Assembly (NCBI GenBank): GCA_964399085.1
Contig: CAYNPN010000005.1
Span: forward strand, 5,328-69,327
Length of the DNA: 64,000 nucleotides
Source: Candidatus Hadarchaeota archaeon
Lineage (GTDB): Archaea; Hadarchaeota; Hadarchaeia; Hadarchaeales; JAGGTB01
Reading direction: 5' to 3'
In this document: positions 1 to 64,000 of the stretch, one piece after another
How the letters are laid out: each line of letters starts with the position of its first letter
Position numbering within the stretch: the stretch's first letter is position 1
Translations under genes and position numbers: made by a program
The notes under the pieces: model-generated
Databases searched by the model: none
Told to the model about the DNA's origin: nothing
Seen by the model: the letters and a program-made list of their open reading frames with translations, nothing else

Positions 1-5
1 TTGTC

Positions 6-866
6 TCAATCTTTTCCCAATTTCCATTCCCTGTCTTCATGCTGAAGAATCTCTCGATGTGGGAACGGGATTCCTATTCCTGCCTCCTCGTATCTTTTCT
101 TGACGGTGGTGATTACATCGTTTAGCGCCCTTCTCTTCTTTCCAGGAACGGGATTATCTATCCAGAACAATAAAACAATGTTAACCGAGCTATCGGCGAG
201 TTCGTCAATCATAGCCTTCGGAGCGGGATTTTCCATAATCTGATCGTTTTCTTCCATTACTTCCTCCGCTATTCGGCGAGCTTCAACCGGATCCGACTCG
301 TAATCAATACCGATAGTTTCCTTAACCCTGAGCTGACCCTTCCTAGACTTGTTGTTTATCTCGTTGGAGGATACCATGCTGTTTGGAATTGATACCACCT
401 CACCATCAAATGTCTCTACTCTTGTCTGCATCACCGTTATATCCTCGACGATGCCGGAATAACCACCTATCTCAACCCAATCGTCAATCTCGAACGGCCT
501 GGAGAACATCATGAGAAGACCCGAAATTACATTTCCTAGAGTTTCCTGAGCCGCTAAGCCGACGACAATCCCCATAAATCCAGCTCCCGCAATCAGGCCT
601 GTCAGGTTGACACCCCATACGCCGAGCAGAACAAAAAGTGCCACAGTGCCTATGATGATTTGGAAAATCCTGTAGGCCGTTCTCCGAAAATGCCTTTGGA
701 CCTTATCCATAGTGAGGGCTCGTACCGACCTCTTCATGATTCTAGCGGCGATATACGCCCCGATAGCGACTATAATAGAGACTAATATTTTCCAAAAAAA
801 CGGATTTTTCGTAATGAAGTCGATGATCTGAGAAACATCTGGTAGATTTACCATGAGGTACCCCAT
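6..866 (-). CDS. MscS-family small-conductance mechanosensitive channel
   Basis: N-terminal hydrophobic helices are followed by the MscS core region GNVISGLLMMFSRPFEIDDWVEIGGYSGIVEDITVMQTRVETFDGEVVSIPNS. Confidence 0.8.
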   Translation of the reverse strand: MGYLMVNLPDVSQIIDFITKNPFFWKILVSIIVAIGAYIAARIMKRSVRALTMDKVQRHFRRTAYRIFQIIIGTVALFVLLGVWGVNLTGLIAGAGFMGIVVGLAAQETLGNVISGLLMMFSRPFEIDDWVEIGGYSGIVEDITVMQTRVETFDGEVVSIPNSMVSSNEINNKSRKGQLRVKETIGIDYESDPVEARRIAEEVMEENDQIMENPAPKAMIDELADSSVNIVLLFWIDNPVPGKKRRALNDVITTVKKRYEEAGIGIPFPHREILQHEDREWKLGKD

Positions 867-1022
867 TGTTGTTCAAAGATAAATTTTATAACTATTTTCA
901 CGTTTCAAACTCGTCATCAAAAACGGGATTGAAAATTTCTCCATGCAAAGAGGACTTCGATTTTCCCGGCTATCGGCTAGAAGTACCTCTGAGATTTATA
1001 TAATCGGAATTCAAATGGAAAA

Positions 1023-2150
1023 ATGATGTTCAAGAAAAATGAAGTTTGTGAAATTTTAGGTATTGAGAAGCCGATAATACAAGCGCCGATGGGTCCTTTT
1101 CTCACGACGAACCTCTGTGCAGCGGTATCCGATACAGGATGTCTTGGTTGCGTCAGCCATACCGGAAGTTTCACATATATGAGGGAGAAATTTCCGGAAG
1201 ATTTCAATGAAATAAAGGAATCTGCCCCAAAATTAGTCAACGATGCATTGGAGATGGAAGAGAGGATGGGTAAGGACGTTTGGACCTTACAGCAAATCCA
1301 GGACGTGAAGGAACTTACCGACAATCCCTTCGCAGTGAATGTGCGAGTGACTCAAATCCAAGTTGACGCCCCATACCTGATAGATGCCATTATTGAGGAA
1401 AGAGAGAATGATCCCGAACTAGCCGAACAGCTAAAGGTTGTCGTCACTTCAGCTGGAAATCCGGAACTTTACACGGAAAAATTACAAGACGCAGGGTTAA
1501 AAGTAGTTCACGTCGTTCCTACAGCATATCACGCACAAAAGGCCGAGTCCGCAGGTGTCGATGCCGTGGTCGCCTCCGGCCATCAGGCGGGAGGGCATAT
1601 TTCCTGGAGTCCAGTCCATACAAATGTACTGCTGCCGGCAATAAGTGATGCTGTGGACATACCGGTTATATCGGCTGGAGGATGGAGTGATGGAAGGGGC
1701 CTCGTAGCTGCTCTAACTCTTGGAGCTGATGCAATATATATGGGGACGAGGTTCATAGCTACTCAAGAAAGCGACTTTCACGAAAACTACAAGGAAGCAG
1801 TAGTCGAAGGGGAAGCAAGGGAAACGGTTGCTACCGCCGGAATGCTAGGGCCAATCCGAATCCTAGAAAACGAGTACACGGAGAAGCTACAAGAGGCTCT
1901 AGACAGTGTCGCAGGACCTTTCAAGGAGAAAGCTCAGAACTTCGATGAGTATCCGGAAGTTTACGAGGCAAAGACAAGAGCTTCTCAGGCGGATCCATAT
2001 GTAGAGGGTGAAGTCGACGACGCACCCGTCCTCCTTGGTGAAGCAATGGGCAGAATCAACGACATCCCGACAGTTGAAGAGCTTGTTGACAGAATACTGG
2101 AAGATGCAGAGGAAATCATCAGGAAAAGATTGCCTTCTTACCTAGAATAG
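1023..2150 (+). CDS. Nitronate monooxygenase / FabK-like FMN oxidoreductase (NPD family)
   Basis: Motifs PIIQAPMGP, VVASGHQAGGH and GADAIYMGTRF are typical of the NMO TIM-barrel family. Confidence 0.8.
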   Translation: MMFKKNEVCEILGIEKPIIQAPMGPFLTTNLCAAVSDTGCLGCVSHTGSFTYMREKFPEDFNEIKESAPKLVNDALEMEERMGKDVWTLQQIQDVKELTDNPFAVNVRVTQIQVDAPYLIDAIIEERENDPELAEQLKVVVTSAGNPELYTEKLQDAGLKVVHVVPTAYHAQKAESAGVDAVVASGHQAGGHISWSPVHTNVLLPAISDAVDIPVISAGGWSDGRGLVAALTLGADAIYMGTRFIATQESDFHENYKEAVVEGEARETVATAGMLGPIRILENEYTEKLQEALDSVAGPFKEKAQNFDEYPEVYEAKTRASQADPYVEGEVDDAPVLLGEAMGRINDIPTVEELVDRILEDAEEIIRKRLPSYLE

Positions 2151-2245
2151 TAAGATGGTTCGGTGGTTCGAAACCGACCATATTTCCCCGTTTGTAGGGG
2201 CCAAAATTAATATTGGCCGATATTCCCTTTCAAAAAGGGCCTTAA

Positions 2246-3349
2246 ATGAAGGAAAGTAAACAGAAAACTCAGATAACTTCGGACCAAATTTCACAGACAA
2301 TTAGAAGTGCAGGAATAGCAGGGGCGGGAGGTGCCGGATTTCCCTCTTACGCCAAATGGTCAGATCTGGAAAAAATCCAATATCTGCTAGTCAATCTTCA
2401 AGAAAGCGAACCTATACTCTATTCGGACAAGTGGCTGGTTAAAGAGAATCCTGAAAGTTTCAAAAAGCTCTTTAAACTACTCCTAAATCTAGTGTTCGAC
2501 GTTGTGGTAATTGGCACGAAGGAAAAGTATCGTAAAAATTGGTTGAAACATCTCGAAAATGTTACAGATTCATCAATCTATCTCCCTGACGATCTACCTT
2601 TGGATGTTGAGAGTGAAACGGGTGTTACAATTGCATACACTGAGGACGTTTACCAACATAGCGAAGAACTCCCACTTCTAAAAGTGACCACCGGAACAAT
2701 CGTCTCGCCCGATTTACCAACGGAGCACGGCTGGATTACCCACAACACCGAAACTATCTACAACATATATAGGGCCCTATTCGAGGGTGCTCCGATGACT
2801 AAAAAATACGTAACAGTCGGCGGCGACACGCCCCGACACAGGTGTCTGGAGGCCCCGATAGGAACAACTATTCCTTATCTGCTAGAAACTGCAGGTCTGA
2901 ATTTTGAAGATATGGAAAAAAGTCAAATTCTCCTCGAAGGCGGGCCTGGCTGGTGCTCCAGAATCGAAGAAAATCCTCTACAGTTCGGGGTAAGCAAACG
3001 GACGAACGCCGTCATGGTAATGGACCGAAAAACCGTCGAGGAACATCGGATGGAAAATGAGGAAGTGAGAATTAACCTGCTGGATGCCAGAAACTGGGAG
3101 AAAGAAGAACACGAAAAAGAGCCTACCGAGATAAAACCGGACAAAGTCCGAATCCCCTTAATCACTAATCCGGCCCTCCAGGGAACAGTGAAACCCAGTG
3201 AACCGATAGTCAGCTCTGGCGATTATGTAGGAGAAGGCGAAGTTATCGCTACTCCTTATCCGGAAGGAATCAGTATCCCACAGCACGCCTCTATAGACGG
3301 AAAAATCGTGAACGTAAGCAAAAATTATATCGTTATAGAAAGAAACTGA
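2246..3349 (+). CDS. RnfC/NqrA-like protein with a 51-kDa-type nucleotide-binding region and no ferredoxin cysteine motifs
   Basis: GIAGAGGAGFPSYAKW...LLVNLQESEPILYSDKWL parallels RnfC G(L/M)GGAGFPTHVK...INGAECEPY. No CxxCxxCxxxCP motif is present. The C-terminus IDGKIVNVSKNYIVIE looks like a barrel-sandwich hybrid. Confidence 0.5.
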   Translation: MKESKQKTQITSDQISQTIRSAGIAGAGGAGFPSYAKWSDLEKIQYLLVNLQESEPILYSDKWLVKENPESFKKLFKLLLNLVFDVVVIGTKEKYRKNWLKHLENVTDSSIYLPDDLPLDVESETGVTIAYTEDVYQHSEELPLLKVTTGTIVSPDLPTEHGWITHNTETIYNIYRALFEGAPMTKKYVTVGGDTPRHRCLEAPIGTTIPYLLETAGLNFEDMEKSQILLEGGPGWCSRIEENPLQFGVSKRTNAVMVMDRKTVEEHRMENEEVRINLLDARNWEKEEHEKEPTEIKPDKVRIPLITNPALQGTVKPSEPIVSSGDYVGEGEVIATPYPEGISIPQHASIDGKIVNVSKNYIVIERN

Positions 3350-3441
3350 CGGAAGAGCCTAATTCTCTTGAATATTCCTATTTCTCAATTCCAGCTACGG
3401 GGTGGTTAACCCTATATATGACAAGAAACGGAATTTTTTAT

Positions 3442-3738
3442 GTCGACGAGCCGGTGGCCGGCTCTCGGGGTGCTCCTGAGGAAACACCGCCCATCGGGTG
3501 GGACCGCAGGGTCGAAAAGACCCCGGCTGAGAGGTCGGACCCTGGAACAGAAACGATACCCTCCAGTCTTAACGCCATGATGTGGGGACACTGAGGTCGG
3601 GCTGGAAGGGATGGAACGGCCAATCTGCGGGATGCAAGGGCAAAATAGCCACCGATGAACTCCCGCTGGAGGTGGGTGGTAGCCCGCTAAGCTGAATGCC
3701 GGCAAGAACAGAAGGTGGGTTACGGCCGGCACGTCGAC
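3442..3738 (+). ncRNA. rnpB: RNase P RNA (archaeal type)
   Basis: GC-rich island with only junk ORFs. It has a CR-I-like GAGGAAACACCGCCC near the 5' end, GCAAGGGCAAAATAGCC in the middle, and a CR-V-like ACAGAAGGTGGGTTAC near the 3' end. Terminal helix P1 pairs GTCGACG (3442-3448) with CGTCGAC (3732-3738). Confidence 0.85.
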
Positions 3739-3786
3739 AACCTTACTTTCATTTTTCACATGATAAAACGGAAAACTTTCCAAAGA

Positions 3787-6330
3787 TTAAGACACTCGGG
3801 CTTTCTCCAAGCGAACAATAAATCTAGTTCCCCCTTCCTCGGAGTCTTCCACTTCCACACTACCTCCGTAATTCTCCGCTATTTCCTTTACGAGATATGT
3901 TCCCAACCCAGTTCCTGCCTCCGAGCCTTTCTTAAATCCCTTTTCAAAAATCCTTTCTTTCATCTCGTTGCTTAACCCACAACCGTCATCACTTACCGAT
4001 ATAAGGACTTCCTCTTCTTCTTCGGAGATAGAAACTCTGATTTTCTCACATCCAGAATGCTTTATGGAATTTCGAAATAGATTTAAAAATATTTCCTGAA
4101 GAAGTCTCCCCCCTATAACAACAGGATTGGATTCATCAAAAATTATTTCCACTCCGTTTTCCGACGCTTCAGTTTCGACATCATTTATTGCATTCCTAAT
4201 TATTGGCGCTACAGGTAATTTTTCCTTTTCAACTTCCTCATCCAGTCTCCTCAAAGTTCTAACTCTCTCTATCAATTTTACCCCATTTTTACACTCCCCG
4301 TTTGCCTTCTCAAGAATCTCTTTCTGCTCATCTGACAAATCCTTGCTTTCCAATATCTTATGATAACCCCGAGCATTTTGAATCATGTTTTTTTGATCAT
4401 GTCTAAGCAAAGAGTGAAGAAAGTTCTCTCTTTCCTCTCTTTCCTTTTGAACGGTAATATCCTGAGAATTATATTGAAGCTCGACAATTTCATCATCCTC
4501 CTCTATAACTTTCCCGCCGGTTTTGAGCCAGATTGTATTTCCTTCTTTATCGATTCCCCTAAGAATCCTAGTAGCTTCCTCATTTTCCCGAACCTCATTG
4601 TAAATCTCCAACCAATTATCTCGATCATCCGGATGGGCTAATTTAATAATATTTTCTCCGACAATCTCATCCTCTGTATATCCAAAGAATTCCAGGCATT
4701 TCTTGTTGATCCCTTTGACATTTCCTTCCAAATCAGTAGTGGCGACAAGATCGTTCGCTCCTTCAACTAATTCCTTATATCTGTCCTTCTCTCGCTTCAA
4801 CTCCTTCTCCATCTGTTTTCTCTCAGTGATATCTCTTGCAATGCCCATAACCGCATAAGGTTCTCCATTTCTATGTAGAGTAGTAGCCCTCGTTTCGACC
4901 CAAATCTGGTTTCCGTCCTTTCGTTCTAGTTTAAATTCTTTAGCTTCTTCATCTCTCCCCTTCTCCAGGATTCTTTCTGTATTCCGCTCGGCCTTTGGAA
5001 GATATTCTTCGGCAACAATGTCCTCGAAGGAAAGGGGTTTCATATCGCTCTCGGAGTAACCCAGCATATCCAGTGCACGAGGATTAGCATCTATAAAATT
5101 GCCTTCAAAATCGTGGACAAAAATTGCTTCCATGGATCTTTCAAAAAGGGATTGGTATCTTTCTTCTACCTCTTTTAATCTCTCCTCCGTTCGCTTACGC
5201 TCCGTGATATCTATTCCCTCAGCTATAAGAGAAGTAATTTCTCCTTCTTCATTCCTTATAGGGCGTAGGGAAAAGTCCACAGTAATAACCTCCCCATCTT
5301 TTCCCTCATGCCACGCCTCGAAACGTTCATAATTTCCATTGGCCGCTCGATTTACCGCATCTCTGAGTCGATCCTGAAGCTCTTCGGAGTGTGTCCACCA
5401 AGGTGTATTCCAAAATTTCTTGCCTTCAACCCCGGAGGGAGGGGTATCAATAAATTCCGGAGAAGCCCTATTTGCCTCTAGAACGTTGCCGTCCAGATCA
5501 AGTATCCCAATAAATGTTTGAGGATCATTGAGAACTGCCTTTAACTGTCGATCTCTCTTCTTGAGATTTTCTTTGGCTCTCCAAGACTCGGTAATATCTT
5601 GAATGTAGTGAGCAAAGGCCTCTATTTCACCATTATCATCCAGAATTGGGGATGCGGTGGTAAACCAATGTTTTCCATTCTTCTCGAATTCTCCTATTGT
5701 TTTTGATTTAGTTTCCGAGGCTTCCAAACAAGGACATTCTGGAATTGGTTTATCCTGGTTATGGACCACTTCGTAGCACTTTTTACCCTTCAATTCCTCG
5801 GGCTCCATATCAATAAGATCAGAACCAGTTCCATTAATTCGAACAATCTCGAGATTAGGAGATATTAAGGCGGCTATTCCAGGAAGAGAGTCGGCAGTTA
5901 CCTTCCATTCTGTCCCTTTTCTATCCTTTTCCTTCCCCACCCTCCGATACTCAATTTCCTGAGCGATTGCGTTGGCTAAGAGGCCATATTGAGACTCAGG
6001 ATCTCTGCCTTTTCGGAGATAGCGATCAGCCCCTAAATTCAGAGCCTCCATCGCCACTTCCTCTCGTCCCTTGCCGGTGAATATTACGAATGGTAAATCA
6101 CTATTTCTCTCCTCCCTCACCACCTTCAAGAAATCGAGGCCGTCCATATCGGGCATTTTGTAATCCGAAACTATTGCATCGAAATATTGCTCTTCAAGAA
6201 GATTCAAGGCCTTCTTTGCAGAATTAACCGTGGTGACATTGAAACGACTATCTTCCCTCTCCAAAAATATTTCTCCCTGCTCTAAAATTGCAGAGGAGTC
6301 ATCCACAAAAAGGATTTCCAATTTCTGCAC
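3787..6330 (-). CDS. Hybrid signalling protein: N-terminal receiver domain, multiple PAS domains, C-terminal histidine kinase
   Basis: The receiver has ILFVDD...DAIVSDYKMPDMDG. Repeated PAS-like blocks follow (ITERK/ITESW junctions). The HATPase end reads DDGCGL...GTGLGTYLVKEI. Confidence 0.85.
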   Translation of the reverse strand: MQKLEILFVDDSSAILEQGEIFLEREDSRFNVTTVNSAKKALNLLEEQYFDAIVSDYKMPDMDGLDFLKVVREERNSDLPFVIFTGKGREEVAMEALNLGADRYLRKGRDPESQYGLLANAIAQEIEYRRVGKEKDRKGTEWKVTADSLPGIAALISPNLEIVRINGTGSDLIDMEPEELKGKKCYEVVHNQDKPIPECPCLEASETKSKTIGEFEKNGKHWFTTASPILDDNGEIEAFAHYIQDITESWRAKENLKKRDRQLKAVLNDPQTFIGILDLDGNVLEANRASPEFIDTPPSGVEGKKFWNTPWWTHSEELQDRLRDAVNRAANGNYERFEAWHEGKDGEVITVDFSLRPIRNEEGEITSLIAEGIDITERKRTEERLKEVEERYQSLFERSMEAIFVHDFEGNFIDANPRALDMLGYSESDMKPLSFEDIVAEEYLPKAERNTERILEKGRDEEAKEFKLERKDGNQIWVETRATTLHRNGEPYAVMGIARDITERKQMEKELKREKDRYKELVEGANDLVATTDLEGNVKGINKKCLEFFGYTEDEIVGENIIKLAHPDDRDNWLEIYNEVRENEEATRILRGIDKEGNTIWLKTGGKVIEEDDEIVELQYNSQDITVQKEREERENFLHSLLRHDQKNMIQNARGYHKILESKDLSDEQKEILEKANGECKNGVKLIERVRTLRRLDEEVEKEKLPVAPIIRNAINDVETEASENGVEIIFDESNPVVIGGRLLQEIFLNLFRNSIKHSGCEKIRVSISEEEEEVLISVSDDGCGLSNEMKERIFEKGFKKGSEAGTGLGTYLVKEIAENYGGSVEVEDSEEGGTRFIVRLEKARVS

Positions 6331-6355
6331 CTCCTCTATTTGCCAACTTGATATT

Positions 6356-7468
6356 CTATATTCTGAAAACCAGACTTTCCAATGATTGACGGGTTGATGG
6401 TAATTCTCCCGAAAACCAGAATCTCATGGCACTTTTTAAACTAGACACGGCCTCTTTCTTATCTTGGGATAATTCCTTAATAATCTCAAAAAATCTTTCA
6501 GGATCGTCGCCTTCCCACACATCTTCCAATATATCTTCATCAGTGGAGGAAAGTAATTCTTTATAAACATCGCGTTTAAATTTCTCTCTCTCCAATATTC
6601 CTGCTAGAATTCTCTTTTCAGTGGACCTCTTTAAATAAGACATTTTTGCTTCAGCTTGTTCAGAATACTTCTCTATGTCTATCCCTACTATTTTAGATCC
6701 CAATTCCTCCAAGAGTGATCTATGATCCTCGGACTTCCTCGAAAGTTGGAAGAGGTCGTCCTTATACTTCTCGATGTCCTCATCGAGTGCTCTTTCTAAT
6801 GTCTCTTCCTCTAACTGACTTTCGGACCAATAGGCATATCCAAGGAAACGATTTAACATCTCGATAAATCTTTCATTATCTTCTTTTTCCTCTTCGTCAC
6901 TAATCCCCTTTTCTCTTAGCATTTCGATTATTTCTGAGTTCGCATTCAAAGCTTTATCCAGGTATTCTCTTTCCTTCCCAGATATTTCCAAATCCTGTAA
7001 ATTATTAAGATAATCGTGAACAATTTCCACCCTTCTAGCTATATCTCGTGTAAGCAAGGACCTTAGGAATTCATTTTTCTCTTTAATCCTCCGATTTTCT
7101 ATTAAATCCGCAAAAGCGTTTGCAAGCATTGAAAATTGAGTCTCCCGATCTCCCACTTTCTGGAAATATCGATCAGCGCCCAAGTTAATTGCCCTCATTG
7201 CAATCTCTTCGCGCCCCCATCCAGTAATGATGATAAACGGAATATCATTTCCTTCCTCTCTCAGTTTTTCTAAAAATTCCAATCCGCTCATTCCTCCCAT
7301 TTTATAGTCCGAAGCCACGGCCTCGAATCCATTTTCTTCAATCATTTTCAGTCCTTCTTCAGCAGAAGTGGCTGTTTCGATATCGAGCCGCTCATCTTCC
7401 CCTGAAAGAAAGTGTTTCCCCTGTTCTAGAAACGCTGGGTCATCATCGACGAGGAGAACCTTAAACAT
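6356..7468 (-). CDS. Response regulator receiver protein with a long helical C-terminal domain of unknown function
   Basis: The receiver has VLLVDDD...EAVASDYKMGGMSG...ITGWG...LGADRYFQK. The remaining ~240 aa is acidic and helical with no recognised output domain. Confidence 0.75.
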   Translation of the reverse strand: MFKVLLVDDDPAFLEQGKHFLSGEDERLDIETATSAEEGLKMIEENGFEAVASDYKMGGMSGLEFLEKLREEGNDIPFIIITGWGREEIAMRAINLGADRYFQKVGDRETQFSMLANAFADLIENRRIKEKNEFLRSLLTRDIARRVEIVHDYLNNLQDLEISGKEREYLDKALNANSEIIEMLREKGISDEEEKEDNERFIEMLNRFLGYAYWSESQLEEETLERALDEDIEKYKDDLFQLSRKSEDHRSLLEELGSKIVGIDIEKYSEQAEAKMSYLKRSTEKRILAGILEREKFKRDVYKELLSSTDEDILEDVWEGDDPERFFEIIKELSQDKKEAVSSLKSAMRFWFSGELPSTRQSLESLVFRI

Positions 7469-7637
7469 TTTGAAAACCTATATGGGGATTTAATAGTCGC
7501 TTCTTAACTATATTTTCTCTATATATTACCTTATGAAGGGTCGGTGTTTAATCGGTTTCACACAAATAATCAAGAATGAGAATTACTAGTTTCAAGCCAC
7601 CTTATCTTATCCTAAAAGATAGCTTGAGAATTGCCCA

Positions 7638-7838
7638 CTATCCGATTGCCAATCTTATATCTTTATAATTCACTGTTTTTCGGCCGGAATCCTCGGCCAA
7701 TTCCACAGCCTCTTCGGCTATTTCCAATGCCCTATCTTCTAAGACACGGGCTAATTCCTCTTCTGCGTCTTCGCTAATCCTCTCCGCTCCACCTCTCTTT
7801 ATTATTCTATGCATTGCCTCCATTGGAAATTCGCTCAT
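7638..7838 (-). CDS. Archaeal histone (HMf family, single histone fold)
   Basis: RIIKRGGAERISEDAEEELARVLEDRALEIAEEAVELAEDSGRKTVNYKDIRLA parallels HMfB. The start is set at the internal ATG (MSEFP), not the ORF-track start at 7871. Confidence 0.85.
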   Translation of the reverse strand: MSEFPMEAMHRIIKRGGAERISEDAEEELARVLEDRALEIAEEAVELAEDSGRKTVNYKDIRLAIG

Positions 7839-7979
7839 TTTTTTTTTACCCTTTAAGATATTGTTGAACATGCTTAATTAGTCCTCGACATGCCTCAATC
7901 CACGATAAACAAGGAAAATCACTGTCCGAGGACCTTAAAAAAAGTCAATGTCGGATGGAATCCGAAACGAGAAATAAGG

Positions 7980-8720
7980 TTATTCCTTTATCGCTCTTAT
8001 TAGATTTCTAACTTTGGTTAATTTATTCTCAGCCTCCTCAATCACCGTGCCCGTTACAATAATATTTGCCCCGGCCTCAACTCTATCAGCTGCCATTTCC
8101 GGCGTTCTGATACCCCCGCCAACCAAAATGGTAGAATCAACGGAGTCATTTACCTCCTGAATCATTTCAACCGGAACCGGATCTTCGGCACCGGATCCTG
8201 CTTCTAAGTAGACACATTTCATCCCCCAAAATTTAGATGCGAGTGAATAAGCCACGGCAGTTTCCACATCTTCCCGAGCGATTAAATCGGCTTTTCCGAC
8301 CTCTCCTACTGTTCCGCCTGGCTCGACTACCAAATAGGCGAGTGAAATGGGCTCCAGTCCATATTCCTTAACTTTCGGGGCTCCATTCTTCTGGGCGCGT
8401 GTAACAAAAAACACATCACCTGAATTCAGAAGACTCATAAAAAATATGGCATCCGCTTCCTTACTAATTCCTCCCTCATTCGATGGGAAGAGGATTATAG
8501 GGATATCGCAGGCATCCTTAATCTCTCTTATTGTCTCATCGAGAATCTTCCCATCAACACCCGTGGAACCCCCGACCATTATACCGTCCGACCCCGCAGA
8601 AGAAGTCTGGGAAGCTATTTCTCCGGCAACTTTGGGACTCTGCTCATCCGGGTCAATAAGAGTTAGATGTGCGGCTCCGTCTTCAGAAATAACTCTATTT
8701 ATATAGGAGTAAACCTTCAT
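7980..8720 (-). CDS. Geranylgeranylglyceryl phosphate synthase (PcrB/GGGPS family)
   Basis: HLTLIDPDEQ, GSDGIMVGGS and ILVGGGIRTPE are characteristic of the GGGPS TIM barrel. Confidence 0.85.
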   Translation of the reverse strand: MKVYSYINRVISEDGAAHLTLIDPDEQSPKVAGEIASQTSSAGSDGIMVGGSTGVDGKILDETIREIKDACDIPIILFPSNEGGISKEADAIFFMSLLNSGDVFFVTRAQKNGAPKVKEYGLEPISLAYLVVEPGGTVGEVGKADLIAREDVETAVAYSLASKFWGMKCVYLEAGSGAEDPVPVEMIQEVNDSVDSTILVGGGIRTPEMAADRVEAGANIIVTGTVIEEAENKLTKVRNLIRAIKE

Positions 8721-9074
8721 GGAACCCCCTGCTTTTCTTTAAATAGATTTTCTCCTTTTATTTAACTCTCCCCAAAGTAGGTTTTCAATCATTAGGAACT
8801 TCTCTTTGCCAACAGGGTCGTTATCACGACCAGAATTAAAAATTAGGAAACTCCGGATACCTTGTAAACCGGTGTATCTATCCATGGTTATTCTAGTGTG
8901 AAAAAAGTCTAGAACCACATATTATCAAATTGAAAATGGAGACAATCAGGGGATATAAAACAGGAGTGCTCGTGGTTCGGAAATTAAACAATTCGAAAAT
9001 TCCTCCTTGGTCGGATTAAAACCGATGCTACTTGAAGGACGTAGGGGCCTTTCTGAAAAGAGAAATGAAATGAC

Positions 9075-9221
9075 TCATCCTCGGGGTTCCTTGGACTTCA
9101 TTCTCAGTCTATCGTAGCCGCATTTTCTACACTTGTCCGCATTCATTGGATTCCTAGCGTTGCACCTCATGCAGATTTTCTTGGAAAAAAGCCTTTCCTC
9201 CGCTTCCTTGAACTTTGCCAT
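9075..9221 (-). CDS. rpl40e: 50S ribosomal protein L40e
   Basis: Hand translation gives [48 protein letters not shown], 48 aa. The C4 zinc ribbon [10 protein letters not shown]...CRKCGY is the L40e signature. The gene falls below the ORF-track length cut-off. Confidence 0.85.
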
Positions 9222-9226
9222 TTTGT

Positions 9227-10741
9227 TCACCAATATTTTCTCGATTTTGATATTGCATTAGTTAGCCTATCTTTTACATCTGACGCCGTGAATTCATGTC
9301 CTATCTCCTCTTTACAAATGTCTCCAGCCGTTCCGCATAAAAATGCTCCTGCCGCGGCGGCTCTAAGGGGATCGGAACCCTGGGAAAGGAAAGTCCCCAC
9401 TACTCCGGACAAAACATCTCCAGTACCTCCAACTGTCATGCCCGGGTTACCGGTATCATTTAAAACTACTTCGCCATTCGGAGCCGCACACATATCAACT
9501 GGATTTTTGAGTAGAATTGTGGAATTCAACTCTTCGGCCGTGATAGAAACCTCTTCAACTTTCTCCTCCCGCTCCTCGGGAAGCTTCGTATTAGCTAATA
9601 TCTGGAATTCGCCGGAATGAGGGGTTAGTAGACAGTTTATCTCCTTTAATATTTCGGGCTCTTCGGAGGCTATTTTCAGGCCGTCTGCGTCCAGTAGTGT
9701 CGGTAAATCCTGCCATTTCTCCGCAATTAGCTCTAAAAAATCAATCACCGCGCTCTTGGTCTTAGATTTCAGTCCGAGACCGGGACCAATAATAAGGCCC
9801 GTAGAATCCTCAAGAAGAGACTCGATCTCAGGAATGGATTTAGGTTCCAAATCCTCCCCTCGAAGTCCGTGAGTGATTAGGTCGGGGGAGAATGAGTTTA
9901 CTATTTCCGCTTTTTTAGCAGGTAAAGCAATCGTCACGAGGTCTACCCCTGATTTCAGAGCTGCCTCTCCTGCCAGAGCGGGGGCCCCAACATACTGGGA
10001 GCCACCTCCAACTATCAATAGCCGTCCATTCTGCCCTTTGTGGGATCCAATCTCCCTAGCCGGGATGGCTGTCTCCACATCTCCCGGCCCAGCCATATTC
10101 TCCGCGGAACTGGGGATACCTATATCCATAGCAACTACTTCACCCGTGTAAATCTCGTCGGCTTCCTTCAAACCGGGTTTAAAATCGTGGAAGGTAACTG
10201 TCAGGTCGCACTTAGTCGCTTTGTCTATGACTTCTCCAGTGGCTGGATCCACGCCGGTAGGAACATCCACAGCAACTTTATGGGCATCAGTCTCATTGAA
10301 ATAATCGACAGCCGAAGATACAGGTTCTCTCAATTCCCCTTTAATTCCTGTCCCCAGCATTGCATCCAAAACGATATCCGGGTCGGCTTCAAACCCTTCC
10401 AAATTTTTGGAATCCCTAATAATATCAATATCCAAATCTCGTTCCATTTGGGCCAAGATATTCCAGTTCTCCTTGGCCGAGGAAGTAGTAATATTTCCAG
10501 GTCTTCCCAAAAGAATGGAAGTAACGGTGAAACCCTCATTAATTAAGCGTCTGGCCGCTACGTGACCGTCTCCCCCATTATTTCCCTTGCCCGCAAAGAC
10601 GAGTACATCTTCCCCAGGCTGCCTCCTTTTACATATTTCTCCGGCAACATTTCCCCCGGCACTTTCCATGAGTAGGCGCCTAGAGACTCCTCGCCAAGCG
10701 GAGTTTGCCTCAAGAGCTCTCATCCTTTCCAAAGTTATCAT
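9227..10741 (-). CDS. nnr: Bifunctional NAD(P)H-hydrate repair enzyme (epimerase/ADP-dependent dehydratase)
   Basis: The YjeF_N half has GKGNNGGDG. The kinase-like half has [14 protein letters not shown] and GTGDVLSG. The start is moved to MITLERM at 10741, because the longer ORF extension runs across the upstream intergenic region into the start of the divergent aminotransferase gene and looks non-coding. Confidence 0.85.
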
Positions 10742-10865
10742 AGTCCCACCGTAGAAAATAGCAATTTTACCTTCTATTAAAAGCTCTGGAAGGTTCAAAA
10801 GAAGATAATTCCGAAAGCGTTTATAGGCACCTATATTTGAATAATCTTGTTGTAATGGTGGAAGA

Positions 10866-12215
10866 GTGAGAGGACGACCAGATTGGGTAGATGAATGGCC
10901 CAAGGTTGAGGGGACCGTGCCGGGGTCCAAAGCAAAAGAAATAATCGAATGGGACGAAAAAATTTTATCTCCCTCCTACACCCGATCTGAACCCTTAGTC
11001 GGAAAGGAGGGGTGGGGATCTTATGTTCGGGATGTCGATGAAAACGTATTTCTCGATCTCTCGTCCGGAATGTTTGTCGTAAACTATGGATATTCAAATC
11101 CATATATTGTGGAAAGAATTGAGCAACAAGTGGACAAGCTCGCACACTTCGCTGGAACTCATTACTATCACGAAATACAGCTGGAGCTTGCTGAAAAACT
11201 TATCGATATAGCTCCCGGGCAAATGGACAAACAGGTTTTCTTCGCGAACTCCGGAGCTGAATCGGTTGAAGCTGCCTTCAAGCTGGCCCGATGGCATACT
11301 AGGCGACCCAGAATGTTATCGTACAGAGGAGCATTTCATGGTAGGACTTTCGGCTCTCAAAGCCTTTCTTCTGGGAAAGCTCAACATAGAAAATTCTTTG
11401 CTCCAATGGTACCCGGAGTCAGTTTTATGCCCTATCCCAACTGCTACCGCTGTTCCTTCAATGAAGAATATCCGGGTTGTGATTTCTCGTGTGTCGAATA
11501 TATCCGGGACTCCCTCAAAAAGGACGTTCCGCCCGAAGAAGTGGCCGGAATAATAGTGGAGCCTATCCAGGGGAATTCCGGATACATTACCCCTCCCCCA
11601 GAATATTATCCTATGATAAAAGAAATGTGCGAAGAAAATGATTGGCTTTTCATATCGGATGAGATTCAAGCAGGACTGGGTCGGACTGGTGAGATGTTTG
11701 CTATCGAACACTGGGGAGTAGAGCCTGACGTTGTCACCACAGCAAAAGCCCTATCCGGAGGAATCGTCCCGATAGGAGCCATGGTTGCAGATGAAGAGAT
11801 TATGGACTGGGAAAGTGACTCTCACGCAAGTACCTTCGGAGGCAATATCCTCGCCTGTATATCTGCTCTAGCCGGACTAGAATATCTTGAGAAAGAAAAC
11901 TTGGTAGAAGAAGCTGAAGAAAAGGGTAAATTCCTCGAGAAGAGATTGAACGAAATGCGAGAGGATCATCCTATGATTGGCGATGTCCGAGGAAAGGGTC
12001 TTCTTCGGGGGGTGGAGTTAATCAAAGACCCGGAAACAAAGGAACCGGCATCCGAAGAAATGGAAGAACTGATTCAGGAAACCCTAAACAGAGGAGTAAT
12101 TATATTCTCAGGAGGTCGCTCGACAATAAGATTGGCTCCACCTTTAATTATTTCAAAGGAAGAATTAGGAAAAGGATTAGATTTAATGGGTGAGGCATTA
12201 TCTGAGGTCGAATAG
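10866..12215 (+). CDS. Class-III (acetylornithine/succinyl-DAP type) PLP aminotransferase
   Basis: SGAESVEAAFKLAR, DEIQAGLGRTG and TTAKALSGG (PLP lysine) are present. The start is GTG. The gene sits directly upstream of lysA. Confidence 0.8.
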   Translation: MRGRPDWVDEWPKVEGTVPGSKAKEIIEWDEKILSPSYTRSEPLVGKEGWGSYVRDVDENVFLDLSSGMFVVNYGYSNPYIVERIEQQVDKLAHFAGTHYYHEIQLELAEKLIDIAPGQMDKQVFFANSGAESVEAAFKLARWHTRRPRMLSYRGAFHGRTFGSQSLSSGKAQHRKFFAPMVPGVSFMPYPNCYRCSFNEEYPGCDFSCVEYIRDSLKKDVPPEEVAGIIVEPIQGNSGYITPPPEYYPMIKEMCEENDWLFISDEIQAGLGRTGEMFAIEHWGVEPDVVTTAKALSGGIVPIGAMVADEEIMDWESDSHASTFGGNILACISALAGLEYLEKENLVEEAEEKGKFLEKRLNEMREDHPMIGDVRGKGLLRGVELIKDPETKEPASEEMEELIQETLNRGVIIFSGGRSTIRLAPPLIISKEELGKGLDLMGEALSEVE

Positions 12216-12217
12216 CA

Positions 12218-13525
12218 ATGCTCAAGCCTCATCACGGTATAAACGGCCGCGGAGAATTGCTAATCGGAGATATAAGCGCTGTAAAGTTAGCTGAAGAATT
12301 TGGCACTCCTCTCTATGTAACCGATGAACAGAGAATTCGACGAAATTATCGACGATTTTACGAAGCTTTTGAAGAAAGGTGGGAGGATGTTTCATTATGG
12401 TATGCTTACAAGGCCAACTCCAATCTAGCCGTCTGTAAAATTCTCCAAGGTATGGGATGTGGAGCAGAAGTCGGTTCTCTCTGTGAACTAAAAATCGCTC
12501 TGAAGGTAGGTACTCCTGGAGAAGAAATAATACTTAATGGAAATAACAAATCCGAAGCCGAGCTAAAACTAGCAATTGAGAATAATGTTCTCATAAATGT
12601 CGACAATCTGAAAGAATTGGAGATTGTAAACAATATCGCGGGGGGAAAAGGAAAAAATGCTAGGGTCGGATTTAGAGTAAATCCCAATGTCAAGGCTCCA
12701 ACTCATCCTCACATCTCAACCGGGCTCCGAGAAGATAAATTCGGAATCGAAGTAGAGAGTGGGAAGGCACTGAAGGCTTACGAAATGGCGTCAGATCTAA
12801 AAAATGTCGTTGTGGAAGGTATTCATTCGCACATTGGTTCTCAAATCCTCGACCCTGATCCATTTGCTGAGCAGGCCAGGAAAACCCTGGAATTGAGAGG
12901 AGAAATTAAAGAGAAAGTTGGCGTGGAAATTGAAATCGTGGATCTGGGAGGAGGGCTTGGTATTCCCTATGAACCCGGAGAAGAGGAGCTTCCTCCAGAA
13001 AAATACGCAAAAAGTATCGTCTCTACAATGGAGGAAATCATTCAATCTCAAGAGATTTCCAAACCCAAGCTGGTACTCGAGCCGGGAAGATTTGTGATAT
13101 CCGATTCGAGTTTACTCTTAGGAAGAGTAGGGCATGTTAAAGAAAAGGAAGGAATGCCCGATTGGATATCAATAGATGCCGGAATGAACGCGCTAGTAAG
13201 ACCTGCCCTTTACGGTGCATACCACCACATAGAGGCGGCAAACAAAATAAATGAGGAAAAAACCGAGACCGTTAATGTAGCTGGTCCACTATGTGAATCC
13301 GGCGACTATCTCGGAAAAGGGAGGGAACTACCTCCTGTAGAAAGGGGGGATTTATTGGCAGTCTACGATGTTGGCGCATACGGTCTATCCATGTCGAGTA
13401 ACCACACCGCAAACACTAGGCCCGCCATGGTAATGGTCAACTCGGGTGACGTGGAAATCGTGAGGGACAGGGAGACTTGCGAGGACCTTACTAGATTGGA
13501 TAATATTCCGAGTTGGTTAAAATGA
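12218..13525 (+). CDS. lysA: Diaminopimelate decarboxylase
   Basis: YAYKANSN (PLP Lys), GGGLGIPY and CESGDYL are present. The length is typical for LysA. Confidence 0.9.
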   Translation: MLKPHHGINGRGELLIGDISAVKLAEEFGTPLYVTDEQRIRRNYRRFYEAFEERWEDVSLWYAYKANSNLAVCKILQGMGCGAEVGSLCELKIALKVGTPGEEIILNGNNKSEAELKLAIENNVLINVDNLKELEIVNNIAGGKGKNARVGFRVNPNVKAPTHPHISTGLREDKFGIEVESGKALKAYEMASDLKNVVVEGIHSHIGSQILDPDPFAEQARKTLELRGEIKEKVGVEIEIVDLGGGLGIPYEPGEEELPPEKYAKSIVSTMEEIIQSQEISKPKLVLEPGRFVISDSSLLLGRVGHVKEKEGMPDWISIDAGMNALVRPALYGAYHHIEAANKINEEKTETVNVAGPLCESGDYLGKGRELPPVERGDLLAVYDVGAYGLSMSSNHTANTRPAMVMVNSGDVEIVRDRETCEDLTRLDNIPSWLK

Positions 13526-14757
13526 GACGAATCGTCGCCAAGTTCGGAGGAACTAGCCTTGAAAATGGGGAACTGGTTAGAAAGGCAGCCAAATCCGTGA
13601 AAAAGGAGTTAGATAAAGACGACACGGAGATAGCGGTGGTAGTTTCCGCAATGGGAGGAACAACCGATACCTTGATCGAAACTGCGGAGAAGGGGACTCA
13701 AGGTAATATCTCCGAAGAGGACATGGACTCAATAATGGCTATGGGGGAAAAAATAAGCGCCAGGATATTTGGTTCCGCGCTTCGCTCTCTCGGCGTCAAG
13801 GCCGAGCCTATTACCCCTGAAGATCCCAAATGGCCGATAATCACAGATAGTACGGCCGGGGAAGCAATCCCCAATCTAAAGGAAACTCAGGAATTAATCG
13901 ACAGAAATATCAAACCACTAATGGAAGAAGGGGCAGTCCCTGTAATTTGTGGTTTTCTGGGAAAGGATGAAGATGGAACCGTTACTACCTTGGGTCGGGG
14001 GGGCAGTGATATTACAGCTTTTCTCGTAGGGAAATGCCTCGATGCGACCGAAGTGGTCCTGGTTACGGATGTCGAAGGAGTAATGAGCGCGGACCCTCGG
14101 AATATAGGAAACCCGAAACTACTGGACAAAGTCCATGCCGAAGAGCTCTGCGACCTGGCCAGATACGGTGCCAGAATAGTTAAGCACAACGCCCTTCATT
14201 ACAAAGACCCAGAAATAAACGCAAAAGTTATACACTTCCGACATGGAGACCTTTCTAAGGAGGGGACGATTATAGAAGGTTCAACTGCCGAAGCTGAGGA
14301 AGCTAACGTAGAACTATATCCTGAACCTCTCGCAATGTTGACCGTCGTAGGGGAGGGGATGCAAGACACTCCTGGGGTACTAGTCCAAGCTCTTGACCCT
14401 CTTGGAGATTCGGAAATAAACATATATGGTGTATCGATAGGACCTCGTTCTTTTTCTGTCTACGTAACTGAGGAAGAGTCGGAAAATGCAATCAAAATCA
14501 TTCATGAGTCCGTCGATGAAAGTAACGTAATGAAATCGACCACCAGCCGAGAGGGAGTTGCTATGATAGTCACGGAAAGTGAGAAATTCATAGATACTCC
14601 CGGAATAATTTCTAAGCTATCCAATCCGTTGGCCGAGGAAGGGATTAATGTCACTGAAATCTACTCAAGTCAGGCTTCAATTAGCTTTTTCGTAAACTGG
14701 GAGGACAGAGAGGAGGCATTCAACCTCTTAAAGACAACTATAGAGGAGGTGATTTAA
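13522..14757 (+). CDS. lysC: Aspartate kinase
   Basis: KFGGTSL is at the N-terminus and ACT-like repeats at the C-terminus. The ATG at 13522 overlaps the lysA stop (ATGA). Confidence 0.9.
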   Translation: MRRIVAKFGGTSLENGELVRKAAKSVKKELDKDDTEIAVVVSAMGGTTDTLIETAEKGTQGNISEEDMDSIMAMGEKISARIFGSALRSLGVKAEPITPEDPKWPIITDSTAGEAIPNLKETQELIDRNIKPLMEEGAVPVICGFLGKDEDGTVTTLGRGGSDITAFLVGKCLDATEVVLVTDVEGVMSADPRNIGNPKLLDKVHAEELCDLARYGARIVKHNALHYKDPEINAKVIHFRHGDLSKEGTIIEGSTAEAEEANVELYPEPLAMLTVVGEGMQDTPGVLVQALDPLGDSEINIYGVSIGPRSFSVYVTEEESENAIKIIHESVDESNVMKSTTSREGVAMIVTESEKFIDTPGIISKLSNPLAEEGINVTEIYSSQASISFFVNWEDREEAFNLLKTTIEEVI

Positions 14758-15638
14758 TGACATTTGAGGGAGCATTTACCGCGCTAATCACTCCTTTTGA
14801 TGAGGAAAGTAATTTTGACGAAGAAGGTTATCGCGAAAATATTAGAGCTCAGATTGAAGGGAGGATAGATGGAATAGTGCCAGTCGGCACCACCGGGGAA
14901 TGTGCGACCCTCTCCCACGAAGAACATCAAAAAGTGGTAGAGGTCGCGGTCGACGAAGCAGATGGGGAAGTACCGGTCATCGCAGGTACGGGAAGCAACA
15001 GCACACGAGAAGCTCTGGAACTCACCGAACACGCCGCGGAAGTGGGTGCTGATGGAGTTCTGCTTGTTGGGCCCTACTATAATAAGCCCACCCAGGAAGG
15101 ACTCTATGAGCATTATAAGACACTTGCAGAGGAAGTCAATATACCCCAAGTAGTATATAACGTTCCTTCCAGAACCGGGCGAAATATAGATGCCGAGACT
15201 GTCGTCAGATTATCGGGTTTTGAAAATGTCGTGGCAGTTAAGTGGGCAAGTAGCGACATTAATCAGGCCATGAAAATAGTAGAAAATACGGGGGAGAATT
15301 TTAGTGTATTATCGGGTGACGATAGACTTACATTACCTCTCTTAGGGATTGGAGGAGTAGGCGCTGTTTCCGTTGCCTCCAATCTCATTCCGGGAAAAAT
15401 TTCAGAATTAATCAGTTTATATCTTGATGGGGATATTAAAGCTTCTAGGGAATTACACTATCGTCTGCTGCCCCTCTTCAGGGCAATATTTATCGAGACT
15501 AATCCCGGGCCGGTAAAAGCTGCAATGGATATGATAGGTCGAAATGCCGGAAATATAAGGATGCCTCTGGTAGAAGTCCAGGACGATACCAAAAAGGAGC
15601 TTCGAAGAGTCCTAAAAAATCTTGACCTAATATCCTAA
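14757..15638 (+). CDS. dapA: 4-hydroxy-tetrahydrodipicolinate synthase
   Basis: GTTGE, YNVPSRTG and VAVKWAS (Schiff-base Lys region) are present. There is a 1-nt TAATG overlap with lysC. Confidence 0.9.
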   Translation: MTFEGAFTALITPFDEESNFDEEGYRENIRAQIEGRIDGIVPVGTTGECATLSHEEHQKVVEVAVDEADGEVPVIAGTGSNSTREALELTEHAAEVGADGVLLVGPYYNKPTQEGLYEHYKTLAEEVNIPQVVYNVPSRTGRNIDAETVVRLSGFENVVAVKWASSDINQAMKIVENTGENFSVLSGDDRLTLPLLGIGGVGAVSVASNLIPGKISELISLYLDGDIKASRELHYRLLPLFRAIFIETNPGPVKAAMDMIGRNAGNIRMPLVEVQDDTKKELRRVLKNLDLIS

Positions 15639-15645
15639 CTGAGTT

Positions 15646-16086
15646 CTAAACCCCGGTAGAACCGAAGCCACCTTCTCCTCTCTCGGTTTCATCCAAGGAC
15701 CCTTCTCTAATTTCGGGATGCTCGACACGAGCAAAAACTATCTGAGCGATCCGATCACCTTTTTGAAAATCCACGTCATCGCCCAACAAATTGGCCAAAA
15801 TGACCCCAATCTCACCCCTGTATCCAGGATCGATAGTTCCGGGAGAATTCAATACCGAGATTCCGGATAGGGAGAGCCCACTCCGGGGACGGATTTGAGC
15901 CTCTATGTCAGGAGGGAGTTTCACCCTCAATCCGGTCCCCACTGTCTCCACCTCTCCTACTTCTATCTTTACTTCTTCATTTGAGAAAAGATCGTATCCA
16001 ACATCATTCTCATGCTGTCTCTCGGGTAGTCTTGCATCTTCATCCATTTTTTCGAAAATGACCTTCCTGTCAACCATCTGCCTCAT
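15646..16086 (-). CDS. dut: dUTP diphosphatase (trimeric dUTPase)
   Basis: GYDL, RPRSG, GTIDPGYRGE, RIAQ and GGFGSTG motifs are present. Confidence 0.9.
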   Translation of the reverse strand: MRQMVDRKVIFEKMDEDARLPERQHENDVGYDLFSNEEVKIEVGEVETVGTGLRVKLPPDIEAQIRPRSGLSLSGISVLNSPGTIDPGYRGEIGVILANLLGDDVDFQKGDRIAQIVFARVEHPEIREGSLDETERGEGGFGSTGV

Positions 16087-16250
16087 ACCTCGCTAATTTC
16101 ATATTAATCCAAACTCCTTCTATTCTTCATTTCTCACGCCTTGAAAAATTATACCTCAATTCCAGGATTTTGGGAGTCCGCCTATCCGGGTCCCCGATTT
16201 ACTCTCGCAATTTTTTTAGGGTATACAGAACACCAAAGAAGAGTGGTAAT

Positions 16251-17078
16251 ATGATTGAAGTAGCAGTATGTGGTGCCTGCGGACGTATGGGTAAGAGGAT
16301 AGTGAACACCGTAACTGAAAAAGACGGTATGGAAATAGTAGCGGGCATAGACAGGCCGGAGACTCCCGAATCCGGAAAAGATATCGGGGAAATAGTTGGA
16401 CTGGGAAAATTAGATGTCGAAGTAGTTGGGGCCGGATCTATCGATGAAAAACTGGATGAGACTGACCCGGATGTCTTGGTCGACTTCACCGTCGCAGAAG
16501 CCGCTGTAAATAATGTGAAAGCAGCGGCGGATGCCGGAGTTTCAGTCGTGGTCGGCACGACCGGCTTCTCAGAAGAGCAAAGAAACGAAATGGAAACTGC
16601 CATAGGGGATGCCGAAATTCCCGCGGTGATAGCTCCAAATATGTCCCTCGGAGTTAATGTTTTCTTTAAATTGATCAGAGAGGTCGCCAGCACGCTGGAG
16701 GACTACGACATGGAACTAGTGGAATCTCACCACAACAAAAAGGTAGACGCTCCCAGCGGAACGGCTCTGACCGCCGCCAAAATAGCCGCAGAGGCCTCCG
16801 GAAAGAACTTCGATAAAGCAGCAAAGTTCGGGCGGGAGAAAGGCCATCACGGGGAGAGATCTGAGGATGAAATCGGAATCCACTCCATAAGGGCCGGGGA
16901 CATCGCTGGAGATCACAACTTCATATTCGCGGGGCCAAGTGAAAGGCTCGAATTGGTGCACAGGGCCCAAAGCAGACAAGCCTTTGTCAGCGGCGTCATC
17001 AAGGCAATTAGGTATATCGTGGACGAAGGAGAGCCGGGCGAAATCCAAGATATGCAGGATATTTTGTTTGAAGAGTGA
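16251..17078 (+). CDS. dapB: 4-hydroxy-tetrahydrodipicolinate reductase
   Basis: The N-terminal Rossmann motif is VAVCGACGRMGKR, followed by ESHHNKKVDAPSGTA. The start is set at the ATG at 16251 (MIEVAV) rather than the ORF-track start. Confidence 0.9.
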   Translation: MIEVAVCGACGRMGKRIVNTVTEKDGMEIVAGIDRPETPESGKDIGEIVGLGKLDVEVVGAGSIDEKLDETDPDVLVDFTVAEAAVNNVKAAADAGVSVVVGTTGFSEEQRNEMETAIGDAEIPAVIAPNMSLGVNVFFKLIREVASTLEDYDMELVESHHNKKVDAPSGTALTAAKIAAEASGKNFDKAAKFGREKGHHGERSEDEIGIHSIRAGDIAGDHNFIFAGPSERLELVHRAQSRQAFVSGVIKAIRYIVDEGEPGEIQDMQDILFEE

Positions 17079-17170
17079 ATTGCACGGAAAGTTTAGTCCG
17101 AGCAAGAAAGGCAGGGCTTGAACTTAAAATAGTGGAAAATAAAGATTTGATAGACTTGGGTGATTAGGAA

Positions 17171-18235
17171 ATGAATAAAATACCCGTAGGAATTTTGGGA
17201 GCTACTGGCATGGTCGGGCAAAGGTTTATACAACAGCTGGCCGATCATCCGTGGTTCGAAATCGATGCGCTGACTGCCTCTGAGGAATCCGCGGGGAAAA
17301 GATATGCTGAGGCTGCCAAGTGGTACCTTTACCCTCCCATGCCCGACGAGGTTAAGGACCTAAAAGTGGAATCTACTGATGTGGAAAGCGTCGAGGATTC
17401 CGAGATAGTTTTCTCCGCACTTCCCTCCGGCATTGCCGAAGAAGTTGAGCCGAAAATGGCGGAAGCGGGGAAAATCGTAGCATCCAACGCAAGCTCATAC
17501 CGCATGGAATCGGATGTCCCTCTGATGATTCCCGAAATAAATCCGGACCATCTAAAGATTCTGGATTACCAGAGAGAAAATCGGGGATGGGATGGAGCGA
17601 TTGTAACTAATCCCAACTGCACTACGATAATACTGCTCCTCGCCTTAAAACCGCTTATAGATGAGAAAGGAGTTTCAAGAGCGTTCGTTTCGACAATGCA
17701 GGCCCTATCGGGCGCAGGCTATGGGGGAGTGAAATCAATGGAGATAGAGGACAACTTAATTCCGTATATACCTAAGGAAGAGTGGAAAACCGAAAACGAG
17801 CCCCGAAAGATATTGGGTGAATACGAGGACGGAGAGATAAAAAATACCGACATTTCGATTAGCGCCAGCTGCAATAGGGTTGCGGTTCTGGACGGCCATA
17901 GCGAATCCGTGTTCTTGGAGATGGAAGACGATTCCTCTCCGAGCAAAGTTAAGAAAATAATGTCTGGATTCAAAGCGGAGCCTCAAGAGCTAGACCTGCC
18001 GACCGCACCCGAACAACCTATTGTAATTGAAGAGGAACCCGACAAACCACAACCGAGATCGGCTCGTCACGCGGGGAGCGTTCCCGGAATGGCAGTGGCC
18101 GTGGGCAGAATTCGAGAGGATCCCGTTTTTGAGAACGGAATTCGTTTCCTCATATCGGGGAACAATGCAATCCGGGGAGCCGCAGGAGCATCCGTCCTAA
18201 ACGCTGAAATCATGAAGGCCAAGAATCTTCTCTAA
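17171..18235 (+). CDS. asd: Aspartate-semialdehyde dehydrogenase
   Basis: GATGMVGQRF and NPNCTT (active-site Cys) are present, with archaeal-type length. Confidence 0.9.
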   Translation: MNKIPVGILGATGMVGQRFIQQLADHPWFEIDALTASEESAGKRYAEAAKWYLYPPMPDEVKDLKVESTDVESVEDSEIVFSALPSGIAEEVEPKMAEAGKIVASNASSYRMESDVPLMIPEINPDHLKILDYQRENRGWDGAIVTNPNCTTIILLLALKPLIDEKGVSRAFVSTMQALSGAGYGGVKSMEIEDNLIPYIPKEEWKTENEPRKILGEYEDGEIKNTDISISASCNRVAVLDGHSESVFLEMEDDSSPSKVKKIMSGFKAEPQELDLPTAPEQPIVIEEEPDKPQPRSARHAGSVPGMAVAVGRIREDPVFENGIRFLISGNNAIRGAAGASVLNAEIMKAKNLL

Positions 18236-18297
18236 AAAACTCTCGGACCTCTCGTTAATTTTTTATTTTATTAATTGGTCGGTTTCAATGATGTTCT

Positions 18298-18888
18298 ATG
18301 AATGAGAAGAATCTCGAAAGAAATCTTACGCTTTTTGGGGCAAGCGGTCCCGAAAACACCGAAAATTGTTTTCGTCTCGTAGCCGAAAGGGTAGAAAATT
18401 TGGACGTTGATCACTTGGTCGTGGCTTCGACATCGGGAGAAACGGGAGGCAAGGCCGTGAAATATTTCGAAGACATAGACGTCCACGTAGTCGTGGTCAG
18501 TCACCAATTTGGATACGCCGAGGACGGGAAAATAGAGCTTGAAGACGAATACAGAGATTCCATCGAGAACTCCGATAACGCATCACTTGTCGTGACTCCC
18601 GACGTTCTGACGAGGGTCCCCAAAATCGTGAGGGGGAAATATGGAGGATTCAGCAATCTGGATTTAATCGCGGATACGCTCAGACTGTTCAGTCAGGGTA
18701 TGAAGGTCTGTATCGAATGCGTGATACAGGCGGCCGACTCCGGAAATATTCCCGTGGACGGGGAGGTCGCCGCAATAGCCGGAACCGTGAGCGGGGCCGA
18801 CACCGGAATTATCCTGGAGAGTCAACACTCTCACAAGTTATTCGACATCGACATTCGGGAGATAATCTGCATGCCTCGAGAGGGGTAA
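18298..18888 (+). CDS. Pyruvate kinase C-terminal (alpha/beta) domain-like protein
   Basis: HLVVASTSGETGGKAVKYF resembles stand-alone PK_C-like proteins common in archaea. Function is unknown. Confidence 0.6.
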   Translation: MNEKNLERNLTLFGASGPENTENCFRLVAERVENLDVDHLVVASTSGETGGKAVKYFEDIDVHVVVVSHQFGYAEDGKIELEDEYRDSIENSDNASLVVTPDVLTRVPKIVRGKYGGFSNLDLIADTLRLFSQGMKVCIECVIQAADSGNIPVDGEVAAIAGTVSGADTGIILESQHSHKLFDIDIREIICMPREG

Positions 18889-18920
18889 GCGATACCTTGT
18901 TGCCTATAGGAAAAAGGCAG

Positions 18921-19025
18921 TAGCGGGGCGAGGAGTTTCATAGAGTGAGAAATACTCACCCCATTTTGAACCTCGGTCCTCCGGGTTATGAGCCCGGCGG
19001 GCACTCCAGACTGCCCTACCCCGCT
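18921..19025 (-). tRNA. Initiator-type tRNA-Met (CAT) with a 30-nt intron in the T-loop
   Basis: Hand-folded cloverleaf. Acceptor AGCGGGG/CCCCGCT with A1:U72. D stem GGGC/GCCC. Anticodon arm CCGGG-CTCATAA-CCCGG, giving three G:C pairs. T stem CGAGG/CCTCG encloses 37 nt instead of 7. No CCA is encoded. Confidence 0.85.
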
Positions 19026-19185
19026 ACTATTCAATACTCTTCATATCCGACCTACTTTAAGAGTTTCCATGTTCAGCCCGGATATTGGGAATTTATTCGA
19101 TTAATTTGGAATAATGGGAGTTAAACAGAGATTAATATCACAAATATTATTTATCATCCAACATATAACAGCGTTATGAATTAAT

Positions 19186-19587
19186 ATGAAACCCCCCTGC
19201 GAAATAGTTGTCAAAAAAATTTTGCCGGCAATTAGATCAATTCTAGTCAGGGATCTGAGGGAAAGGCACGAGCTGAGTCAGACCAAAATTGCCGACTATC
19301 TGGGTATAACTCAGCCGGCAGTGAGCCAATATTTGAGTTCCGCGAGAGGATCCAGTAAAGTTGAAGAAAACCTCAAAAAGACTGGAATATACTCCGAACT
19401 AAAGAACCTCTCGGACAAAATAGCCGGGGGAGATACCAAGAAATCGAAAATAATCAAAAAATATTGCAAAATATGCAATTCGATGGGGGAGGAAGAGATA
19501 CTCTGCATATTCCATACGGAAAGCGAGCCCTATCTAAGCGAAGAGGAATGTAAGCTTTGCCTCAAAACTAGGGGTAGAGGATATTAG
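19186..19587 (+). CDS. HTH transcriptional regulator (COG2522-like) with a C-terminal cysteine pair motif
   Basis: ELSQTKIADYLGITQPAVSQYL is an XRE-type HTH. CKICN...CKLC lies near the C-terminus. Confidence 0.65.
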   Translation: MKPPCEIVVKKILPAIRSILVRDLRERHELSQTKIADYLGITQPAVSQYLSSARGSSKVEENLKKTGIYSELKNLSDKIAGGDTKKSKIIKKYCKICNSMGEEEILCIFHTESEPYLSEEECKLCLKTRGRGY

Positions 19588-19833
19588 AGTACTTCTTTTG
19601 AGCTAGGAAAAATCTGAATATCAGCCATGTTGTGTGCGCTTGGATCTCTCAATCGGAAATATCTTCTTTCTATCTCGATTCAATTCACCTGAGTTAGCTT
19701 TTGTTCTTTGAGGGAAATCACGATTGTTAACAGGGGTGTTGGCAATCAATTCTCGCTTCGCGGTCAATCTCAGCATGTTTTTAGGTCAATCATTTGAATT
19801 CTTGGCTTTTTTTGCCTGAATCTCCCCTTTTTC

Positions 19834-19841
19834 TATAAAAA
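19834..19841 (+). promoter_or_regulatory. TATA-like box about 27 bp upstream of motif copy 2
   Basis: TATAAAAA lies in a non-coding stretch. CAGGGG of the motif begins at 19861. Confidence 0.4.
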
Positions 19842-19956
19842 ATTGCCTCTGCAGATCAAACAGGGGTGTTAACTCAAAAATCCGTTCTTGTAGTCTTTTT
19901 TAAATCGAAAATCTATGAGAAGGGTCTTCATAGCTTCGTCTTACGGATATTTCTCC

Positions 19957-19962
19957 TTATAA
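19957..19962 (+). promoter_or_regulatory. TATA-like box about 27 bp upstream of motif copy 3 and the small HTH gene
   Basis: CCTTATAAGC is present. CAGGGG of the motif begins at 19984 and the ATG of the HTH gene is at 20048. Confidence 0.4.
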
Positions 19963-20047
19963 GCGGTTTTACGCCAAAGTGAACAGGGGTGTTAACTTGG
20001 AAACCAGATTCGACGGGATAAGCGAATTTATCAGCAGGCGGGGGCGG

Positions 20048-20281
20048 ATGGAGGTGTTGAATTCCCTTCTGGATGAGATCGAAACACCGGCGGAAGTCGC
20101 GAGGATGCTCGATATTAGCAAAAATGCCGTATACGGGTGGATTAATGAGAAAGAGAGGCATCCCAGCAACGAAAATGTAAAGAAGATGCTTGAAATACTG
20201 AATAGAGAAAAAGAGGATATATTAAAGTATATTTTGGTCGAGGAGTTGCAGACGTTTCAGGATTTAATATTGAAATTTTGA
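20048..20281 (+). CDS. Small HTH DNA-binding protein (77 aa)
   Basis: TPAEVARMLDISKNAVYGWIN is a clear HTH. The start is set at the ATG at 20048 (MEVLNSLL), because the ORF-track start at 19979 lies inside motif copy 3. Confidence 0.55.
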   Translation: MEVLNSLLDEIETPAEVARMLDISKNAVYGWINEKERHPSNENVKKMLEILNREKEDILKYILVEELQTFQDLILKF

Positions 20282-20372
20282 TTTCAGGGAGAGTTAACTG
20301 GGGTGTTAACAAGGAGGCCTTAAAAACGTATGACACTAAAGTGGGATTTCTTCGGGATATACGAAGCCCATG

Positions 20373-21440
20373 TTACAAATTAGAAATCACATGTCCCAAT
20401 GCGTCCATCGTTCGTCGAACTTTTTCTTCGTCAGCATTGAAGCCCATATGACCAACCCTTACTATTTGATTCTCCAAATCACCTAGACTAGTAGCAACCA
20501 GGATATCGTGATTTTCACGGACCTTTTTCTGAACTTTTTGAGCCGTATCCTCAAGATGGAAAGCAGTTACCGTTGGTGAACAAATGCACTCCTGATTTGG
20601 ATATAAATCTAGGCCTATTTCATTTCCCTTCTCCCTGCAAAGCTGGGCGACATTTCTATGCCTCTCATGAACGTTATCCAGTCTTTCCTCCAAGAGAATG
20701 TTAACTGCCTCGTCCAACCCATAGAGATTCGAAACCAGATGGGTATAGGGGAAAAACTCATCCTCCATCCACATCTCCTTCCAGGGCGACAGATTTGTAT
20801 AGAAAGTCTCCTGCCCCTCCGACTCAACGATTTCCCAGGCCTCCCCGCTCACCGAGAGAGTCGTGAGGCCGGGCGGTGCACTGAAACATTTCTGGGAACC
20901 ACAGATGCATATATCGATATCCTCCGTGGGCACTGGAGCACCGCCGAGGGAGGAAACCGCATCCACAATCGTGATAATCCCTTCCTCCTTCAGTATAGGG
21001 AGAACCTCTCCAATATCGTTGAGAGTTCCCGTCGGAGTTTCACAGTGTACCATAGTGGAGATCTTGAAGTCGTCTTTCTCCAATTCGGTCTTCAACTTTT
21101 CCGCGTCTATTCCATGACCGTAGGAGGATTTGCACATGATGGGCTCTCCCCCATACATCTCCACGAAATCCGCAAAACCATCGCCGTAAATACCATTTGA
21201 TATACACAGAACTCTATCGCCTTCCTCGATGAGGGAAGCTATGCTAGTCTCGAGGCCAAGAATACCCTCCCCGCCCAGAACAACCACATCATCTTCGGTT
21301 CCGTATACCTCCTTTAGCTTATCCTCGAGTTCGTGATAAAATACGGCGAATTCCTCATCTATATCCGGATTCTGAATGGGTCTAGCCATCGCGTTCCTTA
21401 TCCTGTCCGGAACCTCAGTAGGTCCTGGAGTCATCAACAT
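20373..21440 (-). CDS. Class-V PLP aminotransferase (serine-pyruvate/alanine-glyoxylate type)
   Basis: The N-terminus LMTPGPTEVP and the internal SQKCFSAPPG (PLP Lys region) fit the AGXT-like family. Confidence 0.85.
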   Translation of the reverse strand: MLMTPGPTEVPDRIRNAMARPIQNPDIDEEFAVFYHELEDKLKEVYGTEDDVVVLGGEGILGLETSIASLIEEGDRVLCISNGIYGDGFADFVEMYGGEPIMCKSSYGHGIDAEKLKTELEKDDFKISTMVHCETPTGTLNDIGEVLPILKEEGIITIVDAVSSLGGAPVPTEDIDICICGSQKCFSAPPGLTTLSVSGEAWEIVESEGQETFYTNLSPWKEMWMEDEFFPYTHLVSNLYGLDEAVNILLEERLDNVHERHRNVAQLCREKGNEIGLDLYPNQECICSPTVTAFHLEDTAQKVQKKVRENHDILVATSLGDLENQIVRVGHMGFNADEEKVRRTMDALGHVISNL

Positions 21441-21498
21441 TTTTAATCAGGATAGATGTATTTGCCTATTAGAAAATAAATCTTCCATTTCGATATGA

Positions 21499-22542
21499 TC
21501 AGAAATATCCGCTCAGCTCCGAGGCCAATTTTTCGGGGTCGGTCTCGATAACGGCTTCGCTATGGAATAATTCCATGAACCCCACATCGCTAGTATAATA
21601 AGGCTTCAAATAGGGCCTAGAGGCAATTTTTGCATTCAGAATATAGTAATCGCTCAGATTCCTATCATTTTGGCTCGAAAAAGTCGTCATGTTAAAACTG
21701 ACTACCCCTCTCGCATCGTAACCCTTCAAAATCTTATTCAACCCTTCGGAAAATCCCCTGACATGTTTCTCCTCCATCTGAATCACCGAAGATATTTCAT
21801 CGAAAATCGCCAGAACCTCGTTGTTGCCCTGAGGAGAAAAACTGGTTAACCAGGTGACGGGACCCGTTTCGCCTATGAACCTCTCTCCTTTTTCCCTCTC
21901 AATAGCCTTCAAATCCATCCAGTAATTACTTCCATGGCGCTCCCTGTAGTCTCTACTCTGCCGAAGCAACTCTTTGACCATGGTATGGGAATCGAAATCC
22001 GTCAAAATCTGAAAATGAGGATGAATTATACTAGCTCCGGAGGGGGGGAGACAATTCCAGTTTATAGTGGTATAGTTTACCTCCGGATTATCCTCATGAA
22101 CTTCCCGAATATACCTTAATGCCGCTTTCAGACCATCCTCAATCTGCCCGGACGAGAACTCGTCCAACGGCAAGTAATGTTCTTGAGTTAGAGGGACAAC
22201 GGCGTGGAACTCTCCGAACGGAAAGAGATTCGGGAACGCGCAGGCGGAACCGACTCTAAATCTGCTCTCGGAAAACTCCTCCGGGAATTTTGGGGTTTTC
22301 TCCTCAATATTTTCGGGACAGAAGGGACAGCCCTCTCGAGAGTTTTGGATTACTTCTTCAAAACCTCCATCATCTTTTTCGGCCTGTTTCACCCTCTCAA
22401 GCCGCGCCTTATTCAGTCTGCTCCATCGTTCCATAAGAGGATCCTTTCTGAACTCGATAGACTGAAACTCCGGCTCGAAATCCTCCTGTGGATTGAGGAA
22501 CTCTGCTTTTCTGACTTTTCTCTCGAAAGCCAATTCAGTCAA
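21499..22542 (-). CDS. GalT-like HIT-superfamily nucleotidyltransferase/phosphorylase
   Basis: The zinc motif CPFCPEN and the HPHFQI histidine motif (HxHxQ) match galactose-1-phosphate uridylyltransferase-like enzymes. Confidence 0.7.
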   Translation of the reverse strand: MTELAFERKVRKAEFLNPQEDFEPEFQSIEFRKDPLMERWSRLNKARLERVKQAEKDDGGFEEVIQNSREGCPFCPENIEEKTPKFPEEFSESRFRVGSACAFPNLFPFGEFHAVVPLTQEHYLPLDEFSSGQIEDGLKAALRYIREVHEDNPEVNYTTINWNCLPPSGASIIHPHFQILTDFDSHTMVKELLRQSRDYRERHGSNYWMDLKAIEREKGERFIGETGPVTWLTSFSPQGNNEVLAIFDEISSVIQMEEKHVRGFSEGLNKILKGYDARGVVSFNMTTFSSQNDRNLSDYYILNAKIASRPYLKPYYTSDVGFMELFHSEAVIETDPEKLASELSGYF

Positions 22543-22835
22543 GACTATTTACCCCGAACAATGAAAGAAAATCACTTGATTTTTCCTTTCGAAAGATTAA
22601 TAAAAAGCTCGGTCCGAAGTTGTTAAAGGGGTATATTTGGAAGGAAACGAAATACTCTCTCAACTAGAAGAAGCGAGAAAACAGATAGATTTGGCTATCT
22701 CGGAGCTGGAAAAAGAGGAAAAATGATTGAGAAATCGGATTCTTTGACTCCTTTCACTATTCGGTTAAAGAAGAAAGGAAGTTCCTTTTCTAATCCAAAA
22801 TCCTCAAACTAGAGTTATTAAGCAGGGAGTCGTTC

Positions 22836-23219
22836 ATGAGAATTCTTTACATCTGTACAGGAAACAGTTTCCGAAGTCCCACTGCGGAAGCCCTAACGAG
22901 AAGATATACCCCGGAATTCGAAGTGGAATCCGCAGGAATTAGCCCAGCAAGCGGCATAGCCGGAAACGCCCAAGGGATGCTTGAGGGTGAAGGAGCTCGA
23001 GAGTATGTTAAACCACACCCAGATCCCGTGACGGAGAGAGCCATCAACGAGGCGGATAGGATAGTCATAATGGAAAACGGGCACAAGGAGTATCTGTTGG
23101 AGAACTTTGACGTCTCCGAGGAGAAAATTGAGAACTGGGATATCGACGACCCTATAAATCGGGATGTAGATCCGGAAGACGCCTTCGCCGCAATTAAAAG
23201 AAAAGTAAAAGAACTCTAA
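22836..23219 (+). CDS. Low-molecular-weight phosphotyrosine phosphatase / ArsC-like
   Basis: The CX5R P-loop is ILYICTGNSFRSP. Confidence 0.8.
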   Translation: MRILYICTGNSFRSPTAEALTRRYTPEFEVESAGISPASGIAGNAQGMLEGEGAREYVKPHPDPVTERAINEADRIVIMENGHKEYLLENFDVSEEKIENWDIDDPINRDVDPEDAFAAIKRKVKEL

Positions 23220-23221
23220 AA

Positions 23222-24055
23222 TTGGATAGAATAGTGGGGATTAAATTGGTTGAAACGAAACCTACGAGGTTCGTTAGATTTCGAGACATGTCCGGTTATG
23301 TGAGGACGGGAGATTGGACGGAATCGGGGATAGAATCAGGAGGGCAAATCTACGATCCCGAGGAAGTAAATATTCTGCCTCCAGTAGATCCCTCGAAAAT
23401 AATCTGTCTTTACGGAAACTATGTGGAGCATCTCAGAGAAAGCGGCTACAGTATCCCGGAGGATATGCCCGAGAGACCACAGTTCTTCCTCAAATCACCC
23501 AACACGATAACTGGACATCGGGTCACGATAACTTTACCAAGTCCCAGTACAGAACGTGAAGACCTCCCCAATTTAGGCGATATAGAAACCGGCAAAGGTA
23601 GGATAGACTATGAGGCCGAACTAGGGGTAGTCATCGGGGACCAATGTAAAAGAGTCCCGGAGGAGAATGCTGGGGAAGTAATTTGGGGTTTCACCTGTGT
23701 GAATGACCTCTCAAATCGTGACGATCAATCTATCGAGCATAATTGGGTTAGGGGAAAATCTTTCGATAATGCAGCGCCCATAGGTCCAGTTATCGCGCCT
23801 TTCGATTCCGTTCCCAAAGAGCCTAGAGTTCGCCTAAAACTCAATGGAAATATGAAACAGGACTCAAAAAAAGACCAGTTCGTTTTTTCAGTTTCGGAAG
23901 TTATAGCTGAAATTACCGAACTCATTACTCTCGAAGCCGGCGATGTCATCGCCATGGGTACGCCCTCGGGTGTGGGCCCCATCAGCGAGGGCGACACAAC
24001 TGAAGTTATAATCGAAGGAGTAGGAACCCTGGAAAATCACTTCGAAGAACGATAA
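23222..24055 (+). CDS. Fumarylacetoacetate hydrolase (FAH) family protein
   Basis: IDYEAELGVVIG, NDLSNRD and GDVIAMGTPSGVG are present. The start is a likely TTG at 23222 or GTG at 23234. Confidence 0.85.
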   Translation: MDRIVGIKLVETKPTRFVRFRDMSGYVRTGDWTESGIESGGQIYDPEEVNILPPVDPSKIICLYGNYVEHLRESGYSIPEDMPERPQFFLKSPNTITGHRVTITLPSPSTEREDLPNLGDIETGKGRIDYEAELGVVIGDQCKRVPEENAGEVIWGFTCVNDLSNRDDQSIEHNWVRGKSFDNAAPIGPVIAPFDSVPKEPRVRLKLNGNMKQDSKKDQFVFSVSEVIAEITELITLEAGDVIAMGTPSGVGPISEGDTTEVIIEGVGTLENHFEER

Positions 24056-24140
24056 ATCTTATGCTTATCATCTAGATACTTCTTCTCCGAATCAAAATTT
24101 TTTCTTTTCGAAATACAATGGGAAAATTGGGGTCCATGAA

Positions 24141-24515
24141 ATGTACATCGAAGATACATCATTCGGAGAAATAATTGTGGATGGGGAAAAATACGACCAC
24201 GATATCGTTATCTCACCCAGCCAAATCGAAAGGAGGAAGAAATGGATCACGAAGAACAAACACGGAACCAGTCACAAGTTAACCCGTGAGGAGATGGAGG
24301 AGTATCTAAAAAACATCGAAGTTGACCGCGTAGAAATCGCAATAATTGGAACCGGCCAATATGGGAAACTAGGTCTATTAGAAGATACGAGGGAATTACT
24401 CGAAGAAAAGGAAATCGAACCAGTCGAACGGAAAACTCCCGAAGCTGCAAAACGTTTCAATGAAAGTGAGAAACCTAGAGAAAAGAAACTCGGAATATTT
24501 CACGTTACCTGTTAA
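24141..24515 (+). CDS. Mth938-like domain protein (DUF498)
   Basis: FGEIIVDGEKYDHDIVI...IIGTGQYGKL fits the pattern of the Mth938/NDUFAF3-like fold. Confidence 0.6.
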   Translation: MYIEDTSFGEIIVDGEKYDHDIVISPSQIERRKKWITKNKHGTSHKLTREEMEEYLKNIEVDRVEIAIIGTGQYGKLGLLEDTRELLEEKEIEPVERKTPEAAKRFNESEKPREKKLGIFHVTC

Positions 24516-24555
24516 CAAGATGGTCGGAGTATCCATAACAAGTTGGGAGAAAGGA

Positions 24556-25353
24556 TTACTCACGCAAAAATTCTAGAACCGTAGTAACTACCCGCTCCAT
24601 CTCTTCCATAAGTCCATGTGCGGAGTTTTCGAAGTACACTAGCTTAGAATTTGGAATTGCCCTGTTGAGAATCTTTCCATTTTCGGAGGGGATTAAAATA
24701 TCTTCCTTGCCGTGTAAAATTAGAGTCTGATTTTCTATTTGAGGCAACCTGTCGTAGGTATCAAATTCCATTATTGCTCCAGCTTGCCAATCGAAATCCT
24801 GTTGGGAAATCACGTTATTCATCATGCGCTGTTTTGCAATCTCAATGAATTCGGGTTTATTCTCGATAAATTCCTCGGTGAAAAGGAGGGGAATCGTTTC
24901 ATCAATTATCTCTTCATCAGACATGCTTTTCCGATCTAGGTAGAGAGATTCCAAGACCTCTTCTGAGGCCTCGACCGCCTCGGACCCTCCACAGTAAGTG
25001 GAAAGAAGAACCAGTTTATCTACCTTGTTGGGATGATTAAGAACCAGTTCTTGTGATATCATTCCACCCATAGAAATCCCCAAGACGTGAGCGCTGGATA
25101 CTTCCATTGCTTCCATCAGGTCCGCGACATCATCAGCCAAATCCTTAATAGAATATCCTTCATCCGGTGATTCGCTTCGCCCGGCTCCTCGGTTGTCGAA
25201 TGTAACAACCTTAAATTCCTCCGAAAGGCCTTCTATCAACCTAGGGTCCCACCAGTCGGTATTCGCAGTTAGACCCTGTACCATGAAAATCGGATTTCCG
25301 TCCCCTTGAACTTCATAGTAAATTTTATTGCCATTTATCTCTTCAAAAGGCAT
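24556..25353 (-). CDS. Alpha/beta-fold hydrolase
   Basis: It has the nucleophile elbow GISMGG, a DNRG oxyanion region and a C-terminal H in SAHGLM. Confidence 0.8.
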   Translation of the reverse strand: MPFEEINGNKIYYEVQGDGNPIFMVQGLTANTDWWDPRLIEGLSEEFKVVTFDNRGAGRSESPDEGYSIKDLADDVADLMEAMEVSSAHVLGISMGGMISQELVLNHPNKVDKLVLLSTYCGGSEAVEASEEVLESLYLDRKSMSDEEIIDETIPLLFTEEFIENKPEFIEIAKQRMMNNVISQQDFDWQAGAIMEFDTYDRLPQIENQTLILHGKEDILIPSENGKILNRAIPNSKLVYFENSAHGLMEEMERVVTTVLEFLRE

Positions 25354-25421
25354 TCAACTCTCCCGTAATGGAATTATGTTACACACTAAAGACTTTTTTG
25401 GCAGTAAGAGGATTTTTAGTC

Positions 25422-28196
25422 TCATCGACTCTCTCTAAAACTCCTCACTACTTTCCATGCCTGACCTAACAACAATGGTACCAAGCTCATTCCCAAGATG
25501 AGCATCCAGCTCTTGAGATCGGGCGCCTCCAAGCTAAGAACCTCCGAAATTCCGGGTAAATACGTCGCAGCCAGAAGTATAACGGAACATAGACCTAGGG
25601 CGCCCCAAACATACTTATTGGCCGTTATCTCGTTTCTGAATAAACCAGATTTTACGTCCCGCATATTGAACACATGCCATAGCTGCGCAAAGGCCAGGGT
25701 CAAAAAGGAGATAGTCACCACACGAGTAGGAGCCGAACCATTGGCATACATCCCAAACCACATAGAACCCACTACAAAAGCTATCAAGGTCACTATCGAT
25801 ATAGAGATGCCATACGAGCCTATTCCTATCCAATTCTCCCTAGTAATTACAGGTTCCTCGGGATTCCTTGGAGACTGGTCCATTATACCTTCGCTACCCT
25901 CCCCGACTCCTAAGGCAAATGCAGGGAAGATATCATTCACGACGTTCAGGAATAAGATTTGAAGGGCTAAAAGAGGAAGTGGATAACCCAAAATTGTAGC
26001 CAAAAATATCGTGATAAGTTCGCTGAGGTTGCATGACAGGAGGTAAATCACAAATTTTCGAATATTCCTGAAAATAATCCTCCCCTGCTCCACGGCTGTT
26101 GTTATCGTTGAGAAATTGTCGTCCTTGAGAATCATATCCGCCGCTTCTTGGGCCACCTGAGTCCCCCTTTCACCCATTGCAATTCCGATATCGGCCTTCT
26201 TCAAAGCGGGAGCATCATTAACGCCGTCACCCGTCATCGCCACTATGGAGCCGTTTTTCTGATGAAGTTCTATTAAATCCAATTTATTATCGGGGCTGAC
26301 CCTCGCAAAAATCGAGGTGTCGATAAACCTCTCTTTTTCTTCATCACGTAGATCCTCCGGATCCCTTAGCTCGTCTCCCTGGACCACTTCCGCATCCTCG
26401 GATTCAACCAGCCCGACGCTAAATCCGATGTTTCGGGCCGTAGATGCGTGATCTCCCGTGACCATTATGATTCTAATACCCGCATCCTGACAGGTCTTAA
26501 TGGCTTCTTTGACCTCTTCTCGGGGAGGGTCCATCATACCTACGAGACTCAGAAACGTCAAATCCTTATAGGGCTCGACCTCCGCGCTATCGACTTCCTT
26601 TTCGGCCAGCGCCAGGACTCTAAGGCCGTCCTTAGCCATCCGGTCGCTTCTCTCCAGCCATTTTTCCTTCATCTCCTCTGTCAGCTCCTTTTTCTCCCCG
26701 TCTTCCAACACATGAGAACACTTCTCGAGGACGGCCTCGGGAGCACCCTTTACCATAGTGCGATAGGATCCATTCATCTCGTGGAAAGTCGCCATCATCT
26801 TTACTGTGGGATCGAAGGATACCTCCCTTGCCTCGGGCATAGATTCCAGCAACTCGTCTCTATCGATCCCGGCCTTAAGTCCGGCGATGAGGAGCGAGAC
26901 CTCCATTGGATCTCCCATAACCTCCTTTTCTCCATCGCTTTCCTCGTAGGAGGCGTTGCTACACAGGACCCCTACCTCAAGGGACCTCCTTAGCACTTCA
27001 TTTTCCGAAACTTCTACGGAACTCTCTTCCTCGCGGAATCCTCCCTCCACATCCAAACCAGTTCCCGTGACGTCTATATCGGCAGACTCGGCGGAGTACT
27101 GGTTGACGGTCATCCTGTTTTCGGTTAGTGTACCCGTCTTGTCGGTGCAGATTATATTTGTAGAGCCGAGGGTCTCCACCGAAGACAGCCTGTTAATCAG
27201 TGCGTTCTGATCGGCCATCCGCCACATCCCTCTCGCGAGGGCCAATGTTGCGACTATCGGGAGACCCTCCGGAATGGTAGCCACGGCCAGAGCGATGGCA
27301 GTTTTGATCATAAGAATGGGATCCTCTCCCCTAATTATTCCCGAGATAGCCACAATAATCGCTATCACTACAAGCAGAGGTATCAGCTTCTGGGCCAGCT
27401 CGTCCAAACGTTCCTCCAAGGGGGTCTGTTCCTCCTCCGCCTCGACGATGGATTCGGATATCTCCCCCAGCTCCGTCTCTAACCCCGTGCTGACGACTAA
27501 GGCCTCGGCAGTTCCCCTCGTCAAGAAGGTGCCCTTATAGAGCATGTTCTTTCTTTCTGCAAGAGGAACATCCTCCTCAAGGGCTTCAACCGACTTGCTC
27601 ACGGGGACGGACTCACCAGTGAGGGTCGACTCGTCGGCCTGAAGCTTCGAGGACTCGATTACTCTCAAATCTGCGGGGACGATATCTCCTGAATTAAGAA
27701 CGACTATATCCCCCGGTACCAACCTTTCAGCATGTATCTCTTCGACTTCTCCATCTCTGCGAACTTTCGTATTTATCTTCGTCATCTCCTGCAGGGCCTC
27801 CATCGATTGGACTGCCCTACTCTCCGTGACGAAACCAATGGCGGCGCTGATCAACAATACCGCCAAGATAGAAACTCCCTCAATCCATCCCACAAAGAAG
27901 AAGGATATGACGGCTGCCAGTGAAAGTAATAGTATCAGTAAACTCTTGAACTGGCTCACCAGAATGTTCCACCTACTTCTCTCCTTAGTCTCCCGTAGCT
28001 TGTTTAATCCAAACCTATCGATTCTGTTCTTTACCTCATTATCTTCCAATCCTTCCTTGGATGTATTATACTGCTCCAATACCTCCTCCGTTGACTTATT
28101 CCAAGGAGAGGAACTCATATCCACCGGCCTCTCCCCCGGTACTTCCCCGCTTCCCTCTCCTAAACTTGAAATATTTTCAGAAGTATTTTCGGTCAT
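25422..28196 (-). CDS. P-type II cation-transporting ATPase (Ca2+/Na+-type)
   Basis: ICTDKTGTLT, PEGLP, MVTGDHASTA and MTGDGVNDAPALKKADIGIAMG are present, with an N-terminal cation-ATPase-N region. Confidence 0.9.
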   Translation of the reverse strand: MTENTSENISSLGEGSGEVPGERPVDMSSSPWNKSTEEVLEQYNTSKEGLEDNEVKNRIDRFGLNKLRETKERSRWNILVSQFKSLLILLLSLAAVISFFFVGWIEGVSILAVLLISAAIGFVTESRAVQSMEALQEMTKINTKVRRDGEVEEIHAERLVPGDIVVLNSGDIVPADLRVIESSKLQADESTLTGESVPVSKSVEALEEDVPLAERKNMLYKGTFLTRGTAEALVVSTGLETELGEISESIVEAEEEQTPLEERLDELAQKLIPLLVVIAIIVAISGIIRGEDPILMIKTAIALAVATIPEGLPIVATLALARGMWRMADQNALINRLSSVETLGSTNIICTDKTGTLTENRMTVNQYSAESADIDVTGTGLDVEGGFREEESSVEVSENEVLRRSLEVGVLCSNASYEESDGEKEVMGDPMEVSLLIAGLKAGIDRDELLESMPEAREVSFDPTVKMMATFHEMNGSYRTMVKGAPEAVLEKCSHVLEDGEKKELTEEMKEKWLERSDRMAKDGLRVLALAEKEVDSAEVEPYKDLTFLSLVGMMDPPREEVKEAIKTCQDAGIRIIMVTGDHASTARNIGFSVGLVESEDAEVVQGDELRDPEDLRDEEKERFIDTSIFARVSPDNKLDLIELHQKNGSIVAMTGDGVNDAPALKKADIGIAMGERGTQVAQEAADMILKDDNFSTITTAVEQGRIIFRNIRKFVIYLLSCNLSELITIFLATILGYPLPLLALQILFLNVVNDIFPAFALGVGEGSEGIMDQSPRNPEEPVITRENWIGIGSYGISISIVTLIAFVVGSMWFGMYANGSAPTRVVTISFLTLAFAQLWHVFNMRDVKSGLFRNEITANKYVWGALGLCSVILLAATYLPGISEVLSLEAPDLKSWMLILGMSLVPLLLGQAWKVVRSFRESR

Positions 28197-28255
28197 AGGT
28201 ACCCCGGAATATGAAGCGGTTCAATTGGATAGATAACTCTCAATCTAAATTAAAA

Positions 28256-29131
28256 TTATCTAAAAATGCTCATAAGTTCGTTTTTGAATCCGCTGAATAT
28301 TCCCCTTATCCAGGCCTTCCACTTATGCTCCCCCTCCTTGTAAACCAAAGCCGAACAATCTGCATTGTTCACGATGCCGTCTGTCAACCACCCAAACATG
28401 TATCGAGAAAACACGTATTCCCTGCTCGGACCCAATACAATCAAATCGTAATCCTCCGATTCCTCTATCAGAGCCTCCGCCACATCCCCGTGCCTAATAA
28501 CTTCGGTCTCACATTCTATTCCCAATCCCTCCATGAACTGTTTAGGTCCCTCGAAAATCTCCTCTGCATCCTCCTCTGTATCCCCTTCCTCAAGCACGTG
28601 GGTGAATACGCACTCGGCACCCGTGCTCTTGATCAGCTGTGCGGTGACGGCCAACCTCTTACTGTAGTCATAGTTCTTGTATCCTAGCGGGAACAAAATC
28701 TTTTCAATTTCGCTTATCTTTCCCTGACTCCTGAAAGCCGCCACATCCTTGCTAGATTTGGCGAATACTCTCTCCATAGGTTTCTGTCTCAAAGACCGAA
28801 AATTGATTTCCGCGTTCCATCCCATCAAAATTAAATCGGAATCTTCCTCGTCCGCTTGCTCGACAATTCCCTTCCAAACGGAGTCGCTATGCCGTATTTT
28901 GGGTTTTATCTTTACCCACCTCTTGGATATTTCCCGTCTATGTTTATCTATCGCAGTCGTCGCATTTCGCCAATCCTTCTGTGTAGAAAGGAAACTACCC
29001 TTCTCAATAACAGTGAGAAACGTAATATCTCCCCTATCGACCAACGCGGATGCCAATTCAGTTATCCTGTTCACGTCGTCGGGATGTCTCACAGGCACTA
29101 GCAACTTTTCGAACTTCGGCTTATCTTCCAA
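28256..29131 (-). CDS. Tandem universal stress protein (UspA) domain protein, kdpQ-like by position
   Basis: It has two USP-like halves (LLVPVRHPDD...ILMGW and ILFPLGY...LIVLGPS). It lies immediately downstream of kdpC on the same strand. Confidence 0.7.
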   Translation of the reverse strand: MEDKPKFEKLLVPVRHPDDVNRITELASALVDRGDITFLTVIEKGSFLSTQKDWRNATTAIDKHRREISKRWVKIKPKIRHSDSVWKGIVEQADEEDSDLILMGWNAEINFRSLRQKPMERVFAKSSKDVAAFRSQGKISEIEKILFPLGYKNYDYSKRLAVTAQLIKSTGAECVFTHVLEEGDTEEDAEEIFEGPKQFMEGLGIECETEVIRHGDVAEALIEESEDYDLIVLGPSREYVFSRYMFGWLTDGIVNNADCSALVYKEGEHKWKAWIRGIFSGFKNELMSIFR

Positions 29132-29132
29132 T

Positions 29133-29705
29133 TTAGACCCCCTCCAGCCGACTCATTATTTCTATATTCAAAAGTAAGACATTTACTCGCTTTCTGCCGT
29201 AAATTCCCAACAGAGGTTCCTTTGTATGTTTCTCAACCATATCTCGAAGGGTATTTTCAGATAAAGGTGTATGTTCCGCGATACGGGGGACCTGCAACAT
29301 CGCGGAATTATCAGATATTTGGGGATCAAGGGCCGAACCGGAATCCGTGACGAGATCGGACGGGACCTTCAGATTCTCCCTGTTTTCCGAAAGCTCCCTT
29401 AGTATTCTCTCAACCCTCTCTCTCAATTCGGGATTATTGGGGCCCAGATTACTGCCGCCGGACTTCATCGCATTATCATCTATTGAGGAGGGCCTCCCAT
29501 GGAAGAATCTTGGATCGTCGAAATCTTGACCTATCAGCTTTGATCCGACGACCTCTCCCTTATACTTGACCAGAGAACCCTGCGCATTACCTCTCCAGAT
29601 TTGGCCACCCAGAGCCACGGCCAGCGGATAGGCGATTGAAAATATCACTATGCCCACTATGACTAACCGTACGGCAACTGAAAAATCCTCCAATTCTAGT
29701 TTCAT
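29133..29705 (-). CDS. kdpC: K+-transporting ATPase subunit C
   Basis: It has a single N-terminal TM, then [11 protein letters not shown] and [10 protein letters not shown]. There is an ATGA overlap with kdpB. Confidence 0.9.
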
Positions 29706-31744
29706 CCGAACATCCCTCCAATTACGAGTAATGTATCTATGAGCTTGATGAAAATGAAGGGTGCTATTAAGCCCGTGCCACCGTAGATCAAAAGGTTCTT
29801 CCTAAGTAGCTTCGACGCGCTCTCGGCCTTGTATTCCACTCCTCGCATGGCCAAGGGGATCAAAAACGGAATTATCAGGGCATTATAGATTAGAGATGCA
29901 ATTATTGCACTTTGAGCGGAGTACAGACCCAGTATATTCATTTTTGAAAGCCCGGAAAGGGCCGTGCCTCCAGCACTAAGAATCGCCGGGACCAGAGCGA
30001 AATACCTCGAAACGTCGTTAGCTATGCTGAAGGTGGTCAGGGAGCCCCTGGTCATTAGAAGTTGCTTGCCTATGGCCACAACCTCTATCAACTTCGTAGG
30101 GTCGGAGTCAAGATCGACCATATTTCCGGCCTCCTTGGCGGCGTTGGTTCCGGCCTGCATCGCCAGCCCCACATCGGCCTTCGCGAGAGCAGGGGCATCA
30201 TTGGTACCATCTCCCGTCATTCCGACGAGTTTACCTTCCTCTTGAACCTTCTCGACGAGGTCTATTTTTTCCTCCGGTTTGAACTCGGCATAATATTCAT
30301 CTATGCCTGCCTTTTCGGCCACCGCTTTTGCAGTTCGCTCGTTATCGCCGGTGGCCATAATGGTCTTGACTCCCATCTTTTGAAGCTCTTCGATTCGATC
30401 CTGTATGCCGGGCTTTAACTCATCCTGAAGGTCGATCAGACCCACAACTTCTTTTCCCACCGACACTGCCAAGGGGGTACCACCCTTATCGGCGATTTCT
30501 CCCGCCTTCTCATCCAAATCACCGGGTACCGAATCGGAATATTCCTTTATCGCATCCACGGCTCCCTTTCTGACCTCAGTTCCATCGGAGAGGTCTATCC
30601 CGCTCATTTTAGTTTTCGCGGAAAACTCGATGAAATTATCCTCGGATAATTTATCCTCCTCGATGCTCACGTCCATGTCGTCAGCCAAGTTAATCACGGA
30701 CCTACCCTCCGGCGTCTCGTCGAAATAGGAGGCCTGAAGGGCCGCCGAGGCTATCTCGGACTCATCATGATCTCCCACGGGGACAAAGTTTTCGGCTGTC
30801 CTCTCGCCTGTGGTAATCGTCCCGGTTTTATCCAAGATTAGGGTATCCAAGTCTCCAGCCGACTCCACGGCCTTTCCTGTCTTGGCAATTACGTTATCTC
30901 TCGTGACGTTGGTCATGCCAGCTATACGAATGGTTGCCAGTAGTGCACCAATCGTGGTTGGCATAAGTCCCACGAGCAAGGCAATGAGATTTGCTATATC
31001 CACATCTAAACCGACGTAACTGCCGAAGAACCTCAGCGTAGTGACAGCCACAAGGTAAATGAAAGTAAAGCTCGCCAGCAGAAGCGTCATGGATATCTCG
31101 TTAGGTGTCTTCTGGCGAGAGGCCGACTCGACCAAGTTAATCATCTTGTCCAGGAAGGATTCTCCTGGCTCCGCAGTTACTTCGATCTTGAGTTGATCGC
31201 TCAGCACCTCCGTTCCCTCGGTAACCGAACTTCTATCTCCTCCACTTTCCCTGATAACCGGCTCCGATTCGCCGGTAATAGCCGATTCATCGACTGAAGC
31301 ACTCCCCTCCGTCACCGTCCCATCTCGAGGTATTAAATCTCCTTCCTCAACGTAGACTAAGTCTCCCTTTGATAACTCCTCGCCCCCGACTACCTCATAA
31401 TCACCCTCGGAAATCTCATCTAGTGATAAATCTTCAGAAAGTTTCTTGCCCTTGGTCTCGACCTGTAATTCCTTTAGGCTGTCTGCATGAGCCTCTCCCT
31501 CCAACTGAGCAAGAGACTCTGCATAATTGGCAAACAATACTGTGAATAATAGTAGACCCGTTATGATTCCATAATACCATTGAGCCTCAGTTCCCCGGAA
31601 AAAGGGAGGGTAAATGGTAAGAACAAGTGTCATAATCATTCCTATCTCGACTACGAACAATACCGGGTTTTTTATCAAGTAGCTGGGATCCAGTTTCCTG
31701 AGGGATTGCTTCACAGCTTCGATTTGTTTTTCCCAATCGACCAT
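29702..31744 (-). CDS. kdpB: K+-transporting ATPase subunit B (P-type)
   Basis: [18 protein letters not shown] and [21 protein letters not shown] are present. Confidence 0.95.
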
Positions 31745-33484
31745 CTATAGACCCCCAGCAAGTAATTCTCCAAGCGGGCCAAGAGCGAGAGAGGGAAGGA
31801 AAATAAGCCCACCTATAATTATCATCACTCCAACGAAAAGCAACAAGAATGAAAGACTCTCTACCTTCAAGGTCCCCTCGGTTATGGGTCGTCTTTTCTT
31901 ACTCGCCAACGATCCAGCTATAGCGATCTGACCGGTAATTGGAAGGAAGCGCCCCAGAAGGATTTGTATCCCATTCGTCAGGTTGAAGAACATGTTATTA
32001 TCCGCAAGTCCCTCGAAACCACTTCCGTTATTGGCGGAGGCCGAGAACATCTCGTACAAAATTTCCCCAAAACCCCGGAGCCCCGGATTGGTAATCGACT
32101 CCTGTCCGGCACCCGTAAGAATCGCCAGGGATGTCGGTATGAGTACGAGAGTAGGTAAGAGAAGAATAATAAGAGCGGCTATCCTCACTTCCATCCATTC
32201 AATTCTCTTGCCCAGATACTGCGGCGCACGACCTATCATGAGACCGGCGATGAAAACTGCAAGAAACAGATAGGTCATCAGGTTGAGGAGACCCACACCC
32301 AGACCATTGTAGAGGCAGTTCATGCTCATGCCCAAAAAGAGCGGCAAACTGCCCTGGGCCGTGAAGCTGTTTTGCATGCTGTTTACGGCACCGTTCGTGG
32401 TTGAAGTCGTGGAAACGCCCCATAGAGCGCTCAAGACGGGGCCAAAACGGACTTCCTTCCCCTCCATGTTTCCAACAGGTTGTATGACGGCCGCATTTTC
32501 GGTGGCGACATTTACTCCAGGATTTGGTTGGGTCTCCCCAGTTACCCCAACCAGAAGCAATCCCATAAAGAGGATGAAGAAAGCACCTATCAAGACCCCG
32601 GCGTGTAATCTTTTCCCTATCCACACACCAAATGCGTAAATCACTGCGATGGGAGCAGCCAAGAGAACCAGATTAAGTACCAGATTAGAAAGCACCGTCG
32701 GATTTTCGAAGGGGTGAGCGGCATTGGCGGCAAAGTAACCCCCACCGTTGGTCCCGAGAATCTTTATCGACTCTATCCCGGCCACCGGCCCGATCCTGAT
32801 AGCCTGCTCTCCTCCCTCAAGCGTCTGCACTGTGGTTTTTCCCGCGAAGGTCTGGGGGACTCCTTGAGAGACTAGAAATATTCCCAAAATTAAAGCTATC
32901 GGTATCAGAAACCTAACGGAGCCTCGAATTAGGTTCACGTAGAAGTTCCCCAGGTCGTCGTTTTCCTCATTGAGGATACCTTTTGTAAATCCGACAGCGA
33001 GACTGAGGCCCGTGGCCGCGGACATGAACATTGCCAGGCCGACGCCAAAGAGCTGGCTGAAGTAAGAGAGACTCTCACCGGCATAATGTTGCTGATTCGT
33101 GTTGGTCACAAAAGTTGTAGCGGTATGAAATGCCTGATCCCAGCTTAAGCCATCAAGCTGCAGCGGATTCATTGGTAAAAAATTTTGAAATTTGAAGATT
33201 AAGATTAGGACTAAAAACAGGACTCCATTGAAGACGAGGATGGAAATAAGATATTTTTTCCAATCCATGCCCTCGTCGGGATCGACCCCAATCAACCTGA
33301 AAATGAAGTTTTCTATAGGTGAAAATATCCGATCGAGAAAACCAAGCTTATTTATCCATCCCGGAGATTCACCCTTACTACCGGCCTGATCGCGGAAGGT
33401 CCAAGCCAGATATTCCCCCAAGGTGTATATTAGAAAGGCGAGGAAAGCAAAGAAAACCATCAATCCAAGACTGATTTCGAGCAT
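31745..33484 (-). CDS. kdpA: K+-transporting ATPase subunit A
   Basis: It is a polytopic protein of 579 aa with TNGGG-type selectivity-filter-like segments (GTNGGGYF, NNGSGF). It lies directly upstream of kdpB. Confidence 0.95.
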   Translation of the reverse strand: MLEISLGLMVFFAFLAFLIYTLGEYLAWTFRDQAGSKGESPGWINKLGFLDRIFSPIENFIFRLIGVDPDEGMDWKKYLISILVFNGVLFLVLILIFKFQNFLPMNPLQLDGLSWDQAFHTATTFVTNTNQQHYAGESLSYFSQLFGVGLAMFMSAATGLSLAVGFTKGILNEENDDLGNFYVNLIRGSVRFLIPIALILGIFLVSQGVPQTFAGKTTVQTLEGGEQAIRIGPVAGIESIKILGTNGGGYFAANAAHPFENPTVLSNLVLNLVLLAAPIAVIYAFGVWIGKRLHAGVLIGAFFILFMGLLLVGVTGETQPNPGVNVATENAAVIQPVGNMEGKEVRFGPVLSALWGVSTTSTTNGAVNSMQNSFTAQGSLPLFLGMSMNCLYNGLGVGLLNLMTYLFLAVFIAGLMIGRAPQYLGKRIEWMEVRIAALIILLLPTLVLIPTSLAILTGAGQESITNPGLRGFGEILYEMFSASANNGSGFEGLADNNMFFNLTNGIQILLGRFLPITGQIAIAGSLASKKRRPITEGTLKVESLSFLLLFVGVMIIIGGLIFLPSLALGPLGELLAGGL

Positions 33485-33494
33485 TCAATATCAC

Positions 33495-33590
33495 TTAGAA
33501 CCTTTTTGGTTTAAACAAAACATACGTCAGATAGGCTATCAAAATCATGACCACTGCAATATATACAAAGTCTCCAATTTCCATCATCAT
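33495..33590 (-). CDS. kdpF: K+-transporting ATPase subunit F
   Basis: Hand translation gives MMMEIGDFVYIAVVMILIAYLTYVLFKPKRF, 31 aa. It is a single TM ending in a KdpF-like L(F/L)xP(K/E)RF. It lies 10 nt upstream of kdpA and is below the ORF-track cut-off. Confidence 0.7.
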   Translation of the reverse strand: MMMEIGDFVYIAVVMILIAYLTYVLFKPKRF

Positions 33591-33978
33591 AATGTTTCTA
33601 AAGCCAATAATTAAATAATTTTTTAAAATTTTGAAGACCGCCTAGACTCCTCAACCCCGGAATTAACGGCGACGGAGTCTTAAGTGATATACTATACTTT
33701 CTTGCATGGTGCCAATGACGAGGAAATTTGACCTGAACATTTCTGTAGATGATGGCCTCAAAAGGCCTCTGAGGCACCATTGAAAATTGAACCATTTCCC
33801 ATTAGACGGAATCCCCAAATAACGCCAATAGAACTTCTCATTTTCAATCAATCTCTCAACGCATCAAAATAGGTATCGAATTCGTAGTCTCTAATAGGTA
33901 TCCCCCCAGTCTCTACCGATAATTATCACTTAATCCAAGTAAAATTTGCAAGAAAAGAGGCGGGAGATATACAGGGGG

Positions 33979-34533
33979 TTATTCGACCATTAATATGGCA
34001 TAACGGTTCATCCTCTCATCGTAACTTTCTAGAATACGTATTGGGTAGTCATATTTTCTGACTGTTTTGAATATATCCACTCCCATCCCTTCGGGAGAAG
34101 GTCTAGCCTTCTCTTTCGCTTTGCATTCTACTCTGGACCTCTCACATGAATCGCAGAACTGACAGTCGCCTATCATCAGCATGAAGGCTTTCGGACAGTC
34201 CTTAAGAAAGACCTCTCTTTCAATCTCCCAAAGCCTTAGATTTACTTCCTCATACCATTCGCCCTTCTTCTCGGGATTATCGAGTTTCTTTTGAGCATGC
34301 AGGAGTGCGGCTTCCTGATATTCTTCGAAGAATTCCCTGCATTCATCGACTGAGGGAGTGAAAGGCGGACAAGTGCTTCTCTCACCGTAGTCGGGGCACC
34401 CATATTCGCACTTAATCCTGACCCACTGGGAAACTTCTATATCCTCGGGATCTATCCATTTGAAGTCGTCAAATCCATGGTCCCGGAAAATTTTGTTCAA
34501 ATCCTCTCTCTGCATGGAATCTCCACAATGCAA
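33979..34533 (-). CDS. DUF2284-like cysteine-rich metal-binding protein
   Basis: CEYGCPDYGERSTCPPFTPS and CQFCDSCERS are present. The start may be the internal MQRED at 34515. Confidence 0.55.
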   Translation of the reverse strand: MHCGDSMQREDLNKIFRDHGFDDFKWIDPEDIEVSQWVRIKCEYGCPDYGERSTCPPFTPSVDECREFFEEYQEAALLHAQKKLDNPEKKGEWYEEVNLRLWEIEREVFLKDCPKAFMLMIGDCQFCDSCERSRVECKAKEKARPSPEGMGVDIFKTVRKYDYPIRILESYDERMNRYAILMVE

Positions 34534-34592
34534 TAACCATTCAATCTATTTATGCTGTTGATTTGAGTTCCCTAATTAGGGTGAAAAATAAC

Positions 34593-35864
34593 CTACTCCT
34601 CTCCCCATTTCGTCATCCTTATTCCCACAAATACGAAGACCACCGCCAGGACAGCAAAGATAGCAAATGGCAACACCGCACCTTCGGGATTTCCATAGAT
34701 CATTATCTTTCTGAGCCCATCATGGAAGTAATATAGTGGCAACACCTTGGCGATAGCGTTCATAAAGTCCGGCATCATCTCCAGCGGAAAGAAGGCCCCG
34801 GACAGAAACATCATCGGAAAAGCAATCGCATTTCCCGCGGCGTTCGCCGCCTCTATATCCTTGATCATGCCCCCCAGCGTCAGGCCCATACCGCAGAATA
34901 CCACGGACCCGAGGAAGATTAGGCCTAGAGCATACGGACCTGGGATTGCCTGAACCCCAAAAACGACCCAACCCACGCCAATCATTACCAATGTCAACAT
35001 GAGGGCCAGGAGGGCCTGATGTAATAGATTCCCTATTATCCAGGATCTCTTGTCCAGAGGCGTCGCGGCGAGCCTCTTTATTATTCCGTTCCGCCTGAAT
35101 TCGGAGGTGTTCGTGGTTACTCCCATCAGTCCGTTCGCCATTATGAAAGCCGCTATGAATCCTGGAAGATAATAGTCCACGGCATTGAAACCCGATTCTC
35201 CTCCTCCCTTCACGGGAAGTTCGCCGCCAGTAAGGCCCACGACTTTCTCGGCGCCAATCATTCTAATATTGAAAGTATTGACCACGCTGGAAATTATTCC
35301 CCTGATGGCGGTGGCGGAAGTATCGGCCTCGCCCGAGAGGAACGTCAGAACCGCGTTCTCCGTGGATTCATTCTCCCTCCATCCCCTCAGGGCCTCCATG
35401 CCCTGGCCTATTTGGACCTGTTGGTTCTCCGAAATATCTCCCCCAAAGTTTTCCATGATATATTTCATAGTATCCAGGATAACTCCGGACCTGACGTAGA
35501 TATTCCTGCTCATAGCCTTCCGCTGGAAGTTATCGGGTATTATAAGTATCCTCAGCTCGGAAAAGGAAGGGTTCTGATCTATAAATTCCGCAATATTTTC
35601 TTCCGGAGGAATCGTGCTGATTTCGAAAGCCCCGGTCGACTCCAAAACGTCGATTAGATTATCGGATAACTGGGTCGGGTCTCCGTTTACATCCATATCC
35701 CGATTCTGTATATGGAGGGAGTAGGTCTGATTTCCACCCCCGCCGAAAATCGTGCCGAAAATGAGAAGGAGCATCAACGGAAACATGAAGGAGAAAAATA
35801 CTCCGCTCTTGCTCCTGAACCAGTTCTTGAGTAGAGCAGTAAAAACCGAAAGGCTTCCCTTCAT
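34593..35864 (-). CDS. ABC-2 type transporter permease
   Basis: It has an N-terminal TM, a large extracytoplasmic loop and a C-terminal cluster of five TMs. There is a 4-nt overlap with the upstream ATPase gene. Confidence 0.8.
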   Translation of the reverse strand: MKGSLSVFTALLKNWFRSKSGVFFSFMFPLMLLLIFGTIFGGGGNQTYSLHIQNRDMDVNGDPTQLSDNLIDVLESTGAFEISTIPPEENIAEFIDQNPSFSELRILIIPDNFQRKAMSRNIYVRSGVILDTMKYIMENFGGDISENQQVQIGQGMEALRGWRENESTENAVLTFLSGEADTSATAIRGIISSVVNTFNIRMIGAEKVVGLTGGELPVKGGGESGFNAVDYYLPGFIAAFIMANGLMGVTTNTSEFRRNGIIKRLAATPLDKRSWIIGNLLHQALLALMLTLVMIGVGWVVFGVQAIPGPYALGLIFLGSVVFCGMGLTLGGMIKDIEAANAAGNAIAFPMMFLSGAFFPLEMMPDFMNAIAKVLPLYYFHDGLRKIMIYGNPEGAVLPFAIFAVLAVVFVFVGIRMTKWGEE

Positions 35865-36790
35865 TCTACCAGCTCCCCCCTCTCGTCAATCCTCTTGCCT
35901 GCGACTTGTAGAAATACGTCCTCCATGGAGGGTCTAACTACCTCCACCTCGCTCTCCTCTGGTAGCTCCTCGTATAACGGAAGTAGGGCTCTGGCCACCT
36001 TCTTTCTTTCCTTAAAGATACCGACAAGTTTCCCTCCATCCTCAACAAAGACATCGTCGGCGTACTCTTCCATGATCGAGGCTGCTTGTTGCTCGTCGTC
36101 GGCGACGATTTTCATATCTCCGCCGTAACTCCTAACCAAATTTTCCACGTCGTCCGCAGAGAGGATCTTTCCGTTCAGAATTATGGCCGCCCTGTCGCTC
36201 AATTCCTCGACCTCCTCCATGTAATGGGTCGTCAAAAACACCGTAACTCCCCTTTCCTTGAGGTCTTTTATGGTGTCCCAAAGCTTTCTCCTAGCCTGCG
36301 GGTCCAGACCTGTAGTCGGCTCGTCGAGGAAGAGAAGTTCCGGATTGCTGATTAGGGCCATCGCTATACCCACTCGTCTCTTCATTCCTCCCGAAAGTTC
36401 CTCAAATTTCTGATCCCTTACCTCCCAAAGATCTAGGTTTTCCAAATTTTCTCTCATGTCGCTGTCCGAACCATATATATCGGCGACGAGACCAACGTTC
36501 TCCTCGACGGATAATCTCTCGAATGTATTGAATTCCTGGGGGAGAACTCCAATTTTCTCCTTGATTTTACTTTCATTTTCCACCACGTTTAGACCAAACA
36601 ATTTCGCCTGACCGGAAGTCGGTTTTCGAAGGCATTCCAATATCTCAACGGTGGTGGTCTTTCCGGCTCCATTCGGACCTACAAGAGAAAATATTTCTCC
36701 TTCAAACACATCGAAAGAGATATGATCCACCGCAACTAGCTCCCCGTACCGCTTTACTAAATCTCTAACTTCGATAATGCTCTCCGGCAA
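35861..36790 (-). CDS. ABC transporter ATP-binding protein (DrrA/CcmA-like)
   Basis: Walker A is GPNGAGKTT, the signature is LSGGMKRR, and Walker B is LLFLDEPTTGLD. The start appears to be TTG. Confidence 0.9.
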   Translation of the reverse strand: MPESIIEVRDLVKRYGELVAVDHISFDVFEGEIFSLVGPNGAGKTTTVEILECLRKPTSGQAKLFGLNVVENESKIKEKIGVLPQEFNTFERLSVEENVGLVADIYGSDSDMRENLENLDLWEVRDQKFEELSGGMKRRVGIAMALISNPELLFLDEPTTGLDPQARRKLWDTIKDLKERGVTVFLTTHYMEEVEELSDRAAIILNGKILSADDVENLVRSYGGDMKIVADDEQQAASIMEEYADDVFVEDGGKLVGIFKERKKVARALLPLYEELPEESEVEVVRPSMEDVFLQVAGKRIDERGELVE

Positions 36791-37018
36791 ATTTTATCAC
36801 CGTTTCCTCAGTAAATTCAAAGTCAAGCTTATTACATTTAGTTCCTATTTCTCTCCTCTTTCAAGTGTGAAGAAATTTGGGCTTTCGGCCCCAGAAAAAT
36901 AAAGTTAGAAGAACCGTAGGAAATAATTTATCCCTCTTCTTATCTTTTTAATCTCTATTGCTTTCATTATCGAAAAACGAAGTTTTGAATAGTTAGTTAA
37001 AAATTGATTCTGGAGCAA

Positions 37019-38050
37019 CTAACTCTTCTCCAAATAGACTTCGAACCTAGCTCCGCCCATCTCCGAGTCCTTGACTTCCACTGTTGCGTTGTTTTGTTCG
37101 GCAATTTTTCTAATCATATAATATCTGAATCCGCCAATGCCAGTAGTATCTCCAGTATAGACTCTTCCAGAAAATAGATTTTTGACCTTCTCGGGCAGTC
37201 TTTCGCCATTATCCTCGACGCTGACAAATATTTTTCCCCCTCTTTTATCAGCGCTGAGTTTGATTTCGTCACAATTGGAGGTTTGGATTCTAATTTTCAG
37301 AATTTGTGAGAAGAGATCATTTAATGAATGGTTGCCCCTTGCTTTTCCTATACTATCGGGATAGTTTTCTTCTATTCTAACCCCTCTTTCCTCGGCCAAA
37401 TCGGAAATACTATCGGTAATATTATTCAAAATTTTCAAAATATTCTTACTGGAAATCCACTCAGTCTCCTTTATTTCCCCGAGTTTCTTCGCCATCTCTA
37501 TAATCTCCTCTGCCTCCCTAGCTGATCTTAAGGCTTTTTCTAAATTTTCTTTGTCTTCTTCTGGAAGATTTATGTCCTCGACCAGCTGTAAATAACCCTC
37601 CATCTCTTGGCACTTGCTCCTCAAATCCTGTCTGAGTAAAGCGTTCAGGAATTCCTTTTCTTCCTTTGCTTCTTTTCGATTTGTAATATCTCGGCCGATT
37701 ATAATTAAACCCAAAGATTCGTCATCTTCTCTCACAATGGAGTGTTCCGCTTCGACGTATCGTTTCTCTCCATTTGCCGTCTCAACTTCATACGTTTCTG
37801 GAGATAAACTCTCCCCTTTTAAGACTCTCCCTACCCGTTCCAGAAACTTCTCCCTATCTTCTCCGGAATAGAAAGGCTGTTCTTTCAGAGGCATTCCAAT
37901 CAAATCTTCCTTACTACATTTTAAAGACTCACAAGCTTTCTGATTAACTTCTCTAATAGTTCCGTCACTATCGACAAAAGCTACCGCATCGGGGGCAGCC
38001 TCAAAAAGCGTTTTATACTTTTTCTCCAGATTTTCTTCAGATTTATTCAT
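37019..38050 (-). CDS. PAS-domain sensor histidine kinase
   Basis: An N-terminal PAS (FEAAPDAVAFVDSDGTI) is followed by a dimerisation region FLNALLRQDLRS and a HATPase end GTGIGG-like TTGIGGFRYYMIRKI. Confidence 0.8.
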   Translation of the reverse strand: MNKSEENLEKKYKTLFEAAPDAVAFVDSDGTIREVNQKACESLKCSKEDLIGMPLKEQPFYSGEDREKFLERVGRVLKGESLSPETYEVETANGEKRYVEAEHSIVREDDESLGLIIIGRDITNRKEAKEEKEFLNALLRQDLRSKCQEMEGYLQLVEDINLPEEDKENLEKALRSAREAEEIIEMAKKLGEIKETEWISSKNILKILNNITDSISDLAEERGVRIEENYPDSIGKARGNHSLNDLFSQILKIRIQTSNCDEIKLSADKRGGKIFVSVEDNGERLPEKVKNLFSGRVYTGDTTGIGGFRYYMIRKIAEQNNATVEVKDSEMGGARFEVYLEKS

Positions 38051-38390
38051 TTAGTTGGCTCCATCAGGAAATAAAGATTTAAATTAAAATTTATCGAAAC
38101 GGCTTTATATTATTTTAAGTTATTAAAAATAAGTATATTCTATTAAACTTTTCACTCTTTCTTAATAAATAACTGGAACATCGTATCTCACTTATTCACT
38201 TAAAGTTATCGAGCCAAACTTCTATTGGGAAACCAATTCGGCCTAATAAAGAACATTCCCGTGGACTATTATTATGAATCCTTAAACGAAAATATTTTAC
38301 GCAAAAATTTGAAAGAAATATAGGGGCTGGGTAGACCTGAGCTTTAGAAAGAGTATTAATGCCTTTTCTATATTTGTAAAATCGAATGCA

Positions 38391-39218
38391 ATGGGAAGTA
38401 GCGTCTATTCCATTTGCTCAGTTGCTGGTCTCTTGCTAATCTACTTGACTTCTAACGTGGAACTAATACAACTGCTATGGAATGGTTCGCTGGCTTCTCT
38501 TTCATGCTTCCTAATGGGAAACGCCATGTACAATCTAAATGACTACTTTGACAAAGACTACGACGAAGCTAATAACCGCGACAAACCCCTCTTGAAGAAA
38601 AACATTGAACCTAGATACCTAGTAAGAACGATCTTCATGCTAATAGCTGTTTCTCTCACCTTACTAGCACTTGTAAATATAGGGGCTTTAGCTGTAGGTG
38701 TGATTTGCCTAATTTTGGGCACGTTTTACTCCCTCCCTCCACTACGTTTAAAAAGAAGAGCATGGGGGAAGCCCCTGACCATATCTTCTATCATAATGAT
38801 CTCGACTCTCATAGGATTATTCGCTCTGGGTAAAAATCACCCCTTGATAATTTTCATGTCAATTAGCATCGGTGTTTTCGTTTCGACTATCTATCACACC
38901 CACGACATTAGAGACATGAAGGGAGACAAAAAGGAGGGATGTGGGACTCTCCCACTAATCGTTGGAAAGAAACCCACAATCATGCTAGGAGCAATTGGAT
39001 ATGGATTAATGATCATCCTGACCTTGACGGGTACTCTGCACTTTGGCCTAAATTACATTATCCCCGCCATCGCTGTCCTTGTCTCCATACTAAACCTCAA
39101 AAAACTCGCCGGAATCTGGCCACCCAATGGGAGCGATACCGCTTATGAAGAGGTTAGGACTAGAAATCGGATGGCCATAATCATATTTATCCTGATGTTT
39201 CCAATTGGAGCGTTGTAG
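38391..39218 (+). CDS. UbiA-family prenyltransferase
   Basis: It is polytopic, with the first Asp-rich motif NDYFDKDYDEANNRDKP and a second one, DIRDMKGDKKEG. Confidence 0.75.
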   Translation: MGSSVYSICSVAGLLLIYLTSNVELIQLLWNGSLASLSCFLMGNAMYNLNDYFDKDYDEANNRDKPLLKKNIEPRYLVRTIFMLIAVSLTLLALVNIGALAVGVICLILGTFYSLPPLRLKRRAWGKPLTISSIIMISTLIGLFALGKNHPLIIFMSISIGVFVSTIYHTHDIRDMKGDKKEGCGTLPLIVGKKPTIMLGAIGYGLMIILTLTGTLHFGLNYIIPAIAVLVSILNLKKLAGIWPPNGSDTAYEEVRTRNRMAIIIFILMFPIGAL

Positions 39219-39366
39219 CCGGCAAACTGAAGATAACTCTCTTCTTACTTAATGGAGAACTAGGTAGTGCCTTTCTAGTTGGAAAAGCGATAACTCAAAA
39301 AAATTGAAGGTGTGGGGTAGGAAATAACCGCTAAAATCTCTACTTCTCCCCTCGCAAGGGATCGAT

Positions 39367-39813
39367 CTACGGCGCATATGTACCGGTAAGCTTTGCTTCG
39401 GCCAGCACCTTGTCTTCCATTGCTTCCTCGACATCCTTCTTCGTGGAAGATTCTGGCATATCGAGCTCCTCATCCAAGGCAAAAAGCCTGAACCGATAAG
39501 CATGTTCCTTGTCTGGTGGATTGGGTCCACCGTATCCTGTTTCACCGTAATCAGTCTTTCCCTCGACGGCCCCGGATGGAACAGAGCCCTCGGGAATTTC
39601 GGTGGTGTCGGAATCTATGTTCCAAACTGTCCAGTGATCCCAGACTTTCCCTGCGGGTTCAACCGCATCAGGGTCGTCCATCAGAAGCACCAGAGATTCG
39701 GCCTCCTCAGGTACATCTTCGATTTTCAGAGGTGGGTTCACGTTTTCCTCGGTGTATCCATACTTCTCAGGAATCGCTTCTCCATCGGAGAAAGAAGGAC
39801 TCGACAATCTCAT
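39367..39813 (-). CDS. YbhB/YbcL-family PEBP (Raf kinase inhibitor-like) protein
   Basis: SPSFSDGEAIPEKYG, DDPDA...WDHW and HAYRFRLFALD are present. Confidence 0.85.
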   Translation of the reverse strand: MRLSSPSFSDGEAIPEKYGYTEENVNPPLKIEDVPEEAESLVLLMDDPDAVEPAGKVWDHWTVWNIDSDTTEIPEGSVPSGAVEGKTDYGETGYGGPNPPDKEHAYRFRLFALDEELDMPESSTKKDVEEAMEDKVLAEAKLTGTYAP

Positions 39814-39942
39814 TCATTTCACCCCCAGGCAAGTTTTATCCCAACTTTTATTTTTTCTTTGCCATTGGGCAGGCGGCTATAGGATTGTGTGATATAATCG
39901 GGACCTGTCTAGGGTCCATATGACTCATTACCTCTCCAGAAC

Positions 39943-42201
39943 TTATTTGCCGAATTTCTGCTCCTTAAATTTCTCCACTATTTTTTCGATTAAATCCCTT
40001 CTCACGAACCCGTAACTGAAAAGAGGTAATTTTTTCAGCGGCAAATTCTTCATCCAGTAATCCAAATCATCTACCATTTCCATGAAATCCCGTGATATCT
40101 GTTCCTCGATGACTTCTCTACCGACATCGCTCTCCAGCCATCTATTCAGGGAGTCATTCTCGTCCAGGGATATTTCTCTTTCTCTCGTAGACTCCAGCCG
40201 GACGGTTTCCTCTAGGTGGATGTCCCGAGAAGAACTCCCGATCAATATTTCGTAATCACCAGTATCGACGACCCTGTCCCCTTCCTCCGGGTCGTAGTAT
40301 GCGAAATCCCTATTCCCGAGGGTGAATGTCACGGTCTCGCTCCCTCCAGGCGGCAACCCTACCTTTTTAAAACCTCTCAACTCCTTATCCGGGCGCGTCA
40401 ATTTTGGATCTCTAGCTCTGACATAGAGTTGAACAACTTCCTTCCCTCCGACATCGCCGATATTCTTGACCTTCACTGAAACCTTCAACTCTTCCCTATC
40501 CTTCATGATCTCCTTATCTAGCTCAATCTCCCGATACTCAAATTCGGTATAGGAAAGGCCAAACCCGAAAGGAAATTGCGGCTCAATCCCCTTCTCATCA
40601 TAGTATCTGTAGCCGATAAACAGGCCCTCGCTATATCTGACTTCCCCTCTCTCGCCCGGGAAATTTAGATAGGAAGGATTGTCCGACAGTTTCTGTGGGA
40701 AGGTCTCCTGGAGCCTCCCGGAAGGGTTTACCTCACCAAAGAGAACGTCGACTATTGCTCCTGCACCGGCCTGACCGGGCAACCAAGCCTCTAAGAGGGC
40801 CGAAACATCGTCCACCCAAGAGGAGATATCTACGGCGGAGCCGTTGTTCAGAACCACGACAATATCCGACTGAACCTCGGAAACCTTCTCGACCAATTTA
40901 ATCTGATTCTCCGGCAACTTCATATGAGGACGATCGAATCCCTCCGACTCAATCTCCCTCGACACGGAGAGGAACAAGATGGCCACATCGGTGCTTTCCG
41001 CTATTTCCGAGGCCTCTTCAATCGGCTTCTCGTCCGCTCCATTCTCTGTGGAGTAACCCTCGGCAAATTTGACCTCTATATCGTCGGTCCAACTCTCGAT
41101 CTCCTCCAGGGGGACATCGACCCTGGAAGCATTTACCTCCGAACTTCCACCGCCCTGAAATATCGGTTTCTCGGCGGTCCTGCCGATGACCGAAACCGAA
41201 TCGAGTTCCTCCCTATCCAACGGCAGGATATCGTTCTCGTTCATCAGCAGGACAATTCCCTCCGAGGCGACCTTTCGGGCCAGAGAGTGATGTCCCTCGG
41301 CGTCAACTGCTATCTCACGATTCTCCAGTTCCTTGGCCATGAAAACTATCTTCAGAATCTTGGCGAGGGCCTCGTCCAGAACTTCCTCGTCCAGCTCTCC
41401 CGACTCGACAGCCTCGATTATATCGTTCTCGTTGTCCGGGGAAGGCCCGGGCATCTCGAGGTCGAGGCCGGCCTTCAGCCCCTTCACCCTGTCATTCACC
41501 GCGCCCCAGTCGGACACGACAAATCCATCGAATCTCCACTCGTCCCTAAGGATATCGCTCAACAGGCGGGGATTTTCCGAACAATAAGTGCCGTTGACCT
41601 TGTTATAGGTGCACATCACGGTCCACGGTTCGGCCCTTCTGACCACGCGCTCGAAGGCCGGCAGGTAAATCTCCCGAAGCGGTCTCTCATCGACCTCGGC
41701 GCTAATCGTCATCCTATCGGTCTCCTGATTATTGCAGGTGAAATGTTTGAGGGAGGTTCCGACTCCCTGACTCTGGACGCCCTTCACGAAGGCGGTTCCC
41801 ATCTCTCCCGCCAAAAAGGGATCTTCGGAATAATACTCGAAATTTCGGCCGCAGAGTGGGGACCTCTTAATGTTTATTCCGGGAGCAAGCAGGATATGGA
41901 TTCCCAGATTTTGGCACTCCTTTCCGAGCGCCCGGCCCACTTTTTGTATCAATTTCCTGTTCCAAGTAGATGCCATCATCGAGGCGGTGGGGAAGCACGT
42001 GGTTATCCCGTCCTCCTCTGACCGGGGTAAACTCGAACTAACCCCATGTGGACCATCCGAGAGGATGATTTCGGGGATGTCGAGCCTATCCAAGGACTCC
42101 GTCTTCGCCCAATCGGCCCCCGAAAAGAGGGAGGCTTTCTCCTCCAAAATCATGCGGTCTATTAATTGCCTAACATCCTCGGGCATATAGGAATCCCTCA
42201 A
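39943..42201 (-). CDS. Glycoside hydrolase family 3 beta-glucosidase
   Basis: SDGPHGV, KHFTCNNQE and GFVVSDWGA (nucleophile Asp) are present, with a C-terminal Fn3-like domain. Confidence 0.9.
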   Translation of the reverse strand: MRDSYMPEDVRQLIDRMILEEKASLFSGADWAKTESLDRLDIPEIILSDGPHGVSSSLPRSEEDGITTCFPTASMMASTWNRKLIQKVGRALGKECQNLGIHILLAPGINIKRSPLCGRNFEYYSEDPFLAGEMGTAFVKGVQSQGVGTSLKHFTCNNQETDRMTISAEVDERPLREIYLPAFERVVRRAEPWTVMCTYNKVNGTYCSENPRLLSDILRDEWRFDGFVVSDWGAVNDRVKGLKAGLDLEMPGPSPDNENDIIEAVESGELDEEVLDEALAKILKIVFMAKELENREIAVDAEGHHSLARKVASEGIVLLMNENDILPLDREELDSVSVIGRTAEKPIFQGGGSSEVNASRVDVPLEEIESWTDDIEVKFAEGYSTENGADEKPIEEASEIAESTDVAILFLSVSREIESEGFDRPHMKLPENQIKLVEKVSEVQSDIVVVLNNGSAVDISSWVDDVSALLEAWLPGQAGAGAIVDVLFGEVNPSGRLQETFPQKLSDNPSYLNFPGERGEVRYSEGLFIGYRYYDEKGIEPQFPFGFGLSYTEFEYREIELDKEIMKDREELKVSVKVKNIGDVGGKEVVQLYVRARDPKLTRPDKELRGFKKVGLPPGGSETVTFTLGNRDFAYYDPEEGDRVVDTGDYEILIGSSSRDIHLEETVRLESTREREISLDENDSLNRWLESDVGREVIEEQISRDFMEMVDDLDYWMKNLPLKKLPLFSYGFVRRDLIEKIVEKFKEQKFGK

Positions 42202-42542
42202 AACTAGTATATATATTGTGTTTGTTTAACTTCTTAGAGCTTCTTGAATTTCCTCGTCGGGTTGTATCCCCTCAACCTCGAATCTGTCCGTCTTCCCTCG
42301 AAGGTGCGCCTAACACCCGTGTAGGTTATAGCTTGATGCCAAGTCCGAGCTGCAGTCACTGCACAAGATGATTACGTCTAATTCTCGCTCAACATCCATT
42401 CGAGAGCTTGATGTAAATACTAATTCTTTACGAAAATTGGCTTCCCTTAAATTCGAGCGAATAGACCGAAACCTTTAAAAATCAAGTTCCTTCTAGTGGT
42501 GAGGAAAAAGGAGGTTGACATGCCTTGAAAAAAGGTAATTTA

Positions 42543-43115
42543 ATGGCCCAAAAGATCAATTCCGGCATAAAAAAGAGGGGCGAGATGGAAGAAATAGCTG
42601 AATTCTCTCAGGAAGTAGAAAAAGTCCTGGAGGGTATCTGTAAGGACGAATCCGATGTCAGGTGCTTCAATTCGTGGAAGCCCGAGCCAAGTGACAAGGA
42701 AGATGACTTGAAAGAGAGAACGGCCGAAGAGGCCTCGATTCCCAAAACAAGCATCGAGGAAAGAAGTGAAGGGTTCGACGAAGATTTGGAAGAAGCCGAA
42801 GAGAACCTCGAAAAGTACAGGGAGGATTGCCCGGATTCGGAAACGGAAAACGATGGGGAACAAAACGAAATAGAAATTAAGGATGTTCTCGAAAAGCTCT
42901 TCTTGCCAATTACCTCCAAATCCCTTGAAATGCTCAGAAAGATTGAAAAATCCGTTTATTCAAACTTCATGCTCGAATTCAATCCGTATTACTTCAACGC
43001 AAAGAGATTCTCCGCCGCCCTCAGGAAAGATGGTGATGAGTTCGAGATGAAAATCCACACTCCTGAAAAGGATTACAGGAGAGCGCTGGAAGAAAGATTC
43101 GTGCTCGAGGATTAA
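42543..43115 (+). CDS. Hypothetical acidic protein
   Basis: The ORF has acidic composition like the neighbouring genes and no recognised motif. It lies immediately upstream of the PiT gene. An alternative TTG start is at 42525. Confidence 0.4.
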   Translation: MAQKINSGIKKRGEMEEIAEFSQEVEKVLEGICKDESDVRCFNSWKPEPSDKEDDLKERTAEEASIPKTSIEERSEGFDEDLEEAEENLEKYREDCPDSETENDGEQNEIEIKDVLEKLFLPITSKSLEMLRKIEKSVYSNFMLEFNPYYFNAKRFSAALRKDGDEFEMKIHTPEKDYRRALEERFVLED

Positions 43116-43121
43116 ACTCCC

Positions 43122-44066
43122 ATGGGCCCTATCCTGATAGTCGCCTTTCTCGGGGCCATATTCATGGCAATTTCCATAGGGGCCTCCAGTGTCTCGCCGG
43201 CCTTCGCCCCTGTGAACAGCAGTTCTTCTATAGGTTTGAGGCTGTCCCTCGTTGCAGGAATTTCCGCATTAATCGGGGCCGTCTTACAGGGAGGTAACGT
43301 GGCAAGTACCGTCGGGTCCGGAGTCCTTGTAGGTAATATTCAGTTAATTCAAGGGGCCACTATCTTAATCGTTGCCTCTTTGCTCGTAATCGTCAGCGTT
43401 CTGTTCGATTATCCGATGCCGACCGCCTTTACGGTAATTGGTGCCGTCCTCGGGAGTAGCCTAGCCTTCGGAAACGGCGTGATATGGTCCTCAACCTCAA
43501 TGATAGTCGCTTTCTGGTTTCTCACGCCGCTGGCGGCCGTCGCCTTGGGATACGTCTTGGCCCGTCTCATGAGGAAAACCCTCTCAAAAGAGGATTCGGA
43601 GGACATCATAAGCATCGTGCTTTTCCTAGCAGGTACTTACGTCGCCTACACAGCTGGGGCCGCCTCAGTAGGTCTGGCTGTCGGGCCACTGGAGAGCCTT
43701 GGCCAGCCCATGGTCTACCTTCTTCTCCTAGGTGGTGGGGCAATACTGGTGGGTGCCTGGATGTTCTCGCCCCGGATAATCCACGTCGTCTCCTATGATT
43801 ACTCGAACATCGGGCCCAGAAGATCGGCCTCCGCCCTATTGGCTTCGGGCCTAATCGCACAGGTCGGCATCCAGTTGGGGGTCCCGGTCTCTTTCAATCT
43901 AGCCATAATCGCCGGGGTCATAGGAAGTGGGTTGGTGGAGAGCGCTGAAAACAAAGATACCGAGAAGATCGGATTCACCGTCCTGGGATGGGTCTCCGCC
44001 TTCTTCCTAGCTGGTCTCCTAACATTTCTCTTGGGGTGGTTCTGGCAATGGGCGGGCATCGTATAG
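43122..44066 (+). CDS. PiT-family inorganic phosphate transporter
   Basis: It is polytopic. The N-terminal FMAISIGASSVSPAFAPV matches the PHO4/PiT signature GANDVAN-type region only loosely. Length and topology fit. Confidence 0.75.
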   Translation: MGPILIVAFLGAIFMAISIGASSVSPAFAPVNSSSSIGLRLSLVAGISALIGAVLQGGNVASTVGSGVLVGNIQLIQGATILIVASLLVIVSVLFDYPMPTAFTVIGAVLGSSLAFGNGVIWSSTSMIVAFWFLTPLAAVALGYVLARLMRKTLSKEDSEDIISIVLFLAGTYVAYTAGAASVGLAVGPLESLGQPMVYLLLLGGGAILVGAWMFSPRIIHVVSYDYSNIGPRRSASALLASGLIAQVGIQLGVPVSFNLAIIAGVIGSGLVESAENKDTEKIGFTVLGWVSAFFLAGLLTFLLGWFWQWAGIV

Positions 44067-44122
44067 TGGGTACTAGCCTTCTTTTCGCGACCTCATGTTA
44101 AACCGATATCCCTACAAACTTT

Positions 44123-45058
44123 TTGGCAAATCAGGAGAAAGGTAATTATCAAAGAGAAAGCTCCCTGGAGGAGAAAATCTTGGAGGTTAGAGAAATAGCG
44201 GCTCGGAACATGAAATACGTTTCCTATCTGGTAATAGGGGATAAGAACGCCCTTATCGACACCGGGATAAGCGGGCTGGGAACCTACATAATTAATAGGG
44301 CGAGCGATTATGTGGAAAAAATCGATTACCTGCTCCTCACTCACTCCCATTACGATCACTGCGGCTCCTCTCACTTCATTAAGGAAAAAATGCCGGAGAT
44401 AGAAATATGCGCCTCGGAGCATGCGGCCGAGATACTCCAGAAACCGAGCGCAATCGAGATGATCAAGAATTTGTGTAGGAAGGAAAGGGAGAAAGCCAAT
44501 TCATCTCCCTATTCGATCGCCGAGGAGGTACCCTTCAACGAAGCCGAACCCAATTTCGATGGACTGGAGGTAGATAGAGTTCTCAAGGAGGGAGATGGGA
44601 TCGATCTGGGCGGCTTAAAGCTGAAGACCTTGCATACCCCCGGACACACGAGAGGAAATATGAGTTTTTACTCGGAAGGACTTCGGACCATATTTTGCGG
44701 TGGGGTGGTGGAAGCGCCGTTAACTCCGTCCTTCCTATACGATTTCGACGAGCATATCAATTCCTTGGAGAAATTGGTTGAGCTGGAGGATAGAATAGAT
44801 GCCGAGAGGATTTCATTCGGACATTACGGCTCCATGAAAATTGGAAGTAAGGAAAACTACTTCCAACAACTGATTAATCATGCGGAGAAATATAGAGGCC
44901 TCATCTCTATGTTTCTGGAAAGGAACGATTACGATATAGACCAAACCGTAGAAGATATTATCGAATTATACTGGAAAAACTTCTTATCTCCCAGAGTGAA
45001 GGAAGCCGAAGAATACAACACGAGGGCGCAAGTCGAGGAAGTGGCAAATCAAGGATGA
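44123..45058 (+). CDS. MBL-fold metallo-hydrolase
   Basis: LLLTHSHYDHCG (HxHxDH) and HTPGHT are present. The start is probably TTG at 44123, with an alternative ATG at 44210. Confidence 0.8.
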   Translation: MANQEKGNYQRESSLEEKILEVREIAARNMKYVSYLVIGDKNALIDTGISGLGTYIINRASDYVEKIDYLLLTHSHYDHCGSSHFIKEKMPEIEICASEHAAEILQKPSAIEMIKNLCRKEREKANSSPYSIAEEVPFNEAEPNFDGLEVDRVLKEGDGIDLGGLKLKTLHTPGHTRGNMSFYSEGLRTIFCGGVVEAPLTPSFLYDFDEHINSLEKLVELEDRIDAERISFGHYGSMKIGSKENYFQQLINHAEKYRGLISMFLERNDYDIDQTVEDIIELYWKNFLSPRVKEAEEYNTRAQVEEVANQG

Positions 45059-45219
45059 CCTCCTTTCTTATCTAATCGTAAATTATGAAAAGTTCGGAGG
45101 CAAGAGAGACTAAACACAGTTTTACAAAAAACCAAGCATCGATGTAACCGTCTGAAATCCTTAGCTCTTGCCTAAAAGTTCAAACACCAACCCCTACATA
45201 AATTTCATCCGTTTATCAT

Positions 45220-46242
45220 CTACCATCTGTTATAGACCTCTTCGGCGAAACCCAATACGTCTTCTACTTCTATTTTTTCACCGTTATCGAGGACGAAAAA
45301 ACCGGAGTAATATCCAAAAATTTGATGTTGCACACTTTTCAGCAATATTAGATTAAATTCAGAATTTCGATCCAGTATAGGTGTGAACTCCATTTCGAAC
45401 CGATCATCACTGCTCGTGATTCTCCATGGTTTTAGATAATTATCTTCATCATGGTGAAAGGTAATCCTATCTAGTTTGTGAGCCTTGCCATCGTAGAAAA
45501 TGGCATTTTCACTGGCGAGGCTTCTATCGCTGAAGCCGTAACCTAGGTTCCATCCTATCAGTGTACCATCTATCTTCGTCGATGCTGATCCCCAGTACCA
45601 CGTGTTTTCGTAGGTCCAAACTCCTCGACCCCAATCCAACACTCCAAAGCTCGTGTCCTCTTCAAAACGGTAGGTATCTCCACCGATCTCGACCTTTCCC
45701 TTTGTGGGCATGCAATTAGTCTTCTGATTGTAATAGAACCGCTTGGGATTTTCTCTCCAATCCGAAACTATCACGATGGAGTCGTGGCTCTGATTTTGGC
45801 GGAGTTCAAGGTTCGCTTTCATTCCACTCCCGTCGTCGAATCCAGGATAGTCAAACTTGAGTTTCCTCTTTCCCGTTTCTTTGACGAATTCTAAATCAAT
45901 GCCCTTCTCATTTAGCTGGATGCTTCCCTTTTCGGAAGTTCGGGGGAGATCATAATTCCCACACGGGAGGAGTGTTATTTCCTCGTCTTGAACGTAGTTT
46001 TCCTCCCGAAAATCTAACCATACTGTATCTATCAGGCCGATGTATCCGAGGTCCGAGACTGTGAATGTTATCCCAAATTCGGGATTTAGAATTGCGTAGT
46101 AGTCCCATTCTTTTATTTCGAGGAAGCTTGCTGCAATATTTTCCCTATTGTAGGTAAGGAGCGGTTCTCGTGCCCAACCTTTCTGCGTTAATTTCCCGTC
46201 CTCATCCAAAAGGTTCGACTTATCAGTTATTTCTCTCTGCAA
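45220..46242 (-). CDS. DUF2804-like protein
   Basis: EIKEWDYYAI and overall beta-rich composition resemble DUF2804. Recognition is from memory only. Confidence 0.55.
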   Translation of the reverse strand: MQREITDKSNLLDEDGKLTQKGWAREPLLTYNRENIAASFLEIKEWDYYAILNPEFGITFTVSDLGYIGLIDTVWLDFREENYVQDEEITLLPCGNYDLPRTSEKGSIQLNEKGIDLEFVKETGKRKLKFDYPGFDDGSGMKANLELRQNQSHDSIVIVSDWRENPKRFYYNQKTNCMPTKGKVEIGGDTYRFEEDTSFGVLDWGRGVWTYENTWYWGSASTKIDGTLIGWNLGYGFSDRSLASENAIFYDGKAHKLDRITFHHDEDNYLKPWRITSSDDRFEMEFTPILDRNSEFNLILLKSVQHQIFGYYSGFFVLDNGEKIEVEDVLGFAEEVYNRW

Positions 46243-46441
46243 GTTTTAGCCAACCTAATTTTTCGATTACTTTCCTATTTTGTGTTCGGATGCACTCCCC
46301 GAAACATTAGAGTGAAAAATGCGGCTCTACAGTGAAAATTTGTGGATATCGTGAGTGGCTGAGTATCTATAACAAAGATTTAATAAAAAAATACTACTTT
46401 TATCTTCAAAAATCAAATTTAATGTAGGTAGGGTTTACCAG

Positions 46442-47230
46442 ATGAAAGAACTAGGAAAATTATTCGTAGAATTAAGTAATCCAAACAGACTAAACATATT
46501 AGAAGCTCTCAGCCAAAAAGACGCCAAACTTTCCCAACTCTCAAATGAACTCGATATCCCTACTCCCGAAGTTTCCAGAAATCTCAACCGGTTATCTGAC
46601 TCCGGACTTGTCAAAAAGGCCTCGGACGGAAGGTATAAAATCAGTTCAGTCGGGGATCTTATCGTGGAAATTTTCCCCTATTTCAATTTTATATTTAAAA
46701 ATAGAGAGACTATGAACAATCATTCGATTTCCCCTATTCCAAAAGATCTAATATTCAGAGGTCATCCGCTAGCGGAGTGTGAAATCAAAAGTGGATCAAT
46801 AGAAGGATTCAACCTCTCTACAGAAAGGTTTAGAAAGACGAAAAAATTCTGCTGGATTATGTCGAAGGAAACCATGGAGTCATTCATCTCCCCCCTGGGA
46901 AGAGTGCTTCAAAGAGAAGCGGAGATGAAAGTTATTCTTCCCGAAAAGGAGATTGAAAAAACGTTTGAAATAATGAAAGATCGTGGGGATGGAGAAACGA
47001 AACTCAAAGAATGGGCTGACTCCGTAGAGTCTAGGGCTCTCGAGAAAATTGAACAAACCATATTAGTAGACGAAAACTCGGCCGAGTTTAATTTACCGGA
47101 TGTAGAAGGAGAAATAGATTACTCACTTACATTTTACTCTGAGAAAGAATCGTTCAGGCAGTGGGTCTGTGACATATTTGAACATTTTTGGAACAAAGCT
47201 AGACCAGTAAATGCCTCAATCTATCTTTAA
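46442..47230 (+). CDS. ArsR-type winged-helix regulator with a FilR1/DUF1724-like C-terminal domain
   Basis: NPNRLNILEALSQKDAKLSQLSNELDIPTPEVSRNLNRLSDSGLVKK is followed by a ~170-aa domain, as in archaeal FilR1-like regulators. Confidence 0.7.
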   Translation: MKELGKLFVELSNPNRLNILEALSQKDAKLSQLSNELDIPTPEVSRNLNRLSDSGLVKKASDGRYKISSVGDLIVEIFPYFNFIFKNRETMNNHSISPIPKDLIFRGHPLAECEIKSGSIEGFNLSTERFRKTKKFCWIMSKETMESFISPLGRVLQREAEMKVILPEKEIEKTFEIMKDRGDGETKLKEWADSVESRALEKIEQTILVDENSAEFNLPDVEGEIDYSLTFYSEKESFRQWVCDIFEHFWNKARPVNASIYL

Positions 47231-47326
47231 ATGAGTTTAATTTTTGGATATGGATATAGTTTCTTTTAATTCATTCAGAGAATCTTTTTATAATCTTGAA
47301 AAGATATATCTCTTCAAAGTGTTAAG

Positions 47327-48559
47327 ATGAATCCTAAAATAACCGTCCTTGGCGGAGTAGGATCCGTCGGAAGTACTGCAGTAGAAGCGCTTGCATCCAG
47401 CGGTATTCCTTCCGAGATTATCATTGGAGATATAAATATTGACAAAGCGGATGAGTTGGCTGAAGATTTAAACGACGAAAAGATATCCGCTGTCAAAGTA
47501 GATGCAAACAAACCGGAGAGCATTAAAAATGCTATAGAAGGATCGGATGTTGTACTGAACTGCGTAGGACCCTTCTACGAATACGGTCCGAAAATATTGA
47601 GAGCGGTGATAGACTCGGGTATAGACTACGTAGATATATGCGATGATTTGGACGCTACGGAAGAGCTACTCGAAATGAATGAAAGAGCCGAGGAAGCAGA
47701 TATAACCGCTCTTATAGGGATGGGAAGTTCGCCAGGATTTGCGAATTTACTGGTCAAATACTGTGTCGAAGATTTGCTTGACGAAGTTGATTCTATCGAT
47801 ATTTATCACGCTCATGGAGGAGAGGAAACCGAAGGCCCTGCAGTGGTTAAACATCGAATCCATTCGATGTCTATCCCAATACCCGTCTACGATAATAGTG
47901 AGTTTAAGAGAGTCGATCTATTTAGCGAAGAAGGAAAAGCCTACGAAGAAACCGTGAATTTCCGAGATTTGGGAACTTATGATGTTTACCTGTATCCCCA
48001 CCCTGAGACCATAACTCTACCCGAACATTTTGAAGGAGTAGAAAGAGTCACGAACCTGGGATTAGTTCTCCCCCCGGAATACGCAAATTACATAAAATCG
48101 ATGGTCAAATTGGGACTTACAGATGAGGAACCAATAAATGTTCAGGGGAAAGAGATAGCTCCTTTGAATTTTGCAGTTGCGTCCATATTATCAAAAAGAG
48201 AGGAATTCATGAAGGAGGCGGGAATTGAAGGTCCGAGAGGTTGCCTTAGAATTGACATTGGAGGAAGGAGCGAAGAGGGCGAAGAGAGGACCTATGTATT
48301 TTCGATGTCTTCAACGAGTCAGGGAATGGGAAGCGGAACTGGTATTCCAGCTGCCGTTGGGGCCCTTCTCATGGGGAAGGGTAGTGTAACCGGTAAAGGT
48401 GCACTTCCCCCGGAGGCCTGCGTCAACCCTACTGATGCACTCGATATCGCCGGGGAAATAATGCAAACCGACCAGGGAGAGGGTCTACCGGTCCACGCGG
48501 AGGTAAAAGACGAAAACGGTGACACAATTAGAGAATTAGATATCGGAGATTTGTTTTAA
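47327..48559 (+). CDS. Saccharopine dehydrogenase-family NAD(P)-binding oxidoreductase
   Basis: The N-terminal Rossmann motif is ITVLGGVGSVGS. Length and the GMGSSPG segment are typical of the Sacchrp_dh family. Confidence 0.75.
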   Translation: MNPKITVLGGVGSVGSTAVEALASSGIPSEIIIGDINIDKADELAEDLNDEKISAVKVDANKPESIKNAIEGSDVVLNCVGPFYEYGPKILRAVIDSGIDYVDICDDLDATEELLEMNERAEEADITALIGMGSSPGFANLLVKYCVEDLLDEVDSIDIYHAHGGEETEGPAVVKHRIHSMSIPIPVYDNSEFKRVDLFSEEGKAYEETVNFRDLGTYDVYLYPHPETITLPEHFEGVERVTNLGLVLPPEYANYIKSMVKLGLTDEEPINVQGKEIAPLNFAVASILSKREEFMKEAGIEGPRGCLRIDIGGRSEEGEERTYVFSMSSTSQGMGSGTGIPAAVGALLMGKGSVTGKGALPPEACVNPTDALDIAGEIMQTDQGEGLPVHAEVKDENGDTIRELDIGDLF

Positions 48560-48656
48560 CCATTTATTCATCTCATCAAAAATTCCCACTATTTAAGGCG
48601 AAACCGGGACTAACCCTAGGATGGGCAAATGGAATTTATAAATGAGAAGGTTTTGT

Positions 48657-50225
48657 ATGTCTGAGGACTATATTCTCGCACATGATGTAGGTACCGGGAG
48701 TGACAAAGCAGCTATTTTAGATACAAGGGCAAACCTCATCGACCATCAAACCAGCGAATACGAAGTTTCACATCCCGAAAAAGGTTGCGCCCTGCAGGAC
48801 CCGGAAGAGTGCTGGTGGGAGGCCATTATAGAAACCACGGGGGGGTTATTGGAAGTAAATGAAGTTGAGCCCTCCGAAATCGAAGGGATTGTTTTCTCTG
48901 CCCAAATGTCCGGTACTTTGCCGGTAGATGAAGACGGTTCCCCTCTGCTCCCCTGCATGATCTGGCTTGATACCAGAGCTTCGGTACAAGCCGAAGAAAT
49001 GCTTAGCGGGGCGATAGAAATCGGAGGATACGATGTATTCACCCTGGCAGAGTTCGTATGGATCACCGGCGGAGCTCCCGGGCTCGCGGGGAAGGACCCA
49101 ATTTCTAAAATTTTGTGGATCCGGGAAAATGAACCCGAGGTATATGAGCAGACCCACAAGTTCTTGAACGTCAAAGATTTTCTAATTCACAAAAGCACCG
49201 GAAACTTTGTGACTAGCGAGGATGATGCAAACCTCACCTGGTTGATGGACATTAGAACCAAGGAATGGTCGGACGTTCTCTGTGAAAAATATGGAGTAAA
49301 TATGGATAAGTTGCCTAAAATTAAAGAATCTCCCGAAATAGCCGGTGAACTAACCCCTAAAGCAGCAAATGACCTCGGGCTCGAAACTGGAACCTCAGTC
49401 GTCGTGGGGAGTGGAGATGTAACATCCGCCGCAGTGGGTTCTGGAAGCGTTGGTGAAAAGGAAACTCACGGATACATAGGGACGAGCAGTTGGCTTGGAA
49501 GCCATACCTCCGACAGAAGAGGGGACCTGAGCCACTATATAGGGAGTATTTGTAGTGCCAATCCCCAAAAATATCTCTGCATTGCGGAGCAGGAAAACGC
49601 AGGCGGTTGTCTAGAATGGATAAAAAATCAGATGTACAAGAGGGAAATGATAAGGTACGAGGAAAAGGTGGAGGAAATATACCAGCTTTTTGATCGCATT
49701 GTGGAGGATGTCGAGCCCGGCTCAAAGGATTTGATTTTTACTCCCTGGATTTATGGCGAACGCGCTCCCTTAGACGATCATAGCGTGCGAGGGGGTTTCC
49801 ATAACTTAAGCCTCGACCATTCCAGAGAACATCTTCTCAGAGCCGTCTTTGAAGGCGTGGCTTTCAATTTGAAATGGGCCCTGAAATATCAAGAGGATTT
49901 AATCGGAAAAGTCGAGGGGATAAACTTTGTCGGGGGTGGAGCTAGCTCGGATGTCTGGTGTCAGATATTTGCGGATGTCCTGAACAGAAGAATCAACAAG
50001 GTTCAGAATCCCAGGGAAGCGGGAGTGAGAGGTGCTGCGATGATTGCCGCAGTCGGGCTGGGACATATCGAAAAGTTCGAAGATGTCAAAGAGCTCGTGG
50101 AAATAGAGAAAAGCTTCACTCCGAATTCCGAGAACCGGGAGATCTACGACGGATTGTTCGAGGAATTCAAGGAGATTTACTGGAATAACAAAGAGATGTA
50201 CGAGAGGTTGAATGAAATCCCTTAA
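48657..50225 (+). CDS. FGGY-family carbohydrate kinase
   Basis: ILAHDVGTGSDKAA (phosphate-1), a two-domain length of ~520 aa, and FVGGGASSDVWCQIFADVL are present. Confidence 0.85.
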   Translation: MSEDYILAHDVGTGSDKAAILDTRANLIDHQTSEYEVSHPEKGCALQDPEECWWEAIIETTGGLLEVNEVEPSEIEGIVFSAQMSGTLPVDEDGSPLLPCMIWLDTRASVQAEEMLSGAIEIGGYDVFTLAEFVWITGGAPGLAGKDPISKILWIRENEPEVYEQTHKFLNVKDFLIHKSTGNFVTSEDDANLTWLMDIRTKEWSDVLCEKYGVNMDKLPKIKESPEIAGELTPKAANDLGLETGTSVVVGSGDVTSAAVGSGSVGEKETHGYIGTSSWLGSHTSDRRGDLSHYIGSICSANPQKYLCIAEQENAGGCLEWIKNQMYKREMIRYEEKVEEIYQLFDRIVEDVEPGSKDLIFTPWIYGERAPLDDHSVRGGFHNLSLDHSREHLLRAVFEGVAFNLKWALKYQEDLIGKVEGINFVGGGASSDVWCQIFADVLNRRINKVQNPREAGVRGAAMIAAVGLGHIEKFEDVKELVEIEKSFTPNSENREIYDGLFEEFKEIYWNNKEMYERLNEIP

Positions 50226-50257
50226 AGATCGGAAGCTTATGGAGAGGTTTACTCAGG

Positions 50258-51019
50258 ATGGAAGTTGAAGTCTCAATCGGCGGCCCGGAAAAATTGGACG
50301 GAACTCTGGTATTGGTGGACGTCTATAAATCCAGCACTGCCATCACCGTAGCCCTAGAAAACGGTGGCAAATTTGTACTCCCCTTCGCAGATGAGGAGAA
50401 AGCCAGAGATGCGAGAAAAAATTGGGATGACGGGGAAGCTACCCTGGCAGGTGAAAAAATCGGGATGAAGATTGATGGCTTCGATATGAACATTTCTCCA
50501 AGAGAAATGAGTGAAGAAAATGTAGAAAACCAAGTGTTGATTTATAAGTCCGACAATCTAACGCGGATTATCGAAAAGTGCAAGGACGCCGAAGAGGTTC
50601 TCATCGGAGGTTTGATTAACGCAAAAGCAGTCGGCAAATACCTCAACGAAACCGAACCCGAAAGGGTGGAAATCATCGCCTGCGGGACCTATAACAAGGA
50701 TACGATCGGCGAATTTCTGGAAATACCCTGCGACTCGCACAATGAAGTCGGTATAGAGGATGTAATTGGCGCCGGATCGATTTGCAGTTATTTAGATGGC
50801 GATTACTTCTCCGATCTCGCGCTATTGGCTGTTTTAGCGTACGAAAATCAGGATTGGAAGGAGAAGGTCAAGGAGGGATGTGTGATTCGTGCCCTGCAGA
50901 AAGTAGGTGACGAGAAAGATATCCCTCTATGTCTCACGGAGAATAAAATCGATACAATTCCGACTCTGGATGGAGATCGGATCGTGAAAATGGTTCATAA
51001 AGGTGTTAAACGGAGGTGA
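50258..51019 (+). CDS. ComB (2-phosphosulfolactate phosphatase) family protein
   Basis: VDVYKSSTAI, GEKIGMKIDGFDMNISP, LIGGLINAKAV and IEDVIGAGSI follow the ComB family pattern. Confidence 0.7.
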   Translation: MEVEVSIGGPEKLDGTLVLVDVYKSSTAITVALENGGKFVLPFADEEKARDARKNWDDGEATLAGEKIGMKIDGFDMNISPREMSEENVENQVLIYKSDNLTRIIEKCKDAEEVLIGGLINAKAVGKYLNETEPERVEIIACGTYNKDTIGEFLEIPCDSHNEVGIEDVIGAGSICSYLDGDYFSDLALLAVLAYENQDWKEKVKEGCVIRALQKVGDEKDIPLCLTENKIDTIPTLDGDRIVKMVHKGVKRR

Positions 51020-51025
51020 AATTCA

Positions 51026-52327
51026 TTGACTAAACTCCCATCTAACCTAGACGGTATAGATATCGAGAACCACATAGTCGCTACTTATTACATCGAAACA
51101 CCATTCGACGAAATTACTCCCGTTGCAGACGCTTTCGCCAAGGAACAATCAACCGGGACTTGGACAGACGTCCCCATCGAAAACACCGAAATGGTCGAAA
51201 AGAGAACTGCCAAAGTGACGGAGATTCGGAAGCTCCCCATCGATCTAGAAGGAGCCAACGCGTGTTATCTCCAATTGGCCTTTCCAGTGGACAACATTCC
51301 GCCCGAGTTTTCAACTCTTCTCGCATCTGTAACTGGCAACATAATGATGTTCTCTCGAAACAAGTGGGCGATTAAACTGACGGACATCAGATTTCCGGAG
51401 GCATGGCTGTCGAACTTTGAAGGGCCTCAGTTCGGAATCGAGGGCCTACGGAATGAGCTCGGTGTCCCGGAGAGGCCACTGATAAACAACATGATCAAAC
51501 CCTGTACGGGACACGACGTAGAAACCCACGTGGAACTGTTCCGGGAAGCCGCTTATGGAGGTATAGACGTGATTAAAGACGACGAATTATTGACCGATCC
51601 GGAATACAATCCCTTCTTCGAAAGGGTAGAAGGATGTATGGAGGCGGTTGAAGAAGTAGAGGAAGAGACTGGTGAAAAAACACTCTACACCGCAAATGTG
51701 ACAGGGGCAATAAAGGACCTCAGGGAAAGAGCAAGAAAAGCAGTTGATAAAGGAGTTAACGCCCTGATGCTGGATAGTTCTGTAGGACTCAGCGGGCTGA
51801 GGATGTTGACAGAGGACCAAGAGATAAATGTGCCTATCCTCTATCATCCAGACTTCATGGGTAATTTTTGCGGGGCCGAAAAAGCGGGGATAGATATGGG
51901 TGCATACACCAAGATGGCCAGAATAGCAGGAGCCGACATATTGTTCACCACGGACTACAGAGGCAAATTCCCGGGTGCGACAAAGGATCTGGCGAAACGT
52001 TGCCTTACCGCCGTTACGCAGGATTTACACGACATTCCCAAAGCCATGCCCTTCGTCACGGGCGGAGGAGTTCACCCCGGAGTTGTACCGGGATTGATAG
52101 GCGACTACGGTGAAGACATAATGATCGGCGTAGGAGGGGGACTTCACGGGCACCCAGACGGCCCTCGTGCCGGCGGCAGAGCTCTCAGACAGGCCATTGA
52201 TGCCGCAGTAAACGAGATTCCGTTGGAGGAAGCCGCAGAAGAACATCCCGAGTTGCAAGCCGCATTAAATAAGTGGGGAATCATCGAATCCTCCAAGGAC
52301 GCCGAAGAACTGTACGAAACCAGATAG
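51026..52327 (+). CDS. RuBisCO large-subunit homologue, probably a RuBisCO-like protein (form IV) and not a carboxylase
   Basis: EQSTGTWT, GPQFGIEG, GIDVIKDDE and GGGLHGHPDGPRAGGRALRQA are shared with form III enzymes. However, KPKxG is IKPCTG, the H-R dyad region is YHPDF, and SGG is TGGG. The start is TTG, 6-7 nt after GGAGGTGA. Confidence 0.85.
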   Translation: MTKLPSNLDGIDIENHIVATYYIETPFDEITPVADAFAKEQSTGTWTDVPIENTEMVEKRTAKVTEIRKLPIDLEGANACYLQLAFPVDNIPPEFSTLLASVTGNIMMFSRNKWAIKLTDIRFPEAWLSNFEGPQFGIEGLRNELGVPERPLINNMIKPCTGHDVETHVELFREAAYGGIDVIKDDELLTDPEYNPFFERVEGCMEAVEEVEEETGEKTLYTANVTGAIKDLRERARKAVDKGVNALMLDSSVGLSGLRMLTEDQEINVPILYHPDFMGNFCGAEKAGIDMGAYTKMARIAGADILFTTDYRGKFPGATKDLAKRCLTAVTQDLHDIPKAMPFVTGGGVHPGVVPGLIGDYGEDIMIGVGGGLHGHPDGPRAGGRALRQAIDAAVNEIPLEEAAEEHPELQAALNKWGIIESSKDAEELYETR

Positions 52328-52430
52328 AGACGGCCTCTCCAGGAAAGGATTGAAAGGACATTCGAATATTCCTGGTCTCTCTTTCTCTTTTTTATTTTTA
52401 CGTGAGAAAAATTAGGGAATCGGATCTATT

Positions 52431-53933
52431 CTAGAGTTCGTAGATTTTTCCCAGCTTGTTCTTGATGTATTCCGTAAAATAGGACGGTTCAAGCTTCTCG
52501 TTTGTTACCCTTTGAATAAACTCCTGGGTGGGATATCGCTTTCCATGACGATGTATTTTCTCCCCAAGCCATTTTTTCAATTCCTCAAAATTCCCGTTCT
52601 CGATTTTCTCGTTTATCCTCTCGATCTCTTTGTCAAGTGTATCATAGATTTGAGCGGCTAGAACGCTTCCGAGGGAGTAAGTCGGGAAGTATCCGATGGA
52701 CCCGTGAGACCAGTGCACATCCTGCAGACATCCCTCGGAATCCCTGTCCGGACGGACTCCGAGATAACTTTCCATCTTGTCGTTCCAGACTTCCGGAATT
52801 TCTTCGATTTCCAAATCTCCCTGAATCATATCTTTCTCAATCTCGAATCTGAGAACTATGTGCATATGATATGTTAACTCGTCCGCCTCGACCCTTATTA
52901 CATTGTCTTCGTGGACCTGATTCAAAATCTCATAGGTATCATTGACCGAAATGTCTAAGGAAGGGAATTTTTCCTTGAGCTTGGGTAGGATCAACTTCCA
53001 AAAATACCTAGATCTACCTATGTGATTCTCCCAAAGTCTAGATTGTGACTCGTGGAAGGTCATCTCTCGCGACTCTCCAAGGGGGGTTCCGTAGTCATCC
53101 TTCGGGAGGCCTAGAGTATAGGTAGCATGTCCAAACTCATGGATTGTACTCAGGATTGAATCCAACAAATTATCTCCAAATCTTGTAGTAATTCGAACGT
53201 CATATTGCGTGCCCGTCGTAAACGGGTGGGGAGAGGTATCTAAGCGGCCGTGATTCCAATCGAAACCCAACAATGTTAATACTTCTCGCGCGAATTCTTC
53301 CTGTTTTTCCTCCGGGAAGTCGCCCTTCAATCTCTTCTTGTTCAAATCTGCCCCTGAACTCTTTATTTTCTCGATGAAGGGGACAAGTTCCTTTTTCAAA
53401 TGCTTGAGGATTTCAGCAGCATCGTCGAGTCCGATATAGGGTTCGAAATCCTGGAAGAGTACGCCGTATAGAGGTGAGTTCGGATCGATATGATTGGCAT
53501 ATTCCTTCTTCATGTCGACCATGTCTCTCAAAATAGGTTCGAATTCGGAGAATTCGTTCTGCTCTTTTGACTCTACCCAAATCGTGAAGGCCTCTGAAGC
53601 GGTCTTCGATATATTCTCAACCAATTCCGTCGGAACCTTGATGGCCCTTTCATATCTCCTCCTGACCTCCCTCACGACTGCCTGTTTTTCGGGGGAAATA
53701 TTCTCCGTGTCGATATCGTCGAGCAATCCTTCAGTTTTTTCATCGGTCAACAACTCGTGCTGAATTGACGAGAGTGTCGAAAGCTGTCGGGAACGGGCGG
53801 GTGTACCGGCAGGAGGCATCATAGTCTGCTGGTCCCAACTGAGAATGCTTCCAGCATGTCCGAGATTGCTGATTTTCTTAATCCTCTCGATTAACTCTTC
53901 ATAATTTCTTTGAGAATCTGATTTAGTCGTCAT
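52431..53933 (-). CDS. M32 carboxypeptidase (Taq-type)
   Basis: HEFGHATY (HExxH), HESQSRLWEN and IRVEADELTY are present. Confidence 0.9.
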   Translation of the reverse strand: MTTKSDSQRNYEELIERIKKISNLGHAGSILSWDQQTMMPPAGTPARSRQLSTLSSIQHELLTDEKTEGLLDDIDTENISPEKQAVVREVRRRYERAIKVPTELVENISKTASEAFTIWVESKEQNEFSEFEPILRDMVDMKKEYANHIDPNSPLYGVLFQDFEPYIGLDDAAEILKHLKKELVPFIEKIKSSGADLNKKRLKGDFPEEKQEEFAREVLTLLGFDWNHGRLDTSPHPFTTGTQYDVRITTRFGDNLLDSILSTIHEFGHATYTLGLPKDDYGTPLGESREMTFHESQSRLWENHIGRSRYFWKLILPKLKEKFPSLDISVNDTYEILNQVHEDNVIRVEADELTYHMHIVLRFEIEKDMIQGDLEIEEIPEVWNDKMESYLGVRPDRDSEGCLQDVHWSHGSIGYFPTYSLGSVLAAQIYDTLDKEIERINEKIENGNFEELKKWLGEKIHRHGKRYPTQEFIQRVTNEKLEPSYFTEYIKNKLGKIYEL

Positions 53934-54046
53934 CTCAACGCGATATAATAACTACTCGTTTAAGTGCTTGACCTATTTTCGTAATTGCTAAACGGATGAA
54001 AAAGTTTGAAAATAAAAAAAGGTGAGGGAGGGGGGGGTAGCTACTA

Positions 54047-54718
54047 CTATTCCGACTCCTTATGACAGAGCCACCAATCATAGCACTCAATCTCTCCGGA
54101 TTCCTCCTGTTCCTCCCGCTTCCTTATCGTCTCCACATCGCCCGCGGGTGGGAGAATTACTCTGTCTCCTATAAGTTCATTATCGGGCCAGTTGGCCGGT
54201 ATCGCAACTCCCTTCTCTTCGGATTTCTGGAACCCCTTTATCATTCTGACGAACTCGTCCATATTTCTTCCCAGCTCGGCCGGATAATACAATATAGCCC
54301 TTATCGTCGACTCGGGATCGACTATGTATACAGCTCTCACGGTCGCGGTTCCCGAACCTGGATGAATAAGGCCGAGAGCTTCCGCCACCTTTCCAGTTCC
54401 GTCGGCTATAATGGGGAACTTTATTTCTTCCCCCAGGTTATCCTCGATCCATTCCGCCCACTTCAGATGGCTGTGAACCTGATCTATGCTCAGGCCCAGC
54501 AGCTCCGTGTTCAATTCCTTAAACTGATCGTATCTCTTCTGAAATGCGTAGAATTCCGAGGTACACACCGGCGTAAAGTCGCCCGGATGGGAGAAAAGTA
54601 TCAACCATTTTCCCTCGTAGTCGTCGGGCAACTTCCTCGTTCCATGAGTCGTTTTTACTTCCATCTTGGGGAACTTATCTCCTATCAAAGGCGTTCCTTT
54701 CTCTTTTTCTTCTTCCAT
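54047..54718 (-). CDS. Peroxiredoxin (Prx6/archaeal type)
   Basis: [15 protein letters not shown] contains the peroxidatic Cys, and the length is typical. Confidence 0.9.
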
Positions 54719-55364
54719 TAAATCACCTCCCTGCTATATCTATTTTTATCCTTATTTTGAAAAATATCTCTAATTAACAAATTAAATGGTCCTTTTGTCT
54801 ATAAAAAGATAATAATTCACCATCAATCAATAATAAATTTAGAATAGTTAGATAAAAAAAATTTCCGGAATCATAGGGTCATTAAAATGAAATAAAAACC
54901 TATTTTCTCCTTTTTGTTCAAAAACGAAGGAGGATTCCCAAGCAGGTGCAAAAGGATACATTCTAAAAAGTAGAATTTTTTACCTCATTTATGGAGAAGT
55001 TGATTAAATCTTTCAATTCACCATATCGAAGATTTTCCAGAGGTTTTTATCTTAAAATTAACAGAAAAGTTAAGCCAATAGAAAAAAATAAAACTTTTTT
55101 AGAGAGTCTATATCCTTACTAATGATTTTTATAATATTGAAAATGGAGATTAGGCAATTTTCGTGGAGGCTTTTTTCATAGATTCTATTTTTGAAAGCTA
55201 ATTCAACAATTTTACGTCTTATTTTCAATAGATAAGTTTTAAGGGTATAGAAGCCGATTTATAACTGAATAGATCGAGAAACCTGCGACGACTAAGTAGG
55301 GAATCCAAAAGTTTCGGAGACAACGAAAGTCGGGCATACAGGTGATTCGATAGGAGGTGAAATA

Positions 55365-55646
55365 ATGACAGATGATAACGTGGTTTATGTTGGAAGCAAG
55401 AAAGAGGTAATGAGCTATGTGTTGGCGGTGACGACCCAGTTCAACAAGGGAAGTGACGAAGTGATTCTGAAGGCTCGTGGAGGAGCCATCAGCAGAGCCG
55501 TCGATACTGCGGAGATAACCAAAAACAGGTTCCTACAGAATCTGGATATTTTGGATATAACGACTGACACGGAAGAACTAGAAAACGAAGACGGCACTAC
55601 CTCGAATGTTTCTTCCATGTCCATAACACTCGGAGAAAGCGCATAG
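55365..55646 (+). CDS. albA: DNA/RNA-binding protein Alba
   Basis: [51 protein letters not shown] parallels Sulfolobus Alba. Confidence 0.9.
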
Positions 55647-55693
55647 AGATCGCTTTTCTCTGATTTTCTTTTTTTATTTTTCATCGTTGAGGA

Positions 55694-56170
55694 CTAGAAA
55701 GTGTAGGAGTTTTCAAACGATCGGGAATCGGAGATTTGCCCAAAGACCATTTTCGCTTTTATCTTCCCTTCAACAGTCATCTTAAAGCTCCCACCTTCTA
55801 AGGTATTTACTAAAGCTTCACCTAAATCGGCATACTCAACAGTGACTGACTGGCTCACCGTTTCTGTTTCCCCCGCTGAGACTTCAATTTTAGGGATATT
55901 CTCTTCCCCTATTTTTTGGCCACTGACGTAAATTTCGTAAACACCGGTGAAAGGTGGTGAATCGTAACTGGAGGGATTGTGGAACTTAATCTCAAAAGGG
56001 ATATCTATACTAGTGAGACTTACATCGGGGACTCCTGAACCTATGACTCCCGCTTCAATATTGTTCATCGCTTTGCTTTCCTGATAGTAAGTATACCCTG
56101 AAAACCCCAATATTACTAAGATGATTAGTATTCCGAGGCCGACGGTGGCACCAATTCCTTTGTCTCTCAT
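55694..56170 (-). CDS. Membrane-anchored LEA_2/WHy-like beta-sandwich protein
   Basis: It has an N-terminal TM, then a beta-rich ~120-aa domain with LEA14-like periodicity. The assignment is weak. Confidence 0.45.
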   Translation of the reverse strand: MRDKGIGATVGLGILIILVILGFSGYTYYQESKAMNNIEAGVIGSGVPDVSLTSIDIPFEIKFHNPSSYDSPPFTGVYEIYVSGQKIGEENIPKIEVSAGETETVSQSVTVEYADLGEALVNTLEGGSFKMTVEGKIKAKMVFGQISDSRSFENSYTF

Positions 56171-56939
56171 AATTTTCTCACCTCATCTGCAGACAACTGA
56201 ATTTAGGGGTTTAAGATACATTAACTTTCGTCGTCGGGGATCATTCTACCTCTTCAGGAAAGATTCATTTCGATAAGTCTCAGAATACTCTTTTTGATAA
56301 GTATTTCAAATCCTCGTGTTTCTTCCAATTATAACTAAGTTGAAATTCGGGCGGGCGGAAGCTGAAGAAAAGGAAAACCCTTACGGCGATACTTTCTTAC
56401 TCCGCTCACCAGTAGACGAAGAACCTAAAAAAATTATATGCTCGGGAGGCCTTCTTTAATCTACCAAACACCCCTCGCTTGGCACCCATGGTATCTTAGC
56501 TAGGGGAGAGGTAAATACTGAGAAAGAATGAAATGAACATCCTTTAGTCTTCCAAATACTCGACAGTCAAGCGAGAAGATTAGCAAAAAAGGTATGCCCA
56601 GTCAAGCTTTGTAACTGAGGTTCAAAACATCCAAAATTTTCTCCGCCCTTATAGGTTCCTTTTTTTAGCCCCTCATTAACTTCCCATTTCATGTCTTCTC
56701 TTCTGCGTCTTTCTGATGCTACTCTCCATACCTCTGAGGCTGGTGGGCTTATCCCCAAGTTTCTGGTGTTTCCGTCATTCACCCTAGGAGGCCTTCTTTC
56801 TGGACTTCATAAAATTATCTTCGTTGCTTAAACAAAAAAATTTTCCATTATTTTTTGGGAAAAATAATTAAAAGAGTTAAATATTACTGTTAATTTAAAA
56901 ATAAAGGTCCTTACATTTGGAATCTATTAGCGAGGTAAA

Positions 56940-57332
56940 ATGTTGAAACTGCAGGGCTGCACCAAGGATTTTCAGGGTTCGAACAAAATTGCAGATGACA
57001 TAGTAAGTCTCTTGAAAAATCTCCTGGAGAAGGCAAATAACACTGAACCAAGCTCCGTCTCCTATCGACTGCAACTAGCGAAAAGCGGGCTAGAGCAGAC
57101 CATCGGAAGGAAGATAGAAATAATGGAAGATGAGACAGGGAGCAGGGGCTTTGAAGTAGACTTGTCGCTGAGAAGGATGGGAGATTTTTTAGAGGAAACT
57201 CTGAAAGTCCCAAGGGGGAAGGCTAAAATCGGGTTAACATTGAAGAAAAACAGTGAAAACTCGAAGTCGTTAATATTCTTACAGAAATCGGCTTTAGAAA
57301 AGATTACCTCCCGGTGCATATATGCCGGGTGA
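56940..57332 (+). CDS. Hypothetical protein (doubtful)
   Basis: It is the longest ORF in an otherwise non-coding gap. Its composition is less acidic than the neighbours and no motif was recognised. Confidence 0.25.
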   Translation: MLKLQGCTKDFQGSNKIADDIVSLLKNLLEKANNTEPSSVSYRLQLAKSGLEQTIGRKIEIMEDETGSRGFEVDLSLRRMGDFLEETLKVPRGKAKIGLTLKKNSENSKSLIFLQKSALEKITSRCIYAG

Positions 57333-57370
57333 TGGCTATTCCAAAAAATAAAAAATACAGGTGAGAAATC

Positions 57371-58024
57371 GTGAAAATAATTATTATTGGAGGCGGAAGA
57401 ACGGGTCGAGGCCTAGCTGATAGGTTGTTAAAAACTGGCCACGAAACCACTATCCTCGAGTCGGACGAGGAAAAGGCCCAAGAGTTGGCTAGTTCCCTTG
57501 ACGCTCTGGTAATAAAGGGAAGTGGATCGGACATAGATGACTTAAGGGACGCGGACGCCGAAAACGCCGACGCCCTCGCCGCTGTGACGGGATCTGACGA
57601 GGTGAACTTTATGGCCTGCAAGCTCGCCAGAGAGGTAGGGGTCGATAGGATAATCACGAGGGTAAACGATAGTAGCCATGCAGAAATGTTTGAGGATGAA
57701 GGCGCCGATGTTATAATAAATCCTATTGATGCCTCCATCGGCCTATTTGAAAGAGCCATAACGGGCCCTGAAATTTACGGAATGTTAAGTTTGGGAGGAA
57801 GCAATGCCGACGTCATAGAGGTTTCGGTGTCCGAGGGATCAAAGGCCATGGGGAAGACCATCGAAGAACTCAACATACCGGACCACTGTACGATATCGGT
57901 AATAACGCGGGATGATGAGCTAGTCTCTCCCAGAGGGAGAACTAAGTTTCGGGAGGGAGATCGTGTAATCTTGGCTGGAAAACCCGAAGACGTTATTGAC
58001 ACAGGAGAGCTGTTCAGGAAGTAG
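57371..58024 (+). CDS. trkA: Trk potassium uptake protein, NAD-binding subunit
   Basis: IIIIGGGRTGRGLA is a Rossmann motif and a C-terminal TrkA_C domain is present. The start is GTG. Confidence 0.9.
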   Translation: MKIIIIGGGRTGRGLADRLLKTGHETTILESDEEKAQELASSLDALVIKGSGSDIDDLRDADAENADALAAVTGSDEVNFMACKLAREVGVDRIITRVNDSSHAEMFEDEGADVIINPIDASIGLFERAITGPEIYGMLSLGGSNADVIEVSVSEGSKAMGKTIEELNIPDHCTISVITRDDELVSPRGRTKFREGDRVILAGKPEDVIDTGELFRK

Positions 58025-58094
58025 AGAGGTTAAAAGGAGTCATTTCTTTTCAAATTAAAAAGGGGCCTTCAGATAGCAGAACTGGGATGATATC

Positions 58095-59546
58095 ATGCTT
58101 TACTTCTTGGGTCTCACGCTGATAGTTATTGGGGGAGTGATGCTCGCCCCGGTACCTATCGCCCCCCTCCTGGGCGAAACTAGCCTGATTCCCTATTTCC
58201 TGATTCCGTCCGTAATAGCGTTCTCCTTGGGGATCCTGTTTTGGAGGGTGTTTGAGGAGGATGAACTTACTTACGGCGAGGCAATGATCCTGGCCGCTCT
58301 CTCCTTCCTTTTGATATCACTTTTCGGAAGCTTTCCATTCATATGGGGGGCCGGTTTGGATCCCCTCAGCGCATATTTTGAAAGCATGTCCGGTTTCACG
58401 ACGACCGGCCTGACGATGTTCCAAATGGCGGGGCCAGGGATGATCAATGCTCCTGAGACTATACTTCTCTGGCGGAGTCTGACCCAGTGGGTTGGAGGCC
58501 TAGGGATAATGATTCTTTTCCTATCGACAATTCTCGGCGCGGGCAGGATTTCCAAAAGATTATTTTCGGCGGAGGGTGGAGGAGGGAGAATCGGGCCTGT
58601 AGATGAAAGGGGTCCCGAGATTACGATTAGCTCGATAGCGAGGTCAACATGGAAAATTTACGTCCTCTTCACCTCGTTGGCAGCTCTGATTTTTTTGCTG
58701 GCGGGAATGCCGTTCTTCGAGTCGATTAACCACGCGATGACCGCACTCGCCACCGGAGGATTTTCGGTAACCTCCGACAGTTTCGCATCTTACTCGAACC
58801 TGATTCTCGTGGTCGCTTGCTTTCCCATGATCGCGGGCGCAACAAGTTTTACCACTCATATTCGGCTTACGAAGGGCGATCTCAAGGCAATAATCGAAAG
58901 TCACGAAGTCAAACTAATGCTTTTGATAATAGCCATAGCCACCGTAATACTCTCCTCAAATCTGGGGTGGGTAAATGCCCTCTTCTCCTCGGTCACGGCT
59001 CAGACGACGGTAGGATTCTCCAGCGTTGGGGAGGCTGGCCTGATACACGGCCCTGGCTGGGGAGCCATTCAGAAGTCCTTGATAATCGTGCAAATGGTGA
59101 TAGGTGGTGGTTTCGGGTCGACGGCAGGAGCTATAAAACTAATTCGTACTATAATACTTGGAGCCGCCCTTTACTGGCTTATAAAAAGAGCCATTCTTCC
59201 GGAAAGGGCCGTAGTACCGGTGAAACTTGGAGGGGAAACTATCTCGCAGGATACGATCCTCCAAATATCTATATTCAGTTTTTCGTATGTGTTCCTCCTA
59301 GTCGTGGGTTCAATGATAACGATGGGCGCCATGCCCCAGCATAGCGCCATCAACTGTATTTTCGACTCGGCCTCGGCCCAAGGCACTGTCGGATTATCCG
59401 CCGGTGTTACTGGAATTGGCATGCCCGCCGTCGTCAAAGTTCTCTTCATAATTCAGATGTGGATCGGACGATTGGAAGTCATCCCTGCCATTGTACTTTT
59501 CGGCTATATTATTAGGAAGATCCCCCGCCGTGAAAAATCATTTTAA
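58095..59546 (+). CDS. trkH: Trk potassium uptake protein, membrane subunit
   Basis: It is polytopic with repeated pore-loop segments (SGFTTTGLT, LATGGFS, AQTTVGFS, ASAQGTVGLS). Confidence 0.9.
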   Translation: MLYFLGLTLIVIGGVMLAPVPIAPLLGETSLIPYFLIPSVIAFSLGILFWRVFEEDELTYGEAMILAALSFLLISLFGSFPFIWGAGLDPLSAYFESMSGFTTTGLTMFQMAGPGMINAPETILLWRSLTQWVGGLGIMILFLSTILGAGRISKRLFSAEGGGGRIGPVDERGPEITISSIARSTWKIYVLFTSLAALIFLLAGMPFFESINHAMTALATGGFSVTSDSFASYSNLILVVACFPMIAGATSFTTHIRLTKGDLKAIIESHEVKLMLLIIAIATVILSSNLGWVNALFSSVTAQTTVGFSSVGEAGLIHGPGWGAIQKSLIIVQMVIGGGFGSTAGAIKLIRTIILGAALYWLIKRAILPERAVVPVKLGGETISQDTILQISIFSFSYVFLLVVGSMITMGAMPQHSAINCIFDSASAQGTVGLSAGVTGIGMPAVVKVLFIIQMWIGRLEVIPAIVLFGYIIRKIPRREKSF

Positions 59547-59707
59547 GGAAATTCTAGGAAAAAGGTACTTTCCGTGGCTTTTCCTTGGTTATCCTGACAT
59601 GGCCGTTGCCGATTACCCTTCTACTAGCTTTATCGACCTATCCAGAAAATTGGAAAGAATTCAGCATCCGAATGAAAGCTTTTCCGCAATGTTTTTTCGA
59701 TTTCCCT

Positions 59708-60070
59708 CTATGAGTTTCTGATTTTTTCTGTTATCTCTTTCAATTCTTCTTCATCTTTGTCCAAGTACAGATCCTCGTTTTTTTCCAAAAATTCTTCGTA
59801 TCGTTCATTCGTCGAGTCTATGTAATCAAAAATCTGGTCTACAGCTACAACGGGTTGGTCCTTTTTAGCCCAGATCATAATCTGGTCACCCCGGACTTTC
59901 TGAGAGTAAATAGGGCCCTTTAACGCCTTGGGGTTTTCAAAGAAGTACTCCCACACCAGTTCGGGATTCTTGTTCAAGGGTATCTTGATTATGACCAAAT
60001 CTGGTTTCTTCGGGTCTATGTCCACTGCCTCTATCTCATCTCTAATCGGCCGTACTGAATCCCAGTTCAT
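59708..60070 (-). CDS. Hypothetical acidic protein (120 aa)
   Basis: The ORF has acidic composition typical of this genome and no recognised motif. Confidence 0.5.
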   Translation of the reverse strand: MNWDSVRPIRDEIEAVDIDPKKPDLVIIKIPLNKNPELVWEYFFENPKALKGPIYSQKVRGDQIMIWAKKDQPVVAVDQIFDYIDSTNERYEEFLEKNEDLYLDKDEEELKEITEKIRNS

Positions 60071-60097
60071 ATTCCCAACAAGAAAAGGAGAAGTTCA

Positions 60098-60109
60098 AAA
60101 TATAAAAAA
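60098..60109. promoter_or_regulatory. AT-rich TATA-like element between the 120-aa gene and the GC-rich block (possibly bidirectional)
   Basis: AAATATAAAAAA lies about 30 nt upstream of the ATG at 60070 on the minus strand. It also lies about 25-30 nt upstream of the first GC-rich bases at ~60130 on the plus strand. Read on the minus strand it also forms a T6 tract. Confidence 0.35.
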
Positions 60110-60124
60110 CTATTTTGAAAATGA

Positions 60125-60795
60125 AGGAGGTCGTGTGAGGGGGTTCTTGCCCGGAGGCCGGGCTGCTACCGAGCGGTCTTTTCGGGCAAAACGGTTTGCC
60201 ACTCATTTGCCGATTCCCTGAACTTTCACAAGAACCACTACATCGAACACCATCTGCCCGGATTGGAGGCTCCATTGCCGGAGCTCGTGGCAAAACCTCC
60301 TCTCTATTAAACGCGGGGGAGCCTATCGTCCGAATCCTCGGCCAATCGGTCTTGGCATATAGACCTGGAACCTTAGCAGAAGGACTGACCCCCCCCCCAC
60401 GAATAAATTCGGGGGGTTCCACCCATTCACCCGTGCCATCCGGATTTCGGGCTACCGGTGGAACTGCCCCCGCCACAGACGGGTCTTTTTGCAGGTTCCC
60501 TACCTGAAACCAACTTGATTCCCACCAAAGGTGGGTTTACAGAGGATGGATTCGACGGTTCGGAGTTCAGGGTTCAGTCAGTGGAACCCCCGTTCCGGAT
60601 AGAAGCTTTAAGTGTGCAGGAAGGGTATTCGTTCCTCCCCGTCCTGACGCCCCCGACCGGCTTCGGGGACTCGAAGCTTACCCGAAACTCCGATAATGCG
60701 ATGACCGGGACGGTTATAAAGAAATTTCCGGAGAGGTCTGTGAAAGTATTCGCCATTCATCCCACCACTAAAGTGAGTGGGCTTTCTGTCGACAG
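60125..60795. ncRNA. Candidate large structured RNA of unknown family (strand unresolved)
   Basis: The block is GC-rich within an AT-leaning genome, and its overlapping ORFs on both strands have P/G/R/S-rich, non-acidic translations. It contains many perfect local hairpins. Examples are 60149-60163, 60185-60200, nested 60265-60300, 60389-60416, 60436-60461, 60521-60535, 60583-60596, 60651-60668 and 60761-60781. Confidence 0.55.
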
Positions 60796-60957
60796 TTTGT
60801 AAACTAGCAAAAATCTCGGAAAATATTGTACCAAATTATCACCTAACTATTCTCCGATTAGGAAGTGGAGCTTCAAAGCATTGTAGGTTAAAAAAATAGC
60901 TAAGAAATATCCTGCTTATCGGATATCTAGAACGGATCTAACCTTTAATTCCCGCGA

Positions 60958-61710
60958 TTATAGGTCTTCTTGCTCTTTGAACCAATTCTTGAAAGCTTGT
61001 TTAATCTGTATCTTTTCTTCCTTTGACGCTTTATCAAACTCGGAATAGGTCATATCCATTTTTTTGAGAAATTCTATGAATATTTTTTCAGCCCTTATAG
61101 GTTGCTTTTTCAGATCTTCCCATTTACTCCCCATCTCACGCGTTCTTTCTTCCGTTTTTCTTATTTTCTCGAGCAAATCGTGCGGTTCGACCAACCTGTG
61201 ATTCCCTTCTTCATCGAAAGTAAACATCTGATTGTAATGTCTGGATTCCTCGTCCTTCACTATGTAGATACAAAATCCCTCAGGTATAGATACCCTATCG
61301 TATTCGCTCATCCGTTGCATGGGTGCCCCATCTGGGGCTCTCTTCCCGTACTCTTCAATTATCTGTTTAATTGAATCTAACTCCTTTTCCAAATCCTCGA
61401 TAGAATTCATAGATAAATCGAAAGAGTTCTCCACTAACGCGACAAGATTGTCATCGAAAAGCTGAAAAAGGTCATCATATTGAGTATTTTCAATTCCACC
61501 TGCCTCGGCAGTTTCCTGAATATCCTCAAGACTATCCTCAATACCCTTTAAATCATCCTCATTAATCTCTCTATAATTAAGTAGATTTCTAACATTATTC
61601 ACTTCGCGATCTATTTCCTCGGCTATGTCCTCACTTACTTTCTCTCTCCTGTAATCTCGGATATCTTCCAGAGTAGAAATAATATTATCAATTGTACCTA
61701 CAATACCCAT
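60958..61710 (-). CDS. Hypothetical acidic protein (250 aa)
   Basis: The long ORF has genome-typical acidic, helical composition and no recognised motif. Confidence 0.55.
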   Translation of the reverse strand: MGIVGTIDNIISTLEDIRDYRREKVSEDIAEEIDREVNNVRNLLNYREINEDDLKGIEDSLEDIQETAEAGGIENTQYDDLFQLFDDNLVALVENSFDLSMNSIEDLEKELDSIKQIIEEYGKRAPDGAPMQRMSEYDRVSIPEGFCIYIVKDEESRHYNQMFTFDEEGNHRLVEPHDLLEKIRKTEERTREMGSKWEDLKKQPIRAEKIFIEFLKKMDMTYSEFDKASKEEKIQIKQAFKNWFKEQEDL

Positions 61711-61933
61711 CGTTTACCAATTATTTTTATGAGATTGTGGTAAATTAATTTGTTGAAATATCTTAATAGGCTCCATTTGCCCTCAGATATCTAACAGATG
61801 CCTCTTCGCTCCGTCTGGGACAATTACCACTAGGTAATTTGTCGAAGTGGTTGAAGAAACCTACCAATCGGGGTATGAAAAATCTGAAGTGAGAACTGTA
61901 TGAACCATGATTCGAATTATCACTATATCGTTT

Positions 61934-63235
61934 CTATACAAACCTTAGGATTATAATGATTAGTATTGCCACAGTCACTCCGGCTCCGATCCATAACCAA
62001 GGCAAACCTTCTTGGGATTCATCCGGAGGTATAACAGGTTCTTCCTCAAAGTTTGCGGTAATCACCTTATTCTCGTCCATAGTCACCGTAATCTCTTTTT
62101 CTTCGGAAGAGACATCTCCACTCCATTCTACGAACTCCCAGTTATTGTCCGGAACAGCATTAATCGTTACTTCTTCACCTTCCTCGTAAGTATGGGTTCC
62201 AAGAGGAGGATCAGTAGTTCCTTCACCCTCAACCTTTATCGTGAGTTCTTGTTCAAAAGCCGCACCCTTTACGGTGAACTCCTCAGTTTTCACAATATTA
62301 TCCCAGGCCATGAATTGAAACTCGTAGTCTCCTTCCTCCAGATAACCGAGGGAATAGGAGTTTTCAACTGTCTTGATTGCCTGCGGAGAAGGGCCGGTGT
62401 CCTTTTCAATCTCAGCATTCACGGAAAACACATTATTGTTTTGAGAGACATCACCCCAGTCCTTCACACGATAACCCATGTCAGAGAAAGTGATAGTAAC
62501 TTCACTAGTGATTTCATTGTCTTCCGTAGGGGATGGTGGAGAAATATCGATCTCTACTTCCTCGTTATCAGGGACGTAAGGCACCCATTCCGAGTATTCG
62601 ACCACAAGTTCTGGAGAACAAGAATCGTTCTCTCTGGATCTGAACATTTTCATCTTTCTTGGGCTTCCCTTATTTTCGTTTGTCATCTTGACCAAGAAGC
62701 CATGATTGGTTTCTAACATGCTTTTCACGGCATCGGTGACGTCCCACGAAACGTAGTGAGGCGGTTTTGGAAATCCTACTGGTATAGTGTCTATTGGGGA
62801 AGTAGTGTAGGAGGGGGCGTTATTCCAAGTAACGCCAGTCTCCGTCCAAGAACCATTCAGAGAATGGACGCTGACCTCGTAGTTATCTTCATCATCAAAG
62901 TTGTACAAGTACAGATTGAGCGTAGCGTTATCAATCTCCGCACCCAAAGGGATAGTCGAGAGATCGAACTTTAGAAGAGACCTCGAGGTCCAATTATCGG
63001 GGTAGTCAACTACCCACAGAGTATTTTCTTTTCCAAAATTTTTGGACGGTTCCAGTTTTTCTATGTACGAGTCTTTTGTAGGAGTTAAGGTTGCTTTCTG
63101 GGAAGAGACGTTCTCATTATTGCTTGTTTCATTTGCAGCAGCACTTTCAATGGATATAGAATAAGCGCTCAATACGCCCAGAACCACAACGGCGACGATG
63201 ATGAAGGTGGTTATTTTCTTCCGCCCGAAATTCAT
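61934..63235 (-). CDS. Secreted/anchored surface protein with a DNRLRE-like domain and a divergent InlB B-repeat-like domain
   Basis: It has an N-terminal signal/TM. Then comes SYIEKLEPSKNFGKENTLWV...SRSLLKFDLSTIPLGAEIDNATLNLYLY (DNRLRE-type). It continues with VEGEGTTDPPLGTHTYEEGEEVTINAVPDNNWEFVEWSGD and a C-terminal TM. Confidence 0.65.
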   Translation of the reverse strand: MNFGRKKITTFIIVAVVVLGVLSAYSISIESAAANETSNNENVSSQKATLTPTKDSYIEKLEPSKNFGKENTLWVVDYPDNWTSRSLLKFDLSTIPLGAEIDNATLNLYLYNFDDEDNYEVSVHSLNGSWTETGVTWNNAPSYTTSPIDTIPVGFPKPPHYVSWDVTDAVKSMLETNHGFLVKMTNENKGSPRKMKMFRSRENDSCSPELVVEYSEWVPYVPDNEEVEIDISPPSPTEDNEITSEVTITFSDMGYRVKDWGDVSQNNNVFSVNAEIEKDTGPSPQAIKTVENSYSLGYLEEGDYEFQFMAWDNIVKTEEFTVKGAAFEQELTIKVEGEGTTDPPLGTHTYEEGEEVTINAVPDNNWEFVEWSGDVSSEEKEITVTMDENKVITANFEEEPVIPPDESQEGLPWLWIGAGVTVAILIIIILRFV

Positions 63236-63567
63236 TTCTAAATACTCCCCTCTTATGAATACTTAGGCAGTCATTAATAAATTTCCTCATTTTGTAAAAC
63301 AATCAGGAGATAGCAGTTTTACTGATACGATGCTTCCTTATTTTTAGAACAAACTTATCAAAACTATTTCTCTACTGGAGCGATGTGACATGGCAATGCC
63401 ATATAGAGGAAAAACACCGCTTTTTAACTTCCAAGAGTAGCTCCACGACCAGGTGGAAAGAGGAAGAATCAAAATAAGAATCCATTTGTGATCTCCCTTT
63501 CGTTTAGGACATAGGAATGGATTTTTTCCATTTTATTGGACTGGAGAGATATTTCGATCTTTCCATC

Positions 63568-64000
63568 TCATTTCCGTCTTTGATCCTCGGGAATCAAACC
63601 CCGTTCCCGGGCCCTACCCACGTAAACGCCGACCGTGGATTGGGATATACCGAGCTTTTCGGCCATCTCCTTGTAGGATTTTCCGTCTTTCCACATTCGA
63701 GCGACCTGTTCCACGCGTGTAGTTCCCGAGTCCGGAGGTGCAAAATCTCCCACCTCGCTCAAGTCACCGGGTTCGGCGGAGGAAGCTCGTCTCCTGTATT
63801 TCTCGAGGAGAGTCGAAACTCCGTACGCTTCCGCAATCTCTTCTAGCCTTTCATCGTCCAGCTTGACTCCGTCCGACGTGAGCAGGGCTATGACATCCTT
63901 TTTGTCCTCGGGATCAGTATCACTATCCTTAACTAGCTTCAATTTCTCGCCGATGATGAACTCTGGAACGGCAACGTACAGGCCCGTTTCCTCCTCCTTT
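63568..64000 (-). CDS. Partial CDS (5' end beyond the window) with a C-terminal sigma-70 region 4/LuxR-like HTH
   Basis: SYKEMAEKLGISQSTVGVYVGRARERG is an HTH. By hand, the reading frame stays open from 63942 to the window edge (…KEEETGLYVAVPEFIIGEKLKLVKD). The ORF-track TTG start is therefore probably internal. Confidence 0.55.
   Translation of the reverse strand, partial: KEEETGLYVAVPEFIIGEKLKLVKDSDTDPEDKKDVIALLTSDGVKLDDERLEEIAEAYGVSTLLEKYRRRASSAEPGDLSEVGDFAPPDSGTTRVEQVARMWKDGKSYKEMAEKLGISQSTVGVYVGRARERGLIPEDQRRK

Follow-up and report, generated by a model that had tools for sequence, protein, structure and literature searches.

An archaeal operon joining a RuBisCO-like protein to an FGGY kinase probably marks an undescribed sugar-phosphate pathway

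Operon organization

Four co-directional genes follow an ArsR-type regulator gene in the analyzed window, a 64-kb stretch of DNA from a halophile-type Candidatus Hadarchaeota archaeon. All five open reading frames lie on the forward strand as a preliminary description of this DNA had placed them, and Pfam agrees with the families named there for all five products. The genes and flanking signals are:

46442..47230, + strand: ArsR/HVO_A0261-type winged-helix regulator, 262 aa (Pfam HTH_5 42 bits, HVO_A0261_N 38.6 bits)
47282..47305, + strand: perfect 7-bp inverted repeat ATCTTTT-N10-AAAAGAT, candidate promoter/operator (from the sequence)
47327..48559, + strand: saccharopine-dehydrogenase-family oxidoreductase (SDH-like), 410 aa (Pfam PF03435 and PF16653)
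48657..50225 (alternative start 48642), + strand: FGGY-family carbohydrate kinase, 522 aa (FGGY_N 176 bits, FGGY_C 100 bits)
50258..51019, + strand: ComB-family (PF04029) Mg-phosphatase homologue of a divergent subfamily, 253 aa (Pfam 2-ph_phosp 171.6 bits)
51026..52327, + strand: RuBisCO-like protein (RLP) assigned to form IV, 433 aa, TTG start (RuBisCO_large 161 bits, RuBisCO_large_N 56 bits)
52339..52399, no strand assigned: inverted repeat CCAGGAA/TTCCTGG, then the oligo-T run TTTTTTATTTTT; candidate terminator (read directly from the sequence)

The successive intergenic gaps from the regulator to the RLP gene are 96, 82–97 (depending on the FGGY start), 32 and 6 nt. The FGGY start is more likely the ATG at 48657 (MSEDY...) than the alternative at 48642, because the former is used in orthologues and in public gene calls. 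An SD-like GGAGAGG precedes the ComB-like gene, and the TTG start of the RLP lies 7 nt past GGAGGTGA and 6 nt past the ComB-like stop codon. The ORF list and Pfam reveal no transporter gene in the operon.

The regulator gene, co-directional with the operon and 96 nt upstream of the SDH-like gene, tentatively encodes the regulator of the four genes. A homologue (166 bits) adjoins an FGGY-RLP cluster in a Baldrarchaeota MAG (locus L036); there is none at locus L004, and operon membership is therefore tentative. The 7-bp inverted repeat spans the TATA-like TTTATAAT about 40 nt 5' of the SDH-like gene; it is the sole perfect copy within the window, a statistically non-significant occurrence, and might serve as promoter or operator. 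The downstream repeat lies between the RLP gene and a convergent M32 peptidase gene. A scan for bacterial-type terminators made no call at 52339..52399, and the repeat with its oligo-T run may act as a terminator.

Active site and classification of the RuBisCO-like protein

The RLP comprises both RuBisCO large-subunit domains (PF02788 and PF00016), and its AF2 model (pLDDT 90.8) superposes on MtnW and type III RuBisCO structures with TM-scores of 0.85–0.88. Residue equivalences were derived from a HMMER alignment to type III RuBisCO (8dht) and Geobacillus kaustophilus MtnW (2oek). The motifs quoted in the preliminary description (GIDVIKDDE, IKPCTG, YHPDF, LFTTDYRGK, TGGG and GGGLHGHPDGPRAGGRALRQA) are all present, and the equivalences drawn from them by eye hold in this alignment. 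Relative to 8dht, five residues are replaced: K177→C160, R295→P275, H298→M278, H327→F307 and S379→G346. R295, H298 and H327 are ligands of the P2 phosphate; thus, the RLP with its five replacements has no binding site for the distal phosphate of RuBP. The Mg/carbamate site (K184, D186 and E187, equivalent to K201, D203 and E204) is kept and is invariant in the family, and the alignment to 8dht also shows K175, H294 and the glycines of the P1 site to be retained. That K177, R295 and H327 are lost had been recognized before; the lysine of 'YRGK', however, is the retained loop-6 K334 (K314), and E60 (E40) and N123 (N105) are kept as well. Retention of E60, N123 and K334, which simple proton transfer does not need, hints at more RuBisCO-like chemistry.

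None of the NCBIfam equivalog cutoffs is reached, so the RLP is not form III, MtnW or OiaX. The scores are 310 vs 497 bits for form III (TIGR03326), 335 vs 409 bits (PRK09549) and 281 vs 514 bits (TIGR03332) for MtnW, and 206 vs 700 bits for OiaX, the 3-oxo-isoapionate-4-phosphate decarboxylase that is the apiose RLP (NF042437). The OiaX identity was rejected on this score. MtnW/YkrW was rejected on the Asn at the position of its catalytic Lys, the sub-cutoff scores and the lack of mtn genes in the window, and a form III carboxylase on the five replacements together with the TIGR03326 score. By these residues and scores the protein is a form IV, non-carboxylating RuBisCO relative, as had been proposed: five essential residues are replaced and the Mg/carbamate site is kept. 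It is 31–33% identical to 1ykw and 2qyg, which we take as representatives of IV-Photo, and 27% to 3nwr, taken likewise for IV-NonPhoto, i.e. no closer than to form III.

The RLP belongs to a large family of Bacteria and Archaea with an invariant M-I-K-P-C at the K175/K177 motif. This signature is present in about 65 loci, and 45 of the 150 nearest 50%-identity cluster representatives also carry it. Across 28 diverse members there is no variation in K158-P159-C160 and G313-K314, and E40, N105 and K314 are conserved across the whole family; the N123 position is Asn throughout vs Lys in 14 true MtnW loci. The family is widespread and without an assigned reaction.

Partner enzymes

The SDH-like enzyme (Sacchrp_dh_NADP and Sacchrp_dh_C domains) has a GxGxxG motif and an invariant Asp35 after β2, which weakly suggests NAD over NADPH. 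Its AF2 model (pLDDT 92.3) is nearest to carboxyspermidine dehydrogenase, L-lysine dehydrogenase and saccharopine reductase, and its close structural relatives (TM 0.65–0.8) all perform C–N (amine/imine) redox. No NCBIfam equivalog was reached; carboxynorspermidine synthase (NF043000) scores 63 vs 800 bits. An identity as saccharopine or carboxy(nor)spermidine dehydrogenase was rejected on this score and 14–22% sequence identity; there are no polyamine or lysine genes in the operon.

The kinase has FGGY_N and FGGY_C domains, with E. coli xylulokinase (2itm) as the nearest PDB entry. It was not accepted as XylB, as its score against that best NCBIfam model (TIGR01312) is 332 vs a cutoff of 380 bits.

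The ComB-like protein matches PF04029 over its full length (profile positions 11–224 of 226) and keeps the family invariants D21, E66, S80-P81, N100, E167-D168 and D221. Changes specific to its subfamily are VDVYKSS, NISP, SDNLT and a 14–16 aa 'IPCD' insertion. Its best equivalog scores are 123 vs 330 and 121 vs 175 bits. A ComB equivalog was rejected on the sub-cutoff NCBIfam scores, the altered motifs, the insertion and the lack of com genes nearby (comA, comC and comDE).

Gene neighborhoods

An FGGY homologue (at least 150 bits, no more than 3 kb from the RLP) occurs at 28 of the 65 family loci and is directly adjacent in 13, vs none of the 14 true MtnW loci. An SDH-like orthologue, 58–63% identical, is adjacent in 11/65. 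Many loci are short contigs, and these frequencies are therefore lower bounds. The reciprocal search from the SDH-like gene recovered FGGY and RLP: on contigs that are long enough, FGGY follows every SDH-like homologue of at least about 360 bits, usually with RLP next, and three SDH-FGGY loci (L111, L114 and L120) have no RLP within reach. The linkage of RLP to FGGY and SDH-like genes is conserved among orthologues and broad (Chloroflexota, Bathyarchaeia, Actinomycetota, Thorarchaeota). That to ComB did not generalize: it is confined to a small clade of halophile archaea (at least five diverged contigs), and the large majority of loci in the family have no ComB. The order SDH>FGGY>ComB(>FGGY2)>RLP is found in L001, L004 and L164, and four partial loci (L165, L166, L169 and L170) are consistent with it. 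ComB-containing contigs encode acidic, halophile-type proteins and include an MSBL1 relative. Diverged contigs show the same arrangement between different flanking genes, so it is no chance juxtaposition.

Elsewhere the SDH-like slot is taken by a class-III aminotransferase, a GlpABC-like dehydrogenase, a Zn-ADH or an SDR, and a Firmicutes branch of the family sits with FGGY, GlpABC-like and SorC genes. The earlier label of oxidoreductase is refined by the amine/imine redox of its close structural relatives and by its replacement with aminotransferases in orthologous clusters. Related clusters carry TetR, SorC, MFS, ABC or PTS genes, several include class II or DeoC aldolases, and at L073 an MtnX-cluster HAD phosphatase follows the RLP family member. 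The RLP clade of the window is not sister to those of the Chloroflexota and Bathyarchaeia SDH>FGGY>RLP clusters, so reactions may differ between clades.

To look for partner genes in the window, Pfam was applied to the operon, the regions flanking it and 20 more ORFs, and the remaining ORFs were judged from public gene calls or by eye. AMP phosphorylase, R15P isomerase and PRK were not found in the 64 kb, as had been described, nor were MtnK, MtnA, MtnB and MtnD.

Proposed function and alternatives

The RLP is non-carboxylating, and in both Bacteria and Archaea the genes of its family are found in linkage with an FGGY kinase and a carbonyl-forming partner. As the RLP family has no assigned reaction, the four-gene operon probably marks an undescribed sugar-phosphate pathway; the literature search found no description of a pathway with this gene set, in line with the preliminary description. 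We favor, with a probability of about 0.6, a conversion in which a small sugar-like compound passes via a monophosphorylated keto intermediate and for which the RLP would most likely provide an enolization-type step.

In this scheme the kinase would phosphorylate a ketose, polyol or amino-polyol, and the NAD-type SDH-like enzyme would make or consume an adjacent carbonyl, most likely via amine/imine redox. The RLP would bind the single phosphate in its retained P1 site, form an enediolate with the carbamylated K184-Mg2+ center (D186, E187), K158, H274 and possibly C160, and reprotonate it elsewhere, resulting in isomerization, epimerization or tautomerization. A last step, restricted to the halophile clade, would be removal of the phosphate from the product or a by-product by the translationally coupled ComB-like enzyme. 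These steps are drawn by analogy with characterized RLPs, which include enolase, isomerase, decarboxylase, transcarboxylase and oxygenase activities (PMC10176493). Having both a kinase and a phosphatase in the same operon is unusual for catabolism, which counts against this explanation, as do the retained E60, N123 and K334, the separate position of the window's RLP clade and the SDH-FGGY loci that have no RLP within reach.

Alternatively, RLP and phosphatase may form an 'enolase + phosphatase' pair resembling MtnW/MtnX, in a salvage route that is akin to methionine salvage but does not depend on oxygen. The RLP would tautomerize a 2,3-diketo-1-phosphate as the DK-MTP-1-P enolase does, the ComB-like protein would hydrolyze the enol-phosphate in the role of MtnX, and the SDH-like enzyme or an aminotransferase would catalyze an MtnE-like final amination. 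MtnW is indeed the closest characterized RLP homologue by sequence and structure (335 bits, E=5e-78, TM 0.87), the ComB-like gene stops 6 nt before the RLP start, the L073 gene pair has an MtnX-cluster phosphatase, and the recurrent partners are aminating enzymes. This route is nevertheless unlikely, given the family-wide change of the MtnW general base K98 to Asn and of its G60 and S334 to E and K, scores below both MtnW cutoffs, no MtnK, MtnA, MtnB or MtnD in the window and no FGGY gene at the 14 true MtnW loci. No FGGY kinase is known to use methylthioribose as a substrate, which also counts against it.

Equally improbable is a halophile biosynthetic route to a free amino-polyol or similar solute, comprising sugar phosphorylation, a carbonyl shift by the RLP, reductive amination by the SDH-like enzyme and release by the ComB-like phosphatase. 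A kinase with a dedicated phosphatase fits ATP-driven, irreversible synthesis, ComB occurs only on the halophile-type contigs and in the MSBL1 relative, the SDH-like fold family catalyzes reductive aminations, and the operon is without a transporter. However, Asp35 weakly suggests NAD rather than NADPH, the regulator and transport genes (TetR, SorC, MFS, ABC or PTS) of related clusters are typical of catabolism, and there is no known candidate product.

Ranking just below these, the RLP may make or break a C–C bond in a monophosphate. Its substrate would be a ketose-1-phosphate-type compound, which it would use for carboxylation, decarboxylation or hydrolytic cleavage with the help of the retained E60, N123 and K334; a two-carbon 2-phospho-acid (e.g. 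2-phosphoglycolate) would be released for hydrolysis by the ComB-family phosphatase. Characterized ComB enzymes hydrolyze 2-phospho-2-hydroxy acids, which is in its favor; the altered conserved motifs of this subfamily mean, however, that this specificity is not transferable. E40, N105 and K314 are family-wide, and the losses counted for this reading are of distal-phosphate ligands only, but K177 and S379 are lost too. RLP decarboxylases, transcarboxylases and an oxygenase provide precedents (PMC10176493), yet ComB is missing from most family loci, and the aldolases in several relatives suggest that other enzymes perform C–C cleavage.

A genuine form III carboxylase of AMP/nucleoside salvage, as the large-subunit fold, ~35% identity to type III enzymes and archaeal host might suggest, is highly improbable and already contradicted by the residue map (K177, R295, H298, H327 and S379 all replaced), as well as by the sub-cutoff TIGR03326 score and the missing partner genes in the window.

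Comparison with known systems

The DK-MTP-1-P enolase MtnW/YkrW (2oek, 2zvi, 4nas) is the best match of the RLP (34–40% identity, TM 0.87; E=5e-78 to 2oek). Common to both are K175, the carbamylated Lys, D203, E204, H294, Pro at 295, the loss of H298 and H327, and a phosphatase gene adjoining the RLP gene. In contrast, the catalytic Lys of MtnW (K98 in G. kaustophilus), at the N123 position, is Asn (N105) here, E60 and K334 are kept where MtnW has Gly and Ser, position 177 is Cys in this family, and the gene context is FGGY and SDH-like rather than mtnK/A/B/X/D.

Type III RuBisCO (8dht, 3a12, 2d69) has the same fold, 32–35% identity and also occurs in archaea. It shares E60, T65, W66, N123, K175, K201, D203, E204, H294, K334 and the P1 glycines with the RLP, and differs in the five replaced residues and in its AMP-salvage partner genes, none of which lies beside this RLP in the 64-kb window.

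By gene roles, the operon resembles the Brucella-type ery operon, in which the FGGY kinase EryA, the GlpD-like dehydrogenase EryB and the SorC-type regulator EryD are followed by isomerases. An ery-like scheme would proceed from kinase to dehydrogenase, placing a keto group beside the phosphate-bearing carbon, and then to an enediol-type isomerization. The isomerases of ery are of the EryC, TpiA2 or RpiB types; here, the isomerase would be the RLP, a saccharopine-dehydrogenase-family enzyme is used and a phosphatase is added.

ComB, the 2-phosphosulfolactate phosphatase of coenzyme M biosynthesis (1vr0), has the invariant acidic and Ser-Pro residues in common with the ComB-like protein, which differs in its motifs (R to K, GNSP to NISP, TTNGT to SDNLT), its extra 14–16 residues and its linkage to sugar-kinase and RLP genes. 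The SDH-like enzyme shares its two-domain fold and GxGxxG motif with carboxy(nor)spermidine dehydrogenase, L-lysine dehydrogenase and saccharopine reductase (TM ~0.65–0.8), to which it is only 14–22% identical, and belongs to a tight separate family, 58–78% identical across phyla, that is found beside FGGY kinases.

Operon organization and genomic setting

A non-carboxylating RuBisCO-like protein (RLP) of an unassigned family is encoded in an operon of conserved composition. Region 46442-52327 of the window comprises five ORFs that share one direction:

46442-47230, ArsR/HVO_A0261-type HTH protein
47327-48559, saccharopine-dehydrogenase-family (SDH-like) protein, Sacchrp_dh_NADP and Sacchrp_dh_C domains
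48642/48657-50225, FGGY kinase
50258-51019, "2-phosphosulfolactate phosphatase" homologue (ComB-like, PF04029)
51026-52327, RuBisCO large-subunit homologue (RLP)

The gaps between them are, in order, 96, 82-97, 32 and 6 nt. Shine-Dalgarno-like sequences precede the ComB-like (GGAGAGG) and RLP (GGAGGTGA) starts, and a TATA-like TTTATAAT lies within a 7-bp palindrome ~40 nt 5' of the first operon gene; as a promoter element ahead of the operon this palindrome is without statistical support. An inverted repeat and an oligo-T run lie 3' of the RLP gene, followed by a convergent M32 peptidase gene. The promoter and terminator scan employed bacterial models and is uninformative for this window, which is archaeal because it contains an archaeal RNase P RNA (3446-3734, +; Rfam RF00373, 211 bits), the sole Rfam match at the gathering threshold. 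Identical DNA is present in NCBI assembly GCA_905333535.1 and in two Logan assemblies. As the preliminary description had stated, AMP phosphorylase, R15P isomerase and PRK were not found in the window, where Pfam covered the operon with its flanks plus 20 other ORFs, and public gene calls or inspection by eye covered the rest.

The proteome of the window is acidic (D+E 16.5% vs K+R 10.5%). Potassium-handling genes at 25422-33484 (-) and 57371-59546 (+) include a P-type cation ATPase and a Usp protein (Pfam), three neighboring ORFs taken by eye as KdpABC, and a TrkA/TrkH pair (public gene calls); this heavy content fits a halophile lifestyle. A lysine/diaminopimelate biosynthesis cluster at 10866-18235 (+) encodes a class-III aminotransferase, a DAP-decarboxylase-type PLP enzyme, an aspartokinase with ACT domains and DapB, all by Pfam, with DapA and an Asd-like gene recognized by eye in the ORF list. 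The GH3 glycoside hydrolase ~5 kb upstream of the operon (39943-42201, -; Glyco_hydro_3, Glyco_hydro_3_C, Fn3-like; public gene call) gives a weak hint of sugar metabolism nearby. A surface-type protein (61934-63235, -) carries CBM96, an InlB B-repeat-like domain and a weak disaggregatase-related repeat. No Pfam family matches ORFs 21499-22542 and 60958-61710.

Active site and classification of the RLP

In HMM scoring, the window RLP reached no NCBIfam equivalog cutoff.

HMM scores of the window RLP (model; score; cutoff)
MtnW PRK09549; 335 bits; 409 bits
Form III TIGR03326; 310 bits; 497 bits
OiaX; 206 bits; 700 bits

HMMER alignments to type III RuBisCO (8dht) and G. kaustophilus MtnW (2oek) provided an unambiguous residue map, and the numbering control in 2oek lands on K98, K147 and K173, matching the publication. 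In pairs of RuBisCO and window RLP numbering, the kept residues are E60=E40, T65=T45, W66=W46, N123=N105, K175=K158, K201=K184, D203=D186, E204=E187, H294=H274, K334=K314 and G380/381=G347/348, along with GGG at 370-372. Seven positions are replaced: T173=M156, K177=C160, R295=P275, H298=M278, H327=F307, L335=F315 and S379=G346. The active-site substitutions reported previously are among these replacements and are therefore correct; the earlier list had overlooked that E60, N123 and the Lys of loop 6 are retained. In terms of established RuBisCO structure and function, the losses mostly affect residues holding the distal (C5) phosphate, whereas the proximal phosphate site and the enolization machinery are intact.

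Judged from these residues, the homologue is a form IV RLP predicted to be non-carboxylating. The residue map and the HMM cutoffs rule out a form III carboxylase, the score rules out OiaX, and MtnW membership is ruled out by Asn in place of the catalytic Lys and by the differing gene context. An AlphaFold2 model from a 28-sequence alignment (pLDDT 90.8) fits MtnW, type III RuBisCO and the C. tepidum RLP equally (TM 0.84-0.89, 31-35% identity), and the window RLP therefore belongs to a clade without a solved structure.

The Cys177 family

Identity among RLP homologues drops to 52% and then forms a broad plateau at ~45%, where Thermacetogenium, Moorella, Caldiserica, Chloroflexota, Thorarchaeota and other Asgard archaea are found. 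The motifs K158-P159-C160 and G313-K314 do not vary across 28 diverse sequences, and ~70 of 89 sequences share E60, N123, M173, K175, C177 (rarely N), K201, D203, E204, H294 and K334. An exhaustive HMMER search over 1.84 billion cluster representatives matched 2,070 superfamily clusters, with K175 and C177 together in 45 of the nearest 150. The resulting Cys177 family extends over Chloroflexota, Bathyarchaeia, Asgard archaea, Bacillota, Desulfobacterota and halophilic archaea; the annotated plasmid database yielded no close relatives.

In a neighbor-joining tree the halophile-clade RLPs, including that of the window, form one group with 100% bootstrap. Their sister is an environmental group (including locus L005) with sugar ABC transporter, Zn-ADH, FGGY and DeoC genes, and not the Chloroflexota SDH-linked RLPs, which implies reshuffling of the module. 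Rooting the tree on type III RuBisCO places the true MtnW clade inside the Cys177/N123 family, so MtnW may be a derived offshoot of it, although both rooting and method are weak. The RuBisCO homologue of MAG "archaeon isolate 128-326" (L071:8001-9209, JALUUU010000180.1) combines carboxylase-like R295, H327, K334, L335 and S379 with Cys at K177 and Phe at H298, and by these residues may represent a stage between form III enzymes and the Cys177 RLPs.

Conservation of the gene cluster

The coupling of RLP to an FGGY kinase is conserved in orthologue neighborhoods: a homologue of FGGY scoring 150 bits or more lies within 3 kb of the RLP gene in 28 of 65 family loci, directly adjoining it in 13, as against 0 of 14 MtnW loci. 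SDH-like orthologues adjoining RLP clusters (460-540 bits, 58-63% identity to the window gene) occur in the order FGGY>RLP>SDH in Dehalococcoidia and SDH>FGGY>RLP in Bathyarchaeia and Actinomycetota, and another is adjacent in L053, likely a Thorarchaeota-type MAG. Reciprocally, metagenome contigs were searched with the window SDH-like protein. Where the contig was long enough, all homologues of at least ~360 bits were followed by FGGY and usually RLP, often after TetR; weaker homologues had neither FGGY nor RLP.

Other branches carry a different third gene, namely a GSAM-like class-III aminotransferase (AT3) in the order FGGY>AT3>RLP (Smithellaceae, Desulfomonilia, Bacillota), a GlpABC-like polyol-phosphate dehydrogenase with a SorC regulator, or a Zn-ADH or SDR. 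Transporters of the PTS, MFS or ABC type and aldolases of the class II or DeoC type accompany these genes. The recurring pattern is an RLP together with a kinase (or PTS) and an enzyme that forms a carbonyl. A HisC-like aminotransferase beside Asgard/Baldrarchaeota RLPs exceeds the cutoff for true hisC (345 vs 277 bits) and is thus taken as a coincidental neighbor.

Several loci have additional features. An FMN reductase adjoins the cluster in halophile locus L004 (6631-10506) and in Chloroflexota-type loci L090-L106 (30% identity, 175 residues); PAS sensor kinases lie near both, aligning at 27% identity over only 15% of their length, and Fe-ADH and TetR genes recur in L090-L106. In L009, L035 and L061 a 410-aa partner and TIM-barrel genes of PEP_hydrolase-like type (PF09370) accompany the RLP in place of FGGY, which makes a distinct context, likewise uncharacterized. 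The RLPs of two Bacillota MAGs (L068, L073) have Asn at K177 in FGGY>AT3>RLP clusters; in L073 an MtnX-cluster HAD phosphatase comes next, a second RLP-phosphatase adjacency in the family.

The ComB-like and SDH-like enzymes

Among 5.8 billion proteins, just 14 clusters are similar to the ComB-like protein. Its linkage to the RLP, noted in the preliminary description, recurs within the halophile clade of the window with different flanks and with ComB-like proteins 56-85% identical, as SDH>FGGY>ComB>RLP in L001 and L004 and as SDH>FGGY>ComB><FGGY2>RLP in L164, where FGGY2 is a second FGGY; L165, L166, L169 and L170 are partial and consistent with this arrangement, and one MSBL1 single-cell genome has a stand-alone copy. 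Outside the clade the linkage does not hold: no ComB homologue occurred in 80 genome loci and 76 SDH-anchored metagenome loci, and 0 of 156 rules out ComB as a general family partner. The ComB-like protein keeps the family-invariant residues, with three conserved motifs altered in a subfamily-specific manner and an insertion of 14-16 residues; it is probably an active phosphatase acting on a different substrate.

The second FGGY paralogue, also present in L166, is divergently oriented and of the Chloroflexota subtype. The first FGGY of these loci (L164:1291-2868, L166:3025-4614) has a well-conserved N-terminus including DVGTGSDK. Gene callers shorten it to 437-451 aa since an in-frame ATG, GTG or TTG is lacking; the truncation is a start-calling artefact, neither a frameshift nor a recoded stop, and a non-canonical start such as CTG is likely.

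The predicted SDH-like model (pLDDT 92.3) is structurally closest to carboxyspermidine dehydrogenases, followed by L-lysine dehydrogenase, saccharopine reductases/dehydrogenases, BioU and homospermidine synthase, all of them C-N bond enzymes; sugar-type dehydrogenases such as scyllo-inositol dehydrogenase appear only among much weaker matches (TM < ~0.45). These relatives, and the aminotransferase that takes the SDH-like position in orthologous clusters, indicate that amine/carbonyl interconversion is the most likely role. Alternatively, the enzyme might act as a polyol-phosphate dehydrogenase, by analogy to EryB of the Brucella erythritol pathway. The invariant Asp35 after β-2 weakly suggests NAD preference.

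Proposed pathway and comparison with known RLPs

We propose that the FGGY kinase and the SDH-like enzyme would generate a monophosphorylated keto compound, which the RLP would hold via its P1 site and enolize at the carbamate-Mg2+ center to give an isomer, and that the ComB-like enzyme would then dephosphorylate a product. We give this general scheme a probability of about 0.6. Two rivals are considered less likely: an enolase and a phosphatase paired as in MtnW/MtnX, and a biosynthetic pathway that ends in a free, aminated solute. A third rival is C-C chemistry on a monophosphate substrate, in which a "monophosphate RuBisCO" would carboxylate, decarboxylate or cleave an FGGY-made ketose-1-phosphate-type substrate and the halophile ComB-like phosphatase would clear a 2-phosphoglycolate-like product. 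It is conceivable because the residues for CO2 addition and intermediate stabilization (E60, N123, K175, K201, H294, K334) are kept and only the distal-phosphate site is lost, yet we consider it unlikely; if true, it would be a C-C bond chemistry new to the RuBisCO superfamily and spread widely among anaerobic Bacteria and Archaea.

Few RLPs have been characterized, as enolase, isomerase, decarboxylase/transcarboxylase or oxygenase (PMC10176493; PMC6389311), and every reaction assigned to date opened a new pathway. Full-text literature searches returned nothing relevant on RLPs with FGGY, ComB/phosphosulfolactate phosphatase, saccharopine dehydrogenase or erythrulose, and the MSBL1 genome paper mentions a form-III-like RuBisCO alone. 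Within the literature searched, the window RLP is a form IV RLP whose conserved pathway context has no earlier description; it may fall in one of the named Tabita clades DeepYkr, Aful, AMC and GOS. The analysis delimits a large coherent family, marked by an invariant Cys at the K177 position with E60, N123 and K334 retained, and a conserved partner set of FGGY plus an SDH-like enzyme or aminotransferase, with ComB added in halophiles; four soluble enzymes therefore suffice for a direct test of function. In metagenome surveys such genes may be miscounted as "RuBisCO" or "methionine salvage".

True MtnW, of Paenibacillus-type loci with adjoining mtnX and mtnB, has G60, K123, V/M177 and S334, in contrast to E60, N123, C177 and K334 in the Cys177 family. 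The latter is about equally distant from MtnW and form III and retains more of the carboxylase machinery than MtnW; its reaction would therefore bear on the way in which carboxylation emerged from enolization chemistry or decayed into it.

Follow-up and report, generated by a model that had tools for sequence, protein, structure and literature searches.

The DNA analyzed here is a 64,000-nt stretch from a Candidatus Hadarchaeota archaeon, referred to throughout as the window. Near its right end, a gene encoding a 120-aa protein (59708-60070) is followed by a GC-rich block (60125-60795) and then by a spacer. The original prediction had put this block forward as a single structured RNA of about 670 nt, belonging to no known family. 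GC content is 55.7% across the block, versus 41.6% in the 120-aa gene on its left and 35.5% in the spacer on its right, and these values bear out the abrupt compositional shift described at its edges. GC-rich blocks had also been thought rare in the window, but at least 55% GC is reached in 13 stretches (measured in 300-nt windows), most of them coding. The tRNA mentioned as another such place is not there either: ARAGORN found none in the window, and neither did Rfam, even at E<=5.

The block contains no credible gene. Scored with the codon usage of their own genome, its ORFs reach -0.06 to 0.19 per codon, where real genes reach 0.31 +/- 0.07. Pfam matches none of these ORFs. They are mostly basic, while the proteome of the organism is acidic (median pI 4.65). 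These results uphold the earlier description of the frames as basic junk ORFs. Word-based searches of a 5.8-billion-protein set with a 144-aa minus-strand ORF and a 114-aa plus-strand ORF (60458-60802) returned no match, and exact look-up of the 114-aa ORF returned no record. Compared with 20 shuffled sequences, the whole block folds with a modest excess of stability (plus strand, z = -2.66; minus strand, z = -1.50). At gathering thresholds, RNase P RNA (3446-3734) was the only Rfam match in the window. When the region was compared with Rfam at E<=10, we detected no SRP RNA, group I or group II intron, OLE, GOLLD or ROOL RNA, HEARO element or IS605-orfB motif.

Homologous DNA came to light when the 114-aa plus-strand ORF was used in an exhaustive HMMER search, which recovered two short, differently truncated ORFs whose contigs carry DNA related to the block. 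Homologues with the same ends as in the window are present in the candidate division MSBL1 archaeon SCGC-AAA259D18 (L014) and in two metagenome-assembled genomes, L015 and L029, which are syntenic and have their copy at one shared locus. The loci analyzed from other genomes were 10 kb long. In a scan of species-representative genomes, we found five copies on one contig (MSDW01000001.1) of Candidatus Methanohalarchaeum thermophilum HMET1. Among themselves these five share 92-97% identity, and they share 72-75% with the window copy. Their ends are sharp and identical, and their flanks are unrelated. The copies in Methanohalarchaeum, L014, L015/L029 and the window all lie in different gene contexts, and the 64-kb window itself holds only one. 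Across copies the element measures 378-437 nt, and its interior is 72-87% identical across three archaeal lineages. Searches with nhmmer added two more divergent relatives, which we term type B (L016 9941-10062 and L015 422-548), and a solo copy of the left end was found at 1042-1097 of L019. In the window, homology is restricted to 60385-60802 and stops at 60385. The conserved part is therefore only about 417 nt long, rather than the 670 nt first proposed.

The family looks rare in the data that we could reach. Scans of JGI metagenomes gave no match to a 21-mer and one match to a degenerate 26-mer, which a covariance model rejected as a chance hit; scans of IMG/VR viral contigs gave chance 17-mer matches or none; and BLAST against plasmid and phage collections gave no match to the element. 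In three independent assemblies of the window's own organism (GCA_905333535.1 and two Logan runs), contigs stop within the element at 60457, 60462 and 60488 and resume at 60459 or 60759, and such breaks are what a repeat is expected to cause in short-read assemblies. We also considered the variable region of a diversity-generating retroelement as a cause of these breaks, and rejected it: the window contains no second, template-like copy.

Palindrome-associated transposable elements (PATEs) are gene-less derivatives of IS200/IS605 transposons that consist of a left end and a right end. The features that we assign to the conserved element and its surroundings, several of which follow the layout of IS608, are as follows, in the 5' to 3' direction of the minus strand:

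60799-60802, minus strand: TTAC tetranucleotide abutting the left end, an IS608-type target and left cleavage site that would double as the TnpB TAM
60753-60798, minus strand: left end (LE), a 17-nt linker ending in AAAG and then the hairpin IP-L, with helix 3 conserved
60782-60785, minus strand: AAAG, the left guide sequence (GL) of IS608
60761-60781, minus strand: IP-L hairpin, CCCACTCAC-TTTA-GTGGTGGG
60712-60722, minus strand: TATA-box-like motif TCTTTATAACC, a candidate internal archaeal promoter lying ~20-25 nt ahead of the RNA domain's first helix
60385-60694, minus strand: conserved structured RNA domain of ~310 nt (helices H4-H13), a predicted omega-RNA-like scaffold
60569-60590, minus strand: hairpin with a CUGAC loop, within the RNA domain
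60521-60535, minus strand: lineage-variable hairpin, within the RNA domain
60385-60419, minus strand: right end (RE), comprising GAAC, the hairpin IP-R and a tail
60416-60419, minus strand: GAAC, at the position of the IS608 right guide sequence (GR)
60396-60415, minus strand: IP-R hairpin, CCCCCGAA-TTTA-TTCGTGGG
60385-60395, minus strand: tail GGGGGGGTCAG, ending in TCAG and resembling a right cleavage site
60365-60384, minus strand: predicted guide segment TCCTTCTGCTAAGGTTCCAG, the flank directly past the scaffold in an omega-RNA layout; its length is assumed
60125-60384, no strand assigned: non-conserved remainder of the block, 56% GC, outside the conserved element

The ends of the element point to a transposon whose top strand is the minus strand of the window. 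All eight aligned copies start with TTAC, and the DNA before TTAC is unrelated between copies. TTAC is both the left cleavage site and the target site of IS608 (PMC3201880). The published IS608 layout places TTAC 19 nt 5' of the foot of IP-L and TCAA 10 nt 3' of IP-R, with AAAG as GL and GAAT as GR. In every copy of the element, the left end consists of TTAC, 17-18 nt that include AAAG (AAGG in the L020 copy), and a hairpin whose helix 3 shows one compensatory pair as well as G·U variants. In type A the right end opens with GAAC, in types B and C with GAAG; a hairpin follows, and then a purine-rich 10-nt tail ending in TCAG, TCAA or TCAC, past which the flanks of different copies are unrelated. 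The hairpins at the two ends are subterminal, imperfect and asymmetrically placed. The fourth bases of GR and of the right cleavage site co-vary, being T and A in IS608, C and G in type A, and G and C in types B and C. L014 is an exception, as its right guide GAAC and its tail ending in TCAA break this simple pairing rule.

The window copy departs from its relatives at the right end. Their tails are 10 nt long (AGGAGGTCAG, AGGACGTCAG or AGGAGGTCAA), while the window copy has an 11-nt tail in which the G-run GGGGGGGTCAG stands where relatives have AGGAGGTCAG. The window copy may thus be decaying or defective, or the run may be a homopolymer error. The C10 tract to which the original prediction gave a structural role is likewise private to this copy, with CCTCCT or CGTCCT in its place in relatives.

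Neither terminal inverted repeats nor a target-site duplication is visible in the termini and flanks of the aligned copies. The element encloses no transposase gene, with no conserved frame and no Pfam domain, and there is no tnpA or tnpB within the 64-kb window. Several copies with identical ends in unrelated flanking DNA are found, as in an IS200/IS605 PATE, and at the level of sequence this is the kind of element to which 60385-60802 belongs. No empty site was found, so we infer, rather than observe, that the element has been mobile in the window's lineage.

The interior of the element carries the marks of a structured RNA. Consensus folds were computed from an alignment of eight sequences (A3). 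The minus strand yields a fold of -97.4 kcal/mol with 97 pairs, and the independent prediction for the plus strand is poorer, at -69.3 kcal/mol with 75 pairs. In the minus-strand structure, 95.9% of alignment cells can pair, versus 37-56% in controls with the partners slid out of register. Ten pairs show compensatory changes, and no shuffled alignment matched the covariation score; the covariation rests on four divergent lineages. When the two type B relatives were added, 14 of the 29 pairs in the 3' 112 nt were compensatory, a value equaled by none of 500 shuffles. Among the young Methanohalarchaeum copies, pairing is kept in 16 of the 21 paired columns that vary. The conserved pairing extends to 10 nt from the right boundary. 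In the two end hairpins, covariation would also arise if TnpA recognizes them as DNA.

The structure contains 131 G·U cells and 21 A·C cells, and since it was predicted on the minus strand this excess leans toward that strand. As far as sequence comparison can tell, the compensatory changes and the G·U asymmetry together show a structured RNA on the minus strand, with an interior under selection for base pairing. The motif TT(T/A)AT(A/G) occupies the same alignment columns in all four lineages, within a spacer that is otherwise variable and contains indels. TCTTTATAACC at 60712-60722 could therefore be an internal promoter.

The hairpins folded by hand in the original prediction had mixed fates. 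Those at 60396-60415 (with the CGAA-TAAA-TTCG core) and 60761-60781 (CCCAC...GTGGG) are part of the conserved structure, as is the one at 60521-60535 in lineage-variable form. The hairpins at 60149-60300 are conserved in no relative. They are within chance expectation, because the left 266 nt of the block (60120-60385) fold no better than 200 shuffled sequences (z = +0.41 and +0.77). Relatives do not keep the proposed GGAAC-CCCC-GTTCC hairpin, whose pairing is in competition with that of the conserved helix GGGTTC/GAACCC (60569-60590). The idea of a conserved, structured, non-coding RNA-like element therefore stands, now backed by compensatory base changes, but at a length of ~417 nt and not 670 nt.

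We found no trace of a relationship for the remainder of the block. BLAST and nhmmer searches with 60125-60384 against all fetched loci identified no homologue, plasmid and phage collections gave no BLAST match, and the 144-aa minus-strand ORF that runs over this part has no relative in the 5.8-billion-protein set. A covariance model of the right end and scaffold (R1), run with filters off, also found no match there. A decayed gene, or a relic of the genes that neighbor the 120-aa gene's relative in L007, was looked for in this segment and left no trace. A second, degenerate copy of the element was rejected as well, with nhmmer and R1 both negative and the short repeats shared between the two halves of the block not collinear. 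We can only speculate that 60125-60384 could be the decayed remains of another such element. The Methanohalarchaeum loci contain several further families of small GC-rich repeats in which this right-end tail recurs.

At relaxed thresholds, a single Rfam family came forward for the block. This family, HgcC (RF00062), matches the minus strand below threshold, at 60372-60591 with 21 bits. Matches on the same strand and at the equivalent position were found in L014 (26.8 bits) and L015 (22 bits). With 21-27 bits in the window, L014, L015 and the type C copy in L016, none of these reaches the HgcC gathering score of 50 bits, and the alignments need insertions of 39-117 nt. The L016 locus, from Methanohalarchaeum, ties this similarity to tnpB: its HgcC-like match (26.2 bits in Rfam, and E 0.002 with R1) lies 56 nt downstream of a tnpB pseudogene fragment, which encodes a zinc ribbon recognized by Pfam PF07282 (Cas12f1-like TNB, 46.3 bits). 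The right end at L016 (GAAG, a hairpin and AGGAGGTCAC) has the architecture of the element's right end, and a second tnpB pseudogene adjoins another copy in L019.

The right-end-like tetraloop seen in RNAs overlapping the 3' ends of IS1341-type tnpB genes, and in a PATE-derived RNA, is also present in HgcC (Gomes-Filho et al., PMC4615843). PATEs often encode omega RNAs, for which TnpB must act in trans (Meers et al., PMC10055086). A further report describes IS605-family TnpB proteins with such RNAs as cutting vacant sites, so that the transposon is retained (10.1101/2023.11.20.567912). Like an omega RNA, the element has a top-strand scaffold that runs to the right boundary and is followed by a copy-specific flank: TCCTTCTGCTAAGGTTCCAG has no second occurrence in the window, and every copy has a different sequence at the corresponding positions. 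The overlap with the 3' end of a tnpB gene that is typical of omega RNAs was not found, as no tnpB lies in or beside the element in the window, L014 or L015. The lack of an adjoining tnpB is the state expected of a PATE. A remnant of the TnpB C-terminus inside the element was also sought and rejected, with no Pfam match and with tblastn of the tnpB fragments matching only L016 and L019.

Taken together, our data suggest that 60385-60802 is probably a PATE-like, non-autonomous IS200/IS605 element carrying an omega-RNA-type scaffold. We consider its identity as a transposon highly likely, and an omega-RNA function of its RNA somewhat more likely than not. The element represents a sequence family that is new but of a known kind, rather than a categorically new 670-nt RNA, and 'unknown family' no longer describes it: it has IS608-type transposon ends, is multi-copy in Methanohalarchaeum, and in its 3' half is a distant, sub-threshold relative of HgcC and of TnpB guide (omega) RNAs. 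In the mechanism that we propose, a Y1 transposase TnpA encoded elsewhere would excise the top strand and insert it 3' of TTAC. The TATA-like box at 60712-60722 would drive a structured RNA of ~310 nt starting near 60694. Like a TnpB omega RNA, this transcript would run past the TCAG boundary into the flank (60384 downwards), which would serve as the guide. TnpB supplied in trans would then cut the element-free allele, consisting of TTAC and the flank, and recombination would restore the element.

A competing explanation, which we consider unlikely, is that the copies form a stand-alone or domesticated family of HgcC-like structured non-coding RNA genes, descended from or resembling a transposon right end, that serves a cellular role and not transposon homing, for example as a regulatory RNA or as the guide for a nuclease-dead TnpB-like repressor. 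An interior that is 72-87% identical, with compensatory changes, in three archaeal lineages would suit such a gene, as would the lack of a nearby tnpB at all three loci outside Methanohalarchaeum, the copy held by L015 and L029 at one shared locus, and the fact that HgcC has had no known function since 2002. A host gene, however, would have no reason to keep the IS608-type end signals, TTAC and AAAG included, which are intact in every copy. Five near-identical copies with unrelated flanks in a single genome also speak against it, as does the way copies cluster near tnpB pseudogenes and near other repeat families whose right-end tail is the same.

The other explanations fare worse. A single RNA of ~670 nt, or a long leader of the 120-aa gene, draws on the appearance of the block as one GC-rich, ORF-poor stretch and on the minus strand lacking any tract of at least five T ahead of the T6 at 60105-60110, so that read-through from the element to that tract is conceivable. 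We nevertheless regard it as very improbable: conservation ends at 60385, 60120-60385 folds like shuffled sequence and has no homologue, and homologous elements adjoin unrelated genes elsewhere. None of the six fetched relatives of the 120-aa gene has the element upstream. In the closest one available (L007, 80% identity), a 257-nt AT-rich region lies upstream of the gene, the genes beyond it are not those of the window, and nothing resembling the block is seen; the block is therefore not a conserved leader of this gene. A scan of genome contigs with the 120-aa neighbor gave no match. Still less credible, to the point of being negligible, is a small protein gene corresponding to the 114-aa plus-strand ORF (60458-60802), a frame that other assemblies predict as a gene and that carries the annotation 'hypothetical protein' in MSBL1. 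The window and L015/L029 keep this frame open, and its codon score (0.19) and pI (5.0) look less unlike a gene's than those of any other ORF in the block. HMMER finds two similar short ORFs, and in Methanohalarchaeum one plus-strand frame is free of stops in three of the five copies and one minus-strand frame in all five. The similar ORFs differ in start and stop, however, and no Pfam domain is present. Amino-acid identities of 73% and 54% are lower than the corresponding nucleotide identities of 86.5% and 80.6%. Substitutions are spread over the three codon positions with no third-position excess (17/18/18, 26/19/27 and 32/24/33), and frames differ between lineages upstream of PQTGLFAGS and again past a 26-nt deletion in L014. 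This even spread and these differing frames lead us to treat the element as non-coding.

Identifying 60385-60802 as a PATE-like element replaces a giant unknown archaeal RNA with a testable identity, one that specifies to the base the strand and ends of the RNA, the target site and the probable guide segment. It would extend gene-less elements with TnpB-type guide RNAs to poorly studied halophilic archaea (MSBL1 and Methanonatronarchaeia-type), and would tie the Rfam HgcC family to IS608-like transposon ends. The element would also account for the metagenome assembly breaks at this spot and for the spurious 'hypothetical proteins' produced by gene callers. Within its family, it stands out for its large conserved scaffold and its spread over lineages of halophilic archaea. 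A bolder idea, which we offer tentatively and would not bet on, is that these are selfish elements reduced to a guide RNA: both transposon genes have been shed, purifying selection maintains a ~300-nt scaffold, enlarged relative to HgcC, in three or more lineages of halophilic archaea, and the elements live as parasites of the TnpA and TnpB of other insertion sequences, or the host has taken over some copies as programmable RNAs. If so, the HgcC family, of unknown function for 20 years, would consist of transposon right-end (omega) RNAs.

Among known systems, the ends of the element most resemble those of IS608 and PATEs. IS608 has TTAC, the GL sequence AAAG, a spacing of 19 nt and TCAA as its right site; the element has TTAC, AAAG, 17-18 nt and TCA followed by A, G or C. 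Its left and right hairpins are alike (CCCAC...TTTA...GTGGG), as in IS608 and PATEs, and as in PATEs there are no terminal inverted repeats, no target duplication and no ORF. At 378-437 nt, though, it is far longer than the bare LE-RE fusion of a PATE, and unlike IS608 and PATE ends it includes ~300 nt of interior that is conserved and covaries as RNA. Its range is in halophilic archaea, namely MSBL1, Methanohalarchaeum and the window's organism.

The RNA domain shares several properties with TnpB omega RNAs (reRNAs, or the sotRNAs of IS1341-type tnpB). It lies on the transposon top strand, it has a terminal hairpin with a UUUA or UUCA loop, and its scaffold reaches the right-end boundary, so that the next, copy-variable bases would form the guide. 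It differs in having no tnpB ORF to overlap. HgcC RNAs, GC-rich RNAs of AT-rich hyperthermophilic archaea, have the same parts in the same order on the same strand: cmscan alignments of the element recover the HgcC arrangement, which runs from a 5' hairpin (CUGAC-type loop) through an internal stem to a terminal hairpin (UUUA loop), followed by the tail AGGAGGUCAG. The element differs from HgcC in carrying an extra 5' domain of ~100 nt and a left end, in a scaffold (~310 nt) that is much larger than HgcC (130 nt), at about twice its size, and in being hosted by halophiles and not hyperthermophiles.

At its right end, the window copy of the element carries a run of ten G residues on the minus strand (window 60386-60395; C10 on the plus strand), where all relatives have AGGAGG or AGGACG, and its tail is one base longer than theirs. 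Either the right end of this copy has degenerated, or the assembly contains a homopolymer error at this point. The same organism has been assembled independently three times (GCA_905333535.1, Logan ERR5414649 and Logan ERR5414699), and in each case contigs end or start within the element, at window 60457-60488 and 60759. Because a 39-nt stretch at the break site (60462-60500) is identical between the window and L015, one of two syntenic MAG loci, these breaks probably reflect sequence common to several copies or to co-occurring genomes. The remaining left 260 nt of the GC-rich block (60125-60384) are non-coding with 56% GC; we found no homologue of this segment, and it folds no better than shuffled sequence.

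Comparison with L007, the locus of the closest available relative of the 120-aa gene, shows that synteny stops exactly upstream of this gene (window 60071-60957 versus L007 5744-6000). At this point L007 has OCD/POR genes. In the window, the GC-rich block takes this place, and beyond it come genes for an acidic hypothetical protein of 250 aa, a secreted protein with a CBM96 domain, and HTH proteins. This part of the window is possibly a variable island.

Gene callers predict "hypothetical proteins" over the element in an MSBL1 archaeon (L014 490-819), the second syntenic MAG (L029 3399-3869) and Candidatus Methanohalarchaeum thermophilum (L016 4929-5372), and KXA91642.1 (MSBL1) is a spurious ORF of this kind. 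Of the five Methanohalarchaeum copies, three have a plus-strand frame free of stops, and all five have such a frame on the minus strand.

The original prediction referred to a tRNA in the window, but across positions 1-64000 neither ARAGORN nor Rfam, even at E<=5, reports one; any tRNA that exists there may be intron-containing or split. Two sub-threshold matches are possible archaeal C/D-box guide RNAs:
Window 33709-33777, plus strand: snoR160, 34.1 bits (gathering 42)
Window 47636-47688, plus strand: sR38, 20.8 bits (gathering 50)

We also identified divergent relatives of the element, termed type B:
L016 9650-10062, plus strand: type B relative
L015 422-690, minus strand: type B relative
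The type B terminal hairpin differs wholly in sequence from that of the element yet keeps its pairing, with UUUA or UUCA loops, and the tail is GGGGATGTCAC. Within 4 kb, L015 therefore holds two distinct members of the family. Methanohalarchaeum carries other families of small GC-rich repeats:
L016 2961-3386 and L016 8167-8586: ~430-nt repeat
L016 6791-7101, L019 6038-6360 and L020 3530-3850: ~320-nt repeat
These families likewise end in GGAAG, a hairpin, a purine-rich tail and GTCAC, and the L019 tnpB pseudogene has one of these copies inside it. The repeats resemble additional gene-less IS200/IS605 derivatives.
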